From: a bacterium
GTDB lineage: Bacteria; SAR324; NAC60-12
Direction: 5' to 3'
Assembly (NCBI GenBank): GCA_965205865.1
Contig: CBDBHR010000026.1
Span: 32,001-96,000, forward strand
DNA length: 64,000 nucleotides
In this document: positions 1 to 64,000 of the stretch, piece by piece
Layout: each line of letters begins with the position of its first letter
Numbering within the stretch: the first letter of the stretch is position 1
Translations under genes and position numbers: made by a program
The notes under the pieces: model-generated
Databases searched by the model: none
The model's input: the letters and a program-made list of their open reading frames with translations, nothing else
Told to the model about the DNA's origin: nothing

Positions 1-16
1 CGGCTCTGCCAGAAAC

Positions 17-179
17 GTGCACGTGTTCGTAATCGTGCTCGTGCACGTGCTCGATAGAAACGTTCCCGATTCCCTTGAGATGGGGATTCCGAATAGAAGA
101 GACGGCAGGGAATCCAGGATTCTCTGGGATGCCGTTTCGTTCACGAGCACGAGCACGGCTCACGAGTACGATCACGAGC
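17..179. repeat. Imperfect inverted repeat of CGTGCTCG/CGAGCACG units (REP-like)
   Basis: ttcgtaatcgtgctcgtgcacgtgctcg (26-53) is an imperfect reverse complement of cgagcacggctcacgagtacgatcacgag (~150-178). Confidence 0.6.
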
Positions 180-286
180 CGCCCCTTCCAGGGGCCCATC
201 AAAACCACCTTCTGAGAAGGTGGATTCTTTACTTGATTATAATTGAGCATGAGTTGAAAATAGTCTTCTAATTTTTTTTCAGAAGT

Positions 287-303
287 GCGGGCGTCTCGCC
301 CGC
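287..303. repeat. Short GC-rich palindrome (REP-like)
   Basis: gcgggcg-tct-cgcccgc, a perfect 7-bp stem in an intergenic position. Confidence 0.5.
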
Positions 304-354
304 GGAACAGGGGCCATTCCGGTCCTTAGCATTTTATTTCCGGAGTACTGAATG

Positions 355-693
355 ATGGCGATCGATTGGGCTTATCTTCGTAAAAATTGACTCTCTTGTA
401 AGCGAGCGCAAGAGGTTCTTGATGCCAAGCATATTCAAATCAAAAAAATCACAGATGCCAGGAAAGAACGCTTTGACGAAAAAACCACATGGGAACTCCT
501 TGATGCTGCAGATCAAATCACGGTTGCAAAAGGGAAAAAAATCTTCTCTTTTGATCCTCGAGCCGATGATAAAAGCACCATCCTGAAGCATGTGATGGGG
601 CCGAACGGCAACTTGAGGGCTCCGGCGTTTCGCATACAAAACGAATTCATTGTTGGCTTCCATCCCGAATTGTATGCTGAAAAGATCCCATGA
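355..693 (+). CDS. ArsC-like thioredoxin-fold (seleno)protein; UGA at 388-390 probably read as Sec
   Basis: Manual translation: MAIDWAYLRKN-U-LSCKRAQEVL...MGPNGNLRAPAFRIQNEFIVGF...KIP*. It has a UxxC motif and an ArsC-like LRAP/VGF C-terminus. GGAG at 342-345 is a plausible RBS, and a hairpin follows the UGA. The ORF track missed it. Confidence 0.8.
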
Positions 694-1288
694 GTCAATC
701 CCCTCTTTCCCCGAAGCAATTTTTGTGGACCGGGATGGCGTACTCAATGATGAACCTGGACCGGTTGTCTTCCCGGAACAATTCCATCCCATTCCCCGCA
801 GTTTGGATGCAATCCACCAAATCAATCGCTGGGGACGACTTTGTATCGTGGTGACTAATCAAGCGGCTTTTGCCAAAGGACTGTTGACGGAAGCAATTTT
901 CGCGCAGATTGGATTGAAATTGAAAAATGTTTTGGCCGCCAAGCAAGCTCATATCGACGATCTCTTCTTTTGCCCCCATTTTCCACAGTGGCAGGAAGGC
1001 TACGTTCGTGAACTTTGTCATCCCTGCCAGTGCCGCAAACCCGGAACCCTTTTATTTGAACAAGCCAGTCATAAGTACCGTTTGGACCTTGAAAACACTG
1101 TGTTTATTGGAGACAAGACCTCTGATTTTGAAGTAGCAAGGCGCTTGAGTATGTTTTCTATCGGGGTCCGCACCGGCCATGGCGGGCAGGATGGTCAATA
1201 CGATTGCGCACCCCTTTGTTGGGCCGATGATCTTTTGGACGCTGTCCATCTATTGAAACGCATCGAATCTCCTCAAAATTTACTTTGA
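674..1288 (+). CDS. gmhB: HAD-IIIA phosphatase, D-glycero-manno-heptose-1,7-bisphosphate phosphatase-like
   Basis: FVDRDGVLN, VVTNQ, CPH...CxCRKP and FIGDK motifs. Start uncertain (674, or ATG 690 with a 1-nt indel). Confidence 0.75.
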   Translation: MLKRSHESIPSFPEAIFVDRDGVLNDEPGPVVFPEQFHPIPRSLDAIHQINRWGRLCIVVTNQAAFAKGLLTEAIFAQIGLKLKNVLAAKQAHIDDLFFCPHFPQWQEGYVRELCHPCQCRKPGTLLFEQASHKYRLDLENTVFIGDKTSDFEVARRLSMFSIGVRTGHGGQDGQYDCAPLCWADDLLDAVHLLKRIESPQNLL

Positions 1289-4200
1289 TTGACGGCAGTG
1301 TCTCATCTTTCACCACCTTAGACCTTGATCAACTGATGGCAGAAATTCATTTCTATGCGAGCAATAACCAGCAAACATTGATAGAAGCATTGGCCGACGT
1401 TGTCAGGCAGCCCATGCAAAATCCTTTGCAGCCTGAACATATCCTGGTGCAACATCAAGGAATGATGCGTTGGATCTCATTACAGCTCGCAAATAGAAAT
1501 AATATTGAAGCCAATACTCGTTATCTATTTCCTCATGAATTGCTCAATCTGGTATTTTCCCAGCTGGATGTCAAAAACAAATCTTCCAAAATGATCGAGG
1601 ATGATCATTTGGTTTGGATACTATTAGAGAAATTGTTGGAGCACAAAGACGACCCGTCCTTTGAGCCAATTGGCGAATACCTGAAAGACAATAACCCCCT
1701 TCGTATTTGGCAGTTGGCCAAACAAACTGCTTATTTATTCAATCAATACATGTGTTTTCGCCCCGAAATGATCCTCCGCTGGGAAAAGCCCCCCTCCCCC
1801 GGCCCCTTCCTCGAGGGAAGGGGAGAAATGTTCCGCTGGCAGCAGGCGTTATGGAATAGCATTCCTCGCCCAATCCGCAGTCGACACAAGCCTTATCGGT
1901 GGCAAACCGTCTTCAAGCAAGTAGAGCAGTTGTGCCCGGAAAACCATACTTTGCCGCAACGGCTTTCGGTTTTCGGCATTTCTTCGCTGACTCCACTTCA
2001 TGTAGAGGTTCTGAAAACACTGAAGCCTTTTGTAGAAATCCACTTTTTCTTTCTCATGCCCAGTCCTCATTTTACCTCTTACCAAGTGTCGGGTGAAAGA
2101 AATGGAATTATGGAAGAGCAGCAATTTTTCGCGGAGCTCTGCCAATACGGCCGGGATTTTATCCAACTCCTGCAAGAGCGGAAACTTCTCACCCGGCAGC
2201 ACGGGTCTGCTCTTTCAGACAAAAAGTTGTTTGTCGAACCTACTGAAAATTCGCTACTGGCTGAGCTGAAAAAAGATATGCTTTACCGGGGGATGCAGGT
2301 GGAAAGTAACGGGAGGGTTTCCTCCCGATCGATTAAACAACACCCTGGCATGAAGAGGACTATTCCCCATGAAGACCGCTCGTTACAAATTCATGCCTGT
2401 CACAGTCGAATGCGGGAAGTGGAAGTGTTACACGACCAGTTGCTACTCCTTCTGGACCAGAATCCGGATCTGACACCAGATGATATTTTGGTGATGACTC
2501 CTGAAATTGATGAATATGCTCCTTTAGTTCATGCGGTTCTTTCTGCAACTGTGAAAGGAAAACGATCCGGCGAAGCAGTGTTCCCTTATTCCATTACAGA
2601 CCAGCGTTTCGGGCAGTCTAGTCAAGTCATTTCATATCTTCTTCGTCTGTTACGCATGCCCGCTAGCCGTTTTACCGTGAATGAAGTTTTGGACCTTCTG
2701 GAATGCGAAGCGATGCGGGCACGTTTTGAACTTGTCCCTACCGATATTGCTCAATTGCGCCAATGGATGAAAAAAGCCAATGTACGCTGGGGAATTGATG
2801 CGTCTTTCCGCAACCAGCTTGAAACGCCAGCTACCCACGAAAACACCTGGCAATTCGGCATCGATCGCATCTTGCTCGGCTATGCAATGCCCGGAGAGTT
2901 CACGCCCAATCGATCGAAAAGAGGCGTGGGAGACGGCGAAACTCTTTTTGCGGGAATTCTGCCTTTTGATGACATTGAAGGCGAGTCTGCCTTGATGTTT
3001 GGCCGGTTCCTGGATTTTTTTGAAAAATTAAAAACGCTTGTGGGTCGTACCGAACTGGCTCTATGTCGTGAGCGGACATTGCTACAATGGGCTGTTTTTA
3101 TTGAAAAACTCCTTGAAGATTTTTTTGACGATAGAGAAGCATGGGACGCTGAGTGGCACTTCTTGCAAAAATTTATTGAGAATTTAAGAGAGACTGCTGA
3201 AATATGTGGAGTGACTTTGCAAGTTGAAGTGGAAATTCTGACAAAACATCTGGAAGCGGAGTTGGAACGGAAATTGAGGGGTAAAGGATTTCTTGGTTAC
3301 GGCACGACGTTTTGTTCGCTACAGCCAATGCGCAGCATCCCTTTCAAAGTCATTGCCTTGCTGGGAATGAATGATAAAGCCTTTCCACGGGTGAAACCAC
3401 CCTTGAGCTATGATTTGATGGCGGAAAACAGGCGTCTTGGTGACCATCGCATGAAGGAAGAAGACGGATTTTTGTTTCTGGAAACCCTCCTCTGTTGCCA
3501 GAAGTTTCTTTATGTCAGCTATCTCGGCTTTGCCAACCGGGACAATGCCATGCTGCCACCTTCCTCCTTTGTCCGTGAATTGACGCATTATCTGAAACAA
3601 ATTTATGGTTTGCCGGAGGATCGTTTTCTCACCTGCCATTCCCTGCAAGCCTTTGCTCCTCGATATTTTCAAGCAGAAAACGATTTGTTCAGTTATTCTC
3701 AGCTCAACTGGAATGCGGCCCGGCAACTGATCCTGAGCAATGCCAGTACGGACTGGCGAGAAAAGAGAGTTGTCTTCGACATTCAACTGCCGGAAATCGA
3801 AACTTCCTGCCTGGAGATCGACCTGGAAGAACTGCTGAGCTTTTTCAATGCGCCTGCGCAATATCTCCTCCAACGAAGAATGGGCAGCGACTTGGGAGGG
3901 AAAGAAGAATTTTTTGAAGATTGCGAACCTTTTGCAATGGATCCCCTCAATAAATATGCGGTTCAAAGCCGGCAACTGGAAACTATTTTAAATAACCGGA
4001 ACAGCAATGATTTATGGAGAATTATTCGTGCCCAGGGCGACCTTCCCCTTAGCAATGCGGGCGATCGAAGTTGGCAGATTATGGAAGAAGAATCCCTGAA
4101 ATTGGCTCAGCCTGTACGTGAATTTTTACAAGCGGAACCCCTGGAACCTTTTGAATATGATTTTCAACTTCACGGATTTCATTTGAAGGGGACCATTGAG

Positions 4201-4728
4201 AATATTTTTTCACGAGGACTGATCCGTTTTCGCCCTGCCAGCATCAAAATAAAAGATCGTCTGAGGGTTTGGCTGGAACAATTGATATTACGCCATTGTT
4301 CTGCGCAGCGTCCATCTCACGCGCTGCTAGTGGGAAAAAATGCTGACAGGAACAAATTGCCGGAATTAATCACCAGTCTGAAAATCGATACTCCCAAACG
4401 ATTTCTGGAAGACTTGCTGGCATGCTACGAAGCGGGATTAAAACGTCCCTTCGCTTTTTTCCCGGAAACCGCCCATGAGTATATGAAAGCATGGATTGAG
4501 GGAAAAACAGAAATGGCACGGGAAAAAGCTCGTTTAAAATGGTATGGCCGGGATGCCTTCCCGGGAGAAATGGCACGCAATCCATATTTCAAACGCTGTT
4601 TTTCACAGCTGGAATTGATTGATGAGACTGAATTCGAAAGAAATACCGTAAAGATTCTGAATCCGGTTTTTTCTCACCAGAAAGAGGGTACCCACCAAGT
4701 AGATTCAACAATACCGGGAGAAGAATGA
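1285..4728 (+). CDS. recC: Exodeoxyribonuclease V gamma subunit
   Basis: HACHSRMREVEVLHDQLL, DILVMTP and LQPMRSIPFKVIALLGMN motifs; coupled to recB by an ATGA overlap. Likely start is ATG 1336. Confidence 0.95.
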   Translation: MIDGSVSSFTTLDLDQLMAEIHFYASNNQQTLIEALADVVRQPMQNPLQPEHILVQHQGMMRWISLQLANRNNIEANTRYLFPHELLNLVFSQLDVKNKSSKMIEDDHLVWILLEKLLEHKDDPSFEPIGEYLKDNNPLRIWQLAKQTAYLFNQYMCFRPEMILRWEKPPSPGPFLEGRGEMFRWQQALWNSIPRPIRSRHKPYRWQTVFKQVEQLCPENHTLPQRLSVFGISSLTPLHVEVLKTLKPFVEIHFFFLMPSPHFTSYQVSGERNGIMEEQQFFAELCQYGRDFIQLLQERKLLTRQHGSALSDKKLFVEPTENSLLAELKKDMLYRGMQVESNGRVSSRSIKQHPGMKRTIPHEDRSLQIHACHSRMREVEVLHDQLLLLLDQNPDLTPDDILVMTPEIDEYAPLVHAVLSATVKGKRSGEAVFPYSITDQRFGQSSQVISYLLRLLRMPASRFTVNEVLDLLECEAMRARFELVPTDIAQLRQWMKKANVRWGIDASFRNQLETPATHENTWQFGIDRILLGYAMPGEFTPNRSKRGVGDGETLFAGILPFDDIEGESALMFGRFLDFFEKLKTLVGRTELALCRERTLLQWAVFIEKLLEDFFDDREAWDAEWHFLQKFIENLRETAEICGVTLQVEVEILTKHLEAELERKLRGKGFLGYGTTFCSLQPMRSIPFKVIALLGMNDKAFPRVKPPLSYDLMAENRRLGDHRMKEEDGFLFLETLLCCQKFLYVSYLGFANRDNAMLPPSSFVRELTHYLKQIYGLPEDRFLTCHSLQAFAPRYFQAENDLFSYSQLNWNAARQLILSNASTDWREKRVVFDIQLPEIETSCLEIDLEELLSFFNAPAQYLLQRRMGSDLGGKEEFFEDCEPFAMDPLNKYAVQSRQLETILNNRNSNDLWRIIRAQGDLPLSNAGDRSWQIMEEESLKLAQPVREFLQAEPLEPFEYDFQLHGFHLKGTIENIFSRGLIRFRPASIKIKDRLRVWLEQLILRHCSAQRPSHALLVGKNADRNKLPELITSLKIDTPKRFLEDLLACYEAGLKRPFAFFPETAHEYMKAWIEGKTEMAREKARLKWYGRDAFPGEMARNPYFKRCFSQLELIDETEFERNTVKILNPVFSHQKEGTHQVDSTIPGEE
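1789..1826. repeat. REP-like palindrome in frame within recC
   Basis: ccccctcccccggccccttcc-tcgag-ggaagggg; same pattern as the intergenic element at 37841-37937. Confidence 0.5.
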
Positions 4729-7700
4729 TACGCGACGAGTTTGATTTGACTGCCTGTCCCTTGGATGGCTCGAGTCTGATCGAGGCCAGCGCCGGTACCG
4801 GAAAGACCTATGCAATCGTCGGTATCTATCTTCGCCTCTTGATGGAAAAATCAATCCCGGTCGAAAAAATCCTGGTGGTGACTTTCACTGAAGCCGCCAC
4901 TGCAGAATTAAAGGTGCGCATCACCGGCTCCATCCAGCAATTGCTTTCCGTACTGCAAACCGGGAAAACAGAGGAACCTCTGTTTAAATATTTTCTGGAG
5001 CAGCAACAAGACGGCTCGGGAGAACGGCAAAATTCGGCGATGCGCAGACTACGGCGAGCCCTGTTCTCGTTTGATGAAGCGCCCATCCTGACGATTCACG
5101 GTTTCTGTCATAAAATGCTGTCCGACTTCACTTTTGAAACCAACTCTACTTTTGATGCGAAACTGCTCGGCAATCAGGAAGCATTGATTGCTGAATCAAC
5201 CCAGGATTATTGGCGTGGGCAGGTTTATTCCACCTGCCAGGACTACAGCCGGGTATTCCTCGAATTTTTTGAAAATCCCGTTGATTTGAGCAAGGAATTC
5301 AAAAAAATCATTTCCCGCCCCCGACTTCGGCTACATCCACAAATCGAGAAACGCCCGCATTCCATATTAGAACGCGTCTATCGTCTTTTTCAACGTCTGC
5401 AGGGTTACTGGAACAGCCAGGAAGAATCCCTGTCCCGTTGGATCTCAGAAAACAAAATCTGGCGTAGCGATCTTCAACAAAAATATTTCAAACAAACCCG
5501 GCAATATTTAGAGAACGACGATCCCTTCACCAGCAGTGCCGGGTTAGCAAAGTTGACATCCACCGAGATTCGGAAAAAGTACGCGGGAGACACTCCCCTT
5601 CCTGAATTTTTTGAACAATGTGACACTTTCTATCGTTTGAAAAATTCCATGAGATCCGCAATTTTAGTGGATTATTTCCAATGTGTAAAAACCCGCTTGA
5701 GAGAGAAAAAGCGTCTCTTGAACGTATACTCCTTCGATGATTTATTGCAGGATTTCCACGCAGCCTTGCAAGGAGAGCAGGGTCAGGCGCTTGCGCATCG
5801 AGTGCGTCGGCGAATCACAGTCGCTTTAATTGATGAATTTCAGGACACCGACCCCATCCAATACGAAATTTTCTCCATCCTGTTCAAGCAGGGAAATCTC
5901 TTTATGATTGGCGACCCGAAGCAGGCTATCTACAGCTTTCGTGGAGCGGACGTCTTTGCGTACCTGCAAGCAAAACAAGAAGCGCAACGGCAATTCACCT
6001 TGTTGACCAATTGGCGCTCGCACCCCAGATTGGTGGAAGCCATTGGTCATCTTTTTTCTGCGGTGGAGCATCCCTTCGTACAGGAAACAATTCCTTGGTT
6101 CGCCTCTCGAGGCGCGTCTCAAAATGAGGATTGCTCGTTGTATTTTGAGGGGAAACCCGTCGTCCCTATGCGGGTATGGTACCTTCAAGCGGAAAAGGCG
6201 GTGAAAGTCTCGGATGCCCGGCAGAGGATCACTGATGCCACGGTTGCGGAGATCATTCGCTTACTGGACTCAGGCGCAATAAAACGCGCCCCCTCTCTCC
6301 AGGGGAAGGAAATTCCTGAAGCAATGATGCGGACAAAACAACAGTGTCAATCGCTTAATTTGGCGGACATTGCCGTCCTGGTACGCACCCATCGCGAGGC
6401 GGAACAAGTGCGGGATGCCCTCTCGCAGAAAAATATTCCCAGTATCCTGAAAACCCAGGTCAGCATTTTTCAAACCGACGAATATCAGGAAATCCTGACC
6501 ATCGCCCACGCCATTGCCGAATTCCATAATACCTCACTCGTCAAGGGAGCGCTGCTCACCGATATCATGGGATATTCAGGCGGCAGAGTCGCTCGCAATG
6601 TTGCCGGGAGTTCCCACGCGATCGATTCAACCATACCATGGGATGAAAAATTTTGGGACCGAATCGCAAACCGGATGGCGGATTATCATGAACAATGGAA
6701 ACGCGAGGGATTTTACCCGATGATGAGGTTGTTTCTCAGCAAAGAAGAAGTTCATAAAAACCTGTTGGTTCTGCACAATGGAGAACGGAGGTTGACTAAC
6801 GTCTTGCATGTCATCGAATTGTTGCATCAGGCAGAAAGCGAGGGACAATGGAGCATGAGAAGTCTGTTGCTCCGGGCGCATGAGATGGAGCAAGGTACTG
6901 CCGAGTCAGGTGAAGAAAACCTCATCCGCCTGGAAACGGACGCGGATGCCTTAAAAATTCTGACGGTCCATTCCTGCAAAGGGTTGGAGTTTCCAATTGT
7001 CTTTTGCCCGTTTTCCTGGGGAAGTCGGAGGATGGATGATATTTTTTTTCATGATGATACAGGCCGATTGGTTTGGGATTTGGAAAAAGAGGAACTCCAC
7101 CGAAAAAAATGCCAGGAAGAATCTCTGGCCGAGGATATCCGTCTGCTCTATGTCGCATTGACGCGGGCCAAGTACTGTTGCTACCTTGCCTGGGGTCATA
7201 TCAATCATTCCAAACTCTCCCCTTTGACCCATCTTTTTGGAGAGGGAAATGCCTGGGATTCACTGAAAAAACTGGAAAGCAAATCGCGGGGTACCGTGGC
7301 CGTGTTGCAGCTTCCGGAAGGCGATAGTAGCACAGTCCGTGCGGAAAACTATCATGCAACGGAACTCGACGGCCAATCATTGCAATTTGAAATATTCAAG
7401 CAGTCCTTGAAGCAGCATTGGCAAGTCACCAGTTTCAGCGCGCTTTCCACCCGCCTGCGAAATTCGCCTTTCCGGATGATGGAGACAGGACAAGACCATG
7501 ATCAGCAAGAGACCTTAACCAGCGGCGCAGACGAATCGTTGCTTGAAGACGAACTTTTGAAGGATGAATCCATGGCTTTGAGCCTATTGCGCTTTCCAGC
7601 AGGCGCCAAGACGGGGAAATGCCTCCATGAACTGTTGGAAGAGCTTGATTTTCAAGAACAGGATGAAAAAATAATCAAACAGAAAGTGGAAGAAAAATTG

Positions 7701-8372
7701 GTGAAGTACCAGTTTGATTTGAAATGGAAGGACGTTGTTTTTCAAATGACCCGTGATGTCCTTCAAAAAAAAATTCCGCTTTCCCCCGAGGCATTCAACC
7801 GCCCACGGAGCAACTCGACTTTCCAAGCCTATTTCAGGCTGGCGGATCTTAAAAAACAGGACATTGTCAAGGAAATGCCCTTTTATTTTCCCATTGAATC
7901 GATCAGTGAGGAACATCTCATGACCGTCCTTTCCAACTGCCATCGATCGGAAAGCCAGCAGGCGTTGATACGTACGCTCCAACTATTGCAATTCAAAACG
8001 TTGCCAGGTTATATGAGAGGATTTCTGGATTTGGTGTTTTGTTACGAAGGACGCTACTTCATTCTCGATTGGAAATCGAATCTCCTGGGTTATCAGCGGA
8101 AGGATTATGCCTCGCACCTGCTGAAAGGCGAAGTGGAAAAGCATTTCTATGTCCTGCAGTATTACATTTATGCCGTTGCTCTGCATCGCTACTTGAAGCG
8201 TCGTCTGCCCGGTTATCGGTTCACTCGCCATTTTGGTGGCGTCTATTATTTCTTTCTGCGAGGAATTCAAGCCAACTCCGAAGATCTATTCGGCATTTAC
8301 CATGACCCTTTGTCGGATTCGGTGGAGGTGATCGAAGAATTGGATGCGGCATTTCAAGGTGAGCAACAATGA
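4725..8372 (+). CDS. recB: Exodeoxyribonuclease V beta subunit
   Basis: IEASAGTGKT, LIDEFQDTD, IGDPKQAIYSFRGAD, LYVALTRA and the nuclease motif GFLDLVF...ILDWKSN. Confidence 0.96.
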   Translation: MIRDEFDLTACPLDGSSLIEASAGTGKTYAIVGIYLRLLMEKSIPVEKILVVTFTEAATAELKVRITGSIQQLLSVLQTGKTEEPLFKYFLEQQQDGSGERQNSAMRRLRRALFSFDEAPILTIHGFCHKMLSDFTFETNSTFDAKLLGNQEALIAESTQDYWRGQVYSTCQDYSRVFLEFFENPVDLSKEFKKIISRPRLRLHPQIEKRPHSILERVYRLFQRLQGYWNSQEESLSRWISENKIWRSDLQQKYFKQTRQYLENDDPFTSSAGLAKLTSTEIRKKYAGDTPLPEFFEQCDTFYRLKNSMRSAILVDYFQCVKTRLREKKRLLNVYSFDDLLQDFHAALQGEQGQALAHRVRRRITVALIDEFQDTDPIQYEIFSILFKQGNLFMIGDPKQAIYSFRGADVFAYLQAKQEAQRQFTLLTNWRSHPRLVEAIGHLFSAVEHPFVQETIPWFASRGASQNEDCSLYFEGKPVVPMRVWYLQAEKAVKVSDARQRITDATVAEIIRLLDSGAIKRAPSLQGKEIPEAMMRTKQQCQSLNLADIAVLVRTHREAEQVRDALSQKNIPSILKTQVSIFQTDEYQEILTIAHAIAEFHNTSLVKGALLTDIMGYSGGRVARNVAGSSHAIDSTIPWDEKFWDRIANRMADYHEQWKREGFYPMMRLFLSKEEVHKNLLVLHNGERRLTNVLHVIELLHQAESEGQWSMRSLLLRAHEMEQGTAESGEENLIRLETDADALKILTVHSCKGLEFPIVFCPFSWGSRRMDDIFFHDDTGRLVWDLEKEELHRKKCQEESLAEDIRLLYVALTRAKYCCYLAWGHINHSKLSPLTHLFGEGNAWDSLKKLESKSRGTVAVLQLPEGDSSTVRAENYHATELDGQSLQFEIFKQSLKQHWQVTSFSALSTRLRNSPFRMMETGQDHDQQETLTSGADESLLEDELLKDESMALSLLRFPAGAKTGKCLHELLEELDFQEQDEKIIKQKVEEKLVKYQFDLKWKDVVFQMTRDVLQKKIPLSPEAFNRPRSNSTFQAYFRLADLKKQDIVKEMPFYFPIESISEEHLMTVLSNCHRSESQQALIRTLQLLQFKTLPGYMRGFLDLVFCYEGRYFILDWKSNLLGYQRKDYASHLLKGEVEKHFYVLQYYIYAVALHRYLKRRLPGYRFTRHFGGVYYFFLRGIQANSEDLFGIYHDPLSDSVEVIEELDAAFQGEQQ

Positions 8373-10175
8373 GTCTTTCAGGGGGTAACGAGATGACGAA
8401 AGAGGCAGTTCGAGAAATGAAGATCAAGCATTTCAGTTCCCTGGAGCAGCATTTTGCCCGGAAAATGCTCCAACTTGCCGAGCAAGAATCTCCGGAACTC
8501 GAATTGGCCAGCGCCCTTCTCTGCCGTCAAGCTTCCCGGGGACACGTTTGTCTGGACTTGGAACAATTTATTGAGAACAAAGACGAAGCACTGCAAGATT
8601 TTCAAATCCCCTCCCGAGAAGAGTGGACTCGGATTCTGCAAAAAATGGCGGTGGTTGGCTCCCCAGGCGCAGCAACACCTTTGATCCTCGAGGAGCACGA
8701 AGGGCAGAAGTCTCCTTTATTTGAATCGTTACTGGCAATACGAAAATCGGCTCGTTACTCAACTGCTGGGACGTTTCCGGGAACCGCTTTTTTGGGACGA
8801 ATCCCTGTTGCAGGCAGGATTGGCGCAACTCTTCCCTCAATCTGCGGGGGAAGAAGATTTGCAGCGTAAAGCAACGGAAATGGCGTTGAGGAAGCGGTTC
8901 TGTATCATTTCCGGAGGACCGGGGACTGGCAAAACCACCATCGTGATTAAAATTCTGGCCTTGCTGGTCCAACAGGATGCCGGTATGAGGATTGCCATTG
9001 TTGCTCCAACGGGTAAGGCGGCAGCACGCCTTCAGGATTCCGTTTTGCGAGGAAAAGACGAGTTGACCGGTATCGGATTGCTCAGCAAGGAAGAAAGCGC
9101 TTTGCTCCCTGCGGAAGCCTCCACGATCCATCGCTTGCTGGGTTCTCGTAAAAATTCAGTCTATTTTCACCACGACCACTTGCGTCCGCTTCCTCTGGAT
9201 TGTTTGGTGGTCGATGAAGCGTCCATGGTGGATTTGGCATTGATGAGCAAGTTGGTAGATGCTCTGCCGCTTCAGGCGCGCCTGATCCTGGTGGGAGATC
9301 AGAACCAGTTGACTGCTGTGGAAGCAGGATCGGTTCTGACGGACCTTTGTGAGGAGTTTCCCGGAAAGCCTCAGAGGCTTCGTGAGAGCATCCTGCATTT
9401 GCAAAAAAGCCATCGCTTTGATGAACAAAAAGGGATTGGGCGCCTCAGCCGCGAGATCAATCGGGTAAACGTGAATGCAGCCTGGAATCTTCTCCGGCAA
9501 GATCAACAAGAACTAAAATGTCGTCGCCTGCCATCGCCTTCCTTACTCCATCAGCGTCTCAGGGAGGAAGTGCTCCCCGCTTTCCGAGCTTATTTGTCGT
9601 TTCAAAAAGAGTCCCTGGAAAACTTGTTTGACGTTTTTCGCTCCTTCATGGTTCTATCTCCCCTGCAACGGGGCCCATACGGGTCTCAGTCCCTCAATCG
9701 CATATTGGAAGCGTTTCTGAGAGAAGAAAAATGTATTAGCGAAGACAGTGATTGGTATCCCGGACGTCCATTGATGATCCTACGCAACGACTACGACCTG
9801 CAACTGTATAACGGAGACATCGGGATTGTCTGGCAAGATCCCGGCCAAAGTCAGCGCATGGTTTACTTTGAAAAGGAAAAGGGTGGATCGAGTCGTGGAT
9901 TTCGTGCCGTTGCCCCGGCTCGATTACCGGAACATGAAACGGTGTTTGCCATGACAGTGCACAAAAGTCAGGGTTCTGAATTCGACAAGATCCTGCTTAT
10001 TTTGCCGGATTCTGAAAATGAAATCCTCACTCGAGAGTTGCTCTATACGGGAATCACCCGCGCGCGGAATTCTTTAACTTTGTGGACGGAAGAAGCGGTG
10101 TTCAAAAAAACTGCTCAGAAACGATCTAAACGCAGCTCCGGACTGCAAGAAAAACTGCGCCAAGCAATATCGTAG
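8369..10175 (+). CDS. recD: Exodeoxyribonuclease V alpha subunit, with a 1-nt frameshift near 8700
   Basis: The N-terminus (GHVCLDL) lies in ORF 8369-8869. LYLNRYWQYE, GGPGTGKT, VVDEASMVD and AMTVHKSQGSEF lie in ORF 8721-10175. Confidence 0.9.
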
Positions 10176-10272
10176 CATCACAATTGAGTACGGTGGGGGC
10201 GGATATACTGTGTTATTGGAAAAAATTTGGACAAATCAAAAAAGATGCTCTTTAGCAAATCCGTCTAAAAGA

Positions 10273-13200
10273 TTATCCGGAAAAGAGATCGGGTGGCAGA
10301 TCCCGGGTGGAGATCGTCTCCCCGGCTCCCTGGTGGTAGGTCCTGGTGAAGATCGTTTCCGAGAGCCATTTACGGAATGAAGAATTGTCGCTGAACTGCT
10401 TGAAGAGTTCGGTATGGTCGGAAAGCAGGTCGATCACGGCTCGTTCGAGCGCATTGTCGTGTTCGATGCGCGCATTCTGTTTATCGGAGTTTCTCATGGC
10501 ATTCCGATAGGACTGGTCGGCAGCGACCTTCACCGGCAGTTCTTCAACGATTATCTTGCCAATCTTGTCGGTATCCTTCCACTCGATGTTGCCGAACATT
10601 TCATTGAAAGTCTCGAGAATCTTGCTCAGGTGGTCGAGCTCCGAATCCGGCTTCCGGCCACCCTCACTGGTCGGCACCGGATCAATCTCCGCATCCGTAT
10701 CGGGTAGCGCGATTGCCATTGTGGCCTGCACCTCGGCCCGGTAGCTGTCCATGTCGATTGCCTCGAGAATGCCTTTGGAAAGGTCCTGCTCTTCCGGTGC
10801 GGGCAACTTGGGCGTCAGGAAGGTCAAGAAGATGGAACGTTTTTCCCATCCCGCATTTGTATATGGCAGGATCGAGGCGAGGAATCCATAAGTCCGCGTA
10901 AACGCCTTTGCTTTGCCCTTGAAATCGACTTGACCGTCCTCGTCGAGATCGGATTTGTAAATCGCGACACAGACGTCCAGGATCGGGTCGAGTTGATCAC
11001 GGTCAGCCCCTTGCGCGTAAAGCGCGACCAAGGTTTCCACCTGCTCCTGGTTGTAGACCTGATAGCCATCGAGGTCGGTCTGCAGATCGTGCAGCTTGTT
11101 CGGGTCCGTCTCTTCGCTGAGGATTGTGGTCCGATAATAGGGCTCGAACGATTCACTTATGCCCTCCACGTCGTTCATGAAATCCAGCACGAAGCTGTCA
11201 TACTTTTGTGGATGCGCACGATTCAATCGGGAAAGCGTTTGCACCGCTTTGACCCCCGACAGCATTTTGTCCACGTACATCGTGTGCAGGAGGGGTTCGT
11301 CGTAACCGGTCTGGAATTTTTCGGCGACGATCAGGAATCGGTACGGCTCCTCCCTGATCAACTCTGCGATGCGGCTGCCGGGAAACCCGTTCAGGGAGGC
11401 TTCGGTCACCTTCCGGCCGGCATAGTCGTAATCCCCCGAGAATGCCACGATGGCCCGGTAAGCGCTCTTACGCTCCTTTAGATAGTCCTGGAAGGTATGA
11501 AAGTACCGGATCGCCCGCTCAATACCACCAGTCACTACCATGGCCCGCGCCCGACCGCGAATCTTACGGTGCGCAATGACCTGATCATGGAAATGATCGA
11601 TCATGATTTCCGTTTTCTGGCGGATGGCGTGCTCGTGGGACTCGACGTATCGCCGGAGCTTCTTCCTGGCTCGCTTGCTGTCGAACTGCGGATCTTCAGC
11701 CACCGTTTTCATCAGTTGGTAGTAGCTCTCGACGGGCGTATAATGCTGGAGCACGTCCAGGATGAAGCCTTCCTCGATCGCTTGCTTCATCGTGTAACCG
11801 TGAAAGGGGACGTGCCTGACCCGGTCGCCTGCTGACAGGGGACGGCCGAAAATCTCCAGTGTTTTGTTTTTCGGTGTTGCCGTGAAGGCAAAATAGCTGG
11901 CATTCGCCAGCATTTTTCGAGCTTGCATGAGATTGTTGATCCGGTCCTCGAGCGTTTCCTCCTCTTCCTTGCCTGCTCCATCCGATGAGAGCGCCATGTT
12001 CATCTTTGTCGAAGTTTGACCTCCCTGGCTCGAATGGGCTTCATCGATGATGATAGCGAATCTCCGCTGCCGATGCTCGTCGTCGATCTCATCGAGGATG
12101 AAGGGAAACTTCTGCACGGTAGTGATGATGATCTTCTTCCCGTTCTTCAGAAACTGTTTCAGGTCGCCTGAGCGATTGGCATGGCCGACCACCGATGAGA
12201 CCTGGGCGAATTGCTTGATGGTGTCCCGGATCTGTTTATCCAGAACCCGGCGGTCCGTCACCACGATGACCGAATCGAATACCGGCAGACTGGTTTGCTT
12301 CAGTCCGATGAGTTGGTGTGACAACCAGGCAATCGAGTTGCTTTTCCCGGAGCCTGCCGAGTGTTGGATCAGGTAGCGCTCGCCGACGCCTGCAACTTGC
12401 GCGTGGGCCAGCAATTGACGCACGACGTCGAGTTGGTGATAGCGTGGCCAGATTTGCACCCTCTTTTTGTATCCGGTTTTCTCGTCCTTCGTCTCGATAA
12501 TCTGGGCGTAGTTTTGCAGGATGTCACTCAAGCCATCCCGTGTCAGGATGCGTTTCCACAGGTAGTCGCTCTTGAGACCGTTCGGGTTGGGAGGATTGCC
12601 CGTGCCGTTGTTCCAACCCTGATTGAAAGGCAGAAACCACGATGCTTTTCCCTGGAGGTGGGTGCAGAAACGCGCCTCGTGGTCATCCACCGCGAAATGC
12701 GCCACGCAACGACCGAACCCGAAGAGCTTTTCACGCGGGTGGCGATCGCGTTTGTACTGTTGGACGGCATCTTCTACGGTTTGCTTGGTGAGGCTGTTCT
12801 TCAACTCCAAGGTCGCAACCGGCAGACCATTGAGGAAGAGGGCGAGATCAAGCGCCAACTGGGTTTCGTCCAGGCTGTAGCGAAGCTGTCGCGTGACCGA
12901 GAAGCGGTTCAGTTGGTAGAGCGTCCTGGCCTTCTCGTTGCCCTCCGTCGGCGTACCGTAGAAGAGATCGATATGATAAGCGCCGTGCTTGAGACCCTTG
13001 CGCAAGACGTCGATGGTGCCGCGTCTGTTGATTTCTCCTTGCAGTCGCGCCAGGAATTTACGCTGCGCCGGGCCGTCCCGGGCGGGATCAAGCGTTTCGA
13101 AAATCTCGGGTTGCGTCTCCCGTAAAAAGGTAGAGAGCTGAGCCAGATCCACGCAGTACTCGCGGTTGTAGTCGTTCGGGTTGCCCCCGATCCAGCCAGC

Positions 13201-13317
13201 GCCATACATGGCCGCTCGCTCGCTTACCGTACCCTGCTGTGACGGATCACAGGAATGGCCGGTCAGCGCGATGCAGATGAGGTCTTCAAGACCGCGTTCA
13301 GTGGTGTCGGTGGTCAT
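10273..13317 (-). CDS. hsdR: Type I restriction endonuclease subunit R
   Basis: LELKN nuclease motif, QHSAGSGKS, IIDEAH, FTATPK and QTLSRLNR. ATG 13317 overlaps the upstream TGA. Confidence 0.95.
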   Translation of the reverse strand: MTTDTTERGLEDLICIALTGHSCDPSQQGTVSERAAMYGAGWIGGNPNDYNREYCVDLAQLSTFLRETQPEIFETLDPARDGPAQRKFLARLQGEINRRGTIDVLRKGLKHGAYHIDLFYGTPTEGNEKARTLYQLNRFSVTRQLRYSLDETQLALDLALFLNGLPVATLELKNSLTKQTVEDAVQQYKRDRHPREKLFGFGRCVAHFAVDDHEARFCTHLQGKASWFLPFNQGWNNGTGNPPNPNGLKSDYLWKRILTRDGLSDILQNYAQIIETKDEKTGYKKRVQIWPRYHQLDVVRQLLAHAQVAGVGERYLIQHSAGSGKSNSIAWLSHQLIGLKQTSLPVFDSVIVVTDRRVLDKQIRDTIKQFAQVSSVVGHANRSGDLKQFLKNGKKIIITTVQKFPFILDEIDDEHRQRRFAIIIDEAHSSQGGQTSTKMNMALSSDGAGKEEEETLEDRINNLMQARKMLANASYFAFTATPKNKTLEIFGRPLSAGDRVRHVPFHGYTMKQAIEEGFILDVLQHYTPVESYYQLMKTVAEDPQFDSKRARKKLRRYVESHEHAIRQKTEIMIDHFHDQVIAHRKIRGRARAMVVTGGIERAIRYFHTFQDYLKERKSAYRAIVAFSGDYDYAGRKVTEASLNGFPGSRIAELIREEPYRFLIVAEKFQTGYDEPLLHTMYVDKMLSGVKAVQTLSRLNRAHPQKYDSFVLDFMNDVEGISESFEPYYRTTILSEETDPNKLHDLQTDLDGYQVYNQEQVETLVALYAQGADRDQLDPILDVCVAIYKSDLDEDGQVDFKGKAKAFTRTYGFLASILPYTNAGWEKRSIFLTFLTPKLPAPEEQDLSKGILEAIDMDSYRAEVQATMAIALPDTDAEIDPVPTSEGGRKPDSELDHLSKILETFNEMFGNIEWKDTDKIGKIIVEELPVKVAADQSYRNAMRNSDKQNARIEHDNALERAVIDLLSDHTELFKQFSDNSSFRKWLSETIFTRTYHQGAGETISTRDLPPDLFSG

Positions 13318-13836
13318 CAGGGAGGACTCCATTCAAAGCGAACTCCAAAATCGTGAAGCATTTTGAAGGTATTGTCCTATTCAACATTGAACTGCCAGCA
13401 CAAGTTGGGTATTGGCACTCTTCTTTACTTCTGGTTGGAATATTTCCTGAGTCACTACAATTGCGTCGTGAACCATGGCGTAGGCGGCGACCCACCCATC
13501 GGCCACAATGGCAAATTCGTCTTTTGCAGCCTGCAGGAATTGGTCATTGTGCTGGACCCATAACTGCATTTTAGAGAAAGCATCGACGACTTGTTGCTCA
13601 GCAGATGTTAAAAATAATTCTGTTGGCGCCTGACGCACCCAACTGGCTAACTCATCCCCATTCAGTATTTCGTTTCGGACTCGATCAATACTAAGCACTC
13701 GGCCTTGTTGAGAATAGTGTGTCAGGACATCCCAGAAACCCGGACACAGACTCAGAGGATAATAACTGCGATACGCTGCGATGAAAACATTTGTATCTAA
13801 TAAGTATGGTTTAATCAGAGAAATTTGAGACGTCAT
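13317..13836 (-). pseudogene. DUF4411 (PIN-like) protein with a damaged 3' end
   Basis: YLLDTNVFI...CPGFW and ADGWVAAYA motifs. The C-terminus (VPIPNLC...) is out of frame after ~13420 and contains an in-frame TAG. Confidence 0.75.
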
Positions 13837-14990
13837 AGCTCGATTTCCATCTTCTCCGGCATTGCTTCGAAGGTATCGCCGCGTAAGCCGGTGAGTCCGT
13901 ACGCCTCACGGTATTGTAGACGGCCCTCCCTGACCGCACGAACCACTGCAGCGCCAAAGCGAGGACCAATGCGCCATTTCTGAGTGTTCCAGAAATTTCC
14001 GTTACCCGCATTGCAAAGCTTTTGCTTGCTATGCCCTTCATGTCTTCTGATAGAAATCGAAGAAGGCTTGCTTGTCGATCAACTCGAGATCAAGAGCGCG
14101 ACGCGCGGCCACAAGAGAACTCACTTTGAATTGGAGTGCAATAGACTGATAAGGATTACGGGATTTCCTGGCAGTGGACCAGAAAGAGCGTAATTCATTC
14201 TCAGGAACAAGAAATTCTGCCGTAGCTTGATCACAGAACTGCTCCATGTGATGGGCTGGAGGCTGAAGATTCTCGAGACGCGAAACACCGTCCTTTCCAA
14301 CAAAAATGTGTGCCAACTCCTGCGCCAGTGTGAACATCTGGGCCGCTTTGAAATCGGCGGCATTGACAAAGATGAGTGGAGCATATTCATCTACCAGGGC
14401 GAAGCCTTGAAGTTCTTTAGGATTGAGCTTGCGATGCGTATTGTTTCCTACGATGCCATTGAAGACCACTAGTCCGCCAGCGTCTTCGGCATGTTCTCGC
14501 AGTTTCCAGAGCGCGCTGGTCCAACTGGGTTGATTGGAAAGCCCAATCTCTGGTAAGCTGGAGCGTCTCACCCATGGCCACCGCTACTTGCTTTGCGAAA
14601 AGAGTCCGGTCCATAGACCCCGACGAAACCCATTGGTTCAGTTCCATATTCGATGAGTTCATCTCGCATCCACAACTGACGACGCTGCATGAGATACACA
14701 GTCTCCAGCAGGTCGGGACTCGGATGCGGAGGCAGGTCATCGCTCCAGGTTCGAAAGTCGGTTATCGGCAGGCGGTCCTCGGGCGGCTCTGCAAAATACA
14801 AAAAGCCCAGAGGAGTATGGGTGCGCTGGGCCAGTTTGTCTGACTTGGGCAATGGTGATGCGGCCCGAACATTCCCACTCCGATGCGACTTCCGGCTTTA
14901 TCCGCAACTTGTGAGCCAACTCTTCCTGGTCGATTCCGGCGCGCTCAAGCGCCCATCGCAGAACTTCGGCGTTCCGATCGGATTTTCAGG
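13811..14990 (-). pseudogene. HTH + ImmA/IrrE Zn-metallopeptidase, fragmented
   Basis: Fragments in four frames (PLGFLYFAEPP; VFNGIVGNNTHRKL; FTLAQELAH, where HExxH is altered to QELAH). Confidence 0.8.
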
Positions 14991-15040
14991 CGTCGGCCGG
15001 TCATAATACATGTCTTCAAAGGTTAGGAAGGATGACGCTT

Positions 15041-15109
15041 TTATTCCTCGTCTGGTAATTCTACTCTTACATCATGGACGTCGAGCTTGCACGTGACCAG
15101 GTCGGCAAT
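15041..15109 (-). pseudogene. hsdS 3'-end remnant (IADLVTCKLDVH...LPDEE*)
   Basis: Matches the tail of the intact HsdS (IADVVTGQLEVR at ~17840-17872). Confidence 0.7.
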
Positions 15110-15660
15110 GCGTGTGGTATCCGACGTGTTGTGGAATTGATAAACAATGATTTTCCGCAGGATGTTTCGAGTGACACGGGCAGTCGTATCTTCGTCGGCC
15201 AGAGTGAGGAGTTGTGGAGCACGGTGTCCGGCTCCCGTTTCTTGCCAGTCATGAGGAGTAGCGTAATTTTTGTGAGAGAACCGGTAACGTTCATCGGCAA
15301 AAATTAAAGTGAAAGCTGTCTCCCGCAGCATAAACCAACCGGAACGAGTACTGAGTTTCGCCGGTATCGGTATGAATCGTCAGTTCGGCTTCTATCTCAC
15401 GACCTCTTGGCCGGACCATCGTGCAAAAGCATGCTGGCTCCCCCCTGTTGACTCACGTAAAGTTGAAGATTGTCGGTGGGTCCGCCAACATCCAACTCAT
15501 CATACGAAAGAAGGAAACAAAGTTGGACTTACCGGCGCCATTGGGACCGATGAGCACCGGTTAAGGATTTCGATACAGGCTTGAAATCTCCAGTCGGCCC
15601 CGCGCCTTCAATGTTTTAAATCTTGATTGAGGGTTATGCTATCGAGCCCGGGTTTTTCAT
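15110..15660 (-). pseudogene. AAA/ABC-type ATPase 5' fragment
   Basis: VLIGPNGAGKSNF Walker A near 15510-15552 and YQFHNTSD; broken by stops and frameshifts. Confidence 0.65.
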
Positions 15661-15762
15661 AATTGTCCTTCTCGATGACCCGGTTTCAGATAATCTTGCC
15701 TTTGATGAAACAAAGACTGCTGACTTCGGGCGCGTCCTGATCTTCGAAGACGCCGAGTGCAG

Positions 15763-15822
15763 CTCGTCGGGCAGGTTGGCCGCTGTCTCGCGTACGTCGA
15801 GCTTGCCTGTGACTACATCGGC
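15763..15822 (-). pseudogene. hsdS 3'-end remnant (ADVVTGKLDVRETAANLPDE)
   Basis: Matches the HsdS C-terminal consensus and is fused in frame to an unrelated fragment. Confidence 0.75.
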
Positions 15823-16233
15823 GTTGGCCCGCCCGTCAGGGAGCGGCACGTCCAGCAAATCAAAATATTTAGGGTAATCAAGCATGAGCAGAACATCCTC
15901 GTCGTTCACCTGTTCGACGATGACACCGTCTTGTCTGGTGGGCATACTCTCTTTTTTCCTCATTACTTTCAATCTCTTATGTCTCCAGCTACGGTTTCCA
16001 TTTCGAATCCGCCAGGACTTTGACTTCGTGACCGAAAACACCTTCTACCTTCCAGGTATCAACGCCTTGGAACCGTTCCGGAAACTGCTCGCATCATCCT
16101 CGAAATTCTCGAAAAGAAAGGATATCCGACGGCGCGCGGCTCCCTGTAGTTGACCTTGAATTCGTCCATTCGGTTTCATGCGACAACTTGCGCAGTTCAA
16201 ACCGACGAGATATTCGGTGGAACTGGAGTCCAT
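15823..16233 (-). pseudogene. AlbA_2/ATP-binding protein 5' fragments
   Basis: MDSSSTEYLVGL...HETEW and EDVLLMLDYPKYFDLLDVPLPDGR segments in different frames. Confidence 0.5.
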
Positions 16234-16422
16234 GTCGTCACCTCTTCAAGCATACTTTGTTGGAATCACCACTTCATTACTCCATGGTTTATACTTTTTT
16301 CAAAGATAAATCGGTAAAGGCGCATAAAAATAAAAGATATAAAACTATAAAAAACAGTTACTTATAAAGTCGATTATACCTGAATTATGCCAAAATTATG
16401 CTTTTTGCTCCTATTAATATTT

Positions 16423-16827
16423 TCAGGCATAATTCGAAATGGGCGATTTCCCCGGATACCAGCGAGCAGCTTTGGTGTTCCCGATTTTTTGGATCTGTCC
16501 ATTCATTCTCAAATCTTGAAGCAATTTCTGAACCTGGACATATGAAAGGGCTGGCTGGACCTGAACGAGTTCCTTCAACTGACTGCCTTCATTCCGATTG
16601 TCTTTAATGTGTTTCAGTAGCAACTCCTTATTCGTCTCGCGGTCCAACCCACGCTTGCGCGTATAGACCCCCGCCTTGCCAAGGTACCGGTAAAACCGCC
16701 GGGAGAGCAGCAGTCGTACGCCCCGCCCCCGTCCTACGCGCTCGATGATTCCCTGTTCCAGCAGATGATTAGCACTCAATCGGAGGTAGTCCGGAACATC
16801 TTGCTCGCGGTGGACGAGATCGACCAC
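16423..16827 (-). pseudogene. C-terminal winged-HTH fragment of an ATP-binding regulator
   Basis: GIIERVGRGRGVRLLLSRRFY...TRKRGLDRETNKELLL...GNTKAARW; the N-terminal domains are absent. Confidence 0.55.
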
Positions 16828-16892
16828 CAGTTAGTCGTGATGACCATTTTTAACCGTCGAGACATTGAATCTGTCTGTATCGCTATATTGTA

Positions 16893-17615
16893 TCATGATT
16901 GCGGTTCCCGTCTTACACTAAGTTGTCGATTTATATCAGACGTATTCATGAGTACCGAAATATCGCCAATTCTCCCAATATCAAGAGTAATGGGGTTGCA
17001 ACCCATGGTGCCAGTATCTATAGCGAGACGAAACTCTTTTTGGTATTCATACTCCTTGCGCTTAGTGAATATCGATTCAATTTCTGACTTTGCGGGTGGT
17101 GTGCCGACTTCAGCATCATAATATCTCACCAGCCCGCCACAGATTCCATACCCTCTTTTTTCAGCAGCGACTTTAACTCGCTTCAAAAACTCTCGAGTAT
17201 TTGTAATTACAACTGCATGCCTTCCGAGCTTTATGCAATCATCCGGTATTTCAAGTTGCTTTTTGAATGCGTGGACATTATCATCTGATATGCTTTGGAA
17301 GTCACCACTATGACCCGCATACATACAAAACACATTAATGTGATCAAACCATCTTGGGCGCATGATGATCGGAGCGGCAAACTCGTGCCCCGCCATTGTG
17401 ATTCTGCTAGATTCTCCAGTTTCTATATTTGTGGCTGTCAATTCAACTATTAAGCCATCTTTCTGGAGCATGATCGCACCTTCATCTTCATCTCTACGAC
17501 CGTCACGATCCTCGATTCTCTTAAAGTAGGAAAGCTTGTGTGCGTACAGCTTCCCCCTAACAAAATTGTCAGCGTATCTTGCTTCCTGAAAAACTTTCAC
17601 AAGGAAAATTATCAT
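16893..17615 (-). CDS. Hypothetical protein (defence-locus cargo)
   Basis: Intact 240-aa ORF with lower GC than the hsd genes; C-terminal KRKEYEYQKEFR motif. Confidence 0.75.
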   Translation of the reverse strand: MIIFLVKVFQEARYADNFVRGKLYAHKLSYFKRIEDRDGRRDEDEGAIMLQKDGLIVELTATNIETGESSRITMAGHEFAAPIIMRPRWFDHINVFCMYAGHSGDFQSISDDNVHAFKKQLEIPDDCIKLGRHAVVITNTREFLKRVKVAAEKRGYGICGGLVRYYDAEVGTPPAKSEIESIFTKRKEYEYQKEFRLAIDTGTMGCNPITLDIGRIGDISVLMNTSDINRQLSVRREPQS

Positions 17616-17749
17616 ACTTCTACTTCTTTTCTATTCGCTCGCAGATTCCTATGCATCGTTTTTCAGTAACCTTTTTTCAATTTGTTTGATCGAAAGTGTG
17701 GCGAGCACCACTCGCTCATCACACCGGTGACTGGCCAACGCATTCCATA

Positions 17750-19006
17750 TCATACGATCGATACGCCGTGCTCAAGCAGGTCATCTGGATTGTCTTCCAC
17801 AACGAGCGAATCGACTTCGGACATCGTTGCTACTTGGCGCACTTCCAGTTGGCCCGTGACCACGTCGGCAATCAAACGGGTGCGATATTCGCCCAGCAAC
17901 TCGATCTGGCGGCGGGCACAGTCGATGGCAGTATCAATGTCGGTAGTTATTTTGTCAAGATACTCTGCAATGGCCGCCTGCTCAGGGAAGGGAGGGACGG
18001 GGGCTAATCTTTGATGAGTATCTTCACGCCCTAGCCCGGGTATAGTTGAATCTTTTGTTACATCATCAAGCCTGAGCCAACCCAAGAGATAGAATAGCCA
18101 TCGCAAGTTATTTCTCGAATATCGCTCATCGACAAAGTATGTGGTGTCGATTGCGAATAAAGGTTCTTCAACAAAATTTACCTTGCCAAATGAACCCTTG
18201 CGGCCAATTACGATACACGGCGACATCGTGTTCGCAGAAGAATGGTTGCCAACAAGTCCATTTGAACCATAAACAGGCACATCGCCATCTGCTCGCATAT
18301 CAGCCGTGAGCGAGTCACCATAAGCAAAGTAGCAAATTGACTTCAGCCGTCGCACTTCCCAATGCGCCGGCACATCACCGAGCCACTCGACGCCGGAGGG
18401 ATTGAGGCGGACGTTGGGGTTGAGACCCCGGGTGACGGAACGGTGAATGAGGACCTGCTTCTGCTCCTCCAGCAGCTTGACCAGCTTCTGCCGGGCACTG
18501 ATGTACCGGCGAATACGCCCGTCAACAAAATCCAAGTAACGAACGATAGCCGCCTGCTCGGGGAGGGGAGGGACAGGGGCTAATCTTTGATGAGTTTCTT
18601 CACGCCCAAGCCCAGGTATAGCTGAATCTTTTGTTACATCATCAAGCCTGAGCCAATCCAAGAGATAGAATAGCCATCGCAAATTATTTCTAGAATATCG
18701 CTCATCGACAAAGTATGTGGTGTCGATTGCGAATAAAGGTTCTTCAACATAATTTACTTTGCCAAATGAACCCTTGCGACCAATTACGATGCACGGCGAC
18801 ATCGTGTTCGCAGAGGAATGGTTGCCAACAAGTCCATTTGAACCATAAACAGGCACATCGCCATCTGCTCGCATGTCAGCCGTGAGCGAGTCTCCATAAG
18901 CAAAGTAGCAAATTGACTTCAGCCGTCGCATCTCCCAATGCACAGGTACATCGCCTAGGATCGATACACCGGAGGGTTTGTAGGAGGGGTAAGTCTTCAA
19001 TTCCAT
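17750..19006 (-). CDS. hsdS: Type I R-M specificity subunit with two near-identical TRDs
   Basis: YKPSGV...GDVPxHWE, PP(L/F)PEQAAI twice, LIHRSVTRGLNP spacer and RTRLIADVVTG. Confidence 0.93.
   Translation of the reverse strand: MELKTYPSYKPSGVSILGDVPVHWEMRRLKSICYFAYGDSLTADMRADGDVPVYGSNGLVGNHSSANTMSPCIVIGRKGSFGKVNYVEEPLFAIDTTYFVDERYSRNNLRWLFYLLDWLRLDDVTKDSAIPGLGREETHQRLAPVPPLPEQAAIVRYLDFVDGRIRRYISARQKLVKLLEEQKQVLIHRSVTRGLNPNVRLNPSGVEWLGDVPAHWEVRRLKSICYFAYGDSLTADMRADGDVPVYGSNGLVGNHSSANTMSPCIVIGRKGSFGKVNFVEEPLFAIDTTYFVDERYSRNNLRWLFYLLGWLRLDDVTKDSTIPGLGREDTHQRLAPVPPFPEQAAIAEYLDKITTDIDTAIDCARRQIELLGEYRTRLIADVVTGQLEVRQVATMSEVDSLVVEDNPDDLLEHGVSIV
17973..18940. repeat. About 390-bp direct repeat (TRD duplication), offset 576 nt
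   Basis: 17973-18364 and 18549-18940 are nearly identical at the nucleotide level. Confidence 0.95.
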
Positions 19007-19078
19007 AGGCTACTTTTTAGCCCTTTTCAAGTAAGGATGGATGCTGAAGCCAACCTCCGATATATATGGTACTTAACA

Positions 19079-20488
19079 TCAAGATGTGCTTTCAACTTGA
19101 TCAATTTTATCAGGTCCAACCATTACTATGGGTCTTCCGTTAAGCAATGTGACGAATCCACTTTTAAAAATCTCATTGCCGAGATGAATTCCTTCAAGCT
19201 TCCCTTTTTCTTCATTTGTTAGAAAGAGGCATTCCACTTCAGAAAAAAAAGTCATATCTTTCAGAATCAAGGAATTCTGCGACAAACCAAACGCTGTTAC
19301 GGATGTCTTGATATTATAAACAGACCCTTTTAGGTTCCGATTTTCAAACGTGTATGACGGAACTCTGGATGGTTTACTCTGTTCTCCGATGTGCTGAGGA
19401 TTAATCAGGACGTACGGCTCACATTCGTTAATTGTCCCCCCTAAAACGACTCTTTCTCCCTCAAGTCCATAATAGCTTTCCACGTAATGCATATAAAATT
19501 CTGTGGTTATATCGTGCTCGTGTTGGTCAGAGTTAATAACAACCTTTACTCTACTGTGAGGATCATAGCTTTTAGGTATACATACTCGGCGAACTTCCCC
19601 TTCAATAATAGCCGTCGGGTTTCTAGCAGGATTAGTAGTACTGCTCTTTGCACCCTCTGAGTCCGTAATAATTTGGGTTGTAATTTTAAGCTTATACGGA
19701 GAATTCTGGCGAAACGAAGTGAAGGAAAAATCCAAAAGTAAGCGGGAAGCATCTAACAGAGCACCTATATTAATGGAGAGGGCGTCTTTCATCTCAGGGA
19801 TGTATCGCCACTTCTCGTAAGAATCTTTATAGGAATTCAGTAATTCTGTTAACGTTCCGTTAAAACGGCGTTCCGACTTCGACAGAGACGCCCACCGCTG
19901 TTCCAATTTTTGCCTATGTTTTTTCTCCAAGAGTTCGAATAAGACAATTGGATCATGAGTTTGCCAATGCGGACGTTTCACATTCGGGTTTTTTATGAGT
20001 TTGCCAAAAACTTCTAGTACAGCCTTCAAAGACAATTCCAGTGTGAATAGAGCGTGTTGTGTATAAGTCAGGGCCAATCCTATCCCAGCATCAGTAAACC
20101 AAAAATGGGGCTCTTTGTTCTTGAAATCAAACAACTTTCCAAGGTTGAAACCTGATATAGGTGCCAATCTTAGAGCTTCATAATACTTCTGCGCCGTGTC
20201 GTAAAAAGTAGTAATACCTGGTGTCTCAAAAATGACCGATTTTGGGTCCAAACCCAGACTCTTCACAAGTTTCATTTCCTGTTTCTTAAAATCTCTCTGA
20301 TTCCCTTCGTCATCCACAGCAACGATTGCATGAATGTACTTCCCGGAGATTGGGTTAATTGGGATATTTCCGTTATTACACTTCTTAATTTCATCAAAGC
20401 ATGTGGCTGCTTCCTTTAACTTACAATGTACGCCATGGTTAGGGATAGCAGCACATCTATAGAATGGACTAAATACCTCGTATGGCAT
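19079..20488 (-). CDS. Hypothetical protein with a HEPN-like central domain and a beta-rich (OB-like?) C-terminus
   Basis: Intact AT-rich 469-aa ORF; LELSLKA...THD...LF...WRY pattern resembles HEPN. Confidence 0.6.
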   Translation of the reverse strand: MPYEVFSPFYRCAAIPNHGVHCKLKEAATCFDEIKKCNNGNIPINPISGKYIHAIVAVDDEGNQRDFKKQEMKLVKSLGLDPKSVIFETPGITTFYDTAQKYYEALRLAPISGFNLGKLFDFKNKEPHFWFTDAGIGLALTYTQHALFTLELSLKAVLEVFGKLIKNPNVKRPHWQTHDPIVLFELLEKKHRQKLEQRWASLSKSERRFNGTLTELLNSYKDSYEKWRYIPEMKDALSINIGALLDASRLLLDFSFTSFRQNSPYKLKITTQIITDSEGAKSSTTNPARNPTAIIEGEVRRVCIPKSYDPHSRVKVVINSDQHEHDITTEFYMHYVESYYGLEGERVVLGGTINECEPYVLINPQHIGEQSKPSRVPSYTFENRNLKGSVYNIKTSVTAFGLSQNSLILKDMTFFSEVECLFLTNEEKGKLEGIHLGNEIFKSGFVTLLNGRPIVMVGPDKIDQVESTS

Positions 20489-20912
20489 TTTCTCATACCT
20501 ATTTTGTATTTTGGTTTACCAGTAATAATCTCAATCAGTAACTATAATGGTTCGTTAGATTTTACTTTTTGATGTCATCTTGACCGCAAGGAAAGATCTA
20601 TAAGATTCCTCACATTCACCCAGAATGACACATTTGTGAATGGGATACAATCTATCGAGCTATCTCAGGTATGGCTGAATGTATATCAAAACCAACGACA
20701 ACTACTGTGTTTTTCATCAGAGATGAGAGATTGTCCGTTGTCGCGGTACCTTGAGAAACAGCCGGTGCCAGCCCCGTATTCTGCGAGATATCTTTTATAT
20801 TTCTTTGGTTTCTATTCGTTATTTGCATCGCTGTGTCTCTATGCTTAGAATTGACGCTGATCATGAACGGCATCACCGACGACTCCCGGTTGAATTTCGA
20901 CTTTCTGACGAC

Positions 20913-21011
20913 TCAATGGTTCGATATTATCTCCCAATGCGCCGACACGTCGTGGAGGCGCTCGACGATGGAGGACTGGTAGGCGGGACAGGGAGCAACA
21001 AATTGAATCAT
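20913..21011 (-). pseudogene. hsdS 5'-end remnant
   Basis: MIQFVAPCPAYQSSIVERLHDVSAHWEI resembles HsdS YPSYKPSGV..LGDVPxHWE. Its ATG overlaps the upstream TGA (ATGA). Confidence 0.65.
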
Positions 21012-21540
21012 GACGTTTTTCTGGGTTTATATTCTCGGATCTTGTTAATCAATTCCTGAAGTTTCCCCGTTTTTTCAGATGCCGCAACAAACTTCGAGTA
21101 CGCCGAAAAAGCGTTCTGGATCAGTTCATCGTAGGTGACAATCCTGATCGAATGGGGTCTCAAAGATTCCTCGTCCCTTTTTCTCTCATCTAGATCTTGC
21201 CACCCCCTTGGTAGTTTACCAACGATACAAATTGTCTCAAGAGGAGTTGTCCCCTCCCCCAACTGGTTGAGTTTATTCCGAACGGCATTTATGTACCGGC
21301 GAACCTGACTCTCTATGTCCGTTTTTGCTAACTGACGGTTTGCTCGTTTTAATTCGACTATTACGTGTGACGCCATCACTCTTTTGTACCGGATATCAAC
21401 TCTGTACTTTATGTCCTTCTGAATACCGTCCACAACCGCTTGTACGGTCTCTTCCATATTGGCGTATTGAGTTGCGCGTTCCCATGCTGGATCAAGCAGC
21501 CACAAATGATCGAAAATATACTGCTGTAACACTTTCTCTA

Positions 21541-22719
21541 GTGTATTGCCTGTTTAATACATTGTATTATTGGTCATTTGGTAGACAGGTTTGAGTTTGT
21601 TGATAATTTCTTCGGCAGTTTTAGTCCAGACATAGGGTTTTGGGTTGCGATTGTGTGTCTCGATGTAACTATGGATGGCTTCGGTCAACTCGAGCACGCT
21701 TTTGAAGGCGCCTCGTCGAATCCGTTCTGCAGTGATCTTGCCAAAAAAGCGTTCCACCATGTTCAGCCATGAGGAGGAAGTAGGAATGAAATGCGGGTGA
21801 AATCGCGGGTGTTTTTTGAGCCATTCTTTCACCTTAAGATGTTTGTGGGTGGCGTAATTGTCCAGGATCAAGTGTACCTGCAGTTGCTTCGAGGTAGTCT
21901 TGTCAATAAGACGCAGGAAGCGCAGATACTCTTGGTGTCGGTGCCGTTTTTCACAGCGAGCGAGCACTTCCCCTGTCTGCGTATTCAAAGCAGTAAACAG
22001 ACAGCAGGTGCCATGACGGATATAATCATGAGTTCTGGTGCCATTGCGCCCTGGTTTCAGTGGCAGACCTGGCTGGGTGCGATCGAGTGCCTGGATTTGT
22101 GATTTCTCATCGACGCTCAAGACCAGCGCTTTCTCAGGAGGATTCATGTACAAACCGATGACATCTTTCAGTTTCGCAGTGAAATGCTTATCATGCGACA
22201 ACTTAAATGTTTTTTCCAGATGAGGCTTGAGGCGATGGGCCTTCCATACTTTACCGACGGTTGTCTTGCCTACGCCAACTGCCTTGGCCATCGATCGCGT
22301 GCTCCAATGGGTACGGTCCTCAGGCTTCTCTTCAATGGTTTTCTTCACAATCTCCTCGATTTTATCCGCTCCATAAATGCGTGTCCTGCCAGGCCGCGGA
22401 TCATCATTGAGACCTGTTATTCCTTTTTCAACAAAGCGCCGTCGCCACTTTCCAACGGCATTACCGCTGGTTCCAAGCGTTTTGGCAATTTCTTGATTCT
22501 TAAGGCCATCAGCAGCCAACAGGATGATGCGCGCACGACGAGTGTCTCGCATCGCTCCGGTATGACGGCGTGCGGTTTTGCCCAATTCATCCCGTTCTTC
22601 CCGGGTCAGTTTTATACTTGGTGCTTTTCTCATGCTGTCTCCATATATGCAAAAAAAAGGACAGCTCGTAGTATAGCAAACCAAGGATTTTTTTACACAT
22701 TAATAAAAGAGCGACACAC
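21541..22719 (-). mobile_element. IS630-family insertion sequence
   Basis: Ends GTGT...ACAC flanked by a TA duplication (21539-40 and 22720-21). Confidence 0.9.
21554..22633 (-). CDS. IS630 transposase
   Basis: SVDEKSQIQALDR, ILDNYATHK and SSWLNMVERFF motifs. Confidence 0.95.
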   Translation of the reverse strand: MRKAPSIKLTREERDELGKTARRHTGAMRDTRRARIILLAADGLKNQEIAKTLGTSGNAVGKWRRRFVEKGITGLNDDPRPGRTRIYGADKIEEIVKKTIEEKPEDRTHWSTRSMAKAVGVGKTTVGKVWKAHRLKPHLEKTFKLSHDKHFTAKLKDVIGLYMNPPEKALVLSVDEKSQIQALDRTQPGLPLKPGRNGTRTHDYIRHGTCCLFTALNTQTGEVLARCEKRHRHQEYLRFLRLIDKTTSKQLQVHLILDNYATHKHLKVKEWLKKHPRFHPHFIPTSSSWLNMVERFFGKITAERIRRGAFKSVLELTEAIHSYIETHNRNPKPYVWTKTAEEIINKLKPVYQMTNNTMY

Positions 22720-24217
22720 TAGCGCTTCGTCTTCAACTTGATCTTGGAGCCGTTTGATGACATTCAGTCGCTCTTGAACTATTTCGTGGTAACGCATCGC
22801 TTCAATGGCATCAATATCAGACAGATACTCAAGAAACACATCCAAATTGGATGCGTCAATGGTATCCAAAATTTTCAGAGCATCGTTCATCTTGAGCGTT
22901 TCAAAAGCAAGTATCCCGTTGGCATACAAACCTGGCTTGTGTGCCTCGTCTACTCCCGATTGGTCGATTTCGGCAAAGATCTTCTTTGCAGTTTTCTTCA
23001 GTGATTGTGGTCTCAGTCCTTCGTACCATTCTTTGATATGAGGGTTGGAAGACAGGGCCATATCCAGTCCTTTCTTCTCCTTGAGCTTATTGGTTTCCGT
23101 CCAAATGTACCGGAGTTCCCTTCCTAAGAAATTTTTGACCGCGAGATAACGCGGGTCATCCTCGGAAATCCTTTGGCGGCTGGAAGTGGCAATGTCTTGC
23201 TCATCATCGTCGTCGAGGAAGTCGGCGTGAATTTCGCCATAGATGTATTTGGTGATCATTCCACCGAGGCGATATTCCTGTAGAATATCCTCTTGAGCCA
23301 CTTTACCCCGCACGACAACCGTGATTTTGTTCAGATTGTCGTCTTGTTCGTTGTCGCCCTGCTTCCTGTCGTCCAGATCGTTGGAACGACGGGCGATGGC
23401 GATCCAGCCGCTGATCTCGTATTCGCCTTCCTGGATGGCGTTGCCGCGCAAATCAAAGCGATTATCTCGGGTATAGGACAACCTTTCGCGGTTGTCTTCG
23501 TCTTTGTCCAAATTTTTACAGTGTTGGGCGTAATCGTATTTCCCGTATTGGAAAAGGAATCGAGCTTTGTGAAAATAATCTCTGTCAGCAAAAGTTATCT
23601 TTTCGTCATTAACAAAGACGTGAAAACCCGCTGAATCTTCGATAATACTGAATCTCCGGGCGATTCTTTTTTTGAGGCCATTTATTGAAGCTTGCGTCAG
23701 CCGTAGTTTCTTCAAATCCGTAATTTTAATAATGGTCCCATGTGATGGAATATCCACATCGAAGGTGACGGATTCCGGCTCGTATTGTTTCGGAGATGAT
23801 GGATCTTCGCTATGTATCGCGTCCTTGATTTTTTCGGCATCCATTAAAAAGGATACTTTCTCACTACCTTCTTTACGGCTATAGACAGAGATTTTATTTG
23901 CGATGGAGAACAGAGATAGTTTCCCAATGCCTTTCCTACCCATCGGTTTTCTGCCGCCGGGCGTGCGGAAATCAGGCATGTTCCTTTTCTGGTATCCGAC
24001 AAGCAGGTACTTGTCATTGATGTCGGTCCGATCCATTCCATGACCATTATCGGAAACTGCGATCGATTTCTGCTCAACGTTGAAATCAATCTTAACCTCG
24101 GTCGCGTCGGCGTCCCAAGCGTTGGCAATCACTTCCGCGATCACCGCCGGGGTATTGCTATACAGGTTGAGTCCCAGATGGTTGAGGACATTCAAACTGA
24201 TGCTCATTATGTACCTG

Positions 24218-25261
24218 CTATCGGACATTCGCTCCCTCCATGATGGATTTTCCAATCGCTTCAGCAAGTTTGACCGGCACCGCGTTGCCAATATGCCGGG
24301 CCATCTGGCGAATGACGAGTGGTTTGCCTTTCTCGATGAGTTTATACTTGCGAGGAAAAGTTTGTAGCAGAGCCGCTTCCCGGACGGAAATCGACCGATG
24401 TTGTCGAGGGTGTCCAAACCGCCCGGTACTGTAATAGCAAAATTGCGTGGTGATAGTGGGTGCCAAAGCATTCCAGCGCATTCGTCCGTAGGATGCCGGA
24501 TAATATGCCTTCCGGTGGCATTCGTTGATGATGTCCTTCTCCCAATCCTTCCAGGACCCGCCCGGTTTTGACTGGAGAATTCGCTGGCGGTTTTTTGGGG
24601 ACAACGGCAACGTGGCGTGAGCGGGGTCATCGGGCGAGGTCTGTCCGTCTTCAAGTGTGGGCAAACTTTGGATAAAGTCGGCAACGGTTGTTTTCTCCCC
24701 CCTTGGACAGGGAAGAGAAATCACGCCCAATCCGGATGCCAGCAGCACCAGGCGCTTCCTGTTTTGCGGAACGCCGTAATTCGCGCACGGCAAAATATCA
24801 TAGTCGTACTGGTAACCCAAGAGGTTCAACGTTGAGAGCAATTCGTCAAATGCCTTCTGTTTGACGAGTCCGGGGACATTTTCCATCGAAATCAAGTCGG
24901 GAGTTCCCTCTTTGACAAGGCTGGTGAATTTTCTGACTAAGGAGTAGTTATCCACTTTGGAATTTTGCGTCCTTCGGGTATGCGCGGAGAAGGGCTGGCA
25001 AGGAGCGCAACCCACCATCACCGTAACATCCGCGTCCTTGTAATATGGCGCAATGTCGAGGAAGTGAATGCCGCAAACATCGGTAGCGATAAATTCGGAT
25101 CCATGGTTGTTCGTCTCGTACGCATACCGACATGATGGATCAATGTCAAAACCCGCCTTGACGTCTATGCCAGACATACCGAGTCCATGAGTCAATCCAC
25201 CGATTCCACAAAAGAGATCTACAGCGTGAACTCTCCACAAGCCGTTGTTTTTTTTACGCAT
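24218..25261 (-). CDS. DNA (cytosine-5) methyltransferase, M.HgiDII-like
   Basis: DLFCGIGG, GCAPCQPFS, MENVPG, YGVPQNRKR, GRFGHP and IGNAVP motifs. Confidence 0.92.
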   Translation of the reverse strand: MRKKNNGLWRVHAVDLFCGIGGLTHGLGMSGIDVKAGFDIDPSCRYAYETNNHGSEFIATDVCGIHFLDIAPYYKDADVTVMVGCAPCQPFSAHTRRTQNSKVDNYSLVRKFTSLVKEGTPDLISMENVPGLVKQKAFDELLSTLNLLGYQYDYDILPCANYGVPQNRKRLVLLASGLGVISLPCPRGEKTTVADFIQSLPTLEDGQTSPDDPAHATLPLSPKNRQRILQSKPGGSWKDWEKDIINECHRKAYYPASYGRMRWNALAPTITTQFCYYSTGRFGHPRQHRSISVREAALLQTFPRKYKLIEKGKPLVIRQMARHIGNAVPVKLAEAIGKSIMEGANVR

Positions 25262-25312
25262 TGAGTTCTCTCCGTTACCAACCGATTACCTAATCCACGT
25301 CTTTCACAATTT

Positions 25313-25366
25313 TCAGCCGCCGACAATGTCGCCCAACAAACCATTGGTCTCCCGTTCCAGTGTCAT
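25313..25366 (-). pseudogene. hsdM 3'-end remnant
   Basis: MTLERETNGLLGDIVGG* compared with the true HsdM end LTLEQETEGLLNEIIGKV*. Confidence 0.7.
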
Positions 25367-25404
25367 TTAACTTTCAAGGCTAAATCAGGAAATTTTTTAC
25401 TTGA

Positions 25405-25761
25405 TTGGGCTTCGAACATTTTTGTAAATTTTTCACTAGGATAGAAGCAGAAAAAAATCCAGACAAATCTCTGTACAATGGAATTACAAGGCCAACCAAA
25501 ATAGAGGAGTTCATCATGTTTTCTCTTCCTCTTGAATTTCCTATCGTTTTTGATTCAATTAAACAACAGTTTTCTGTTTCGGGTTGGACCACCGCGCATA
25601 CCATGGTCCTGGGAGAGCAAAACTATGCCAGGGGAATCATGAAGTTTCCTCGGCTCCAAAAACTGATGCCCAAGGCTGGTATCGTGATTCAGTCCGTTCC
25701 AAAGGCAAACGCTTTGTCAAATGCCCGGGATCAGAATGTGCTATTCTTAGTTTATGCATAA
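25405..25761 (+). CDS. Hypothetical protein (probable start 25516)
   Basis: Open frame with GAGGAG before ATG 25516; no recognisable motif. Confidence 0.35.
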   Translation: MGFEHFCKFFTRIEAEKNPDKSLYNGITRPTKIEEFIMFSLPLEFPIVFDSIKQQFSVSGWTTAHTMVLGEQNYARGIMKFPRLQKLMPKAGIVIQSVPKANALSNARDQNVLFLVYA

Positions 25762-25869
25762 GGGAAATGGTTCAATTTTTGCCCATTGTCCTGAGACCTT
25801 CGATTTTTTCGACGCTTTATCGACAAGGATTCCACCAGGAAAAGCATTTTATTGATAAGGAGAGTTGAA

Positions 25870-26262
25870 ATGGTGACGCGCCCACACATGCGGAAGGTTA
25901 GATCAAAGGAAACGAAGCCAGAACGCGCACTAAGAAAGCTTATCTGGTCGATGGGATATCGAGGATACAGGAAGAATTGCGGGAATCTGCCTGGAAGGCC
26001 TGATGTGGCGTTTACCCGCCGCAAGCGCGCAATCTTTCTTCATGGGTGTTTTTGGCATGGACATTCATGCAAAGCAGGTAGGAACGTTCCGCAAACTAAC
26101 ACCACGTATTGGATACCGAAATTACGAAGGAATAAAGAAAGAGATCGTGATGACCTTAAAAAATTGAAATCGGAGCATTGGCGGGTCATGGTGGTTTGGG
26201 AGTGTGAATTGGGCGAGCTTGAGCAAGTTAAGTCCGGACTGTCCAAATTTTTACGTGAATAG
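25870..26262 (+). CDS. vsr: Very short patch repair endonuclease
   Basis: TKPE, LPGRPD, FLHGCFWHGH and VVWECE motifs; adjacent to the C5 methylase. Confidence 0.93.
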   Translation: MVTRPHMRKVRSKETKPERALRKLIWSMGYRGYRKNCGNLPGRPDVAFTRRKRAIFLHGCFWHGHSCKAGRNVPQTNTTYWIPKLRRNKERDRDDLKKLKSEHWRVMVVWECELGELEQVKSGLSKFLRE

Positions 26263-26340
26263 TATATAGTTTCCCCCAAATCCCAATAAATGGAGCATCA
26301 ATGCAAGCATGATGACGAAATGGATTCTCTGAGCAACGTT

Positions 26341-26907
26341 TCAGGATCGGACTTTTCCCTGCCAACCGCCTTTACATTTACCACTCCAAATTTTTTCAAA
26401 CGGATGCCGTCGGTTGTCTGGGTATGGTGTCATTTTCCTTCTCTGAAACGCTTGGTGAATCCACTCGCGAATGTCCTCCCTTTGGTCTGTCCAGTCATAG
26501 ACGCAGGCATAGGGCGCCCTTTCCTTGCAGTTATCCGCGAGTCTTGGTGGTATCAGGTGTGGATCATACATTGTTCTTCCAAAATCCGGATGTTTGGGCA
26601 ACATGATACCCAACAATCCACATCTGGGATTTTTTTTCGTGGCTCTCAAACTGGCGCCTATCTCCCAATCCACGTGCATCCGTTTCCAGGTACAGGGGCC
26701 AATCAGCACAACCGTCACGGTTACTTCGGCGATGTAGTGCTCACGAATTCTTTGAAAAATCGCCTCCACGTCAAGGTTATTGATTTCCCCGATTTTGACG
26801 GACCTGTCCAGCATTTCGTCCTTCATCATTTTGACGAATTGGTTTTTGTATTTTTGATCCCCATGGTGAAAACTGATGAATACTTTGTGTTTTGGGATTT
26901 GGTCCAT
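26341..26907 (-). CDS. TIR-domain protein (MTH538/ThsB-like)
   Basis: HKVFISFHH, VTVVLIG.CTW and VDWEIGASL with the catalytic-type Glu. Confidence 0.85.
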   Translation of the reverse strand: MDQIPKHKVFISFHHGDQKYKNQFVKMMKDEMLDRSVKIGEINNLDVEAIFQRIREHYIAEVTVTVVLIGPCTWKRMHVDWEIGASLRATKKNPRCGLLGIMLPKHPDFGRTMYDPHLIPPRLADNCKERAPYACVYDWTDQREDIREWIHQAFQRRKMTPYPDNRRHPFEKIWSGKCKGGWQGKVRS

Positions 26908-27037
26908 CTTCGCTCTCCTTCAACCCGTTCCAAGTCGGTCAAGTCTTCCGGGCCGGCAATCTCTGCCAGCATGCGATTGTAGTTTCGTAAATCTTGCTGC
27001 AGCGTTCAGAGAGGGCGACTCATCCATGGCCCTCGGG

Positions 27038-29020
27038 TTACACTTTTCCGATGATCTCGTTCAGCAACCCCTCGGTTTCCTGTTCCAGCGTCAGAATGTC
27101 TCCCCGGATCTCCTCCAGCGTACGTAAAGGCTGCGGCTTGTAGAAGTGGCGGGTGAAGCTGATCTCGTAGCCGGTCTTGATGCTGTCTGCGACATACCAG
27201 GCATCCGGCGCGTGGGCCAACACCTCGCGTTGCAGGAAACTCTCTACGCTTTTTTCCAGGAGTGGCACCTGCTCGCTGTCTCGCAGATCGGGGTCGGGTT
27301 CGTACTCGACCACGGCGGAACGGCCGGCGATTAAGGTCTCGAACAACCCACGCATGGGGTCGGGTGCCGCGCCTTTCTCGTGAATCTTTTTGATGACCGG
27401 CAGGGCGGTCTCCGAGCAGCGTGATCCCTCTTTGAGTATTTTGATCTCCCTGGCGCCGTAGGCGCGTTCGGAGTCGATGCCTTCAAGGCGTAACGGACGC
27501 TCGATCGTGACTTTCCAATATCCGAACGCTTCGTTTGGATAGATTTTCGACTGTTCGGTTTCCTCGAACTTCAGAAAAGTATCGCAGATACGCTGGATAT
27601 CTGCCGCTGACAACTCGCAGTTCTTTTTACCAAGATTCTTGCGTAGTGGTTTGAACCAACGGGTCGCGTCGATGAGTTGGATTTTGCCCCGGCGTTGCGC
27701 GGGCTTACGGTTACCAAGCATCCAGATATAGGTGGCAATGCCCGTGTTGTGGAACATGTTCAGAGGCAAGGCGACGATGGCCTCCAACCAGTCGTTTTCG
27801 ATGATCCAACGTCGAATATTGCTTTCCCCCTGACCCGCATCACCAGTGAACAATGACGAACCATTATGGACTTCCGCAATCCTGCTGCCGAGGTGCGAAT
27901 CCCGCTTCATCTTGCTCAGCATGTTGGCCAGAAACATCATCTGGCCGTCGCTGGAACGCGTAACGAGGCTGTATTCCGGATCGCCGGCATGCTTGATCAG
28001 AAAGCGGTGGTCGGACATCTCTTTTTTTCCTCCCATCCGCTCGAGTTCCGTTTTCCAGGACTTTCCGTAGGGTGGATTGGAAAGCATAAAGTCGAACTCG
28101 CGTGCCGGGAACGCGTCTCTGGACAGGGTCGAGCCGAATTTCATGTTCTCGGCCTCGCTCCCCTCCCCTTTGAGGATGAGATCCGCCTTGCTGATGGCGA
28201 AGGTTTCGGGATTGATCTCCTGCCCATAGAGGTGAACGGATGCTTCCTTTCCGTATTTCGTGGCAAGCCCGGCCAGTGTTTCTCCGGCAACGGTCAGCAT
28301 CCCGCCGGTGCCACAAGCGCCGTCATAGACGAGGTAGGTCCCGGAGCGGATCTTTTCCTTAATGGGCATGAAAATCAGATGGGCCATCAGTTTTACGACA
28401 TCACGGGGCGTGAAGTGCTCACCGGCTTCCTCGTTGTTCTCTTCGTTGAAACGCCTGATCAACTCCTCGAAGATGGTCCCCATCGAATGGTTGTCGAGGC
28501 CGGGAAGACGCGGGGAACCGTCCCGGGACAAGATGGGTTTGGGGCTCAGATTGATCGAATTGTCGAGGAATTTTTCGATGAGGAATCCGAACACGTCGGC
28601 TTCGATCAGGGTGGGGATTTGATTACGGAACTTGAACTTGTCGAGGACCTCCTGAAGGTTCGCTGAGAAACCATCCAGATAGGTTTCGAAATCGGTTTTG
28701 AGTTGCTGTTGCCTGGATCGGTTGGAGAGATCGCGCAAGCAAAAAGCCGAGGTGTTGTAGAATGCTTCGCCGGATGCCCGACATAACGCTGCGTGCTGAT
28801 GGACGACGCCTGCCGCGTCGAGTTGCTGCTTCATTCTGAGCACAGCCTCTTTCGTCGGTTCGAGAACCGCATCCAGACGCCGAATAACCGTCATGGGCAG
28901 AATGACGTCCCGATACTTGCCCCGCACGTAGACGTCGCGCAACACATCGTCGGCTATATTCCAGATAAAGTTGCTGATATTCAAGTTGCTTTCCACTGTT
29001 CCTACCGCGATTCTCTCCAC
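27038..29020 (-). CDS. hsdM: Type I R-M methyltransferase subunit (likely start GTG 28996)
   Basis: AGEHFTPRDVV, YDGACGTGGML and SNPPYG motifs. Confidence 0.95.
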   Translation of the reverse strand: MERIAVGTVESNLNISNFIWNIADDVLRDVYVRGKYRDVILPMTVIRRLDAVLEPTKEAVLRMKQQLDAAGVVHQHAALCRASGEAFYNTSAFCLRDLSNRSRQQQLKTDFETYLDGFSANLQEVLDKFKFRNQIPTLIEADVFGFLIEKFLDNSINLSPKPILSRDGSPRLPGLDNHSMGTIFEELIRRFNEENNEEAGEHFTPRDVVKLMAHLIFMPIKEKIRSGTYLVYDGACGTGGMLTVAGETLAGLATKYGKEASVHLYGQEINPETFAISKADLILKGEGSEAENMKFGSTLSRDAFPAREFDFMLSNPPYGKSWKTELERMGGKKEMSDHRFLIKHAGDPEYSLVTRSSDGQMMFLANMLSKMKRDSHLGSRIAEVHNGSSLFTGDAGQGESNIRRWIIENDWLEAIVALPLNMFHNTGIATYIWMLGNRKPAQRRGKIQLIDATRWFKPLRKNLGKKNCELSAADIQRICDTFLKFEETEQSKIYPNEAFGYWKVTIERPLRLEGIDSERAYGAREIKILKEGSRCSETALPVIKKIHEKGAAPDPMRGLFETLIAGRSAVVEYEPDPDLRDSEQVPLLEKSVESFLQREVLAHAPDAWYVADSIKTGYEISFTRHFYKPQPLRTLEEIRGDILTLEQETEGLLNEIIGKV

Positions 29021-29823
29021 GACCTGTCCGACATGAGTTTACGGAATGGCGATGCTGCGGAATCGACTTGCCTGACGTCTCCGTCCATGACGACAAAGAA
29101 ATTGAATTCCTCGTGAATACATCCTGAAGGGCAATCTCCCCACGCGTTACGAAACACAAAAAACCAATTCTCATTCACCTTCAACGTTTCTATGTCAGAG
29201 CCGTCCGACAAGAATGCTTCGGGTTCGACGTATCGAATCCCCGAAACTGTCGAATACGCCTCAATTGCTGCCGGAATGTTCAACCCTTCGCGAAAACAAA
29301 AGATGACGATCCCGATCGAATCGAAAATTTTTATGCCCCGCAATTGAAGCTTCGCGTTCAAGGTATCGAATTCCGTATCACCCGTAAGCAACGTCCCAGT
29401 TCTGCCATGATTGGGCAACACATCTTTGATAGCCCGCATCAGGGGAGGTTCCAGGCCGAGGATGAGCATGGCCGGAACATATGCCGCTCGCGCATGAATG
29501 AGCGAGACCTGCGGATGGGCGTCACGGATCAAGAGTAGAATTCGTCGGATTTCCTCTTCAAGCTCATCCCGCTGCCGGATATCGAACAATAACTCGCTGC
29601 CATTACGTTGGATCATCCTGTCCGCAAGTATGGCGGCGTCAGAACGGTCGACGGTAGGGAGCGGGCAGGGTTTTGTCCCGACAACGTCCGTTTCACGAGC
29701 GCTGCGCAAAGACGCCGGATCAGTCCCGACTTTTTCGTTGGCAGCGATCAGCGGGCATGCAATTACGAAGAGTAAGAACATGCCGGAGATAGTGATGTTG
29801 ATCATTCGTAAACCGTCTTTCAT
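29002..29823 (-). CDS. Hypothetical exported protein
   Basis: Hydrophobic signal-peptide-like N-terminus; WGDCPSGC motif. Confidence 0.65.
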   Translation of the reverse strand: MKDGLRMINITISGMFLLFVIACPLIAANEKVGTDPASLRSARETDVVGTKPCPLPTVDRSDAAILADRMIQRNGSELLFDIRQRDELEEEIRRILLLIRDAHPQVSLIHARAAYVPAMLILGLEPPLMRAIKDVLPNHGRTGTLLTGDTEFDTLNAKLQLRGIKIFDSIGIVIFCFREGLNIPAAIEAYSTVSGIRYVEPEAFLSDGSDIETLKVNENWFFVFRNAWGDCPSGCIHEEFNFFVVMDGDVRQVDSAASPFRKLMSDRSWRESR

Positions 29824-30096
29824 CGTTGCAATAAGACCTGCTCTGCTCGAAAGCGCGAAACGGGTCGGTATTGATCTAATTTATTCCCGATCCGGCAATT
29901 TCGTTGCTGATTCGAGAATTATGAATACTGAATTCAATATGATACACGTCCGGAGTACGATAAGAAACGAGAATATTTAAAAGTTTGAAAGTTGTTCCCA
30001 AACCTTTAATGATGGGTTTCCTATTTTTGCATCAGCAACCCCCTTGTTTGAAAAAACTTCATATTGAATTGTATCGGAAGTATTGCAAGGTACAAA

Positions 30097-30801
30097 ATGC
30101 TTGAATCCGGGCAATTTCAAAGCTATCTGCGGGAGTCCCATAATCCTTATTATTCCATTGTCGCCACCCTCCCTCTCCTGATTGCCTATGAGCTTCTTCT
30201 GGCAATCACAAGCCATCCCCACTGGCAGGTGCGCAACGCGGCCGACGTGTGGCTCCGGAAAATATTGGCAACTTTCGATCTTTCTTCCCAGCAAGCTACC
30301 ATTGCCATGATCCTCATATTGCTCGTACTTATTCCAGTGGTACGTCGCAAATACGCTCCCTTGAAACGAAGCTATTTCGCATATATGTTTTTAGAAACCA
30401 TCGTTTACAGCTTATGTTTGGGTCTGGTCATTAACTTGATTTTGCGCGCTCTTTTTCTGGCAACCCCCATGAGCGGAGGATTCTTACAAAACATTGCTCT
30501 CTCGCTGGGGGCGGGTTTGTATGAGGAGTTTGTTTTTCGAGTGATCCTACTCAACGCTTTGTTTTTTGGATTGAAACCGATTTTGAAAAATGTTCTTTTG
30601 AGTGCGTCGATAGCTATTTTTATGGCATCGTTTTTGTTTTCCCTCAGTCATTATGTGGGTAACTTGTCAGACCCTTTCGACTTTTACAGCTTTATATTCC
30701 GTTGGATGGCGGGATTATTGTTTACCGTTATATATTTTTTGAGAGGCTTTGCAGTTGCCGCGTACACCCATGCTTTTTATGATATTTGGGTTGTCTTATA
30801 A
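30097..30801 (+). CDS. CPBP (CAAX/Abi) intramembrane metalloprotease
   Basis: EEFVFR, FSLSH and HAFYD motifs; multiple transmembrane segments. Confidence 0.88.
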   Translation: MLESGQFQSYLRESHNPYYSIVATLPLLIAYELLLAITSHPHWQVRNAADVWLRKILATFDLSSQQATIAMILILLVLIPVVRRKYAPLKRSYFAYMFLETIVYSLCLGLVINLILRALFLATPMSGGFLQNIALSLGAGLYEEFVFRVILLNALFFGLKPILKNVLLSASIAIFMASFLFSLSHYVGNLSDPFDFYSFIFRWMAGLLFTVIYFLRGFAVAAYTHAFYDIWVVL

Positions 30802-31040
30802 CAGTGGATTGAATCACGAATTAAAGAAAATCGGAGCATAATCACAATTCACGATTCGGTTAATTGCCTTATTTGATGTGTTCGAGCCTTTATATGAACT
30901 GTCAATTAAACGTATTAACTTTGAATCTAAAATCGGAATAAATACAAAAAGAATTTTTGACACTGTTCACTCATCATTCCCAAAAAGGGTTCAATCGAGT
31001 ACATATCCATTTGATTTTATTGAACTTATAAAGATTTCAA

Positions 31041-31115
31041 TGTCATCCTAGCGCACGCGGAGATTCAGTTGGTATACTCCGAATCTCTGGATCCCGGATC
31101 AAGTCCGGGATGACA
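31041..31115. repeat. REP/MITE-like palindromic element, copy 1
   Basis: tgtcatcc...ctggatcccggatcaagtccgggatgaca; an inverted related copy lies at 35229-35318. Confidence 0.75.
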
Positions 31116-31197
31116 AGGCGAGTATCCCGCTTTAAGAAAAAGCATTTTGCAATGGTAAATGAACAGTCTCGAATTTTTTTCTGAATTGAATAAAAGT

Positions 31198-32379
31198 ATG
31201 AAAAATCAAAACATCCATGCAGTCCCTATTCTGGATCTCAAAGAGCAATTGAACGCATTGAGGAATGAAATCCTCAATGCCGTCACTGAAGTGATAGACT
31301 CCACCCAATACATCATGGGATCCAAAATCGAAGTTCTGGAACAAGCCATTGCGGATTACACCGGTACGTCTTATGGCGTGGGGGTTTCGTCCGGAACAGA
31401 CGCGCTTTTGTTGTCCCTGATGGCCTTGAACGTGGGCCCCGGGGACAGAGTGATCACCAGCGATTTTTCTTTTATTGCGACGGCTGCCGTCATAAGCCGA
31501 CAGTATGCCATACCTCTTTTTGTCGACATCGATCCGTTTACCTTCAATATCTGTCCTGACAAATTGCAACAACTATTGTGGCAGATGACGAACAGAGAAC
31601 GTAATAAGGTCAAGGCGATCATCCCCGTGCATTTGTATGGTCAATGTGCGGAAATGGAGTCGCTTTTTGCAGTGGCAAACGAGTATCAAATTCCACTGAT
31701 CGAAGATGCGGGTCAAGCTATTGGGGCTGAATACGTACTCTCGGGAGAAGTCAAACGCGCTGGTGCCATGGGGCGTATGGGATGTTTTTCGTTTTTCCCC
31801 AGCAAAAATTTAGGTGGGATTGGTGATGCGGGAATGGTCGTGACCAATGATGAGCAGTTGGCTCTGCTGCTCAAACAGAAGCGAGTCCATGGCGAGAGTT
31901 CACAATATCACCATAATGCCGTTGGTGGTAATTTCCGAATGGACCCAATTCAAGCTGCCGTTCTCTCCGTCAAGTTACCCTTTTTAGATCAATGGCACCA
32001 GGCTCGACAACGTAATGCTGAGCGATATTCCGACTTATTCCGGAAGAATGAGCTTGAGCAAATCCTGCTTCCGACCGCCATCTATAAAAACCGGAATCTC
32101 GTCAACCCTCATATCTATAATCAATTCGTCATCCGCGTCCCGCAACGGGATGCTTTGCAAGCTTATTTAGCGCAACATCAGATCGAGACCAGGGTGTATT
32201 ATCCCCTACCCCTTCACCAGCAGGGATGTTTCCAATCGCTCGGTTACCGCACAGGGGATTTTCCCGAATCTGAGAAAGCGGCTCAAGAAGTGCTGGCACT
32301 ACCTGTTTATCCGGAATTGACGGAAGTCATGCAGGAATATGTGGTGGAAAAAATCTCGGAATTTTACTGGAAATCGTGA
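31198..32379 (+). CDS. DegT/DnrJ/EryC1/StrS PLP aminotransferase
   Basis: GVSSGTDAL, IIPVHLYGQ and SFFPSKNLGG motifs. Confidence 0.93.
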   Translation: MKNQNIHAVPILDLKEQLNALRNEILNAVTEVIDSTQYIMGSKIEVLEQAIADYTGTSYGVGVSSGTDALLLSLMALNVGPGDRVITSDFSFIATAAVISRQYAIPLFVDIDPFTFNICPDKLQQLLWQMTNRERNKVKAIIPVHLYGQCAEMESLFAVANEYQIPLIEDAGQAIGAEYVLSGEVKRAGAMGRMGCFSFFPSKNLGGIGDAGMVVTNDEQLALLLKQKRVHGESSQYHHNAVGGNFRMDPIQAAVLSVKLPFLDQWHQARQRNAERYSDLFRKNELEQILLPTAIYKNRNLVNPHIYNQFVIRVPQRDALQAYLAQHQIETRVYYPLPLHQQGCFQSLGYRTGDFPESEKAAQEVLALPVYPELTEVMQEYVVEKISEFYWKS

Positions 32380-32453
32380 CTGTGTTTCAAGAATTTGGCA
32401 AAGGGAATTTGCCGCAGGCGGCAGTCATCGAATTTTCCTACATCTGCTCGCTC

Positions 32454-33071
32454 TCATTGAACACGCAATTTCCGTTGGTTCATCTGCCAGGTGCTATAAA
32501 GCCGGTAGGCTTCGGCGAGAAGGAGCGGAATGAAGTAAAGCAAAGTTACGAGGACATTGCTTTTTTCTTTGAGAAACATGTGCAGGAAAGCAAGAAAAAC
32601 GGCCAGATACACCAGGCGATGCAGGTTTTTCCATTTTTTGAATCCCATTTTTTTGACCGCCCAATTCGTACTGGTGATTGCCATTGCCAGTAAAATGAGG
32701 AAAGCCAGAGCACCACTGATGATGAAGGGGCGGGTAAAGTTTTCCAGCATTACTGCAAGCGTACTATAATCCAGGAGATAGATCGTGAAGTGCAGGAGTA
32801 CGTAAACAAAGCAACTGACCCCCATCATCCGGCGGTGTCGCACGACGATCTTGAGCAACCTGAAATTCGGAAAGATCATCCGCAGGGGAGAAATCCACAA
32901 AGTCACCAGCAAAATACGGACGGTCGTCTCACCGGTTTCCAATTGGATGAACTCTACCGGATTGGCGAAAAATCCGCCCTGCAGACCCTTGACGATTATC
33001 AAGACGCCAGGTAAGACCAGCAGGAGCAGGATGAACCATGGAGATTTAAACAAGAATTCGAGAACTTTCAT
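32454..33071 (-). CDS. msrQ: Methionine sulfoxide reductase heme-binding subunit
   Basis: HRRMMG, LAMAITS and WKNLHRLVY motifs; downstream of msrP. Confidence 0.9.
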   Translation of the reverse strand: MKVLEFLFKSPWFILLLLVLPGVLIIVKGLQGGFFANPVEFIQLETGETTVRILLVTLWISPLRMIFPNFRLLKIVVRHRRMMGVSCFVYVLLHFTIYLLDYSTLAVMLENFTRPFIISGALAFLILLAMAITSTNWAVKKMGFKKWKNLHRLVYLAVFLAFLHMFLKEKSNVLVTLLYFIPLLLAEAYRLYSTWQMNQRKLRVQ

Positions 33072-33074
33072 CGA

Positions 33075-34025
33075 CTAGAACCACTTTTTCAAATCAAGTC
33101 CCTCGTATAGGTGCGCCACTTGCTCCCCGTATCCGTTGAATTTATGCGTGTCTTGTCGTTTGAACCAACTTCCCACGACGCGTTCCGTTTTTTGGGACCA
33201 GCGTGGATGATCCACTTCCGGGTTGACGTTGGCATAGAATCCATATTCTCTCGGGGCCATTTGATTCCATAGGTTCAGGGGCATTTGATCGGTGAATTCG
33301 ATTCTGGTGATGGATTTGATACCTTTGAAGCCATATTTCCAAGGAACGATGAGGCGGATGGGAGCTCCATTTTGACTGGGAGCGGGCTTGCCAAAAAGCC
33401 CGGTGACCATCATTGCCAGTTCATTGGTGGCTTCCCCTATGGTCAGTCCTTCGGTATAAGGCCAGGGATATGTGGGGGCTTTCACTTGACCAGGCGCCAC
33501 GCTTGGATCGTGAAATGAAACTAATTTTAAAAATTTGGCCTGCGAGGTCGGTTGCGCCATATCCACTAATTTTTTCAATGGAAATCCATCCCAGGGCACG
33601 ACCATGCTCCACGCCTCCACACAGCGATGTCGATAAATTCGTTGTTCAATTCCAATTTTCTCTACCAATTCATTGACATCAAAGGTTTGGGGATTGTGAA
33701 CCATGCCGCTGATTTCCAGGGTCCAGGGCTCGGACACGAAATTCTTGGCTTTCTTGGCCACGTCCTCCTTGTTAAAAGAAAATTCGTAAAAATTGTTGTA
33801 TCCCGTCACCAAATCTTCCTTGGTCAATTTGAGATCCGGTTGGTAGTTGGGATTGGGCTCGGATGGAAACCCAGCCGTCGCTCCCAGAGCGGACGCTGAG
33901 GGCAGTAAACCGGCAGCAAGAGTAAAACCGGCTGCTTTCAATAAGGTTCGACGCTGCAGGTAAATGGACTCGGGAGTGACTGCGGACTCGGGCAGTTCCC
34001 AATCTTTTTTAATTTGTACGAACAT
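33075..34025 (-). CDS. msrP: Methionine sulfoxide reductase catalytic Mo subunit
   Basis: Tat RR motif, YNNFYEF, RCVEAWSMVVPW, PWKYGFK and HPRWSQ. Confidence 0.95.
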   Translation of the reverse strand: MFVQIKKDWELPESAVTPESIYLQRRTLLKAAGFTLAAGLLPSASALGATAGFPSEPNPNYQPDLKLTKEDLVTGYNNFYEFSFNKEDVAKKAKNFVSEPWTLEISGMVHNPQTFDVNELVEKIGIEQRIYRHRCVEAWSMVVPWDGFPLKKLVDMAQPTSQAKFLKLVSFHDPSVAPGQVKAPTYPWPYTEGLTIGEATNELAMMVTGLFGKPAPSQNGAPIRLIVPWKYGFKGIKSITRIEFTDQMPLNLWNQMAPREYGFYANVNPEVDHPRWSQKTERVVGSWFKRQDTHKFNGYGEQVAHLYEGLDLKKWF

Positions 34026-34183
34026 AGGACCCCTTTTTGACTGATTGTTTGCGTATGATAATATGAAAAAAACTCCTCACAAGAATGTTTTCTATTGGTC
34101 TTTTTCATAGGTGAATTATTACAAAAATATCACAAAAGAACCGGGTTAGGTAGTGAGAGACAGGGAAATTCTTATTTTTTCTC

Positions 34184-34918
34184 ATGAATAATTGGGAGCA
34201 GACCGCTGCGGCTCTTGATCATCTCGGGACAATCAATTATATTAAACAATTGCGCATCGAAAATAATTTCCCACCTGGTTTTGGAAAGAAATTCATGGGG
34301 ACTCTCACTTTAGAACGAATCCGTAAAAAAGCCGAAGATTATGAAAAACGGCGTGATGAGACATCACAATTTCAAGAGCAAATCGAAGAAGCTTTTCTTG
34401 AGCGCATACGTCAAAAAGCGGAAGAACATGAAGACATGAGACAACGCGATCTGGAATGGCAGGATAATATCCAAGCCATTCGAGAAACCTACAGGCTTTC
34501 AGACACAGAGATGAAAACTATTATCCGGGAAGTGGAACATGAAGAATCAGACCCGCCTGTGGAGCAACAACCCGAGTTCGTTGAAACGAGTCTTTTTGAC
34601 CAGTTGACATCCCTATTCTTCTCACCCAGGGGCCGAATTGGCAGAGGTGTCTTTGCTTTGTCTTTGATAGCAACTGCCATTTTTCAAGGAATGGTAGTTT
34701 CAATATCCTCTTTAGGATTCTTACCGATAGGATTACTGGGCTTGGTTGCCACATACAGTCAATTTATCCTTTCGATCAAACGCTTTCACGATATGGGCAA
34801 ATCGGGATGGCTCACCCTTTTGTATTTTATTCCGTTACTCAATATATTTGTCTTCTTATATCTGCTTTTATTCCAAGGAAGCGAAGGTCCCAACCGTTTT
34901 GATGAAGAAGAAGATTGA
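34184..34918 (+). CDS. DUF805-domain membrane protein
   Basis: GRIGR, IKRFHDMGKSGW and GPNRF motifs; the start may be 34295. Confidence 0.8.
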   Translation: MNNWEQTAAALDHLGTINYIKQLRIENNFPPGFGKKFMGTLTLERIRKKAEDYEKRRDETSQFQEQIEEAFLERIRQKAEEHEDMRQRDLEWQDNIQAIRETYRLSDTEMKTIIREVEHEESDPPVEQQPEFVETSLFDQLTSLFFSPRGRIGRGVFALSLIATAIFQGMVVSISSLGFLPIGLLGLVATYSQFILSIKRFHDMGKSGWLTLLYFIPLLNIFVFLYLLLFQGSEGPNRFDEEED

Positions 34919-35228
34919 GTGGCAATCTTTTTTGCAACTGGTGCTTAATTGTACTTTTGTTTCAATTAATTTATTGTGCGCTTACCGGTTGAAAGGGGAG
35001 AGTATCCTGGCCAGGAGACCTGGTTTGCGTTTCTTCGTTGGGGGGGAATAGTCTGGGCTTGCATCGAATTCTGCCACGAGGAAGTCGATCTCATCACGGC
35101 TGAGGAATTCCGGGATAACGCAGAAGCCCCGTTCTTCGAGCTGAGGAGGTGATTGCTTTGAAATCAGTCATGAGTGTACCTATAGTGATCAGATTCAGGT
35201 TTGTCCTGGCATGAAAATTGGCGAGGTT

Positions 35229-35318
35229 GTCATTCCTGGCAATCCCGGACTTGATCCGGGACCAGGAATCCAGGGTTCGTTTCAATACCCTGGATCCTTG
35301 CATTCGCGAGGATGACAT
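35229..35318. repeat. REP/MITE-like palindromic element, copy 2
   Basis: tgtcattcc...cccggacttgatccggga...ctggatcc...ggatgaca. Confidence 0.75.
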
Positions 35319-35436
35319 ACACCCAAAAAATGTGCCAGGACAATCCAAATTCGGGTTACTATACCTTTCTGAATGATAATGTTATGGACTGCGTCACCGG
35401 TGACCGGCCGCAGCGCTGGAGTTTAGCGTCCTTGGG

Positions 35437-35672
35437 TTATTTCAGAGCCTTCTTCGTCTTCTCGGCTCCAAAGCGCCCCACACCGCCCCTCAGGCTGGGG
35501 TCGAGCAGGTCTCTCAGCGCGTCGCTGAACATGTTGAGACTGTAAACGGTAATCGTCAGGGCAAGACCCGGCCAGAGCGCCTGCCGTGGGGCCATCTCCA
35601 TTGAAGCCCTTCCCATACGAGCATCCCCCCCAGCTGGGAACCTTGATGGGCAGCCCGAATCCCAGGAAGCTC
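35437..35672 (-). pseudogene. 3' fragment of a DppC-like permease
   Basis: SFLGFG..PSWGG and ALRDLLDPSLRGG; paralogous to 36808-37755. Confidence 0.75.
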
Positions 35673-35771
35673 AGAGAAGCTTTTCAGGAAGCTCTCACTA
35701 GTGATCCTCACCAACAGCGGCCTTGGGTGGTGCTGGTCGATGGCGAAGTGAAACAACTGGAGCGTATCTAA
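35673..35771 (+). pseudogene. ISKra4-like transposase fragment
   Basis: AFQEALTSDPHQQRPWVVLVDG. Confidence 0.45.
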
Positions 35772-35852
35772 CAGGTGGCTGCCGGCATGCGACGCAGCGC
35801 CACTTTCATAGTTCTCTAATTTCATAGGCAAATCTCCAAATGAAGAGTTAAT

Positions 35853-36779
35853 TTAATTGGGTTTCATCTCTCCCATGCCATACTGACCACGGGCGACAAA
35901 TTCGCCTTTGGGCGCATCAATACCGCCGTAGCCATTGAACGGTTTGAAGCCTATCAAAGCTAACAGCTCCTCAGAGGCCTCTGCCAGCACTTCAGGGGAG
36001 GTGCCCAGTAAGAAATTCTCCTGTTGCCGGAATTGCGGGGCGCAGAAGTTGGTCGTCAGACCGATCCGGGGTTGATCGCTGCAGTTGACCCCGGTCGAAT
36101 GCCAGAGACGTCCTTCGAAAAACAGGGCGGATCCTGCGGGCGCTTCTACTGAGATCCAATTGGCCTCTTCATCGAGTTCAGGGTCGGGTTGACGGCCGAA
36201 GAGATGGCTGCCGGGGACGACAAGAGTGGCCCCATTGTCTTCCCGAAAATCATCGAGCATCCACATGGCATTGCAGACAAAGGCGGGGGCGATGGCAGGC
36301 AGGTTCATGGTGTTCTCTCCCCCCACATGGTGTCCCCGATACTCTTCAGCCGTGATGGACCCAGGCTTAATCAGTGTCTTTTTCCGGCCATTGGTTGGAG
36401 GGAGCATCCACCATTGATCGGTATGAAATACCTTGCTGCCCCCCGAGTGGGCAATATGACCGTTATAGGAATTGAGCAAATAGACGGACCCCAAAATGTG
36501 AGCGATCATCTCCCGGATGCCGGGGTGGAACAACAAGTCGCGAAACCCTTGCCCTTTGTTGATTAAAAAAGCGACGAGTTGTTTCTTGTCTTTCAACAGG
36601 GTAGTGATGCCCTGTTGCGCTTCTGCTTCTGCTTGTTCCAGCAGTCGTGCGCGCAAGGCAGCGGCTTCCTCCGGACGGATGGCATTGGCCAGGATGCAGT
36701 AGCCAAACTCATCCAGATGGGCTTTGGCGATGGTCAGGTCCGTGGTGGGTTGTGGGTAGTTTTTGTTGGTATGGGTCAT
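35853..36779 (-). CDS. Phytanoyl-CoA dioxygenase (PhyH) family 2OG-Fe(II) oxygenase
   Basis: FHTD, NGATLVVPGSH and WHSTG motifs. Confidence 0.9.
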   Translation of the reverse strand: MTHTNKNYPQPTTDLTIAKAHLDEFGYCILANAIRPEEAAALRARLLEQAEAEAQQGITTLLKDKKQLVAFLINKGQGFRDLLFHPGIREMIAHILGSVYLLNSYNGHIAHSGGSKVFHTDQWWMLPPTNGRKKTLIKPGSITAEEYRGHHVGGENTMNLPAIAPAFVCNAMWMLDDFREDNGATLVVPGSHLFGRQPDPELDEEANWISVEAPAGSALFFEGRLWHSTGVNCSDQPRIGLTTNFCAPQFRQQENFLLGTSPEVLAEASEELLALIGFKPFNGYGGIDAPKGEFVARGQYGMGEMKPN

Positions 36780-36807
36780 AGGAGTCTTTCTTTGCTTAGA
36801 GGCTGTA

Positions 36808-37755
36808 TCACTTTTTTTTACTTTTGTAGCTACCGGTCCCCCCTCTCAAACTGGGGTCAAGTAGGTCTCTGACGGCATCCCCGAGCATATTAATGCTATA
36901 TACCGCAATAGCGAGGGAGAGACCAGGCCATAGGGCAAGCCAGGGCGACCGCAGCATGTATTTGAGTCCGCCTCCGCTGAGCATGCCCCCCCAGCTGGGA
37001 GTGGGGGGAGGAATACCGAAGCCTAAGAAGCTGATAGTGGACTCTTCTATAATCATCCAGGCCATTCGTGTCGTCAGCAGGACAATGATGGGCGCCATCA
37101 CATTAGGCAGGACATGTCGTAAAAGAATGGCAAAATTGGTAGCACCAACGCCCCGTGCCGCTAACACATACTGGTTCTCTTTAATGCCAATAACCGCCCC
37201 TCGTATTATCCTGGAGCCGCCTATGCCGGTTGTAACGCCCAGAACGAGGATCACCTGCAACAGGCCAGGTCCGAGCACCGCCATCACGCTCAGGACTAAA
37301 AACAAACCCGGGAAGCACATCCAGGCATCAACGAAGCGCTGGGTCACCATGTCAAATCTGCCACCGAGATATCCGGATAAGATGCCAATCATTGCAGAGA
37401 TGATGGTGGCCAGAGCGGAAGCAGCCAGACCTACGGTCATGGAGATACGGGCGCCATGAATAACGCGAGTGAAGGTATCTCGTCCGAGTTCATCCGTGCC
37501 CATAAGATGTTTGAAAGAAGGGGATTGGAGTCTATTAATCAGATTAATTTCATCCCTGGCATAAGGGGTCAGCACGTCGGCACAAATCCCGGTCAGGATC
37601 AAGAGGATCACCAACACGCCACCCACCGTGCCCAAGGGCTTCTCTCTCACCAGTCTTATCACCAGATCGACCAGCAGAGACCGTCTCTTTGGCTCGTTCA
37701 ACACCCCCGGTGTGGTTTCTCCAACTGTTGCTGCTTTGCTTTCTCGATTCATCAC
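36808..37755 (-). CDS. Peptide/nickel ABC permease (DppC/OppC-like)
   Basis: MGTDELGRD, RHVLPN and GDAVRDLLDP motifs. Confidence 0.92.
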   Translation of the reverse strand: MMNRESKAATVGETTPGVLNEPKRRSLLVDLVIRLVREKPLGTVGGVLVILLILTGICADVLTPYARDEINLINRLQSPSFKHLMGTDELGRDTFTRVIHGARISMTVGLAASALATIISAMIGILSGYLGGRFDMVTQRFVDAWMCFPGLFLVLSVMAVLGPGLLQVILVLGVTTGIGGSRIIRGAVIGIKENQYVLAARGVGATNFAILLRHVLPNVMAPIIVLLTTRMAWMIIEESTISFLGFGIPPPTPSWGGMLSGGGLKYMLRSPWLALWPGLSLAIAVYSINMLGDAVRDLLDPSLRGGTGSYKSKKK

Positions 37756-37840
37756 GTAATTCCGGGATTCAAATAGGTCTATAGGTATTCAGAAAATTAC
37801 TCCCATGGCGAATGTAGGGTGCTGCTGAATTTCTCTAATT

Positions 37841-37937
37841 GACCCACCCCTAACCCCTCCAAGGAGGGTAATTTTACTAGGACTGACGGCCAAATCCCCT
37901 CTTGGGAGGGGGGGACTGCGTAGCGGTGGGGAGGGTT
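37841..37937. repeat. REP-like C/G-run palindromic element
   Basis: cccacccctaacccctccaaggaggg...cccctcttgggagggg...ggtggggaggg. Confidence 0.65.
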
Positions 37938-37974
37938 TTCTGTTAGACTTATCTCAAGTCAAAGAGCAGATTGA

Positions 37975-38922
37975 CTAACGATACTTAATCCTGGGATCCA
38001 AATAGCCATAGCTCAAGTCAAAGAGCAGATTGAGGAACACAACAAACATGGCAATCAACACGTTGAGTCCGGCCAGGGCCACGTAGTCTCGATGACCGAT
38101 AGCGATCAGCAGGTAACGTCCCAAGCCAGGCAGGTTGAATATCTGCTCCAAAACAACCGTTCCTCCGATCAATGACGGGATCATCACCGATATCAGACTG
38201 ATGACAGGGATCAGTGAATTTTTCAAGGCATGCCTCAGGATGACCACTCTCTCCCTAAGCCCTTTTGACCAGGCCGTTCTGATGTAGTCCTGCCGCAGGA
38301 CCTCCAGCATCATGCTGCGGGTCATTCTCGTGAGCGTCCCCGCCAGAAGCATGCCCAGAATGGTAGCCGGAATGAGGAATTGGAACAGGTTTCCCGCGGG
38401 GTCATCGGTAAATGCAATGTATTCCAGGTGCGGCGTCCAGTTCCACCAGATCGAGGGGTATACCATGATTATTATTGCGAGCCAGAAGCTCGGCACGCAA
38501 ATAGCAAGGGTTGCTGCTGAGCGGGTGATATAGTCGCCTGCAGTATCCTGCCGCATCGCCGAATAGGTGCCGATGGGCACGCCTATCAGCATCGAGATTA
38601 TCAATACCATTAGACCCAGCTCAAAGGAGACTGGAATTCGAGGCACAATTTCATCAATCACCGGACGGGATGTCCAAAGCGAGTTCCCCAGATCTCCGCG
38701 CAGCAACGGCCCAAACCAGCGTGCGAAGCGGATATGGACGGGTTGATCTAAACCCATGGACGCCTTGATCTTATCAAGATCCAAGGCGCTATACTCCATT
38801 TGTCCAAACTGCGCATCCACCACATCGCCCGGAATCAGCTGGAACATCAAAAAGACGATGAGCACCACAAAAAAAACGGTCGGCAATAGGAGCAACAATC
38901 TTCTGATAATATAGCCCGTCAT
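37975..38922 (-). CDS. Peptide/nickel ABC permease (DppB/OppB-like)
   Basis: YIIRR, GDLGNS, QDYIRTAWSKG and LDPRI motifs. Confidence 0.92.
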   Translation of the reverse strand: MTGYIIRRLLLLLPTVFFVVLIVFLMFQLIPGDVVDAQFGQMEYSALDLDKIKASMGLDQPVHIRFARWFGPLLRGDLGNSLWTSRPVIDEIVPRIPVSFELGLMVLIISMLIGVPIGTYSAMRQDTAGDYITRSAATLAICVPSFWLAIIIMVYPSIWWNWTPHLEYIAFTDDPAGNLFQFLIPATILGMLLAGTLTRMTRSMMLEVLRQDYIRTAWSKGLRERVVILRHALKNSLIPVISLISVMIPSLIGGTVVLEQIFNLPGLGRYLLIAIGHRDYVALAGLNVLIAMFVVFLNLLFDLSYGYLDPRIKYR

Positions 38923-38961
38923 AACCCTTTGCTAAGTACCGCTCATCAGAAATAAGTGACC

Positions 38962-39172
38962 ATTATCCGAGGTTCCGCAAAATATGGGGACACGTAACAG
39001 CTGTGATCTTGTTCATTGTTAAAAACTCGTTGGTTGTACATGTCCCGTTCCACGTCGGCCATATTTTGCTCTATTATCCGAGGTTCCGCAAAATATGGGG
39101 ACACGTAACAGCAGTGATCTTGTTCATTGTTAAAAACTCGCTGGTTGTACATGTCCCCATATTTTGCTCTAT
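38962..39172. repeat. 111-bp tandem duplication of a GGGGACA/TGTCCCC inverted-repeat unit
   Basis: gcaaaatatggggaca at 38977 and 39088; its reverse complement at 39152-39167. Confidence 0.85.
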
Positions 39173-40106
39173 TTGGACACTTTTTTATGAATTGCCGTAC
39201 TAAGTTCGTATTGTATTCATTGTGTTTAAACACAGGGATCGAACTGTTTGCCCGACCCCTGTATTGCTGAATTGTCAAACCTGTAGGCTCAAGCTATTTT
39301 CCCATCTTCTTTTTCATATCCTGGTCAATCCAGAGGCGGGCATCTTTGGCACCCCAATAAAAGTTACCGGGTACTCCTCCTTCCTCAAAACCTTGGAACC
39401 ACGGCTGAGCGACGGTATAGCTTGCTCCCTGAGGCATGCTCACGAAAAAGGACTGTTCCATGGCTCGCCAGTTCATTTGCTTGGTGATCTCTCAGCGCTT
39501 CTCATTGTTGAATTCAGCGCCTGCCTTGGCGTACATTTCGTTGTACTTCTTGTCATTGGTTATGCTCAGGTTATAGAGATAGCCCGGTGTGAAGGGAGTC
39601 GTTGTATCAAAAGTGCTGGACCACCAATGCCAGTGAACGACCATCTGATCGTACGTTTTGCCCAATCGCACCGTATTGTAGTCTGTCGGTTCACGACTGT
39701 CGATTTTGACCTCGATGCCTACTTGGGCCATGTAGGCTTGAAAAATCTGTGTGAGTTCCGTATGAGCTTACACTTGCAGCCAGTATGTTCGTCTTAAATC
39801 TGATGCCGTCCGCACCCCGAGGATGCCCCGCGGCATCGAGAAGTTCCTCTGCCTTTTCGGGGTTATAACCAAGGATCTCCTTGACACTCATCCCGGCCGG
39901 ATTGTCCTCAGGCCAAAGCGGCGCGTCAGGGTACTCCTCGGGCGGGACGTAGGTTGGCCAGCCTGGGTACATCAAGGTTAAGGGACTCTGGATGACATCA
40001 CCTTCAAAGATGATTGCGGCCACTGCCTGCTTGTCCATAGCCAGATTCATCGCCTGACGTACCCTCACATCGTCAAAAGGCGGAGTATCGCTTCTCGGTT
40101 TAAATA

Positions 40107-42222
40107 GTGCTTGGCCGAAAAATACTCAAATTGCTGATATTAAATGACAATTCTTCAATTTCACAGGATGAAGATTGGTTTGATGCAGTGTTCAGATGGC
40201 CAAAATCAGCAATAAATGGGATTTTTATGAGTTTCTCCAAAATCTTCGTTTCTTAAAAACAGGTGAATACCATTTAATATCATGTAAAGTCTTTCATTAA
40301 TTATATCAAGATGATAAACTGATATTTGTGACGCGAAGATTTGAAAAAACCCGAGTTTGCGCCACCTCGCATGAAGGGTCAATCGTTGCAGTTACAGTAT
40401 CTTCGGACTGGTTTCTTTCGTTTTTCCGTAAATCTTCAAGATTTGAAATTTTATGCGCACCATACGTGACCCCCAGATGAAGTTCGGCGAAGTCGACATT
40501 GCCGCCATCGAGTTGGATCTAAAATCCCGTGATGACATCCCCCTATCCTTCGCGGTTTGCAATACATATACGCCACGCCAGCATTACGCGCATCGGTATT
40601 CAAGGTTCTGGAACGGGTCATCCCCTCGCGAAGCGGCCCGGGCCTGAGCAACGAAGACAGGCATCGCAAAGCGGACCCCCGTCTTGGGCGTCCCGGGATG
40701 GAGCAGTGGAAGATTCTGGTGCTTGGCGTACTGCGCCTGGGTCTCAACAGCGATTACGACCGCATCCATGAGTTGGCTAACCATCACGACACCATCCGGC
40801 AGATGCTCGGACATGGTGGGTGGGAGGATAAAACGACATACAACCGGCAGACGATCAAGGATAACCTGCGTCTCTTCACACCTGAGATTCTCGATGAGAT
40901 CAATCAGTTGGTTATCAAAGTCGGACATGGGCTGGTAAAAAAAAACGCCCCAAAAGATGGGCCAACCCGAATTCGCACGGAGAAGAAGATTGAACTTCAT
41001 GATTCAAGCAAGGCGCTACGTGCACGCTGCGACTCCTTTGTGGTTGAAACCAATGTACATTATCCGACCGACATCAACCTGCTCTTCGACGCCGTACGTA
41101 AGACGGTTGAAGAATGCGCCAGACTTTCACAGAGTTGCCAGTTGGAGGGCTGGCGACAATATCGGAACAACCTCAGGAAGTTCAAAAAGCAGTATCGTCT
41201 CATCCAAAAGCTCAGGCTCTCCACTTCGAAAGTTGAGCAAATAAAGCGTGCCCGTGAAGAAAAGAGGCGCAAGGAATATCTCAAATACGTCCTCATGGCC
41301 AATGGGTATCAACTGCGAGTCCGGACAAGCCTGGAACTTTTGGAAAAACGGGTGCGCTCCTCCAAACTGCTACGCTTGCGGGAGTACATGGGCTATGCAA
41401 AAAAACTCATGAGCCAAATCATCCGCAGGGTGTGCTGCGACGAAACCATCCCTCATCATGAAAAAATCTTCTCCATCTTCGAGCCCCACACCGAGTGGAT
41501 CAGCAAGGGCAAGGCGGGAGTGCCGGTGGAACTCGGACTCAGGGTCAACCTCATTGAGGACCAGCATCAATTCATCCTTCACCATCAGGTGATGCGCAGG
41601 CAGACCGATGAGAAGGTGGCCGTGGAAATCGTCGAAGAAACCAAAAAACGCTTCCCCGAGCTTGCGGTCGTGAGTTGGGACAAGGGCGCTCACAGCCCAC
41701 AGAATCAGCGTGAACTCAAAGCACTGCTGGATCTTGTCGTGCTTCCCAAAAAAGGCAAGTTGAGCAAAGCAGACCGGCAGAGAGAAAATTCCCGGGAATT
41801 CAAACTCCTGCGCCGCCAACACTCTGCGGTCGAATCCGCTATCAACGCTCTGGAAGTGCACGGACTCGACCGATGTCCGGATCATGGAATCAAGGGGTTC
41901 GAACGCTATGTCGCTCTGGCTGTGCTTGCAAAAAACATCCACCGTCTCGGCACCGTCCTGCGTGAACAACAAAAAGAACGGAAGCGTCGTAAACGAGGAC
42001 CCTACAAAAAAGCGGCCTGAACCCAAAAGTGACTCCCCATTCTGAAACAAGAGGGGAGGCCGGGAGGGGGGGGCGAGTGTCCAAAAATAGGGAGGGTAAC
42101 AAAAAATTAGGGATCCCAAAGAAAAATAGCTTCAATTCTCTAAAATATGGCTTGTTCAAAAACAAATGTTCTCGCGGATTCTACACTTCCTATTAGTAAA
42201 ATTGTATTTTTCTGTCAGGCAC
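40107..42222 (+). mobile_element. ISNCY/IS5-like insertion sequence (2116 bp)
   Basis: IRs GTGCTTGGCCGAAAAATAC / GTATTTTTCTGTCAGGCAC and a TAAATA duplication (40101-06 and 42223-28). Confidence 0.9.
40453..42020 (+). CDS. DDE transposase with a frameshift near 40545
   Basis: RCDSFVVETNVHYPTD, KGKAGVPVELG and RQHSAVESAIN motifs. Confidence 0.85.
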
Positions 42223-43250
42223 TAAATACTAAGGAGGCATCAACTCCACCCCTAAAAAAGTTTAGCTCAGGGTTACTTTTCTTGAGTTCCAATACATCCG
42301 AAATTTGTACATCATACATTCTATCGATCTTGCCGGTTCGCAATGCCGCTAGCTTGGTAGTTTCATCTCCCATTATTATAAACTTGACAGCGTCGGCATA
42401 AGGCAGCTTGTTTTGCGGATGTCTCTCGTCGTAGCCCCAGTAGTCCGGGTTCTTTTTCAGGAGTACCGAAGAGTCAAGGACATAGTCTTCAAATATGAAC
42501 GGCCCCGTCCCTATACTATGCTTCCAGTCTTTGATCTCGTTGTCTTTCGCATCCGCGACTTCCGGAGGCACAATCGAAAACTTATCATAACCGCCCAAGA
42601 TCCTCTCTGCCATCTCGACTTTTGCCGGAGGTTTTAACTTGAACTCGACTGTGTACTTGCCAGTCGCTTTTACCGTTTCTATCTCTTTAGCCGCGTTTTT
42701 GTCGGTCCACTCACTCTTGATATGGCGGTTATAATTCCAGGCAACATCCTCAGCGGTAAGTTCGCGACCATTGACCGGGGGCTTGTTGTGCCAGCGAACC
42801 CCCTTTCGCAGTTGGACTGTGATGCTCAAACGGTCTGAAGCAATCTGCCAACTCTCGGCCAGCATTGGACCCAATATCTCCACCGGATACCGATTCCCTG
42901 TGTGAGCGGAAGCCTTCAACGCCTCTTTGTTTCCAGCCCAGTCACCCCAAGCGAGCTTTTCAAAAACGTAGGTCAGTGGCTCCATACATCCGTAGCGAAG
43001 AAAGTCGAAGTTATTACAAAAAAATACTCCAGTTCTGGTCGAGAGATTGATCGTCCCCCCATATTTTGGCTCATCTGCGGCAAAGGCGTGAGGTGCTGCC
43101 AGCACAAATGCCATCATCAGCAAATAAATTTTCATAAATGATCCGTAAAGGATCCCCGTTTTCTTAAAAGACATAACTTCTCCTTTATTTTTATTTAGAT
43201 AATTAATTTTCAAAAAAGATCCAGAAAGGATCCTTATTTTTTTAATAGAC

Positions 43251-45002
43251 CCCAAATTGAGCGATTCTAAAAAAGGATCAGATTTTCAAGATGATTTTTT
43301 TGCCTGAGAAAGGCAATCATTCTGAAATCAGATTTTGATCATCAAATCCATGGATGTTTGAGTGAGAATGAGCATCAAAATGCTGTTTTCAGATGTGGAA
43401 GGTCTTCATTTCTCATGTTTTGGACGCACTTATCCCCTTAAACTTTAATGTTTTTGTTTTTTAATTGAAGCGAAACCCGTTGATCAGATTGGCGCCAATG
43501 CGTGCTGGCAGGTGGCAAATAGTTGGTCCAATTGCAAGCGCTCAAAGGTCTTTTTTGGTATTTTCAAGATCAGTTTTCCGGCATGACGAAGCAGTTTGCC
43601 TGCCGTATCAAGAAACTGGCGCCGGAAGGTATCAGCATACATCGTTACCGCAATCACTGGCTTGCTGACATCTTCTTTGAAGGATTCGAAGAGGTTATTG
43701 CCAAGCAGCATCAGATAGTACCATGCGGTATTGGAAATGAAGTCCTTGAAGGGAAGTTGTTGATGACCAAAGTTTTTCAGCGCCCGGTTGGCCAGTTCAT
43801 CCTTTCCCCGTCCGTGGTACGAGCCAAGGATGCTATGAGCATCGATGCGCTTTTCTTCAGCGGCTTGGCTGAGTTGGCCATCAATGGCCTCTCCCATACC
43901 AAGGTTCGTAATGATCACGCCATCATGATCCAAACCCGGCAAAGAGAGTTGGCTATCGTGTTCAATCAAGCGGCTGTAGATCGTGCGACGAGCCTTCTTC
44001 CATGTCCCCTGCTGGCTCTTAAACTCGGTGTACTGCCAGATCTCCTTCTTGCCCGATGAAGTGAAGGTCTGCCAGTCAGTGGCTTCTTCCGCAGCATTCC
44101 TCACATTGGCATAGGACTTTCCTCCGCTTCAGCTAACCGATGTTCAGTCGTTCACAGGTTTCAAAGATTTTTTCGTCAAAAAAACCGGTGTCCATGCGCA
44201 CCATGATTGGTACATCATCTCGGTATTGGCGGCGAATCCTTTTCACGATATGAACCAGCATATTCTGAACAGTTTTCCCGTGATTCGAATGTTTGCTACC
44301 TCCGCGAAAAACTGCGTCAACCATATAACGACCCCAATTCATCTGCAGGGGATGAAATCCTTTGACCATCTTGTAAGTCGGCTGGACACCATGGCGTTTC
44401 AGGGCATCATCATTATCAAGTACCATCGAATCCAGACCCAACACAATCACCGTTGGACAAGTCTTCTTCAGTCTCCAGATAAACAGTATCTGCAGCAGAT
44501 GACGAAACAGGTAGACTCGTACAAAAGAGAACTTTCCAAAAAATCTTTTCACGGCATGCGAGGAGGCAAGGTCTTGCTCACTGCATGACAGCAAGGCGGC
44601 ATAACCCTCGCCCCTTTTGAGGTGATCGAACCAACTGAGATGACGGCTGCTGCCGTCCATGAAAAAACAGAGGATCTGCGCAAAAAAATCAGAGACAGCA
44701 ATTCCTTTTTTATTTTTACGCATCGAACCAAACAACCTTTCGATGATCGGCATCAGCCGAATGCTTTGCAGATACTGGGCAAACAAGGCCAATCCGGCAC
44801 GACTTGTCAAGTGTTCATCGGTTGGCTGAATGGCATCAATTATCTGTTTCTTTTTATCCTGAACTGTTATATTTTTTCCCATAAAGCTCTCTACCTGTTG
44901 GGTTGTGTTAGATTTTGTGAATTTTTTTATTTTAACCACTGAAATATAACACATTTTTCCCAAGGTTGGGAGCTTTTTTTATTACGAATCGCTCAACTTA
45001 GG
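43251..45002 (-). mobile_element. IS1380-family element (1752 bp)
   Basis: IRs CCCAAATTGAGCGATTC / GAATCGCTCAACTTAGG and a TAGAC duplication (43246-50 and 45003-07). Confidence 0.88.
43484..44963 (-). pseudogene. IS1380 transposase, disrupted near 44110-44135
   Basis: LTSRAGL, RMDTGF and YHGRG.DE motifs split over two ORFs. Confidence 0.85.
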
Positions 45003-45092
45003 TAGACATCACTTCTCCTTTATTTTTAGTTTGATTGAAGGAATAAAAATTCATTAATTTGATTGCATTCATAACTTCTCCTTATATTTATT

Positions 45093-46146
45093 GGCTTTGT
45101 TTGCGATAAATATTGATATATTTTTTACATCTGTCATACTGTCTCCTGAACTGCTAAATTTTTTATAGGAGAAGGAGATGGATCATACTGAATTCAAACA
45201 ATATCTTTCACATCTTGAGGAGTTGAGTCCGGCACAAAAAAGGAAGCTGTCCGATGTTTTGCGAGTCAAGGATGAAGGCGAGGCAGTCGCAGAGACACTT
45301 GAGAAGCGCATGAGCGGGGACGGTCACTGCCCTCATTGCAAGCATAATCAATTTCAAAGGTGGGGAATATCACACGGGATGCAACGCTACCGTTGTAAAA
45401 GCTGCCTGAAGACCTTCAACGCAGCCACTGGGACTCCCTTGGCGCGCCTGCGGAAAAAGGAGAAGTGGCTGGAGTATTCCAAGGCGATGGTTGACGGCCT
45501 GAGTGTCCGCAAGGCGGCCAGAAAATGCGGGATCGACACCACCACCAGTTTCCGCTGGCGTCACCGTTTCCTGCGTGGGTTGAGGGACAAGAAGGACAGC
45601 AGTCTCAAGGGGATAGTCGAGGCCGACGAGACCTTCTTCCTGGAGTCGTTCAAAGGTTCGCGAAACCTGGGGCGCACAGCTCGCAAAAGGGGCGGCAAGG
45701 CCACGAAGCGGAGGTTGTCTGCGGAGCAAATCCCGGTTCTGATCGCAAGGGACCGCCACGGAGAGATGACGGACGACGTGCTGAAAGACCTCAGCGAAGT
45801 CTCGATCACCAAAGTGCTCAAGCCTGTCTTGGCACAGGATGTGGTCCTTTGCACGGACGGGAACCAATCTTATCGGTCATTCGCGGACACTGAGAAGATC
45901 GCGCATGTCCGGCTGATCGCCTCCAATGAGAGCAGGGTCATTAACAAGGTCTATCACATTCAAAATGTCAACGCATATGACAGCCGTTTAAAAGGCTGGA
46001 TGCGCCGATTCAATGGGGTTGCAACAAAATACCTCCCGAATTACTTGGGATGGAGGCGATGCCTTGAAAAACAGGGAAATTCAATCGCACCGGTGACCTA
46101 TCTCAACTGTGCTTTGGAGAGACCAATACTAAACGCAAACAGAGCT
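45093..46146 (+). mobile_element. IS1595-family element
   Basis: IRs GGCTTTGTTTGCG / CGCAAACAGAGCT; no target duplication seen. Confidence 0.8.
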
Positions 46147-46266
46147 AAGAACATTGTCTTCTATCGCCATCTTCTCAAAGACCGGAGCGTCTTCTCGAAT
46201 TTCAAATCCTTCTCAAGTCTTTCGCATTCGTCGTTTAGGACTCAGATTCGCTTGTTGAGCAAATAA
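45178..46266 (+). CDS. IS1595 transposase (reads past the right IR)
   Basis: CPHC...CKSC zinc ribbon, VEADETF and GVATKYL.NYL motifs. Confidence 0.9.
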   Translation: MDHTEFKQYLSHLEELSPAQKRKLSDVLRVKDEGEAVAETLEKRMSGDGHCPHCKHNQFQRWGISHGMQRYRCKSCLKTFNAATGTPLARLRKKEKWLEYSKAMVDGLSVRKAARKCGIDTTTSFRWRHRFLRGLRDKKDSSLKGIVEADETFFLESFKGSRNLGRTARKRGGKATKRRLSAEQIPVLIARDRHGEMTDDVLKDLSEVSITKVLKPVLAQDVVLCTDGNQSYRSFADTEKIAHVRLIASNESRVINKVYHIQNVNAYDSRLKGWMRRFNGVATKYLPNYLGWRRCLEKQGNSIAPVTYLNCALERPILNANRAKNIVFYRHLLKDRSVFSNFKSFSSLSHSSFRTQIRLLSK

Positions 46267-46337
46267 TTCGACAAAGCTTCGATTTCCTAAAGCAAAGGCT
46301 GTGGACTCTTGATAAGAAAATTTTATTTAAGTCACCG

Positions 46338-47324
46338 TCATAACCCAAATGCGTCAGCCTGTTCACAAACTCGCGCGATCAATCCCGGCAGTCTGCCATG
46401 TAGCTCCAGTTCCGGGCGAGCATATGTCCAGCCTATGGATGCCATGGCGCGGATCAGGAAAAAGAGCGAAACCAGTTCCACCGCGGCGTCATCGAGTGGG
46501 CGTTCGACACGGTATCCTGCAATCAGTGCCTCAAATAGTAAATCAAAATGGGGGCTGTCCTGGTAGTAGTAGAGGGCAACAGCCAGCTCATATTGATGCC
46601 ATCCAAACCCCGAATCATCAAAGTCGATAACGTGCAGTTGTTCGCCGTTTACGAGCAGATTACCGGGGTGGAGGTCGGAGTGAATCAGGCTATAAGTTCC
46701 CTGCTCTTTGCCGTAATCGGACAATATCCGGTAGATTGAGGCACGGGCGCTGAGAATACGCTTGCGCTCCGCCTTGGTTAGCATGGGGAGATCCCAGAAC
46801 GGCCCCCAGAAAGGAGCATTGCCCATCAGCCCATCGGCATCGAAGGCGTGACGCTGAAAGCCGGCGGGAATCTGCCAGCCTATAGCCTGATTGTGGATCC
46901 GGGCGGCAATCCGGCCAAGCTGCTCGAAATAGCTCACAAGTATCTGCTTATCAGAGGTTTGCTTCAGCATATTGCTGAGCGGCTCGCCCTCGAACCATTC
47001 AACGATGCCCACGTGTCGTTCCTCAGTCGATCCGGGCATGGAGACGCACGTGTAGCCGCGACCGTCCACCGTCATTTTGGGTACAGGCACGTCAAGGCCG
47101 GCTTGATTTAACGCCGCGGTCCACTGTTGCTCCGCATTGAGTTCTGCCAGGGTGTGATAGCCAGGGCGATGCATGCGCAGGACGTAGGTCTGGTCCATGT
47201 CCGTATCGAGGCGAAAGACAATATTCTCGGATTTGGAGATGAGAGCGATCTCCGTGACAGAGAGATCCCACTCAACTAAGGCCTGTTTGGCGACCCTGCG
47301 CAGGAGGTCATCTGTCACCATCAT
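46338..47324 (-). CDS. APH-family phosphotransferase (homoserine kinase II/hydroxylysine kinase-like)
   Basis: SENIVF, LIHSDLHPGN and IDFDD motifs. Confidence 0.88.
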   Translation of the reverse strand: MMVTDDLLRRVAKQALVEWDLSVTEIALISKSENIVFRLDTDMDQTYVLRMHRPGYHTLAELNAEQQWTAALNQAGLDVPVPKMTVDGRGYTCVSMPGSTEERHVGIVEWFEGEPLSNMLKQTSDKQILVSYFEQLGRIAARIHNQAIGWQIPAGFQRHAFDADGLMGNAPFWGPFWDLPMLTKAERKRILSARASIYRILSDYGKEQGTYSLIHSDLHPGNLLVNGEQLHVIDFDDSGFGWHQYELAVALYYYQDSPHFDLLFEALIAGYRVERPLDDAAVELVSLFFLIRAMASIGWTYARPELELHGRLPGLIARVCEQADAFGL

Positions 47325-47333
47325 GCATCACCA

Positions 47334-48614
47334 CTACCAGGAACGTATCACCTCGTCAAATGCGCTGAGAAACAGGTCGGCATGTTCCTGTTTGAAGACC
47401 AGCGGGGGACGAATCTTGAGTACATTGCGTAGTGCGCCCGCGTTGCTAATGAGGAAGCCCTTCTCCTTCAGGCGATTCACGATGACGACCGCACCGTCGG
47501 AATCCGGAATTTTGGCAACCCGGTCGCTAACCCACTCTATGCCGATGAACAGGCCGTGTCCACGGACATCGCCCATAGGCTCACAACGAGCCTGTAATTT
47601 CCTCAGTTCACTGCGCAGGTAGCTGCCGACCTGCGCAACACTCTCGCGCAGCCCTTCGTTTTCGATCACGTCGATGACAGCCGTGCCTGCCGCCGACTGC
47701 AGCGGACTTGAGGCAAACGTGTTAAAGTAGCGTTTCTGCCGGCGGAAGATATCCACCAATTCCTTGGATGCGGCAACACCAGCCAGCGGCATACCGTTCC
47801 CCATGGGCTTGCCCATGACGACGATGTCCGGCACAAAGTCCATCACCTCGTAGCCCCACCACTGACCGCTGCGACAGAAGCCGGCCTGTACTTCATCGGC
47901 AATGAACACGCCACCCGCTTGGCGTACCATGTCAGCCGCCAGAGGCATAAAGTTCGGTGGAATATCCGGCAACCCTTCGTTTGCCAGCATTGAACAGACC
48001 AACATACCGGCCAGGGGAATGCCCCTCGCATTGAACCCTTCGATGGCTGCCTGGACTTCGGCCAGATAGAGTTCCGTCAACTCTGCGGGCGCCGCAGCCT
48101 CTTTAAGCGGGCGATATTGCTGTGGAAATGGAATTGCCCATACGGCGTCGTCTGGCGATCCCGCATTTTGTGACACGCGAGTCAGTTTCCCCACTTCAGC
48201 GCTATTGCCATGGTAGGCAGCGTCGGTGCAGATGATGCCACGACCACCGGTCGCCGTGCGGGCCATACTCAGGGCAACTTCATTTGCCTCCGTACCGGTG
48301 CAGGTGAAGACCACGCTCGTTATGGGATCGGCATGGAGATTGGTCAGGCGTTCGGCGTAGTCCAATACGCCTTCATGGAGATAGCGGCTGTGAACGTTGA
48401 GCGTGCTCGCTTGCTTGCGCATAGCCTCGACCACGTGGGGGTGGCAGTGGCCAACGCAAGCTACATTGTTATACATGTCAAGGTAGCGACAACCGTCAGC
48501 ATCGAAGAGCCATACGCCTTCTCCACGGACGATGTTGACAGGTTCTTTATAGAAAAGGGGGGCTCCGGCTCCCAGTAGTCGTTCGCGGCGGGCGAATAGT
48601 TCGGTTGCGGTCAT
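47334..48614 (-). CDS. Class III PLP enzyme (aminotransferase/phospho-lyase-like)
   Basis: YLDMYNNV, IADEVQAGF, MGKPMGNG and FNTF motifs. Confidence 0.9.
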   Translation of the reverse strand: MTATELFARRERLLGAGAPLFYKEPVNIVRGEGVWLFDADGCRYLDMYNNVACVGHCHPHVVEAMRKQASTLNVHSRYLHEGVLDYAERLTNLHADPITSVVFTCTGTEANEVALSMARTATGGRGIICTDAAYHGNSAEVGKLTRVSQNAGSPDDAVWAIPFPQQYRPLKEAAAPAELTELYLAEVQAAIEGFNARGIPLAGMLVCSMLANEGLPDIPPNFMPLAADMVRQAGGVFIADEVQAGFCRSGQWWGYEVMDFVPDIVVMGKPMGNGMPLAGVAASKELVDIFRRQKRYFNTFASSPLQSAAGTAVIDVIENEGLRESVAQVGSYLRSELRKLQARCEPMGDVRGHGLFIGIEWVSDRVAKIPDSDGAVVIVNRLKEKGFLISNAGALRNVLKIRPPLVFKQEHADLFLSAFDEVIRSW

Positions 48615-48833
48615 GGTTTCCTCATTTTATTTACTGTCTCATCTACCACAAATATGCCTCTGAAAAAATACCACTGACAAACACGCTGGGGAGCAGTCGA
48701 AAATTAGCGCACGGTTGGGCGATGAGCGATTCTGTTTCAGGATGGATTACTATATCCAAAGATAACACATCATCCCAGAGATGAACAGTGAGCTGATCAT
48801 TTCTCGAAAATTTTGTCAAGTGTCCAACATATT

Positions 48834-49761
48834 AAGAACTTATCCTTAAATAACATTAACTTTCCGGTAAGATATGATAGCTGCAGCCAATTGAAGCAGT
48901 GCGAGATAAGTTTGATTATATTTTTCGAATCGGACCATTATCTTGCGAAACCTGTTGAACCATGAATGGCTCACCTCGACGACCCATCTTCTGGGTCTGT
49001 ATTGGGGATTTGCTTTTTTTTCTTGAATCTCTTCACCCCGTTTTTTCACATGTGGCGCATAGTCATTGGATCGAATTATCTGTGATGCTGGCTCACCGTA
49101 GTAGCCTTTGTCTGCGCACAGATGTTGTTCAATGCCCTCAGGCCGCGCAATGACGATTTCCTCCAAGACCAATTCCAACTGTGTCATCATGCCGGTTCGC
49201 CCCGGTTACGACGAGGGACAGCGGGACACCACGGCTGTCAACCGGCAAATGACGCTTGCTCCCTTTTTTTTCCCCTGTCAGTCGGGTTTCGACCAACGGT
49301 TTCCTGAGCCAGAGGGGCTTTGACAGTCGTGCCGTCTATGTTTTGCCATTTCCAGGAGATTCCTTCCATCTCATCATATTCGGCAAGTCCGGCTTGCCAA
49401 AGCGACAAAAAGAAACCCGCTTCATTCCAACGCATGAAATGAGCATGGATGGCACTAGGGCTCCCATATTTTTCCTTGGGAAGAGCTCTCCATTGACAAC
49501 CGGTGCGCAAAACATATACAATTCCCTCGAAAATTTGGCGCGCAGGCATTGGCTTTCTACCACCACCTGGTTTGCGTTTGTAGGTCTTGTTCGGGTCACG
49601 TTTGGGTTTTGGTATCAGTGGCTCCACTCTGGCCCAAAATGAATCAGATACTTCCCACGACTGTACTTTTGCCATATAGCCTCCATGCGTTTATGGTTGA
49701 ACATGAAGACAAAAATATTGCAGGAAATACCAATTTTCAAGTTATTTAAGGATAAGTTCTT
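48834..49761 (-). mobile_element. IS5-family element with a two-frame transposase (49238-49675 and 48846-~49260)
   Basis: Perfect inverted repeat 48831-48854 / 49741-49764; GGGGAAAAAAAA slippery site; RTGCQW and RWVVE motifs; an extra indel near 49190. Confidence 0.88.
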
Positions 49762-49821
49762 AATCATATTTTTATGGAATCCTTTGTTGACGTGATTACG
49801 GAATTTCCGTATATTTAGATT

Positions 49822-50091
49822 TTGAAATTTGAATGGGATGAAAATAAGAACCAAATAAATATTGAATCTCATGGTCTCTCTTTTCAAGAGGCTATTCCAG
49901 TTTTTTTCGATGAATTACGAGTTGAACTGGATGATACTTCCTCGGATGAGGAACGATTTAATGTAATCGGAATGGTTCAAGGCCGCATTCTTTATGTTGT
50001 GTATACTTGGAGAAGAAGCAACATTCATATAATTTCAGCAAGAAAGGCAGAAAAATATGAAGAAAAAGAATATTACAACTATTACCGCTAA
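49822..50091 (+). CDS. BrnT-family toxin (DUF497)
   Basis: FEWDENKN, HGLSF and IISARKA motifs. Confidence 0.88.
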   Translation: MKFEWDENKNQINIESHGLSFQEAIPVFFDELRVELDDTSSDEERFNVIGMVQGRILYVVYTWRRSNIHIISARKAEKYEEKEYYNYYR

Positions 50092-50418
50092 TTCTTTAGA
50101 AGAAATTCTTCAAGGAAAAACAGATTGGAAAAGAATTGACGCAATGACGGAGGAAGAAGCACACCAAAACGCATTAAATGATCTCGATGCGCCACCTTTA
50201 TTTTTACGTAAAGATCTTCAACCCACAGTAGATGTTAAATTGATACGGGCAAAAATGAATATGACACAACAAGAGTTTGCCAAAAAATTCATCTTTCGTT
50301 GCCTACTCTACGAGATTGGGAGCAGAGGCGAGTTCGACCGGATCAGGCAGCAAGAACATTGTTAAGAGTAATAGAACAAAATCCGGAAGCGGTGGAAAAC
50401 GCACTTAAAATTGCATAA
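50057..50418 (+). pseudogene. HTH-XRE antitoxin, frameshifted near 50285
   Basis: TDWKRIDAMT and MTQQEFA, then in another frame TLRDWEQRR.RPD.AARTLL.VI. Confidence 0.75.
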
Positions 50419-50657
50419 AAATCGAACAAGATGTTTCATCGGACACCCACCACAGCAATTCTTTCAACATTTTTAGATAAATAGGGACTGCAGAAAAAAG
50501 TTTGACGGAGCTTGCGGAGGCTTTTCCTTGCCTGTCGGCAGACAGGGTTGCGAGACGGTTTGGCTCATGTTTCAGCGTAGCCATCCTGTTTTGCGTCCTC
50601 GCCGGGTCAGTTTCGAGGTTGATTTCCGAAAAAAAACCAATTGATTTGAGTCGGTCC

Positions 50658-51611
50658 ATGGCGAGGAAAAAATGTTTGCATGTTCAGGGAGACTATTATC
50701 AGGTGATGATTCGGGGAAATGGAAGAGACAATATTTTTATGATTGATCAAGATCGGGAAGCATTTTCGAGTTTGATTGCTGAAGGGATTGAAAGATATCA
50801 ACATCGGATTCACGCTTTCTGCTGGATGAGCAATCACGTCCATCTGCTGATTGAAGTGGGAGAACGTCCTTTATCCGATATTATACAAAATGTTTCATTT
50901 CGCTACACCCGTTATCTCAATAGGCGCTTAAAACGAATGGGACATTTGTTTCAGGGAAGATACAAAGCCCTTCTTGTCAATGAAGATCAATAGTTGCTGG
51001 AATTAGTCCGTTATATCCATCTCAATCCCGTCAGAGCCGGAATTTCAAAAACTGCCGATGCTCATCGTTAGAGTGGGCATCATGCTTATTTGGGCAGAGA
51101 AAAATATTTCTGGTTGACTCAAGAAGAGGTTTTGGCACGCTTTTCAAAAAGAAAAGGCCAAGCACGCGCCCTTTATGCGCAGTATATTTCTGAAGGGATT
51201 GGAGAAAGACGCCGTGCTGAATTTCATAGGGGTGGCAAAGAGGTTGGTTTATCAGGAGATGATGCCTTTATCGAGAAAATTCGGCCTTCCGATGAAACGA
51301 TCAAACGAAACACCGTTCCGACGGAAAATTTATTGAAGGCTGTGCTTGAGAGAGAAGGTGTGAGTGAAACAGAAATAAGATCGGCCAGTCGTACTCGCAA
51401 ATTAGCCTTGGCGCGGCAATGGTTGGCCTATCTTATCTCTGAATTTGGAGAAGAGAATTTAACGCAATCAGGCCAGTTTTTGAGGCGAGATGTTTCAACA
51501 TTGAGCAATGGAGTGAGAAAAATTTGGACACTCACCCAAACCCACTCTGAATGGAAACAGAAATCGGTTCGCTATCAAATGCAAATTAATAAACCAATAA
51601 CAAAGGCCTGA
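50658..51611 (+). pseudogene. REP-associated (Y1/HUH) tyrosine transposase with a C-terminal HTH, two in-frame stops
   Basis: RGNGR, MSNHVHL, GHLFQGRY and YIHLNP motifs; stops at 50991 and ~51069; the gene ends at GCCTGACCCC. Confidence 0.82.
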
Positions 51612-51629
51612 CCCCTACTCGAAACACAG

Positions 51630-51757
51630 GGACGCCCTTTGTGATCAGTCGTCTGGAAGTTGTGCTTGATGATCTCGGAGAGAAATTAGCAGAGGAGATG
51701 GTCGTGATTGTGGAAGACGGGCGTTATCGGATGAGACGCTTGCCAATCGGAAAATAG
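51630..51757 (+). pseudogene. Possible DUF5615/PIN-like 3' fragment
   Basis: VVIVEDGRYRMRRLPIGK*. Confidence 0.35.
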
Positions 51758-51907
51758 GATAACAGTAGTGTTCACGGATATCAAAAATAGAATTGAATCC
51801 GAAGAAGTGATGTTGACTTCCCAGCGGGTCTTCCGTTTCCGGTAAAAAATCCCTCCCACCCGCTGGGCCGGAGGGAAGGAGGAAGAGGGTTCGTTTAAAA
51901 CAAGGGA

Positions 51908-52127
51908 CTAAAACCCCATTTTCTTTTTCAGTTCCTGGTCAATCCAGATGCGGGCGAATAAGGCCTTAAATTGATGATTTCCCAGATGCGCTTTGCCGTT
52001 ATACCCTTTGACCAAAGGCCGGGTCACTTGAAACATCGGGGAATCGGGCCCCATATGTTCCAATGCTTCTCTATGATATACATATCTGCCTCTCGGAACA
52101 ACCTCTGGTACTCCTCGAGGTCATTAG
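51908..52127 (-). pseudogene. 3' fragment of a second family 5 substrate-binding protein
   Basis: VKGYNG...ARIWIDQELKKKMGF*, paralogous to the 39294 tail. Confidence 0.7.
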
Positions 52128-52133
52128 TAGCTA

Positions 52134-53489
52134 GACCCTAGCCGAAAAGGGTTTCGAAAATAGTAAATGTAACCAATTTGATTCTATTTGATTCTCTATT
52201 TGATTCAATATGACGAGAAAACGATTTATTTTTGTTTTTTATTCGCCCACGGCACAGTTTTTATAGGGAAAAAATCTTTTTTGGACATACTTTCCTCGCC
52301 CCTGCTCATATTTCACACTCCCCCATTGAATATTCAGGCCGCTTGTTTGAGTTGTCTTTTTTTCAACTCAATCATTTTGCAAAAATTATAGGTTAATGCT
52401 TTTTCCAGCAACTCTGCCCGAACGTTTTCAATCCCTCTGCGCATAACTTGTCCGAAATGGAAACGATGCTTAAGATGAAACATCAACGACTCTGCAGCAG
52501 ATCTTCCATTTCGTGATTCCAAATAGATTTCACTTTCCCATTCTTCAATCGGGGTCATCTTTTTTCTCTTTACCCCACTAATACTAAAAACCTTAACGCC
52601 TTTGCCCATCCACTTTTCTCTGATCGCCTGATTGGCATATCCATCATCAAGGCTCACTTCAGAGGGAATGGTGATGGTGCATCGCAAATGTTCAACAAGG
52701 GCAGGGTCGAGTTGCCCTGAATCAGCAGCATTGCCCTCCGGAGTAATTAACACGGAAATAAAACCATTTCCGCTCCTTCCTAATTGAGGCTTATATCCGA
52801 TAAGCGCTTCTCGATCTCCCTTTTGAATATAAGCCGAGCTCTGATCGGAAAGACTCAATACTTTCTCAGTGGAAGGAACCTTCTTTTCTTCAAAAACTCT
52901 TTGATGACAGTAGATGATTACCCGTTGCAAATTAGAAATATCTTCATTCATCATTTCAATGAGGCGAATCAAACGCGTTTTCCGAGAAGGGGGGAGAAGA
53001 GCTTTTTGGGCACGGATATCCACCTTTGCCATTTCTTTTAAAAATTTCCCATGAACGCTTTGAGCTTTCTTCAATAGGGTTTTGTAATGTTTTTTTCGCT
53101 TCGTTTTACTGTCCTTTTTACCTGTCTCAAAAGCAATCATCTTAGAGAGCTTATTCATCTCCTTGATATGGATTCCGGGCTTCCTGCCATCGTTTATCCT
53201 CTAAACGCTCTTTCTTTTTATTTCTTGCGTATTTCTCCAAATCCTGTTCAATTTTGTCCAATATCTCCGGCTCTCGCTCAGACAATTGATCAAGTTCTGA
53301 TAAGAAATTTTCAAATTCTGTATCAGGAGCGCTTAAAATAAGATGTTTTTCTGCTCGAATGAATGGTTTCATTTTGGGTGCCATAATTCTTAATATTGAA
53401 GTTATTCACAGTTATTTCAATGAATTATGGCACTTTTTAACCTCAAGTTTAAAGATATAATTCTAAAAAATACCTTTTCGGCTAGGATC
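52134..53489 (-). mobile_element. Internally deleted ISNCY-like element (transposase fragments 52334-53384)
   Basis: IRs GACCCTAGCCGAAAAGG / CCTTTTCGGCTAGGATC; SLDDGY and RSAAES motifs. Confidence 0.8.
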
Positions 53490-53496
53490 TAGCTCT

Positions 53497-54024
53497 ATGG
53501 CAGCTGATGGGACGCTACGGGTGTACCGTAACAAGGAACAGGAGCTTCCTGATACTTGGATCATTGATAAGCATGGGGTCCCCAGTCGGAACCCGAACGA
53601 TTTCTTCGATGGTGGGGCACACTTACCCGTCGGCGGGATGCAAGGGGGCCACAAGGGATATGCGCTCTCGGTCATGGTCGCGCTTTTCGGGGCACTTCTT
53701 GGCCAGATCGCTTTGCCTCCAAGAAAGATGGATCTGTGGGCAGGATCCACGATACTCATCATCGACCTGGGTCGCATGGCGCCCCTGGAAACCATCCGGG
53801 CCGAGGTCCAACATATGATGAAATACCTTCAAGACACTCCCCCGATGGAAGGATCGAGCGGGGTTTTCTTTCCGGGAGAAAGATCCGCCAATACGCGCCA
53901 AGAGCGATTGGCCCAGGGCATCCCGGTGGATCCCACCACTTGGGCTCAGGTAGAAGCCCTCTTCGACCAATACGGGGTCCGTGACCAATTGGCGGATGTC
54001 CTTCTCTCCGAAGGAAATCCCTAG
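53497..54024 (+). pseudogene. Ldh_2 (malate/L-lactate/ureidoglycolate dehydrogenase) 3' fragment
   Basis: GHKGYALS and FFPGE motifs; the N-half is missing at the IS boundary. Confidence 0.78.
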
Positions 54025-54044
54025 AATAGAAATAAGGAACTGTT

Positions 54045-55121
54045 ATGACATCAGCACAGAAACCATTGCGTTACATCCAGATTGGCGTAGGAGGACACGG
54101 ACAACATTGGTGTACAACCGTGATGCATCACTTGAAAAAACTTGGTCTTGCGATCCCTGTTGCAGCAGTCGACATCAATCCGGATGTGCTTGGTCAGGCG
54201 AAGCAACAGTTGAATCTTGACGACGCACAGCTCTATACCAAGGCGGAACAGGCACTGGCAGAACAAGATGCGGATTTTATCACCATCGTTGTTCCTCCGG
54301 CTGCTCATGAAGAAATGGTGGATTTGGCCATTCGATATGATGTCCACATCCTCTGTGAGAAACCGATTGCCGATACGATGGAGGCCAGTTGTCGAATCTA
54401 TCAAAAAGTCAAGGGGGCGGGGCTCAAGATGGCGGTGACGATGAGCCACCGCTTCGATCAAGACAAACAAACTCTGCAACGCCAAATTCATTCGGGCAAC
54501 TATGGTCGTTTGGACTATCTGGTGGGACGTAACACATGGACCTGTCGCAAACGCGGACAATGGGGATTGGAGTACCCCTATGACATTGCGGATCCCCTGC
54601 TGATTGAAGAATTGGTTCATCACTTCGATATCATGCGTTCGCTCTCGAGAGCCAATGCTGAATCCGTGCATTGTGTCACATGGAACCCTGAATGGAGTGA
54701 GTTCCAGGGAGATCCTCAAGCTGTGATGCTGGTGGAGATGGACAATGGCGTCAAAGTGGTTTACGAAGGTGCCAAAACCAATGCTTCACAACTGAATGGT
54801 GGGCTCCAGGATTATTGGCGTGCGGAATGCGAATTGGCGACCCTTGAACTCGATAAACGGCAACTGCGAATTCACGCACAACTTGAGGAAGCTTTCGAAA
54901 AGGAGATTCCTCTTCTCGAACAGGAAGCCTGGACGAATTCCTGGTTGGCAGAACTTTTCTGTCAGTGGTTGCTAGGGGGAGCCGAACCTCCAAACAGCCT
55001 TGAAGACAATATCCAGTGCGCCGCTCTCCTGTTTGCTGCCCTTGAGTCAGCGCATTCGAAAAAAATTGTCGAAGTCCAGCCATTCCTACAAAAATACTTG
55101 AATCAGGTTGGCCAAATTTAA
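54045..55121 (+). CDS. Gfo/Idh/MocA oxidoreductase
   Basis: IGVGGHG, LCEKP and HHFD motifs. Confidence 0.9.
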   Translation: MTSAQKPLRYIQIGVGGHGQHWCTTVMHHLKKLGLAIPVAAVDINPDVLGQAKQQLNLDDAQLYTKAEQALAEQDADFITIVVPPAAHEEMVDLAIRYDVHILCEKPIADTMEASCRIYQKVKGAGLKMAVTMSHRFDQDKQTLQRQIHSGNYGRLDYLVGRNTWTCRKRGQWGLEYPYDIADPLLIEELVHHFDIMRSLSRANAESVHCVTWNPEWSEFQGDPQAVMLVEMDNGVKVVYEGAKTNASQLNGGLQDYWRAECELATLELDKRQLRIHAQLEEAFEKEIPLLEQEAWTNSWLAELFCQWLLGGAEPPNSLEDNIQCAALLFAALESAHSKKIVEVQPFLQKYLNQVGQI

Positions 55122-55251
55122 AATAGAACAAGTCATTTGAGCTGATCGTTCAAAGCTTCTTCAGGGGTATCGCCAAAAACGGTTTTGGTATATAAACGGA
55201 TCTGTCGCTCAAGGATAAAAATTAACAACATTTTAACTTTTAAAAAACATT

Positions 55252-56691
55252 ATGGAAAAGATTCTGGATGTTAAGGAATTTAAAGAGCTTCATTTTAAGT
55301 CATTGCGGGAGGTAGCCGCCCTCCTCCAAAACCGGGACATTTCTTCCATCGAACTGACCCAAGCTCTCCTGAAGCGCATTGCATCCCTGGATGGGAGGCT
55401 GAAAAGTTATGCCACGGTGATGGCCGACCGGGCCCTGGCTGCCGCGGAGCAGGCAGATCAGGAGCTGGCGGAGAGGAAGTATCGGAGTCCTTTACATGGG
55501 ATCCCTATCGCGGTGAAAGATCTGTGTTTCACCAAGGGGATCCGAACAATGGGGGGAGCAGCGGTACTGGCCGATCATATTCCCAATGAGGATGCGACTG
55601 TCGTGACACGGCTGGCAGAAGCCGGGGCTGTTTTGCTGGGCAAGCTCAATCTGACGGAAGGAGCCATGGGGGGATATAATCCTCACTTTGAGACTCCCTT
55701 GAATCCCTGGAATCCGGGCGTGTGGTCGGGGGATTCCTCCAGCGGATCAGGGGTTGCTACTGCGGCAGGACTGGCCTATGGGACCCTGGGAAGTGACACA
55801 GGCGGGTCCATCCGCTTCCCGGCTGCCGCCTGTGGGGTGGTGGGCTTGAAGCCAACCTGGGGCAGAGTCAGCCGCTATGGCGTTCTGGCCCTCGCCGAGT
55901 CAATGGACCATGTCGGTCCACTGACCCGCAGTTCTGCCGATGCGGCAGTGATGCTCCAGGCCATTGCCGGTCATGACCCCAAGGATCCTACCTCGCTTTC
56001 TCTCCCGTTTCCGGACATGGTGAAACACCTGAATGCCGGGGTGAAAGGGGTCCGGATCGGGTTCGATGAACAAGGGCTGGGGCAACACGCCGATACGGAG
56101 TTGGCCGAAGCAGTCGCTTCCGGGGTGCGGGTCTTAGAGCAGCTTGGTGCCGAAGTGATCGAAATTCAGTTCCCCGATGTGGACGAATTTTTACCCGCCT
56201 GGCCCACTCTCTGCTCTGCCGAAGCGGTATTAGCCCATGAAGCGACCTATCCCTCTCGTCGTGAGGAGTATGGGCCCTGGTTTCGTGGCTGGCTGGACAT
56301 GGGAGCCAAGGTCAGTGGCGCCGAGTACGCCAGGGCCAATAATCTGCGAGCTGCCTGCAATGGGCGGTTTCGAGAAATCTTTGAGACCATTGATGTGTTG
56401 GCTTGCCCCTCGATGCCGGGTCCTCCCTTTCCAATGACCCCTGAACAGTTATATGGCCCCATGGATAAATATGACCCTTCCTACCCTTCCTGGCAAAGAT
56501 TCACCATCCCTTTTGATTTCAATGGCACTCCGACACTCTCGGTTCCGTGTGGGTTCAATCAGGACGGCATACCCCTGTCCCTCCAGTTCGTCGGACACCC
56601 GCTCAGGGAACCTCTCCTTTGCCAGGTCGGCCATGCCTACGAGGAGGCGACGGAATGGCATACCCTGCAACCGAATTTAGAAGAGGGATAG
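55252..56691 (+). CDS. Amidase-signature enzyme
   Basis: GIPIAVKD, GDSSSGSG and GSDTGGSIRFP motifs. Confidence 0.93.
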   Translation: MEKILDVKEFKELHFKSLREVAALLQNRDISSIELTQALLKRIASLDGRLKSYATVMADRALAAAEQADQELAERKYRSPLHGIPIAVKDLCFTKGIRTMGGAAVLADHIPNEDATVVTRLAEAGAVLLGKLNLTEGAMGGYNPHFETPLNPWNPGVWSGDSSSGSGVATAAGLAYGTLGSDTGGSIRFPAAACGVVGLKPTWGRVSRYGVLALAESMDHVGPLTRSSADAAVMLQAIAGHDPKDPTSLSLPFPDMVKHLNAGVKGVRIGFDEQGLGQHADTELAEAVASGVRVLEQLGAEVIEIQFPDVDEFLPAWPTLCSAEAVLAHEATYPSRREEYGPWFRGWLDMGAKVSGAEYARANNLRAACNGRFREIFETIDVLACPSMPGPPFPMTPEQLYGPMDKYDPSYPSWQRFTIPFDFNGTPTLSVPCGFNQDGIPLSLQFVGHPLREPLLCQVGHAYEEATEWHTLQPNLEEG

Positions 56692-56746
56692 TCAAAAGGA
56701 CGATTCTATCCATGCATAACCTACATCTAGATACAGGAGAAATGAA

Positions 56747-57625
56747 ATGGACGTCTCCCCACTGACGACCTTTCTCGGCGCCGAAATCGCCGGAGTGGAT
56801 CCGCGTCATCTGAATGCCGGTCTGATTCAGGAGATCGAGAACGTTCTGCATCAATACTCGGCGGTTTTCTTTCGCGACCAGCCAGAACTTTCCCCAGCGG
56901 AGCTCACGGATCTAGCCAGCGCATTCGGGCCTGTTTTTTCCCCCCACCCATCCGCCAGAGCCCTCGGCGTCCAAAGCAGCGGAAATAACCCCCGAGGATC
57001 AGACTTTCCCGGCATCATAAAGCTTGAAGCGGGCCCCGATACCAAAAACCCACAGGAAGGTAAATGGCACTCGGACACTACCTGCGACAAGGAACCTCCT
57101 ATACTCTCAATAATTCAGATGCACGAGGTTCCACCAGTCGGAGGGGATACCGTTTTCTCCAGCATGTATGCAGCGTACGAAGCGTTGTCACCACGTATGA
57201 AGCAGATGCTCGATGGTTTGACGGCACGACACGATGGAGCAAGGACTTACCTTTTACTGCGCGGAAATAGTGATGTACCCGCATACCGGGACGGCCATCC
57301 CGAAGCCGTTCACCCCGTCGTGATACGTCATCATGGAAGTGGCAGACCTGCGCTTTTTGTCAATCGAGAGTTAACGGCCGAACTCAACGACTTGCCGCAG
57401 GGAGAAGGTGAAGCGCTGCTCAAGTTCCTGTTTGATCATACCGAAAAGGCTAATTTTCAGTGCCGATTTCGCTGGTCACCTAACGCGGTCGCGATCTGGG
57501 ACAATCACGGTATCCTGCATAAACCGACGTTTGATTACTGGCCACAGGTTCGCACGGGGCGTCTCGCCGGAGTTTGTGGTCCAGTTCCCAAGATGTGGCG
57601 GTTGGCAGAAGCGCCTCCACTTTAA
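56747..57625 (+). CDS. TauD/TfdA 2OG-dependent dioxygenase
   Basis: WHSD, GGDT, HPVV and WDN..ILH motifs. Confidence 0.9.
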   Translation: MDVSPLTTFLGAEIAGVDPRHLNAGLIQEIENVLHQYSAVFFRDQPELSPAELTDLASAFGPVFSPHPSARALGVQSSGNNPRGSDFPGIIKLEAGPDTKNPQEGKWHSDTTCDKEPPILSIIQMHEVPPVGGDTVFSSMYAAYEALSPRMKQMLDGLTARHDGARTYLLLRGNSDVPAYRDGHPEAVHPVVIRHHGSGRPALFVNRELTAELNDLPQGEGEALLKFLFDHTEKANFQCRFRWSPNAVAIWDNHGILHKPTFDYWPQVRTGRLAGVCGPVPKMWRLAEAPPL

Positions 57626-57690
57626 ATTTAAGTGAACATTTGACCCTATAAAAGGGGAGTCTCAACACATATTATGACAGGAGGTAAAAA

Positions 57691-58470
57691 ATGGGTAAAT
57701 CTGATTTTTCGTTAGCAAATCAAGTGGCTATTGTTACCGGAGGTGGCACGGGAATAGGGCGGGCTATTGCTTTGGAATTTGCCGAGTTCGGAGCTGATGT
57801 GGTTATTGCCAGCCGGAGACTGGATGTCCTGGAGAAGGCAGCCGAGGAAATTAGAGCTCTGGGTAGACGTTCCTTGGCTGTCAAAGCTGACATCTCTAAA
57901 AAGACGGATAACGATCACCTTGTTCAAAAGGTAATGGAGGAATTTGGTCGTATTGATATTCTGGTGAACAATGGGGGAGTTGGTTCAAAAGTACCCGATA
58001 AACTCGTGCCCCTCATTGAAGTGGATGAAGACGAGTGGGACTTGATTATGGATACTAATCTCAAAGGCACTTACTTTTGTTGCCAAGCCGTGGGTCAGAG
58101 GATGATCGAACAGAGAAAAGGGAACATTATCAACATAACCTCAGGTGACGGAAAACGAGTGTCTGGTGGGCTAGGGACAACCTACAATGTTGCCAAAGCA
58201 GGTGCCATCATGCTGACCCAGTGCCTGGCTTGGGATTTCGGTAAACACAATATACGGATTAACTCGATTGCACCGGGGTATACCAAGACCGAGAGGGGTC
58301 GATACTTATGGAGTGATCCTGAGATCTTGAAGATGCTTGAGAGCAGAAGGCCGTTGGGGCGAATAGGTGAGCCGGAGGAAATTGCCAGTGCCGCGTTATT
58401 TCTGGCTTCTGATGCCTCCAGCTATATGACAGGACAGACAATAAACGTTTGTGGTGGCGTGCACAACTAG
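57691..58470 (+). CDS. SDR oxidoreductase
   Basis: TGGGTGIG, LVNN, YNVAK and IAPG motifs. Confidence 0.9.
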   Translation: MGKSDFSLANQVAIVTGGGTGIGRAIALEFAEFGADVVIASRRLDVLEKAAEEIRALGRRSLAVKADISKKTDNDHLVQKVMEEFGRIDILVNNGGVGSKVPDKLVPLIEVDEDEWDLIMDTNLKGTYFCCQAVGQRMIEQRKGNIINITSGDGKRVSGGLGTTYNVAKAGAIMLTQCLAWDFGKHNIRINSIAPGYTKTERGRYLWSDPEILKMLESRRPLGRIGEPEEIASAALFLASDASSYMTGQTINVCGGVHN

Positions 58471-58614
58471 ATTTATTCGTGGTCTTGGTTGGAAGAAATT
58501 CATTATCAGTCGCGCTCACTGCAAAATTCTCAATAATTGAAATTCGGTTGAAGTGCTGACGTAATTTGACGACGAGAACCGCCCAATCGAAAACGCGCTG
58601 GATAGGTGAAAGAC

Positions 58615-58764
58615 ATGAGAAAGAAAGTTGTTCGGTATGGTCTTATTTCGACTTCACAGATTGGCATGAAGGTCCACCTTCCTGCCTCGCTCGAATCGAA
58701 AAACTCAGAAATTGTTTCAATCTCATCACGAACGGCTTCCAAAGATCTTGAAAAGGTAGCATGA
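58615..58764 (+). pseudogene. Gfo/Idh/MocA N-terminal fragment
   Basis: MRKKVVRYGLISTSQIG...EIVSISSR. Confidence 0.6.
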
Positions 58765-58796
58765 AATCAAAATCACGAACACCTATGGGAGGCTGA

Positions 58797-59567
58797 CTGG
58801 ATGGCAAGGTCGCGATCATCACGGGCGCAGCTGGCGGCATCGGATCGCGGCTGACGAGGGCTTTCCTGAACGAAGGTGCGAAGGTCGCGGCCGTCGACGT
58901 CAGCGAGGCGGCGCTCGCGAGGTTCGGCGCCGTGCACGCGCTCGTGAACAACGCGGGCGTCAGCATGAATTTCGTGCGCTCGGACTACCTGACGCAACCT
59001 GTCAGGACCGACGAGCTGAGTCCGCAAGTTTGGGATCGGATCGTGGGCGTCAACCTCTCCGGTGCGTGGTACCTGAGCTACGACGTGCTGCCACACATGG
59101 TCGATCAGGACTACGGCCGAATCATCAACGTAACGACGAGCTTCAACGGGATGCTGTTTGTCGGTGGGCAACCCTTCGGGGCTTCCAAGGCCGGTATGGA
59201 GGCGATGTCCGTGAGCCACGCTGGCGAGTTCCGCGGCACCGGCGTCACCATGAACGTGGTCGTGCCGGGCGGGGGGGCGGACACGCCGATGATACCGAAA
59301 GAGGCGCCGTATGCGCGCAGTGACCTGATCGATCCCGAGTGCATGGCGCCACCGATGATCTGGTTCGACGCCGAGGCAGGCGACGACGTGACCGGCCGGC
59401 GTTACATCGCTGCAAACTGGGATCCCGATATCGACTTCGACGCGGCCTCGGCAGCCTGCTCGCGTCCCGCCGCGTGGCCCGATCTCACGCACGATCACAT
59501 CGCGTCCGGGTCACGGAAACGCCAGGCGATCATCCAGACCGCCTTAGCATTCATAACCTTCACTTAA
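58797..59567 (+). pseudogene. SDR pseudogene (no start codon, internal deletion)
   Basis: LDGKVAIITGAAGGIG joined directly to FGAVHALVNNAG. Confidence 0.75.
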
Positions 59568-59612
59568 CCATATGAACCTGAATATAACTTTCATTTCAAC
59601 TATGTGCTCAAG

Positions 59613-60608
59613 CGGTGACAGCGCCCCGACCCACATCCGTTTCCACGTGCAGCCCCTGTCCGGTACGACCTTCGGCGGATTTGTCGACATTTCCGATGCC
59701 GCCGAGGCGGAGCCGGATACGCTGCCCCGCGCGCTCTACGAGTCCAAAGGATTTCTGCTGCTGCGCGGCATGAAGGCGTTTTCGGACGATCCGGCGCTGC
59801 TCGTGCGGTTGAGCCGGCTGTTCGGCCCGGAGGTGGAAAACTACACCGAGACCCTGACGGAGCAGCCCTGGTGCACCCGCAGGTGCAGGAAATCGTCATC
59901 GTTTCAAATGTTCCGCCGGTCAGCCGGATGCTGCCGACGCGGCCCGATCCACCGCTTACCGAAGACGGCGAGCTGCCGACGCGCTTCCCGCACCGGCGCG
60001 GCTGGCACACCGACCAGAGCTTCCGCCGCCCGCCGCCGGACATCTCGCTGTTCTACGCGGTGAAGGCCGCGCCGAAGGGCAAGGGGCAAACGCTCATTGT
60101 CAACGGGATCTTGGCCTACGAGGCGCTGCCGCCGGACCTCAAGGCGCGGGTCGACGGGCTCAAGGGCATTCACGCCAGTTCGGCGAACCTGCGGACCGAA
60201 GATGCGGTGCGCGACGGCAAAACGCCGCGGACACTGCAGCCGCACGAGTTGCCGCTACGCCAGCCGGTCGTGCGCACGCATCCCGTGACCGGCGAGAAAG
60301 CCTTGTACCTGTGCGAGCCCGGTCAGATGGACTGGCTCGAAGGGCCGTTCGTCGGCATGGAGCCCGGCCCGGACGGCGAGGGCGGCAAGCTGTTGTACGA
60401 ACTTATGCGGCGCTACACGCAGCCGGAGTTCGTCTACGTGCACAACTGGGAGAACGACAACCTCGTGATCTGGGACAACCGCTGCCTGGTTCACGCGGCA
60501 ACGTGGTTCGACGCCGACAAGCATGAGCGGGTGATGTGGCGCACCACGGTGCACGGCAATCCCGGCGAGGAATACCTAGGCGAAAAGAAGAGCTGGATCG
60601 CGGCGTGA
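59613..60608 (+). pseudogene. TauD/TfdA dioxygenase with a frameshift near 59870 and a damaged 5' end
   Basis: WHTDQS, VRTHP and WDNRCLVH motifs; GC-rich. Confidence 0.8.
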
Positions 60609-60861
60609 GGGCCGCCGTCGTTTCAGCCGCCGTGTGAATTACACGCTCGGTATTGCTGATCAGAAACGTCTTCAGGTTGTCACAGCGCAGGTGACGCCAG
60701 GGAGTTTTTGAGAGCTGACGTAATTTGACAATGAGAACCGGCCAATTGAAAACGCGCTGGATTCCAGTCGATTACGTGAATTTACGAGAAACGGGGCGTC
60801 GAATGACAGAGCCACTGCCTGTCGCCTCTCTCAATACATAACCTTAAAATAGGAGTCAAAC

Positions 60862-61311
60862 ATGACTGAACAACGTATCACAGGATGGAACAAGCAGACA
60901 CCAGCATTCACGGTACAAACTGCCGAAGGCCGTCACCCTGGTCAGAAGGTTCAGGAATTTGGATCGGGTTTCCGGGGGAACGTGCTATATGCCGACCTTG
61001 GCCTCGCAGAAGCGACAGGCGGCCAATTCCGCGTGCACCTTGAAAAATGGAACCCGGAATTACGCAAAAAAAACAAGGAGGCTGGTGTTAAACAGACGTC
61101 CGGTATGCACCATCATGAATATAACTTTCATTTCAACTATGTGCTCAAGGGGTGGACCAGTTTCGAGATTGAAGGGGTGGAAGGGAGATTGACCTTCAGA
61201 GCGGGCGATAGTTTCTTTCTACCGCACGGGATTCTTCATAACGAAACTGGTGCCTCTGACGACGTCGAGATCTTGAAAGTCTTCGGACCCGGCAATGTCG
61301 CAACAGAGTAA
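60862..61311 (+). CDS. Cupin-domain protein
   Basis: HHH...YVLKGW...GDSFFLP.GILHNE. Confidence 0.85.
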   Translation: MTEQRITGWNKQTPAFTVQTAEGRHPGQKVQEFGSGFRGNVLYADLGLAEATGGQFRVHLEKWNPELRKKNKEAGVKQTSGMHHHEYNFHFNYVLKGWTSFEIEGVEGRLTFRAGDSFFLPHGILHNETGASDDVEILKVFGPGNVATE

Positions 61312-61366
61312 TTGCAGGAGTCAGTATGAAGCCAAACGTGACAAACTCTCAAAGTAGAAACACATC

Positions 61367-62110
61367 ATGAAATTCAGAGCCAATAAGATTATTGAGAAAA
61401 ACAAGCAGGGCAAAAAGGGTATCGGCCTGAGTCTGCTTTATCCGAGTGCCGAGGCCATCGAGATCATCGGCATGCTCGGGGGTTTTGATTTTATTCAACT
61501 CGACGGTGAACACGGCTTGTTCACGCCGGAGTCGATTGATGACATGTGCCGAGTCGCTGACGGCTTTGGTCTCAATGTCATCGCGCGGGTGCCAAATATT
61601 AGTGCCTCCACTATCGATTCGTATCTTGATCGTGGCATCACGGGCATTTGGGGACCGCACATCGAAACTGTAGAACAGGCGCAGCAGTTCGCTGACGCGA
61701 GCTTATTTGCACCGGACGGTCAACGCAGCTGGGGCGGTGGGCGCGGCAATTATTACAACAATTCCGCGTTGATCGACATTCCGGGGAGCGAACGCACCGA
61801 GTACATGCAGCAGACCAACGCCAATATGCCGGTGGTGTGTCAGCTCGAAAGTGCCCGGGCATTTGAGAACCTGGACGCCATTCTTGAGGTTAAAGGATTT
61901 GATGGCTATATCTTTGGACCAAACGACTTGGCGTCTTCCATGGGTCTTCCGGGGCAGCCGAGTCACCCCGATGTGGTCGCCGCAGAGCGCCAGATGGCGA
62001 ATCGAATCCACGCCGCCGCCGGTAAGCTGTACAGTGACCTCATGGTGGTTATCGAATTGCGACACCTGATCGTGGATGGGGCGCAACAATTCCTTGCTGA
62101 CAACAACTAA
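61367..62110 (+). CDS. HpcH/HpaI aldolase family
   Basis: LDGEHG, QLES and GPNDLASSMG motifs. Confidence 0.88.
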   Translation: MKFRANKIIEKNKQGKKGIGLSLLYPSAEAIEIIGMLGGFDFIQLDGEHGLFTPESIDDMCRVADGFGLNVIARVPNISASTIDSYLDRGITGIWGPHIETVEQAQQFADASLFAPDGQRSWGGGRGNYYNNSALIDIPGSERTEYMQQTNANMPVVCQLESARAFENLDAILEVKGFDGYIFGPNDLASSMGLPGQPSHPDVVAAERQMANRIHAAAGKLYSDLMVVIELRHLIVDGAQQFLADNN

Positions 62111-62393
62111 CAAAGAGAGAAACGCGATGGTGACCTTCCCACCTCTGTCTCCCCTTGCTCCGGAAAGCCGAAAAGGACTTCTGGAACTGGCCCGAGTTCA
62201 CGATCCTATTGTCCTCAGCTGGGGGAAATAAGAACCGAAACTTCCTTCAAATTTCCAGGAACAGAAGGGCAATGGGGAATTTGGAACATCATCGACGCCT
62301 TAGTTCGTCCTTATTTTCGTTCAATTTTTTATAATAAGAGATTGATTTTGTGGAAGAAATCAAGCTCGAATCGTCAATCCGAAAGAGAAAGGG

Positions 62394-63317
62394 ATGGTTA
62401 TGGATCGAAAAGATAATTTAAATCGATGCTTGGTGCATCGGGTCGGTGATCTCAGCCTGCACTCGCTGGTCGAAGAGGTCGAACCCGCTGGCCCCCTCGA
62501 GAAGCATTTTCCGGACGCTCGGTCGGAGGACTACACGCCACATCTCGATTGGCTGTCTCCGGCTGCCTACGACCGAAATCTCGGTCAAATGATCCTGCCG
62601 GTACATTCTTATCTGGTACGAACCTCCCACCACAACGTGCTGATCGACACCTGCATCGGCAACTGCAAGCAGGCGCCGGGCATGCCGAACTGGCACCAAC
62701 GCCAAGATTATCGTTTGCCGCAGATGTTGAGCGACTCCGGCGTCGCGCCCGAGCAAGTCGACTATGTGCTGTGTACCCACCTGCATCTGGACCACGTCGG
62801 TTGGAACACCAAACAGCAAGACGGGCGATGGGTACCGACTTTTCCCAACGCGCGCTACCTGTTCTCCCGCACCGAGCTCGCGTACTCCGAGCGCTGTGCC
62901 GCACAGGGTGATCCGATTTACGAAGAGAGCGTGGTGCCGATCCTCAAGGCGGGCTTGGCCGATCTGGTCGACACTGATCACACGCTCGACGACGAAATGT
63001 GGCTCGAGCCATTGCCGGGGCATACGCCGGGCCAGTGCGGCGTGTGTCTCGCCTCGCGCGGCGAGCGGGCGGTGATGGTGGGGGACGCGATTCACAATCC
63101 GATTCAACTCGCCTTTCCGCACTGGAGTCCATACGTCGATGATGATCCGGTCCAGGGTCGCGTCACGCGTCGGGCGATGCTCGAGCGCTACTGCGACTCC
63201 GGCACGTTGTTCATGACTGCGCATTTTCCGCTGCCGTCCATGGGCTACGTGTTGCCCGGCGAGCTCGCCTTTCGGCTGCGCTATGTGGGTGACGCGGCGA
63301 TGGTGCACGGCGCCTGA
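62394..63317 (+). CDS. Metallo-beta-lactamase-fold hydrolase
   Basis: THLHLDHVGWN, PGHTPG and AHF motifs. Confidence 0.9.
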   Translation: MVMDRKDNLNRCLVHRVGDLSLHSLVEEVEPAGPLEKHFPDARSEDYTPHLDWLSPAAYDRNLGQMILPVHSYLVRTSHHNVLIDTCIGNCKQAPGMPNWHQRQDYRLPQMLSDSGVAPEQVDYVLCTHLHLDHVGWNTKQQDGRWVPTFPNARYLFSRTELAYSERCAAQGDPIYEESVVPILKAGLADLVDTDHTLDDEMWLEPLPGHTPGQCGVCLASRGERAVMVGDAIHNPIQLAFPHWSPYVDDDPVQGRVTRRAMLERYCDSGTLFMTAHFPLPSMGYVLPGELAFRLRYVGDAAMVHGA

Positions 63318-63391
63318 CCACGTGGTGGCCATCCGCGAACGCGGCTGAATCCGTGAGGAATCGGGAAACAACGCTTTTCCGATACCGTGTC

Positions 63392-63456
63392 CATAGACGA
63401 CCAGGATGGTCGTCTATGAACGAAGATAAAGTTGGCCCGCTCCGGAAGAGCGGGCC
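63392..63456. repeat. Two perfect hairpins (REP-like)
   Basis: catagacgacca-gga-tggtcgtctatg and ggcccgctc-cggaa-gagcgggcc. Confidence 0.6.
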
Positions 63457-63726
63457 GAGGGAGGGGCCCGCGCTGGGAGGGGAGGCAGGCCCTGGGGAGG
63501 AGAGTATCTTTCGACGAGATGCGGCGCAAATGTTGCGCTCGTGAGTACGATTCGTGCAAAAGCGGCTGCACTTCGTGGCCAGAATGTGGCGGCATGCACC
63601 GGGCTTTTGTCGTTACACTCGCGGCCATTCCGCCCAGAGACCTGCTGACTGATGACCGTTGTTGTTGCCGTGCCCAAAGAGGATCGCGCCGTCATTTCGG
63701 CTGACTCCGGGCAGTCCGACAGCTCG

Positions 63727-64000
63727 ATGCTGGTGCCCCAAGCACTTCTATTGCGGCTACAGCAACTGTCCAAAAAATTCGGCGATGTCACTGCCTTGGA
63801 CAAGCTGCAAATCGATGTCGCGGACGGTGAATTTCTCACCCTGCTGGAACCTTCCGGCTGTGGTAAAAGCACTGCGCTGTATTGTATCGCCGGCCTGGAG
63901 CGTCCGACCTCGGGTGAGATCCTATTCGACGGCAAAGCAGTGACAGAGCTCGAACCACATGAGCGCAATATCGTAATGGTGTTTCAGGATTACGCGCTCT
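63727..64000 (+). CDS. ABC transporter ATP-binding protein (MalK/PotA-like), runs off the window
   Basis: GEFLTLLEPSGCGKST (Walker A with G->E) and MVFQDYAL. Confidence 0.8.
   Translation, partial: MLVPQALLLRLQQLSKKFGDVTALDKLQIDVADGEFLTLLEPSGCGKSTALYCIAGLERPTSGEILFDGKAVTELEPHERNIVMVFQDYAL

Follow-up and report, generated by a model that had tools for sequence, protein, structure and literature searches.

The type I restriction-modification operon in the window (the whole 64,000-nucleotide stretch of DNA analysed here) looks to be in working order, and the gaps between its genes probably act as places where defence genes are dumped and exchanged. The locus is best read, with reasonable confidence, as a recombination mosaic that probably arose through homology-anchored illegitimate recombination, rather than as a site-specific array of integron type, because the junctions fall at differing positions and many of them run through cargo. 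Defence genes, some complete and some broken, lie between intact hsdM, hsdS and hsdR, over 8031 bp in the hsdM-hsdS gap and 4417 bp in the hsdS-hsdR gap (~12.4 kb, in line with the ~12 kb of unrelated cargo reported by a first-pass annotation). All genes and remnants of the locus are on the minus strand except vsr. hsdM (27038..29020; 660 aa; Pfam N6_Mtase 4.6e-53 and HsdM_N; PADLOC MTase_I 5e-239) encodes a protein with 53-81% identity to the HsdM of 80 related loci. hsdS (17750..19006; 418 aa; Pfam Methylase_S; PADLOC Specificity_I 1.7e-92) contains two near-identical target-recognition halves (internal direct repeat of 300 nt, 95%), and hsdR (10273..13332; 1019 aa) matched Pfam HSDR_N, SWI2_SNF2, ResIII and T1R_D3-like domains and PADLOC REase_I. 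Defence genes embedded in type I operons have already been published; no description of terminus remnants was found in the literature.

Cargo in the hsdM-hsdS gap begins with a remnant of a 160-aa gene, its 3'-terminal ~30 codons without the 5' end (26913..27002), matched by tblastn to residues 131-160 of 160 in L035 (77%, E 1.5e-9) and 130-155 in L046 (69%), two related loci in which this gene precedes the TIR gene. The peptide MLAEIAG (26950-26972), put forward earlier as an hsdM tail, lies inside this 30-residue remnant, gave no hsdM-tail match at E ≤ 10 and is instead the tail of the lost TIR partner. The remnant is followed by an intact ORF for a 188-aa ThsB-like TIR protein (26341..26907; Pfam ThsB_TIR 1.4e-16; PADLOC ThsB and PDC-M50B), by vsr, for a very-short-patch repair endonuclease, on the plus strand, opposite to the operon (25852..26262; Pfam Vsr 4.3e-26), and by a gene for a 347-aa C5 cytosine DNA methyltransferase (24218..25261; Pfam DNA_methylase 1.3e-55). 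A BbrUII/HgiDII-family restriction enzyme is present in an N-terminal part (22720..24228; profile 1-482 of 659; NCBIfam NF050001 7.6e-161; HATPase_c_3) and a C-terminal part (21008..21532; profile 485-659; NF050001 1.7e-41). Since the two ORFs match 1-482 and 485-659 of one model, the gene is split by the IS630-family insertion sequence between them (21538..22722, ends approximate; transposase ORF 21554-22684; Pfam DDE_3 and HTH domains), the ends of which were read by eye, an automated search having found no inverted repeats. A stop-interrupted stretch left from the C-terminus of a ClpP-like SDH protease and a homologue of a 79-aa ORF (together 20697..20916) were matched by tblastn to L026 (residues 305-337 of 338, 58%, E 6e-7, and residues 2-51, 46%, E 9e-12, respectively), where both genes sit between hsdM and hsdS. 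A second suggested hsdM tail, LLIEIITGK (20515-20541), scored -0.5 bits. The 469-aa gene beside it (19079..20488), of an unnamed family with 108 relatives at E ≤ 1e-3, had no match in Pfam, PADLOC or NCBIfam, and its former label, HEPN-like, was not borne out; in the AF2 model (mean pLDDT 82.9) the C-terminal half of the protein is predicted to fold as tandem OB folds, with Foldseek matches to Teb1, RPA, SSB and PriB.

In the hsdS-hsdR gap, a 240-aa gene (16893..17615; predicted protein only, for which the protein atlas returned hypothetical-protein clusters only) has a homologue in L002 (E 3.9e-55). The 3'-terminal 134 codons of a gene for a ~550-aa AlbA_2 + HATPase_c_4 protein, 5' end missing (16423..16827), were assigned by sequence identity, 80-92% to the C-termini of ~550-aa proteins with PF04326 and PF13749. 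A decayed N-terminal part (~residues 16-198) of a second AlbA_2-type gene, of a ~500-aa type (15829..16198), matched residues 16-40 and 154/164-198 (the latter at E 2e-9 to 1e-8) in tblastn against L004, L005 and L074. The decayed N-terminal ~170 codons of a HEC-01A-like ABC-type ATPase follow (15110..15569; PADLOC HEC-01A 2.9e-9 on ORF 15041-15331), with a Walker-A remnant and in-frame stop at 15513-15569. An ImmA/IrrE-type (Peptidase_M78) pseudogene with an in-frame stop and early end (14035..14897; Pfam Peptidase_M78) was aligned to residues 33-154 and 163-320 of a 390-aa L069 protein, the stop falling between, and precedes its partner, a DUF4411 (PIN-like) gene (13381..13836; Pfam DUF4411 3.8e-36). 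The split restriction enzyme, the ImmA pseudogene and at least six further cargo genes present only as fragments extend the first reading of the locus.

Profile HMMs, based on the intact Hsd termini in a set of 80 related loci that did not include the window (HsdM tails, 54; HsdS tails, 58; HsdS heads, 41; HsdR heads, 14), were searched against all six reading frames of the window (2797 translated segments). Beyond the intact genes, four strong scars were matched in the locus. An hsdM-tail remnant, MTLERETNGLLGDIVGG with its stop (25313..25366; HMM positions 52-66, match 25319-25363, 13.3 bits, E 0.007), has ~75% DNA identity to the resident hsdM tail. An hsdS-head remnant (20913..21011; HMM positions 5-26, match 20928-20993, 15.7 bits, E 8e-4) belongs to DNA repeat family D2. 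hsdS-tail remnant 2, beginning ADVVTGKLDVRETAANLPDE (15745..15822; HMM positions 24-49, 33.5 bits, E 2.8e-9), and hsdS-tail remnant 3, IADLVTCKLDVHDVRVELPDEE with its stop (15041..15109; HMM positions 23-44, match 15044-15109, 17.1 bits, E 3.5e-4; DNA repeat family D3), both start at the GCCGA position, as had been pointed out. Decoys in 1,420,101 bases of reversed DNA (22 window-equivalents) reached at best 12.2 bits with the hsdM-tail profile, 15.1 with that of the hsdS head and 7.4 with that of the hsdS tail, so that all four scars exceeded every decoy, by a narrow margin for the hsdM tail (13.3 vs 12.2) and the hsdS head (15.7 vs 15.1). With the intact window genes masked, 192 intact HsdM, HsdS and HsdR queries from relatives matched only the three hsdS remnants (tail 2 by 34/192, tail 3 by 7/192, head by 5/192) and no internal hsd fragment in the window. 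The first-pass annotation thus held for cargo between intact hsd genes, for the translations and coordinates of all six peptides that it had listed as scars and for four of these as hsd termini. Its HEPN-like label was not confirmed, its two weaker candidates failed, and its statement that no recombinase was visible is inaccurate: the locus holds the IS630-type DDE transposase, and four more transposase families occur outside it, at 43-53 kb of the window.

Each remnant has its native neighbour on one side and foreign sequence on the other. The hsdM tail is separated by 51 bp from the C5 methylase gene downstream; the ATG of the hsdS head overlaps the restriction-enzyme stop (ATGA; ORF coordinates 21008 and 21011), as first described; tail 3 is followed after ~50-190 bp by ImmA. 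Tail 2 was 83% identical to the L065 tail vs 43% to the resident hsdS tail, and the window's hsdS-tail scars were closer to the tails of 52/58 and 54/58 related loci than to the resident tail, from which we infer that they derive from other alleles. Five or more additional joints in the window run through cargo genes and not hsd termini: the second AlbA_2-type gene is fused at residue 198 to tail 2, the ATPase at ~residue 170 to tail 3, and the ~550-aa AlbA_2 gene, the TIR-partner gene and the protease gene are truncated at the 5' end. The HEC-01A and tail 3 matches overlap by 1-4 residues at their joint, which fits the expectation for a microhomology joint.

Among 80 related loci, of which 61 (hsdM-hsdS) and 51 (hsdS-hsdR) were used for counts of gaps and orphan termini, gaps exceeded 250 bp in 41/61 and 30/51 loci, respectively. 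The cargo families of the window recurred between hsd genes of relatives, as the first reading had anticipated, and mostly in the same slot. TIR homologues were present in 7/80 loci (6/7 in the hsdM-hsdS gap); the 160-aa TIR partner (2/2) and the protease with the 79-aa ORF (1/1) were also in this gap. AlbA_2-type genes came after hsdS (3/3), and an intact HEC-01A and B pair was in the hsdS-hsdR gap of L065; the ImmA and DUF4411 pair recurred in L045, L069 and L076 in three different slots. Orphan hsd termini like those of the window were found in 4/61 related loci (L002, L012, L059 and L065), including hsdS head then hsdM tail joints in L002 (twice) and L059 and an hsdR head then marginal hsdS tail joint in L065. 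The L002 and L059 remnants had 83-93% identity to the resident hsdM tail, which would also fit local duplication.

From these observations we infer a recombination pathway, a direction and order of events and a role for selection. Related type I operons would move between phyla, and the resident hsd genes would be the sole stretch of homology for incoming operon DNA. One end would recombine legitimately within an hsd gene; the other, falling in cargo that lacks homology or in the outermost codons at either end of the following hsd gene, would be joined illegitimately, whether through homology-facilitated illegitimate recombination or through a comparable crossover, unequal or illegitimate, of two such loci. 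Each event would bring in donor cargo and leave, beside older cargo, either a short terminus of the hsd gene that it displaced or a cargo gene cut short, and older layers would be eroded by later deletions and the IS630 insertion. As long as hsdR is active, selection would remove events that destroy hsdM or hsdS, and one intact hsd set would thereby always persist. Any single joint may reflect illegitimate joining or later deletion, which parental sequences would tell apart. vsr, which usually partners the methylase in function, sits beyond the hsdM-tail remnant, away from the methylase, which a simple layer model does not explain. Remnants in only 4/61 relatives suggest that most cargo exchange is scarless or takes another route.

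The first-pass annotation had interpreted the locus as an integrase-free, integron-like array. In such a cassette array, circles of hsd-tail block plus cargo would excise via direct repeats, re-enter by single crossover at the matching block of another type I locus and stack like integron cassettes. The stacking of material from other type I loci is supported; an integron-like mechanism with constant crossover positions is unlikely. Cargo is indeed bracketed by directly repeated terminus blocks, found by a repeat finder (hsdS head, 3 copies, 43 nt, 72-79%; hsdS tail, 3 copies, 29 nt, 79-83%), and in L002 the 240-aa gene homologue directly follows hsdS and is directly followed by an hsdS-tail remnant. 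Head-then-tail joints are what a circularising inter-hsd segment should give, but a single illegitimate crossover between two loci gives them too. Across the window and relatives, hsdM-tail scars begin variously at profile positions 1, 2, 13, 35, 48, 48 and 52, hsdS-head scars end at 16, 19, 24 and 26, and hsdR-head scars end at 17 and 49. The only clustering, which speaks for the array, is that three well-supported hsdS-tail scars start at positions 23, 24 and 26 (within four codons), mid most conserved block; random joints do not predict this, and in a mosaic ascertainment is the one explanation at hand (remnants below this length escape detection, and those above it would recombine legitimately). 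The sample is small, and detection limits can give rise to such a cluster. Against cassette-like boundaries stand the joints inside cargo genes, the opposite strand of vsr and repeats whose longest run of identical bases is now ~13, too little for efficient RecA crossover. Neither a tyrosine or serine recombinase among the scanned ORFs nor an Rfam match within 9000-31000 was found.

Decay of several complete tandem type I operons, in which redundant hsd genes were deleted and their ends and cargo left, is doubtful. It would produce head-then-tail joints by deletion from an hsdS or hsdR head to the hsdM or hsdS tail of the next operon, and other decay is plentiful (IS630, pseudogenes, fragments). 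It would, however, need four or more operons of one family in tandem. The hsd genes are the largest targets, yet no internal fragment of any of them was in the window, and the twelve-odd remnants in the window and relatives were all short, reaching no more than 67, 26, ~50 and 49 codons by terminus type. A store of silent hsdS pieces from which the specificity of the enzyme is switched by phase variation, in the manner of shufflon- or inverton-type type I systems, is extremely improbable. The pieces adjoin a complete hsdS whose recognition half was recently duplicated internally, but they are direct and not inverted, carry only 20-28 conserved residues and no target-recognition domain, are linked to hsdS by no inverted repeat and have no recombinase nearby; the hsdM-tail and hsdR-head remnants of relatives would be useless for such a switch. 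Chance resemblance of short peptides is very improbable overall and largely refuted for the hsdS remnants. In its favour, pairwise tblastn of the remnant peptides gave E of only 0.18-14, two of the four profile scores are near the best decoy, and an hsdR-head-like match outside the locus (37580-37666, 16.4 bits) indicates that such profiles can mislead. Against it, the scars beat all decoys, share the strand of the operon, sit at the borders of cargo, repeat at the DNA level and include two hit by 34 and 7 independent HsdS queries; in relatives, short-segment terminus matches numbered 21 inside hsd spans vs 0 in 736,923 bases of flanking DNA.

The type I restriction-modification (R-M) operon is a recombination mosaic with live and dead layers. 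hsdM (27038-29020; Pfam N6_Mtase 4.6e-53, HsdM_N 9.3e-23), hsdS (17750-19006; Pfam Methylase_S in two stretches, PADLOC Specificity_I 1.7e-92) and hsdR (10273-13332; HSDR_N, SWI2_SNF2, ResIII and T1R_D3-like) are uninterrupted ORFs on the minus strand whose products carry the domains required of type I R-M, and type I R-M activity is predicted from these three reading frames. The hsdM-hsdS gap (8031 bp) and the hsdS-hsdR gap (4417 bp) agree with the ~12 kb of cargo described in the first-pass annotation. In order of transcription, the hsdM-hsdS gap starts with a ThsB-like TIR gene, vsr (opposite strand) and a gene for a C5 methylase. These are followed by a restriction enzyme gene of the BbrUII/HgiDII family, which an IS630-family element interrupts between profile positions 482 and 485, then by the remnant of a ClpP-like protease gene with a small ORF, and finally by a 469-aa gene. 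The hsdS-hsdR gap begins with a 240-aa gene and the 3'-terminal 134 codons of an AlbA_2/HATPase_c_4 gene of ~550 aa. Two decayed N-terminal parts come next, one from a second gene of AlbA_2 type and the other from a HEC-01A-like ATPase gene; an ImmA/IrrE pseudogene and a DUF4411 gene complete the gap. Except for vsr, all genes of this finding are encoded on the minus strand. Non-hsd, mostly co-oriented genes of defence type (ThsB-like TIR; C5 methylase with the BbrUII/HgiDII enzyme and Vsr; HEC-01A fragment; ImmA with DUF4411) lie between the hsd genes, which places the locus among those with embedded defence genes. The methylase is intact and the enzyme split, so that a complete BbrUII/HgiDII type II R-M system is not present.

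No IS630 terminal repeats were detected by repeat finder or script, and the ends of the element were placed by eye and are approximate. No Rfam match was obtained in window 9000-31000, and the tRNA search returned none. Promoter-like sites were observed 19 times against 19.1 expected, and terminator-like sites 11 times against 17.3 expected. A piece at 15992-16147 is possibly DUF433-like, judging by a match at E 3e-4 to 8e-4. recC, recB and recD (1285-10175) directly adjoin hsdR on the opposite strand. On the other side of the operon, a 273-aa ORF with a hydrophobic N-terminus (29002-29823) shares 19 bases with the start of hsdM and was without a match in Pfam, PADLOC and NCBIfam. Transposase genes are crowded at 42215-53158 (DDE_Tnp_1_4 in two pieces, IS1595-type, DUF4096 of IS4/IS5 type, IS200-type Y1 and DDE_Tnp_1), beside a solute-binding protein gene that covers just the first half of its Pfam model.

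Related loci were fetched with the HsdM protein from a genome scan of one genome per species (554 pattern matches, 536 confirmed, best 80 of 536 kept). HsdM in these best 80 of 536 was 53-81% identical to that of the window, across Dehalococcoidia, Latescibacterota, Planctomycetota, Pseudomonadota, Actinomycetota and one archaeon. The first-pass annotation had proposed six peptides as orphan ends of hsd genes at cargo borders, all of which translate as written. When the window's Hsd proteins were searched against the window by tblastn, the four strong scars were the top non-self matches (E 0.18-14). Profiles and decoys were used because these pairwise values are too weak alone. Terminus profiles were built from intact genes of the relatives, without the window (hsdM tail, n = 54; hsdS tail, n = 58; hsdS head, n = 41; hsdR head, n = 14), and the decoy set consisted of 1,420,101 reversed bases. 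In the six-frame translation of the window, the hsdM-tail, hsdS-head and hsdS-tail profiles found exactly the intact genes and four further places, all on the minus strand: an hsdM tail (25319-25363; 13.3 bits, E 0.007; best decoy 12.2), an hsdS head (20928-20993; 15.7 bits, E 8e-4; best decoy 15.1), hsdS tail 2 (15745-15822; 33.5 bits, E 2.8e-9; best decoy 7.4) and hsdS tail 3 (15044-15109; 17.1 bits, E 3.5e-4; best decoy 7.4). Every score exceeded the best decoy, and the four scars are real; chance resemblance of short peptides, the reading that the weak pairwise values might invite, is very improbable. The repeat finder independently reported the hsdS-head block and the hsdS-tail block each as a three-copy direct DNA repeat, and in a DNA alignment both hsdS-tail scars start at the GCCGA position, as had been noted. 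The original observation of hsd scars was largely correct, with statistical support.

Two weaker hsdM-tail candidates were not upheld. LLIEIITGK scored -0.5 bits. MLAEIAG gave no match to the hsdM-tail profile and is part of LQQDLRNYNRMLAEIAGPEDLTDLE, a stretch that resembles the final 30 residues of a 160-aa gene preceding the TIR gene in the related loci L035 (77% identity) and L046 (69%); it was reassigned to a TIR-partner remnant. A longer hsdS tail 3, extended upstream into an hsdS helix (tblastn 37-40% identity, E about 1e-3), was set aside because the same residues fit HEC-01A far better (E 2.9e-9). The hsdR-head profile matched SGDKTGEREALGHGGWRVGDPLDPDRDLC (37580-37666, minus strand) at 16.4 bits against a best decoy of 9.3; this peptide, situated 8.5 kb away from the operon, lies out of frame within a gene for an ABC permease and is probably a chance or composition effect, the profile having been built from only 14 sequences.

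Each remnant borders unrelated sequence on its far side. On the near side are native neighbours: the methylase gene begins 51 bp beyond the hsdM tail, the hsdS head and the restriction enzyme gene share bases at the stop of the latter (ATGA), and past hsdS tail 3 comes the ImmA gene. The hsdS head leads into the last 33 codons of the protease gene, tail 2 is joined to residue 198 of the AlbA_2-type gene, and tail 3 meets the ATPase at about its residue 170, with one to four residues common to both matches. Other joints are without an hsd terminus: the TIR-partner gene is reduced to 30 codons directly after the hsdM stop, and the 550-aa AlbA_2 gene, adjoining the 240-aa gene, has lost about 415 5' codons. 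About ten novel joints were counted in the locus, four of them with hsd termini, and at least five joints fall inside cargo genes. In 52/58 and 54/58 related loci, the hsdS tail was closer to tail 2 and tail 3, respectively, than the resident tail was; both scars were therefore assigned to other alleles, not to local duplication.

Gaps of this kind are common among the relatives. The hsdM-hsdS gap exceeded 250 bp in 41/61 related loci holding both genes, the hsdS-hsdR gap in 30/51, and at least one of the two in 39/51. Gap ORFs were compared with Pfam (150/155 scanned, the five shortest omitted), and the cargo in these 150 was of defence or toxin-antitoxin type, including ThsB-like TIR, GmrSD, DarT with Macro, SIR2 with HerA, KAP NTPase, DUF1016, AlbA_2, HepT, HipA-like, DUF433 and other families. 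Families of the window's cargo recur between the hsd genes of relatives, mostly in the same slot, as an earlier prediction of association with hsd junctions required. The TIR gene was present in 7 of the best 80 of 536 loci (six in the hsdM-hsdS gap, one after hsdR), its 160-aa partner in the hsdM-hsdS gap of two loci, the protease with the small ORF between hsdM and hsdS of L026, the AlbA_2 type directly after hsdS in three loci, the HEC-01 pair in the hsdS-hsdR gap of L065, and ImmA with DUF4411 in three loci, each time in another slot.

Orphan hsd termini were found in 4/61 related loci: L002 (four hsdM tails, two hsdS heads, one hsdS tail, one hsdR head), L059 (one hsdS head, two hsdM tails), L012 (one hsdM tail) and L065 (one hsdR head, one marginal hsdS tail). 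Flanking sequence of the related operons (736,923 bases) gave 0 orphan-terminus matches, versus 21 short-segment matches inside. The remnants of L002 and L059 are 83-93% identical to the resident hsdM tail, and in L002 the similarity extends into downstream cargo; L002 also carries, between its hsdS and the remnant of an hsdS tail, a gene homologous to the 240-aa gene of the window. The following were dropped from the remnant count: L035, L039 and L045 (hsdM split by insertion or frameshift); L021, L040, L070, L077 and the hsdR-head match of L005 (gene starts or short genes at contig ends); hsdR-head matches at true gene starts in L002 and L059; L063 (decayed locus); hsdR-head matches in L012 (11.1 bits, within hsdR) and L035 (12.8 bits, opposite strand); and marginal matches in L005, L014 and L026. 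In L035 (11674-16840), the body of the split hsdM ends at about residue 512 and its last 67 codons lie 5 kb downstream, preceded by an IS240-type transposase gene and an N4/N6 methylase gene.

The view that modules of other type I loci have been stacked without a dedicated recombinase held up, given tail scars from other alleles and no recombinase found. The further proposal of precise integron-like cassettes with constant crossover positions did not. hsdM tails start at profile positions 1, 2, 13, 35, 48, 48 and 52 and hsdS heads end at 16, 19, 24 and 26 (window and relatives), and hsdR heads end at 17 and 49 (relatives). No integrase or recombinase family was matched in the 19 locus ORFs or in 31 window ORFs of at least 130 aa elsewhere, DDE and Y1 transposases being the only recombination-type genes among them, and repeats in the window are without a long identical run. 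Together with the truncated cargo and the inverted gene, these results argue against a site-specific, integron-like system. When 192 intact Hsd proteins of relatives were compared with the window, intact hsd masked, only the three hsdS remnants were matched (34, 7 and 5 queries), and none of these queries matched an internal hsd piece. The lack of internal fragments and the mostly slot-faithful cargo favour exchange that was confined to the intervals, with the hsd genes on either side as guides. We infer that the simplest process for the locus would join one recombination end by homology, within an hsd gene, and the other illegitimately, either in an interval lacking homology or within the initial or final codons of the next hsd gene.

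This process does not predict that hsdS-tail starts should cluster, which is the weakest point of the account. These starts lie at profile positions 23, 24 and 26 (39 for the marginal one; window and relatives), in the middle of the conserved block EYRTRLIADVVTGKLDVR. The clustering was attributed to a detection limit below that length and legitimate recombination above it, for three cases only. It might instead be read as a sign of circular cassettes in an integrase-free array, a reading that is quite unlikely given the variable joints and cut cargo. In its widest form, which is distinctly improbable, hsd gene ends would be true crossover hot spots, tail-cargo-head units would leave as circles and enter any related type I operon at its matching block, the observed head-then-tail joints (two in L002, one each in L059 and L065) would be fossil circle junctions, and type I operons would form a recombinase-free exchange network of defence-gene cassettes across phyla. 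Decay of tandem type I operons would likewise supply several hsd ends in one locus; it is unlikely, set beside remnants that are termini alone. Phase variation via hsdS pieces would draw on the repeated hsdS blocks, but the remnants are in direct orientation, comprise 20-28 conserved residues with no recognition domain, and have no site-specific recombinase found in or beside the locus, and this explanation is scarcely credible. Recombination with one homologous and one illegitimate end was retained as the preferred process.

Nesting of defence genes in multi-gene defence systems is known and has been exploited to discover new systems. Defence-gene embedding in type I operons is already published, and the searchable texts offer no explanation of the route by which embedded genes arrive. 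Payne, Hughes, Fineran and Jackson (2024; bioRxiv 10.1101/2024.01.29.577857) described defence genes embedded in type I R-M, BREX, DISARM and Hma. As far as its searchable text goes, that work resembles the window in its same-strand, mostly defence-type non-hsd genes nested between hsd genes, and several window cargo families fit its candidate models (HEC-01A, PDC-M50B); it is a catalogue of embedded genes, not of their route, whereas the window also has remnants of hsd termini and many cargo genes in truncated form. The words recombination, remnant, truncated and hsdS are absent from its searchable text, supplements aside. Campylobacter rlo and mlo genes are intervening ORFs in type I operons (Miller et al., 2005, as cited in PMC5183652 and PMC11411939), and TgvAB sits inside the Vibrio cholerae VPI-2 type I operon (PMC11411939). 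In the passages available, ORFs between hsdR, hsdS and hsdM are likewise a regular feature of a type I family, but the cargo there is in single layers and hsd-terminus remnants are not mentioned. According to the accessible part of Furuta et al. (2011; PMC3077401), hsdS target-recognition domains reassort and move by recombination at conserved flanking repeats. Conserved hsdS head, central and tail blocks are recombination substrates in both cases, and the window's hsdS has two 95%-identical recognition halves; unlike that domain swap within a gene, the window's blocks lie outside the gene, beside unrelated cargo. Tsuru and Kobayashi (2008; PMC2568036) defined, in the portion available, an evolution unit that, within a cluster of tandem paralogues, extends from the 3' part of an ORF through the spacer into the 5' part of the following ORF. 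There too, the exchanged unit reaches from where one conserved gene ends to where its neighbour begins, but the case concerns lipoprotein paralogues of one species, with no foreign cargo between genes.

Like an integron, the window locus gathers accessory genes at a single site in a one-directional, mostly co-oriented array, and short repeats mark several of the unit borders. Unlike one, it has no adjoining IntI-type tyrosine recombinase among the ORFs scanned, and its units are not bounded at fixed positions, with variable joints, truncation and one inverted gene; as to attC-type structured sites, Rfam gave no match in 9000-31000. Homology-facilitated illegitimate recombination was reportedly described by de Vries and Wackernagel in 2002 in transformable bacteria. 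It shares with the process preferred here one homologous anchor, a nearby illegitimate joint and a net acquisition of foreign DNA at the cost of some resident sequence; it is a process of transformable bacteria, and DNA uptake by the window's organism is putative. To our knowledge, it has never been linked to hsd genes as anchors. No published hsd-terminus remnants at cargo borders or stacked units were found in a search without most subscription journals.

The window locus and four relatives provide a fossil record of displaced hsd ends, cargo cut at joints and the same families in the same slot across phyla. If the preferred process is true, conserved hsd genes would act as portable homology arms steering incoming defence genes into a resident operon without a dedicated recombinase. 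This would explain the frequent embedding among related type I loci (39/51 relatives), the co-orientation of embedded genes and how a type I operon can become a small defence island. Orphan hsd termini offer a practical marker, by which such events could be dated and counted in a genome-wide search.

Among the individual cargo genes, the ThsB-like TIR gene stands alone, with no ThsA-type domain (SIR2, Macro, SLOG effector) in the locus, and does not constitute Thoeris. In relatives its neighbour is a 160-aa or PDC-M50A-type gene, of which 30 codons are left in the window. The gene upstream of the ThsB-like TIR gene in L012 (12952-13966) matches PADLOC PDC-M50A (E 3e-24), and TIR genes match PADLOC PDC-M50B weakly; on these matches the TIR cargo probably represents half of a candidate system of two genes, whose other half is gone from the window. 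The 469-aa gene (19079-20488) belongs to a family of ~466-aa proteins without a name (108 matches, many from Chloroflexota and Dehalococcoidia records) and gave no usable match in the protein atlas. Its structural model (mean pLDDT 82.9) has a helical N-terminal half and two C-terminal OB folds like those of RPA, SSB and Teb1; the first-pass label 'HEPN-like' was not borne out, the fold search accounting for the C-terminal OB folds only. For the 240-aa gene, the protein atlas returned hypothetical-protein clusters only. Within hsdS, a 300-nt direct repeat of 95% identity (17970-18269 and 18546-18845) makes the target-recognition halves nearly alike, and suggests a recent intragenic duplication or conversion, with a symmetric recognition site.
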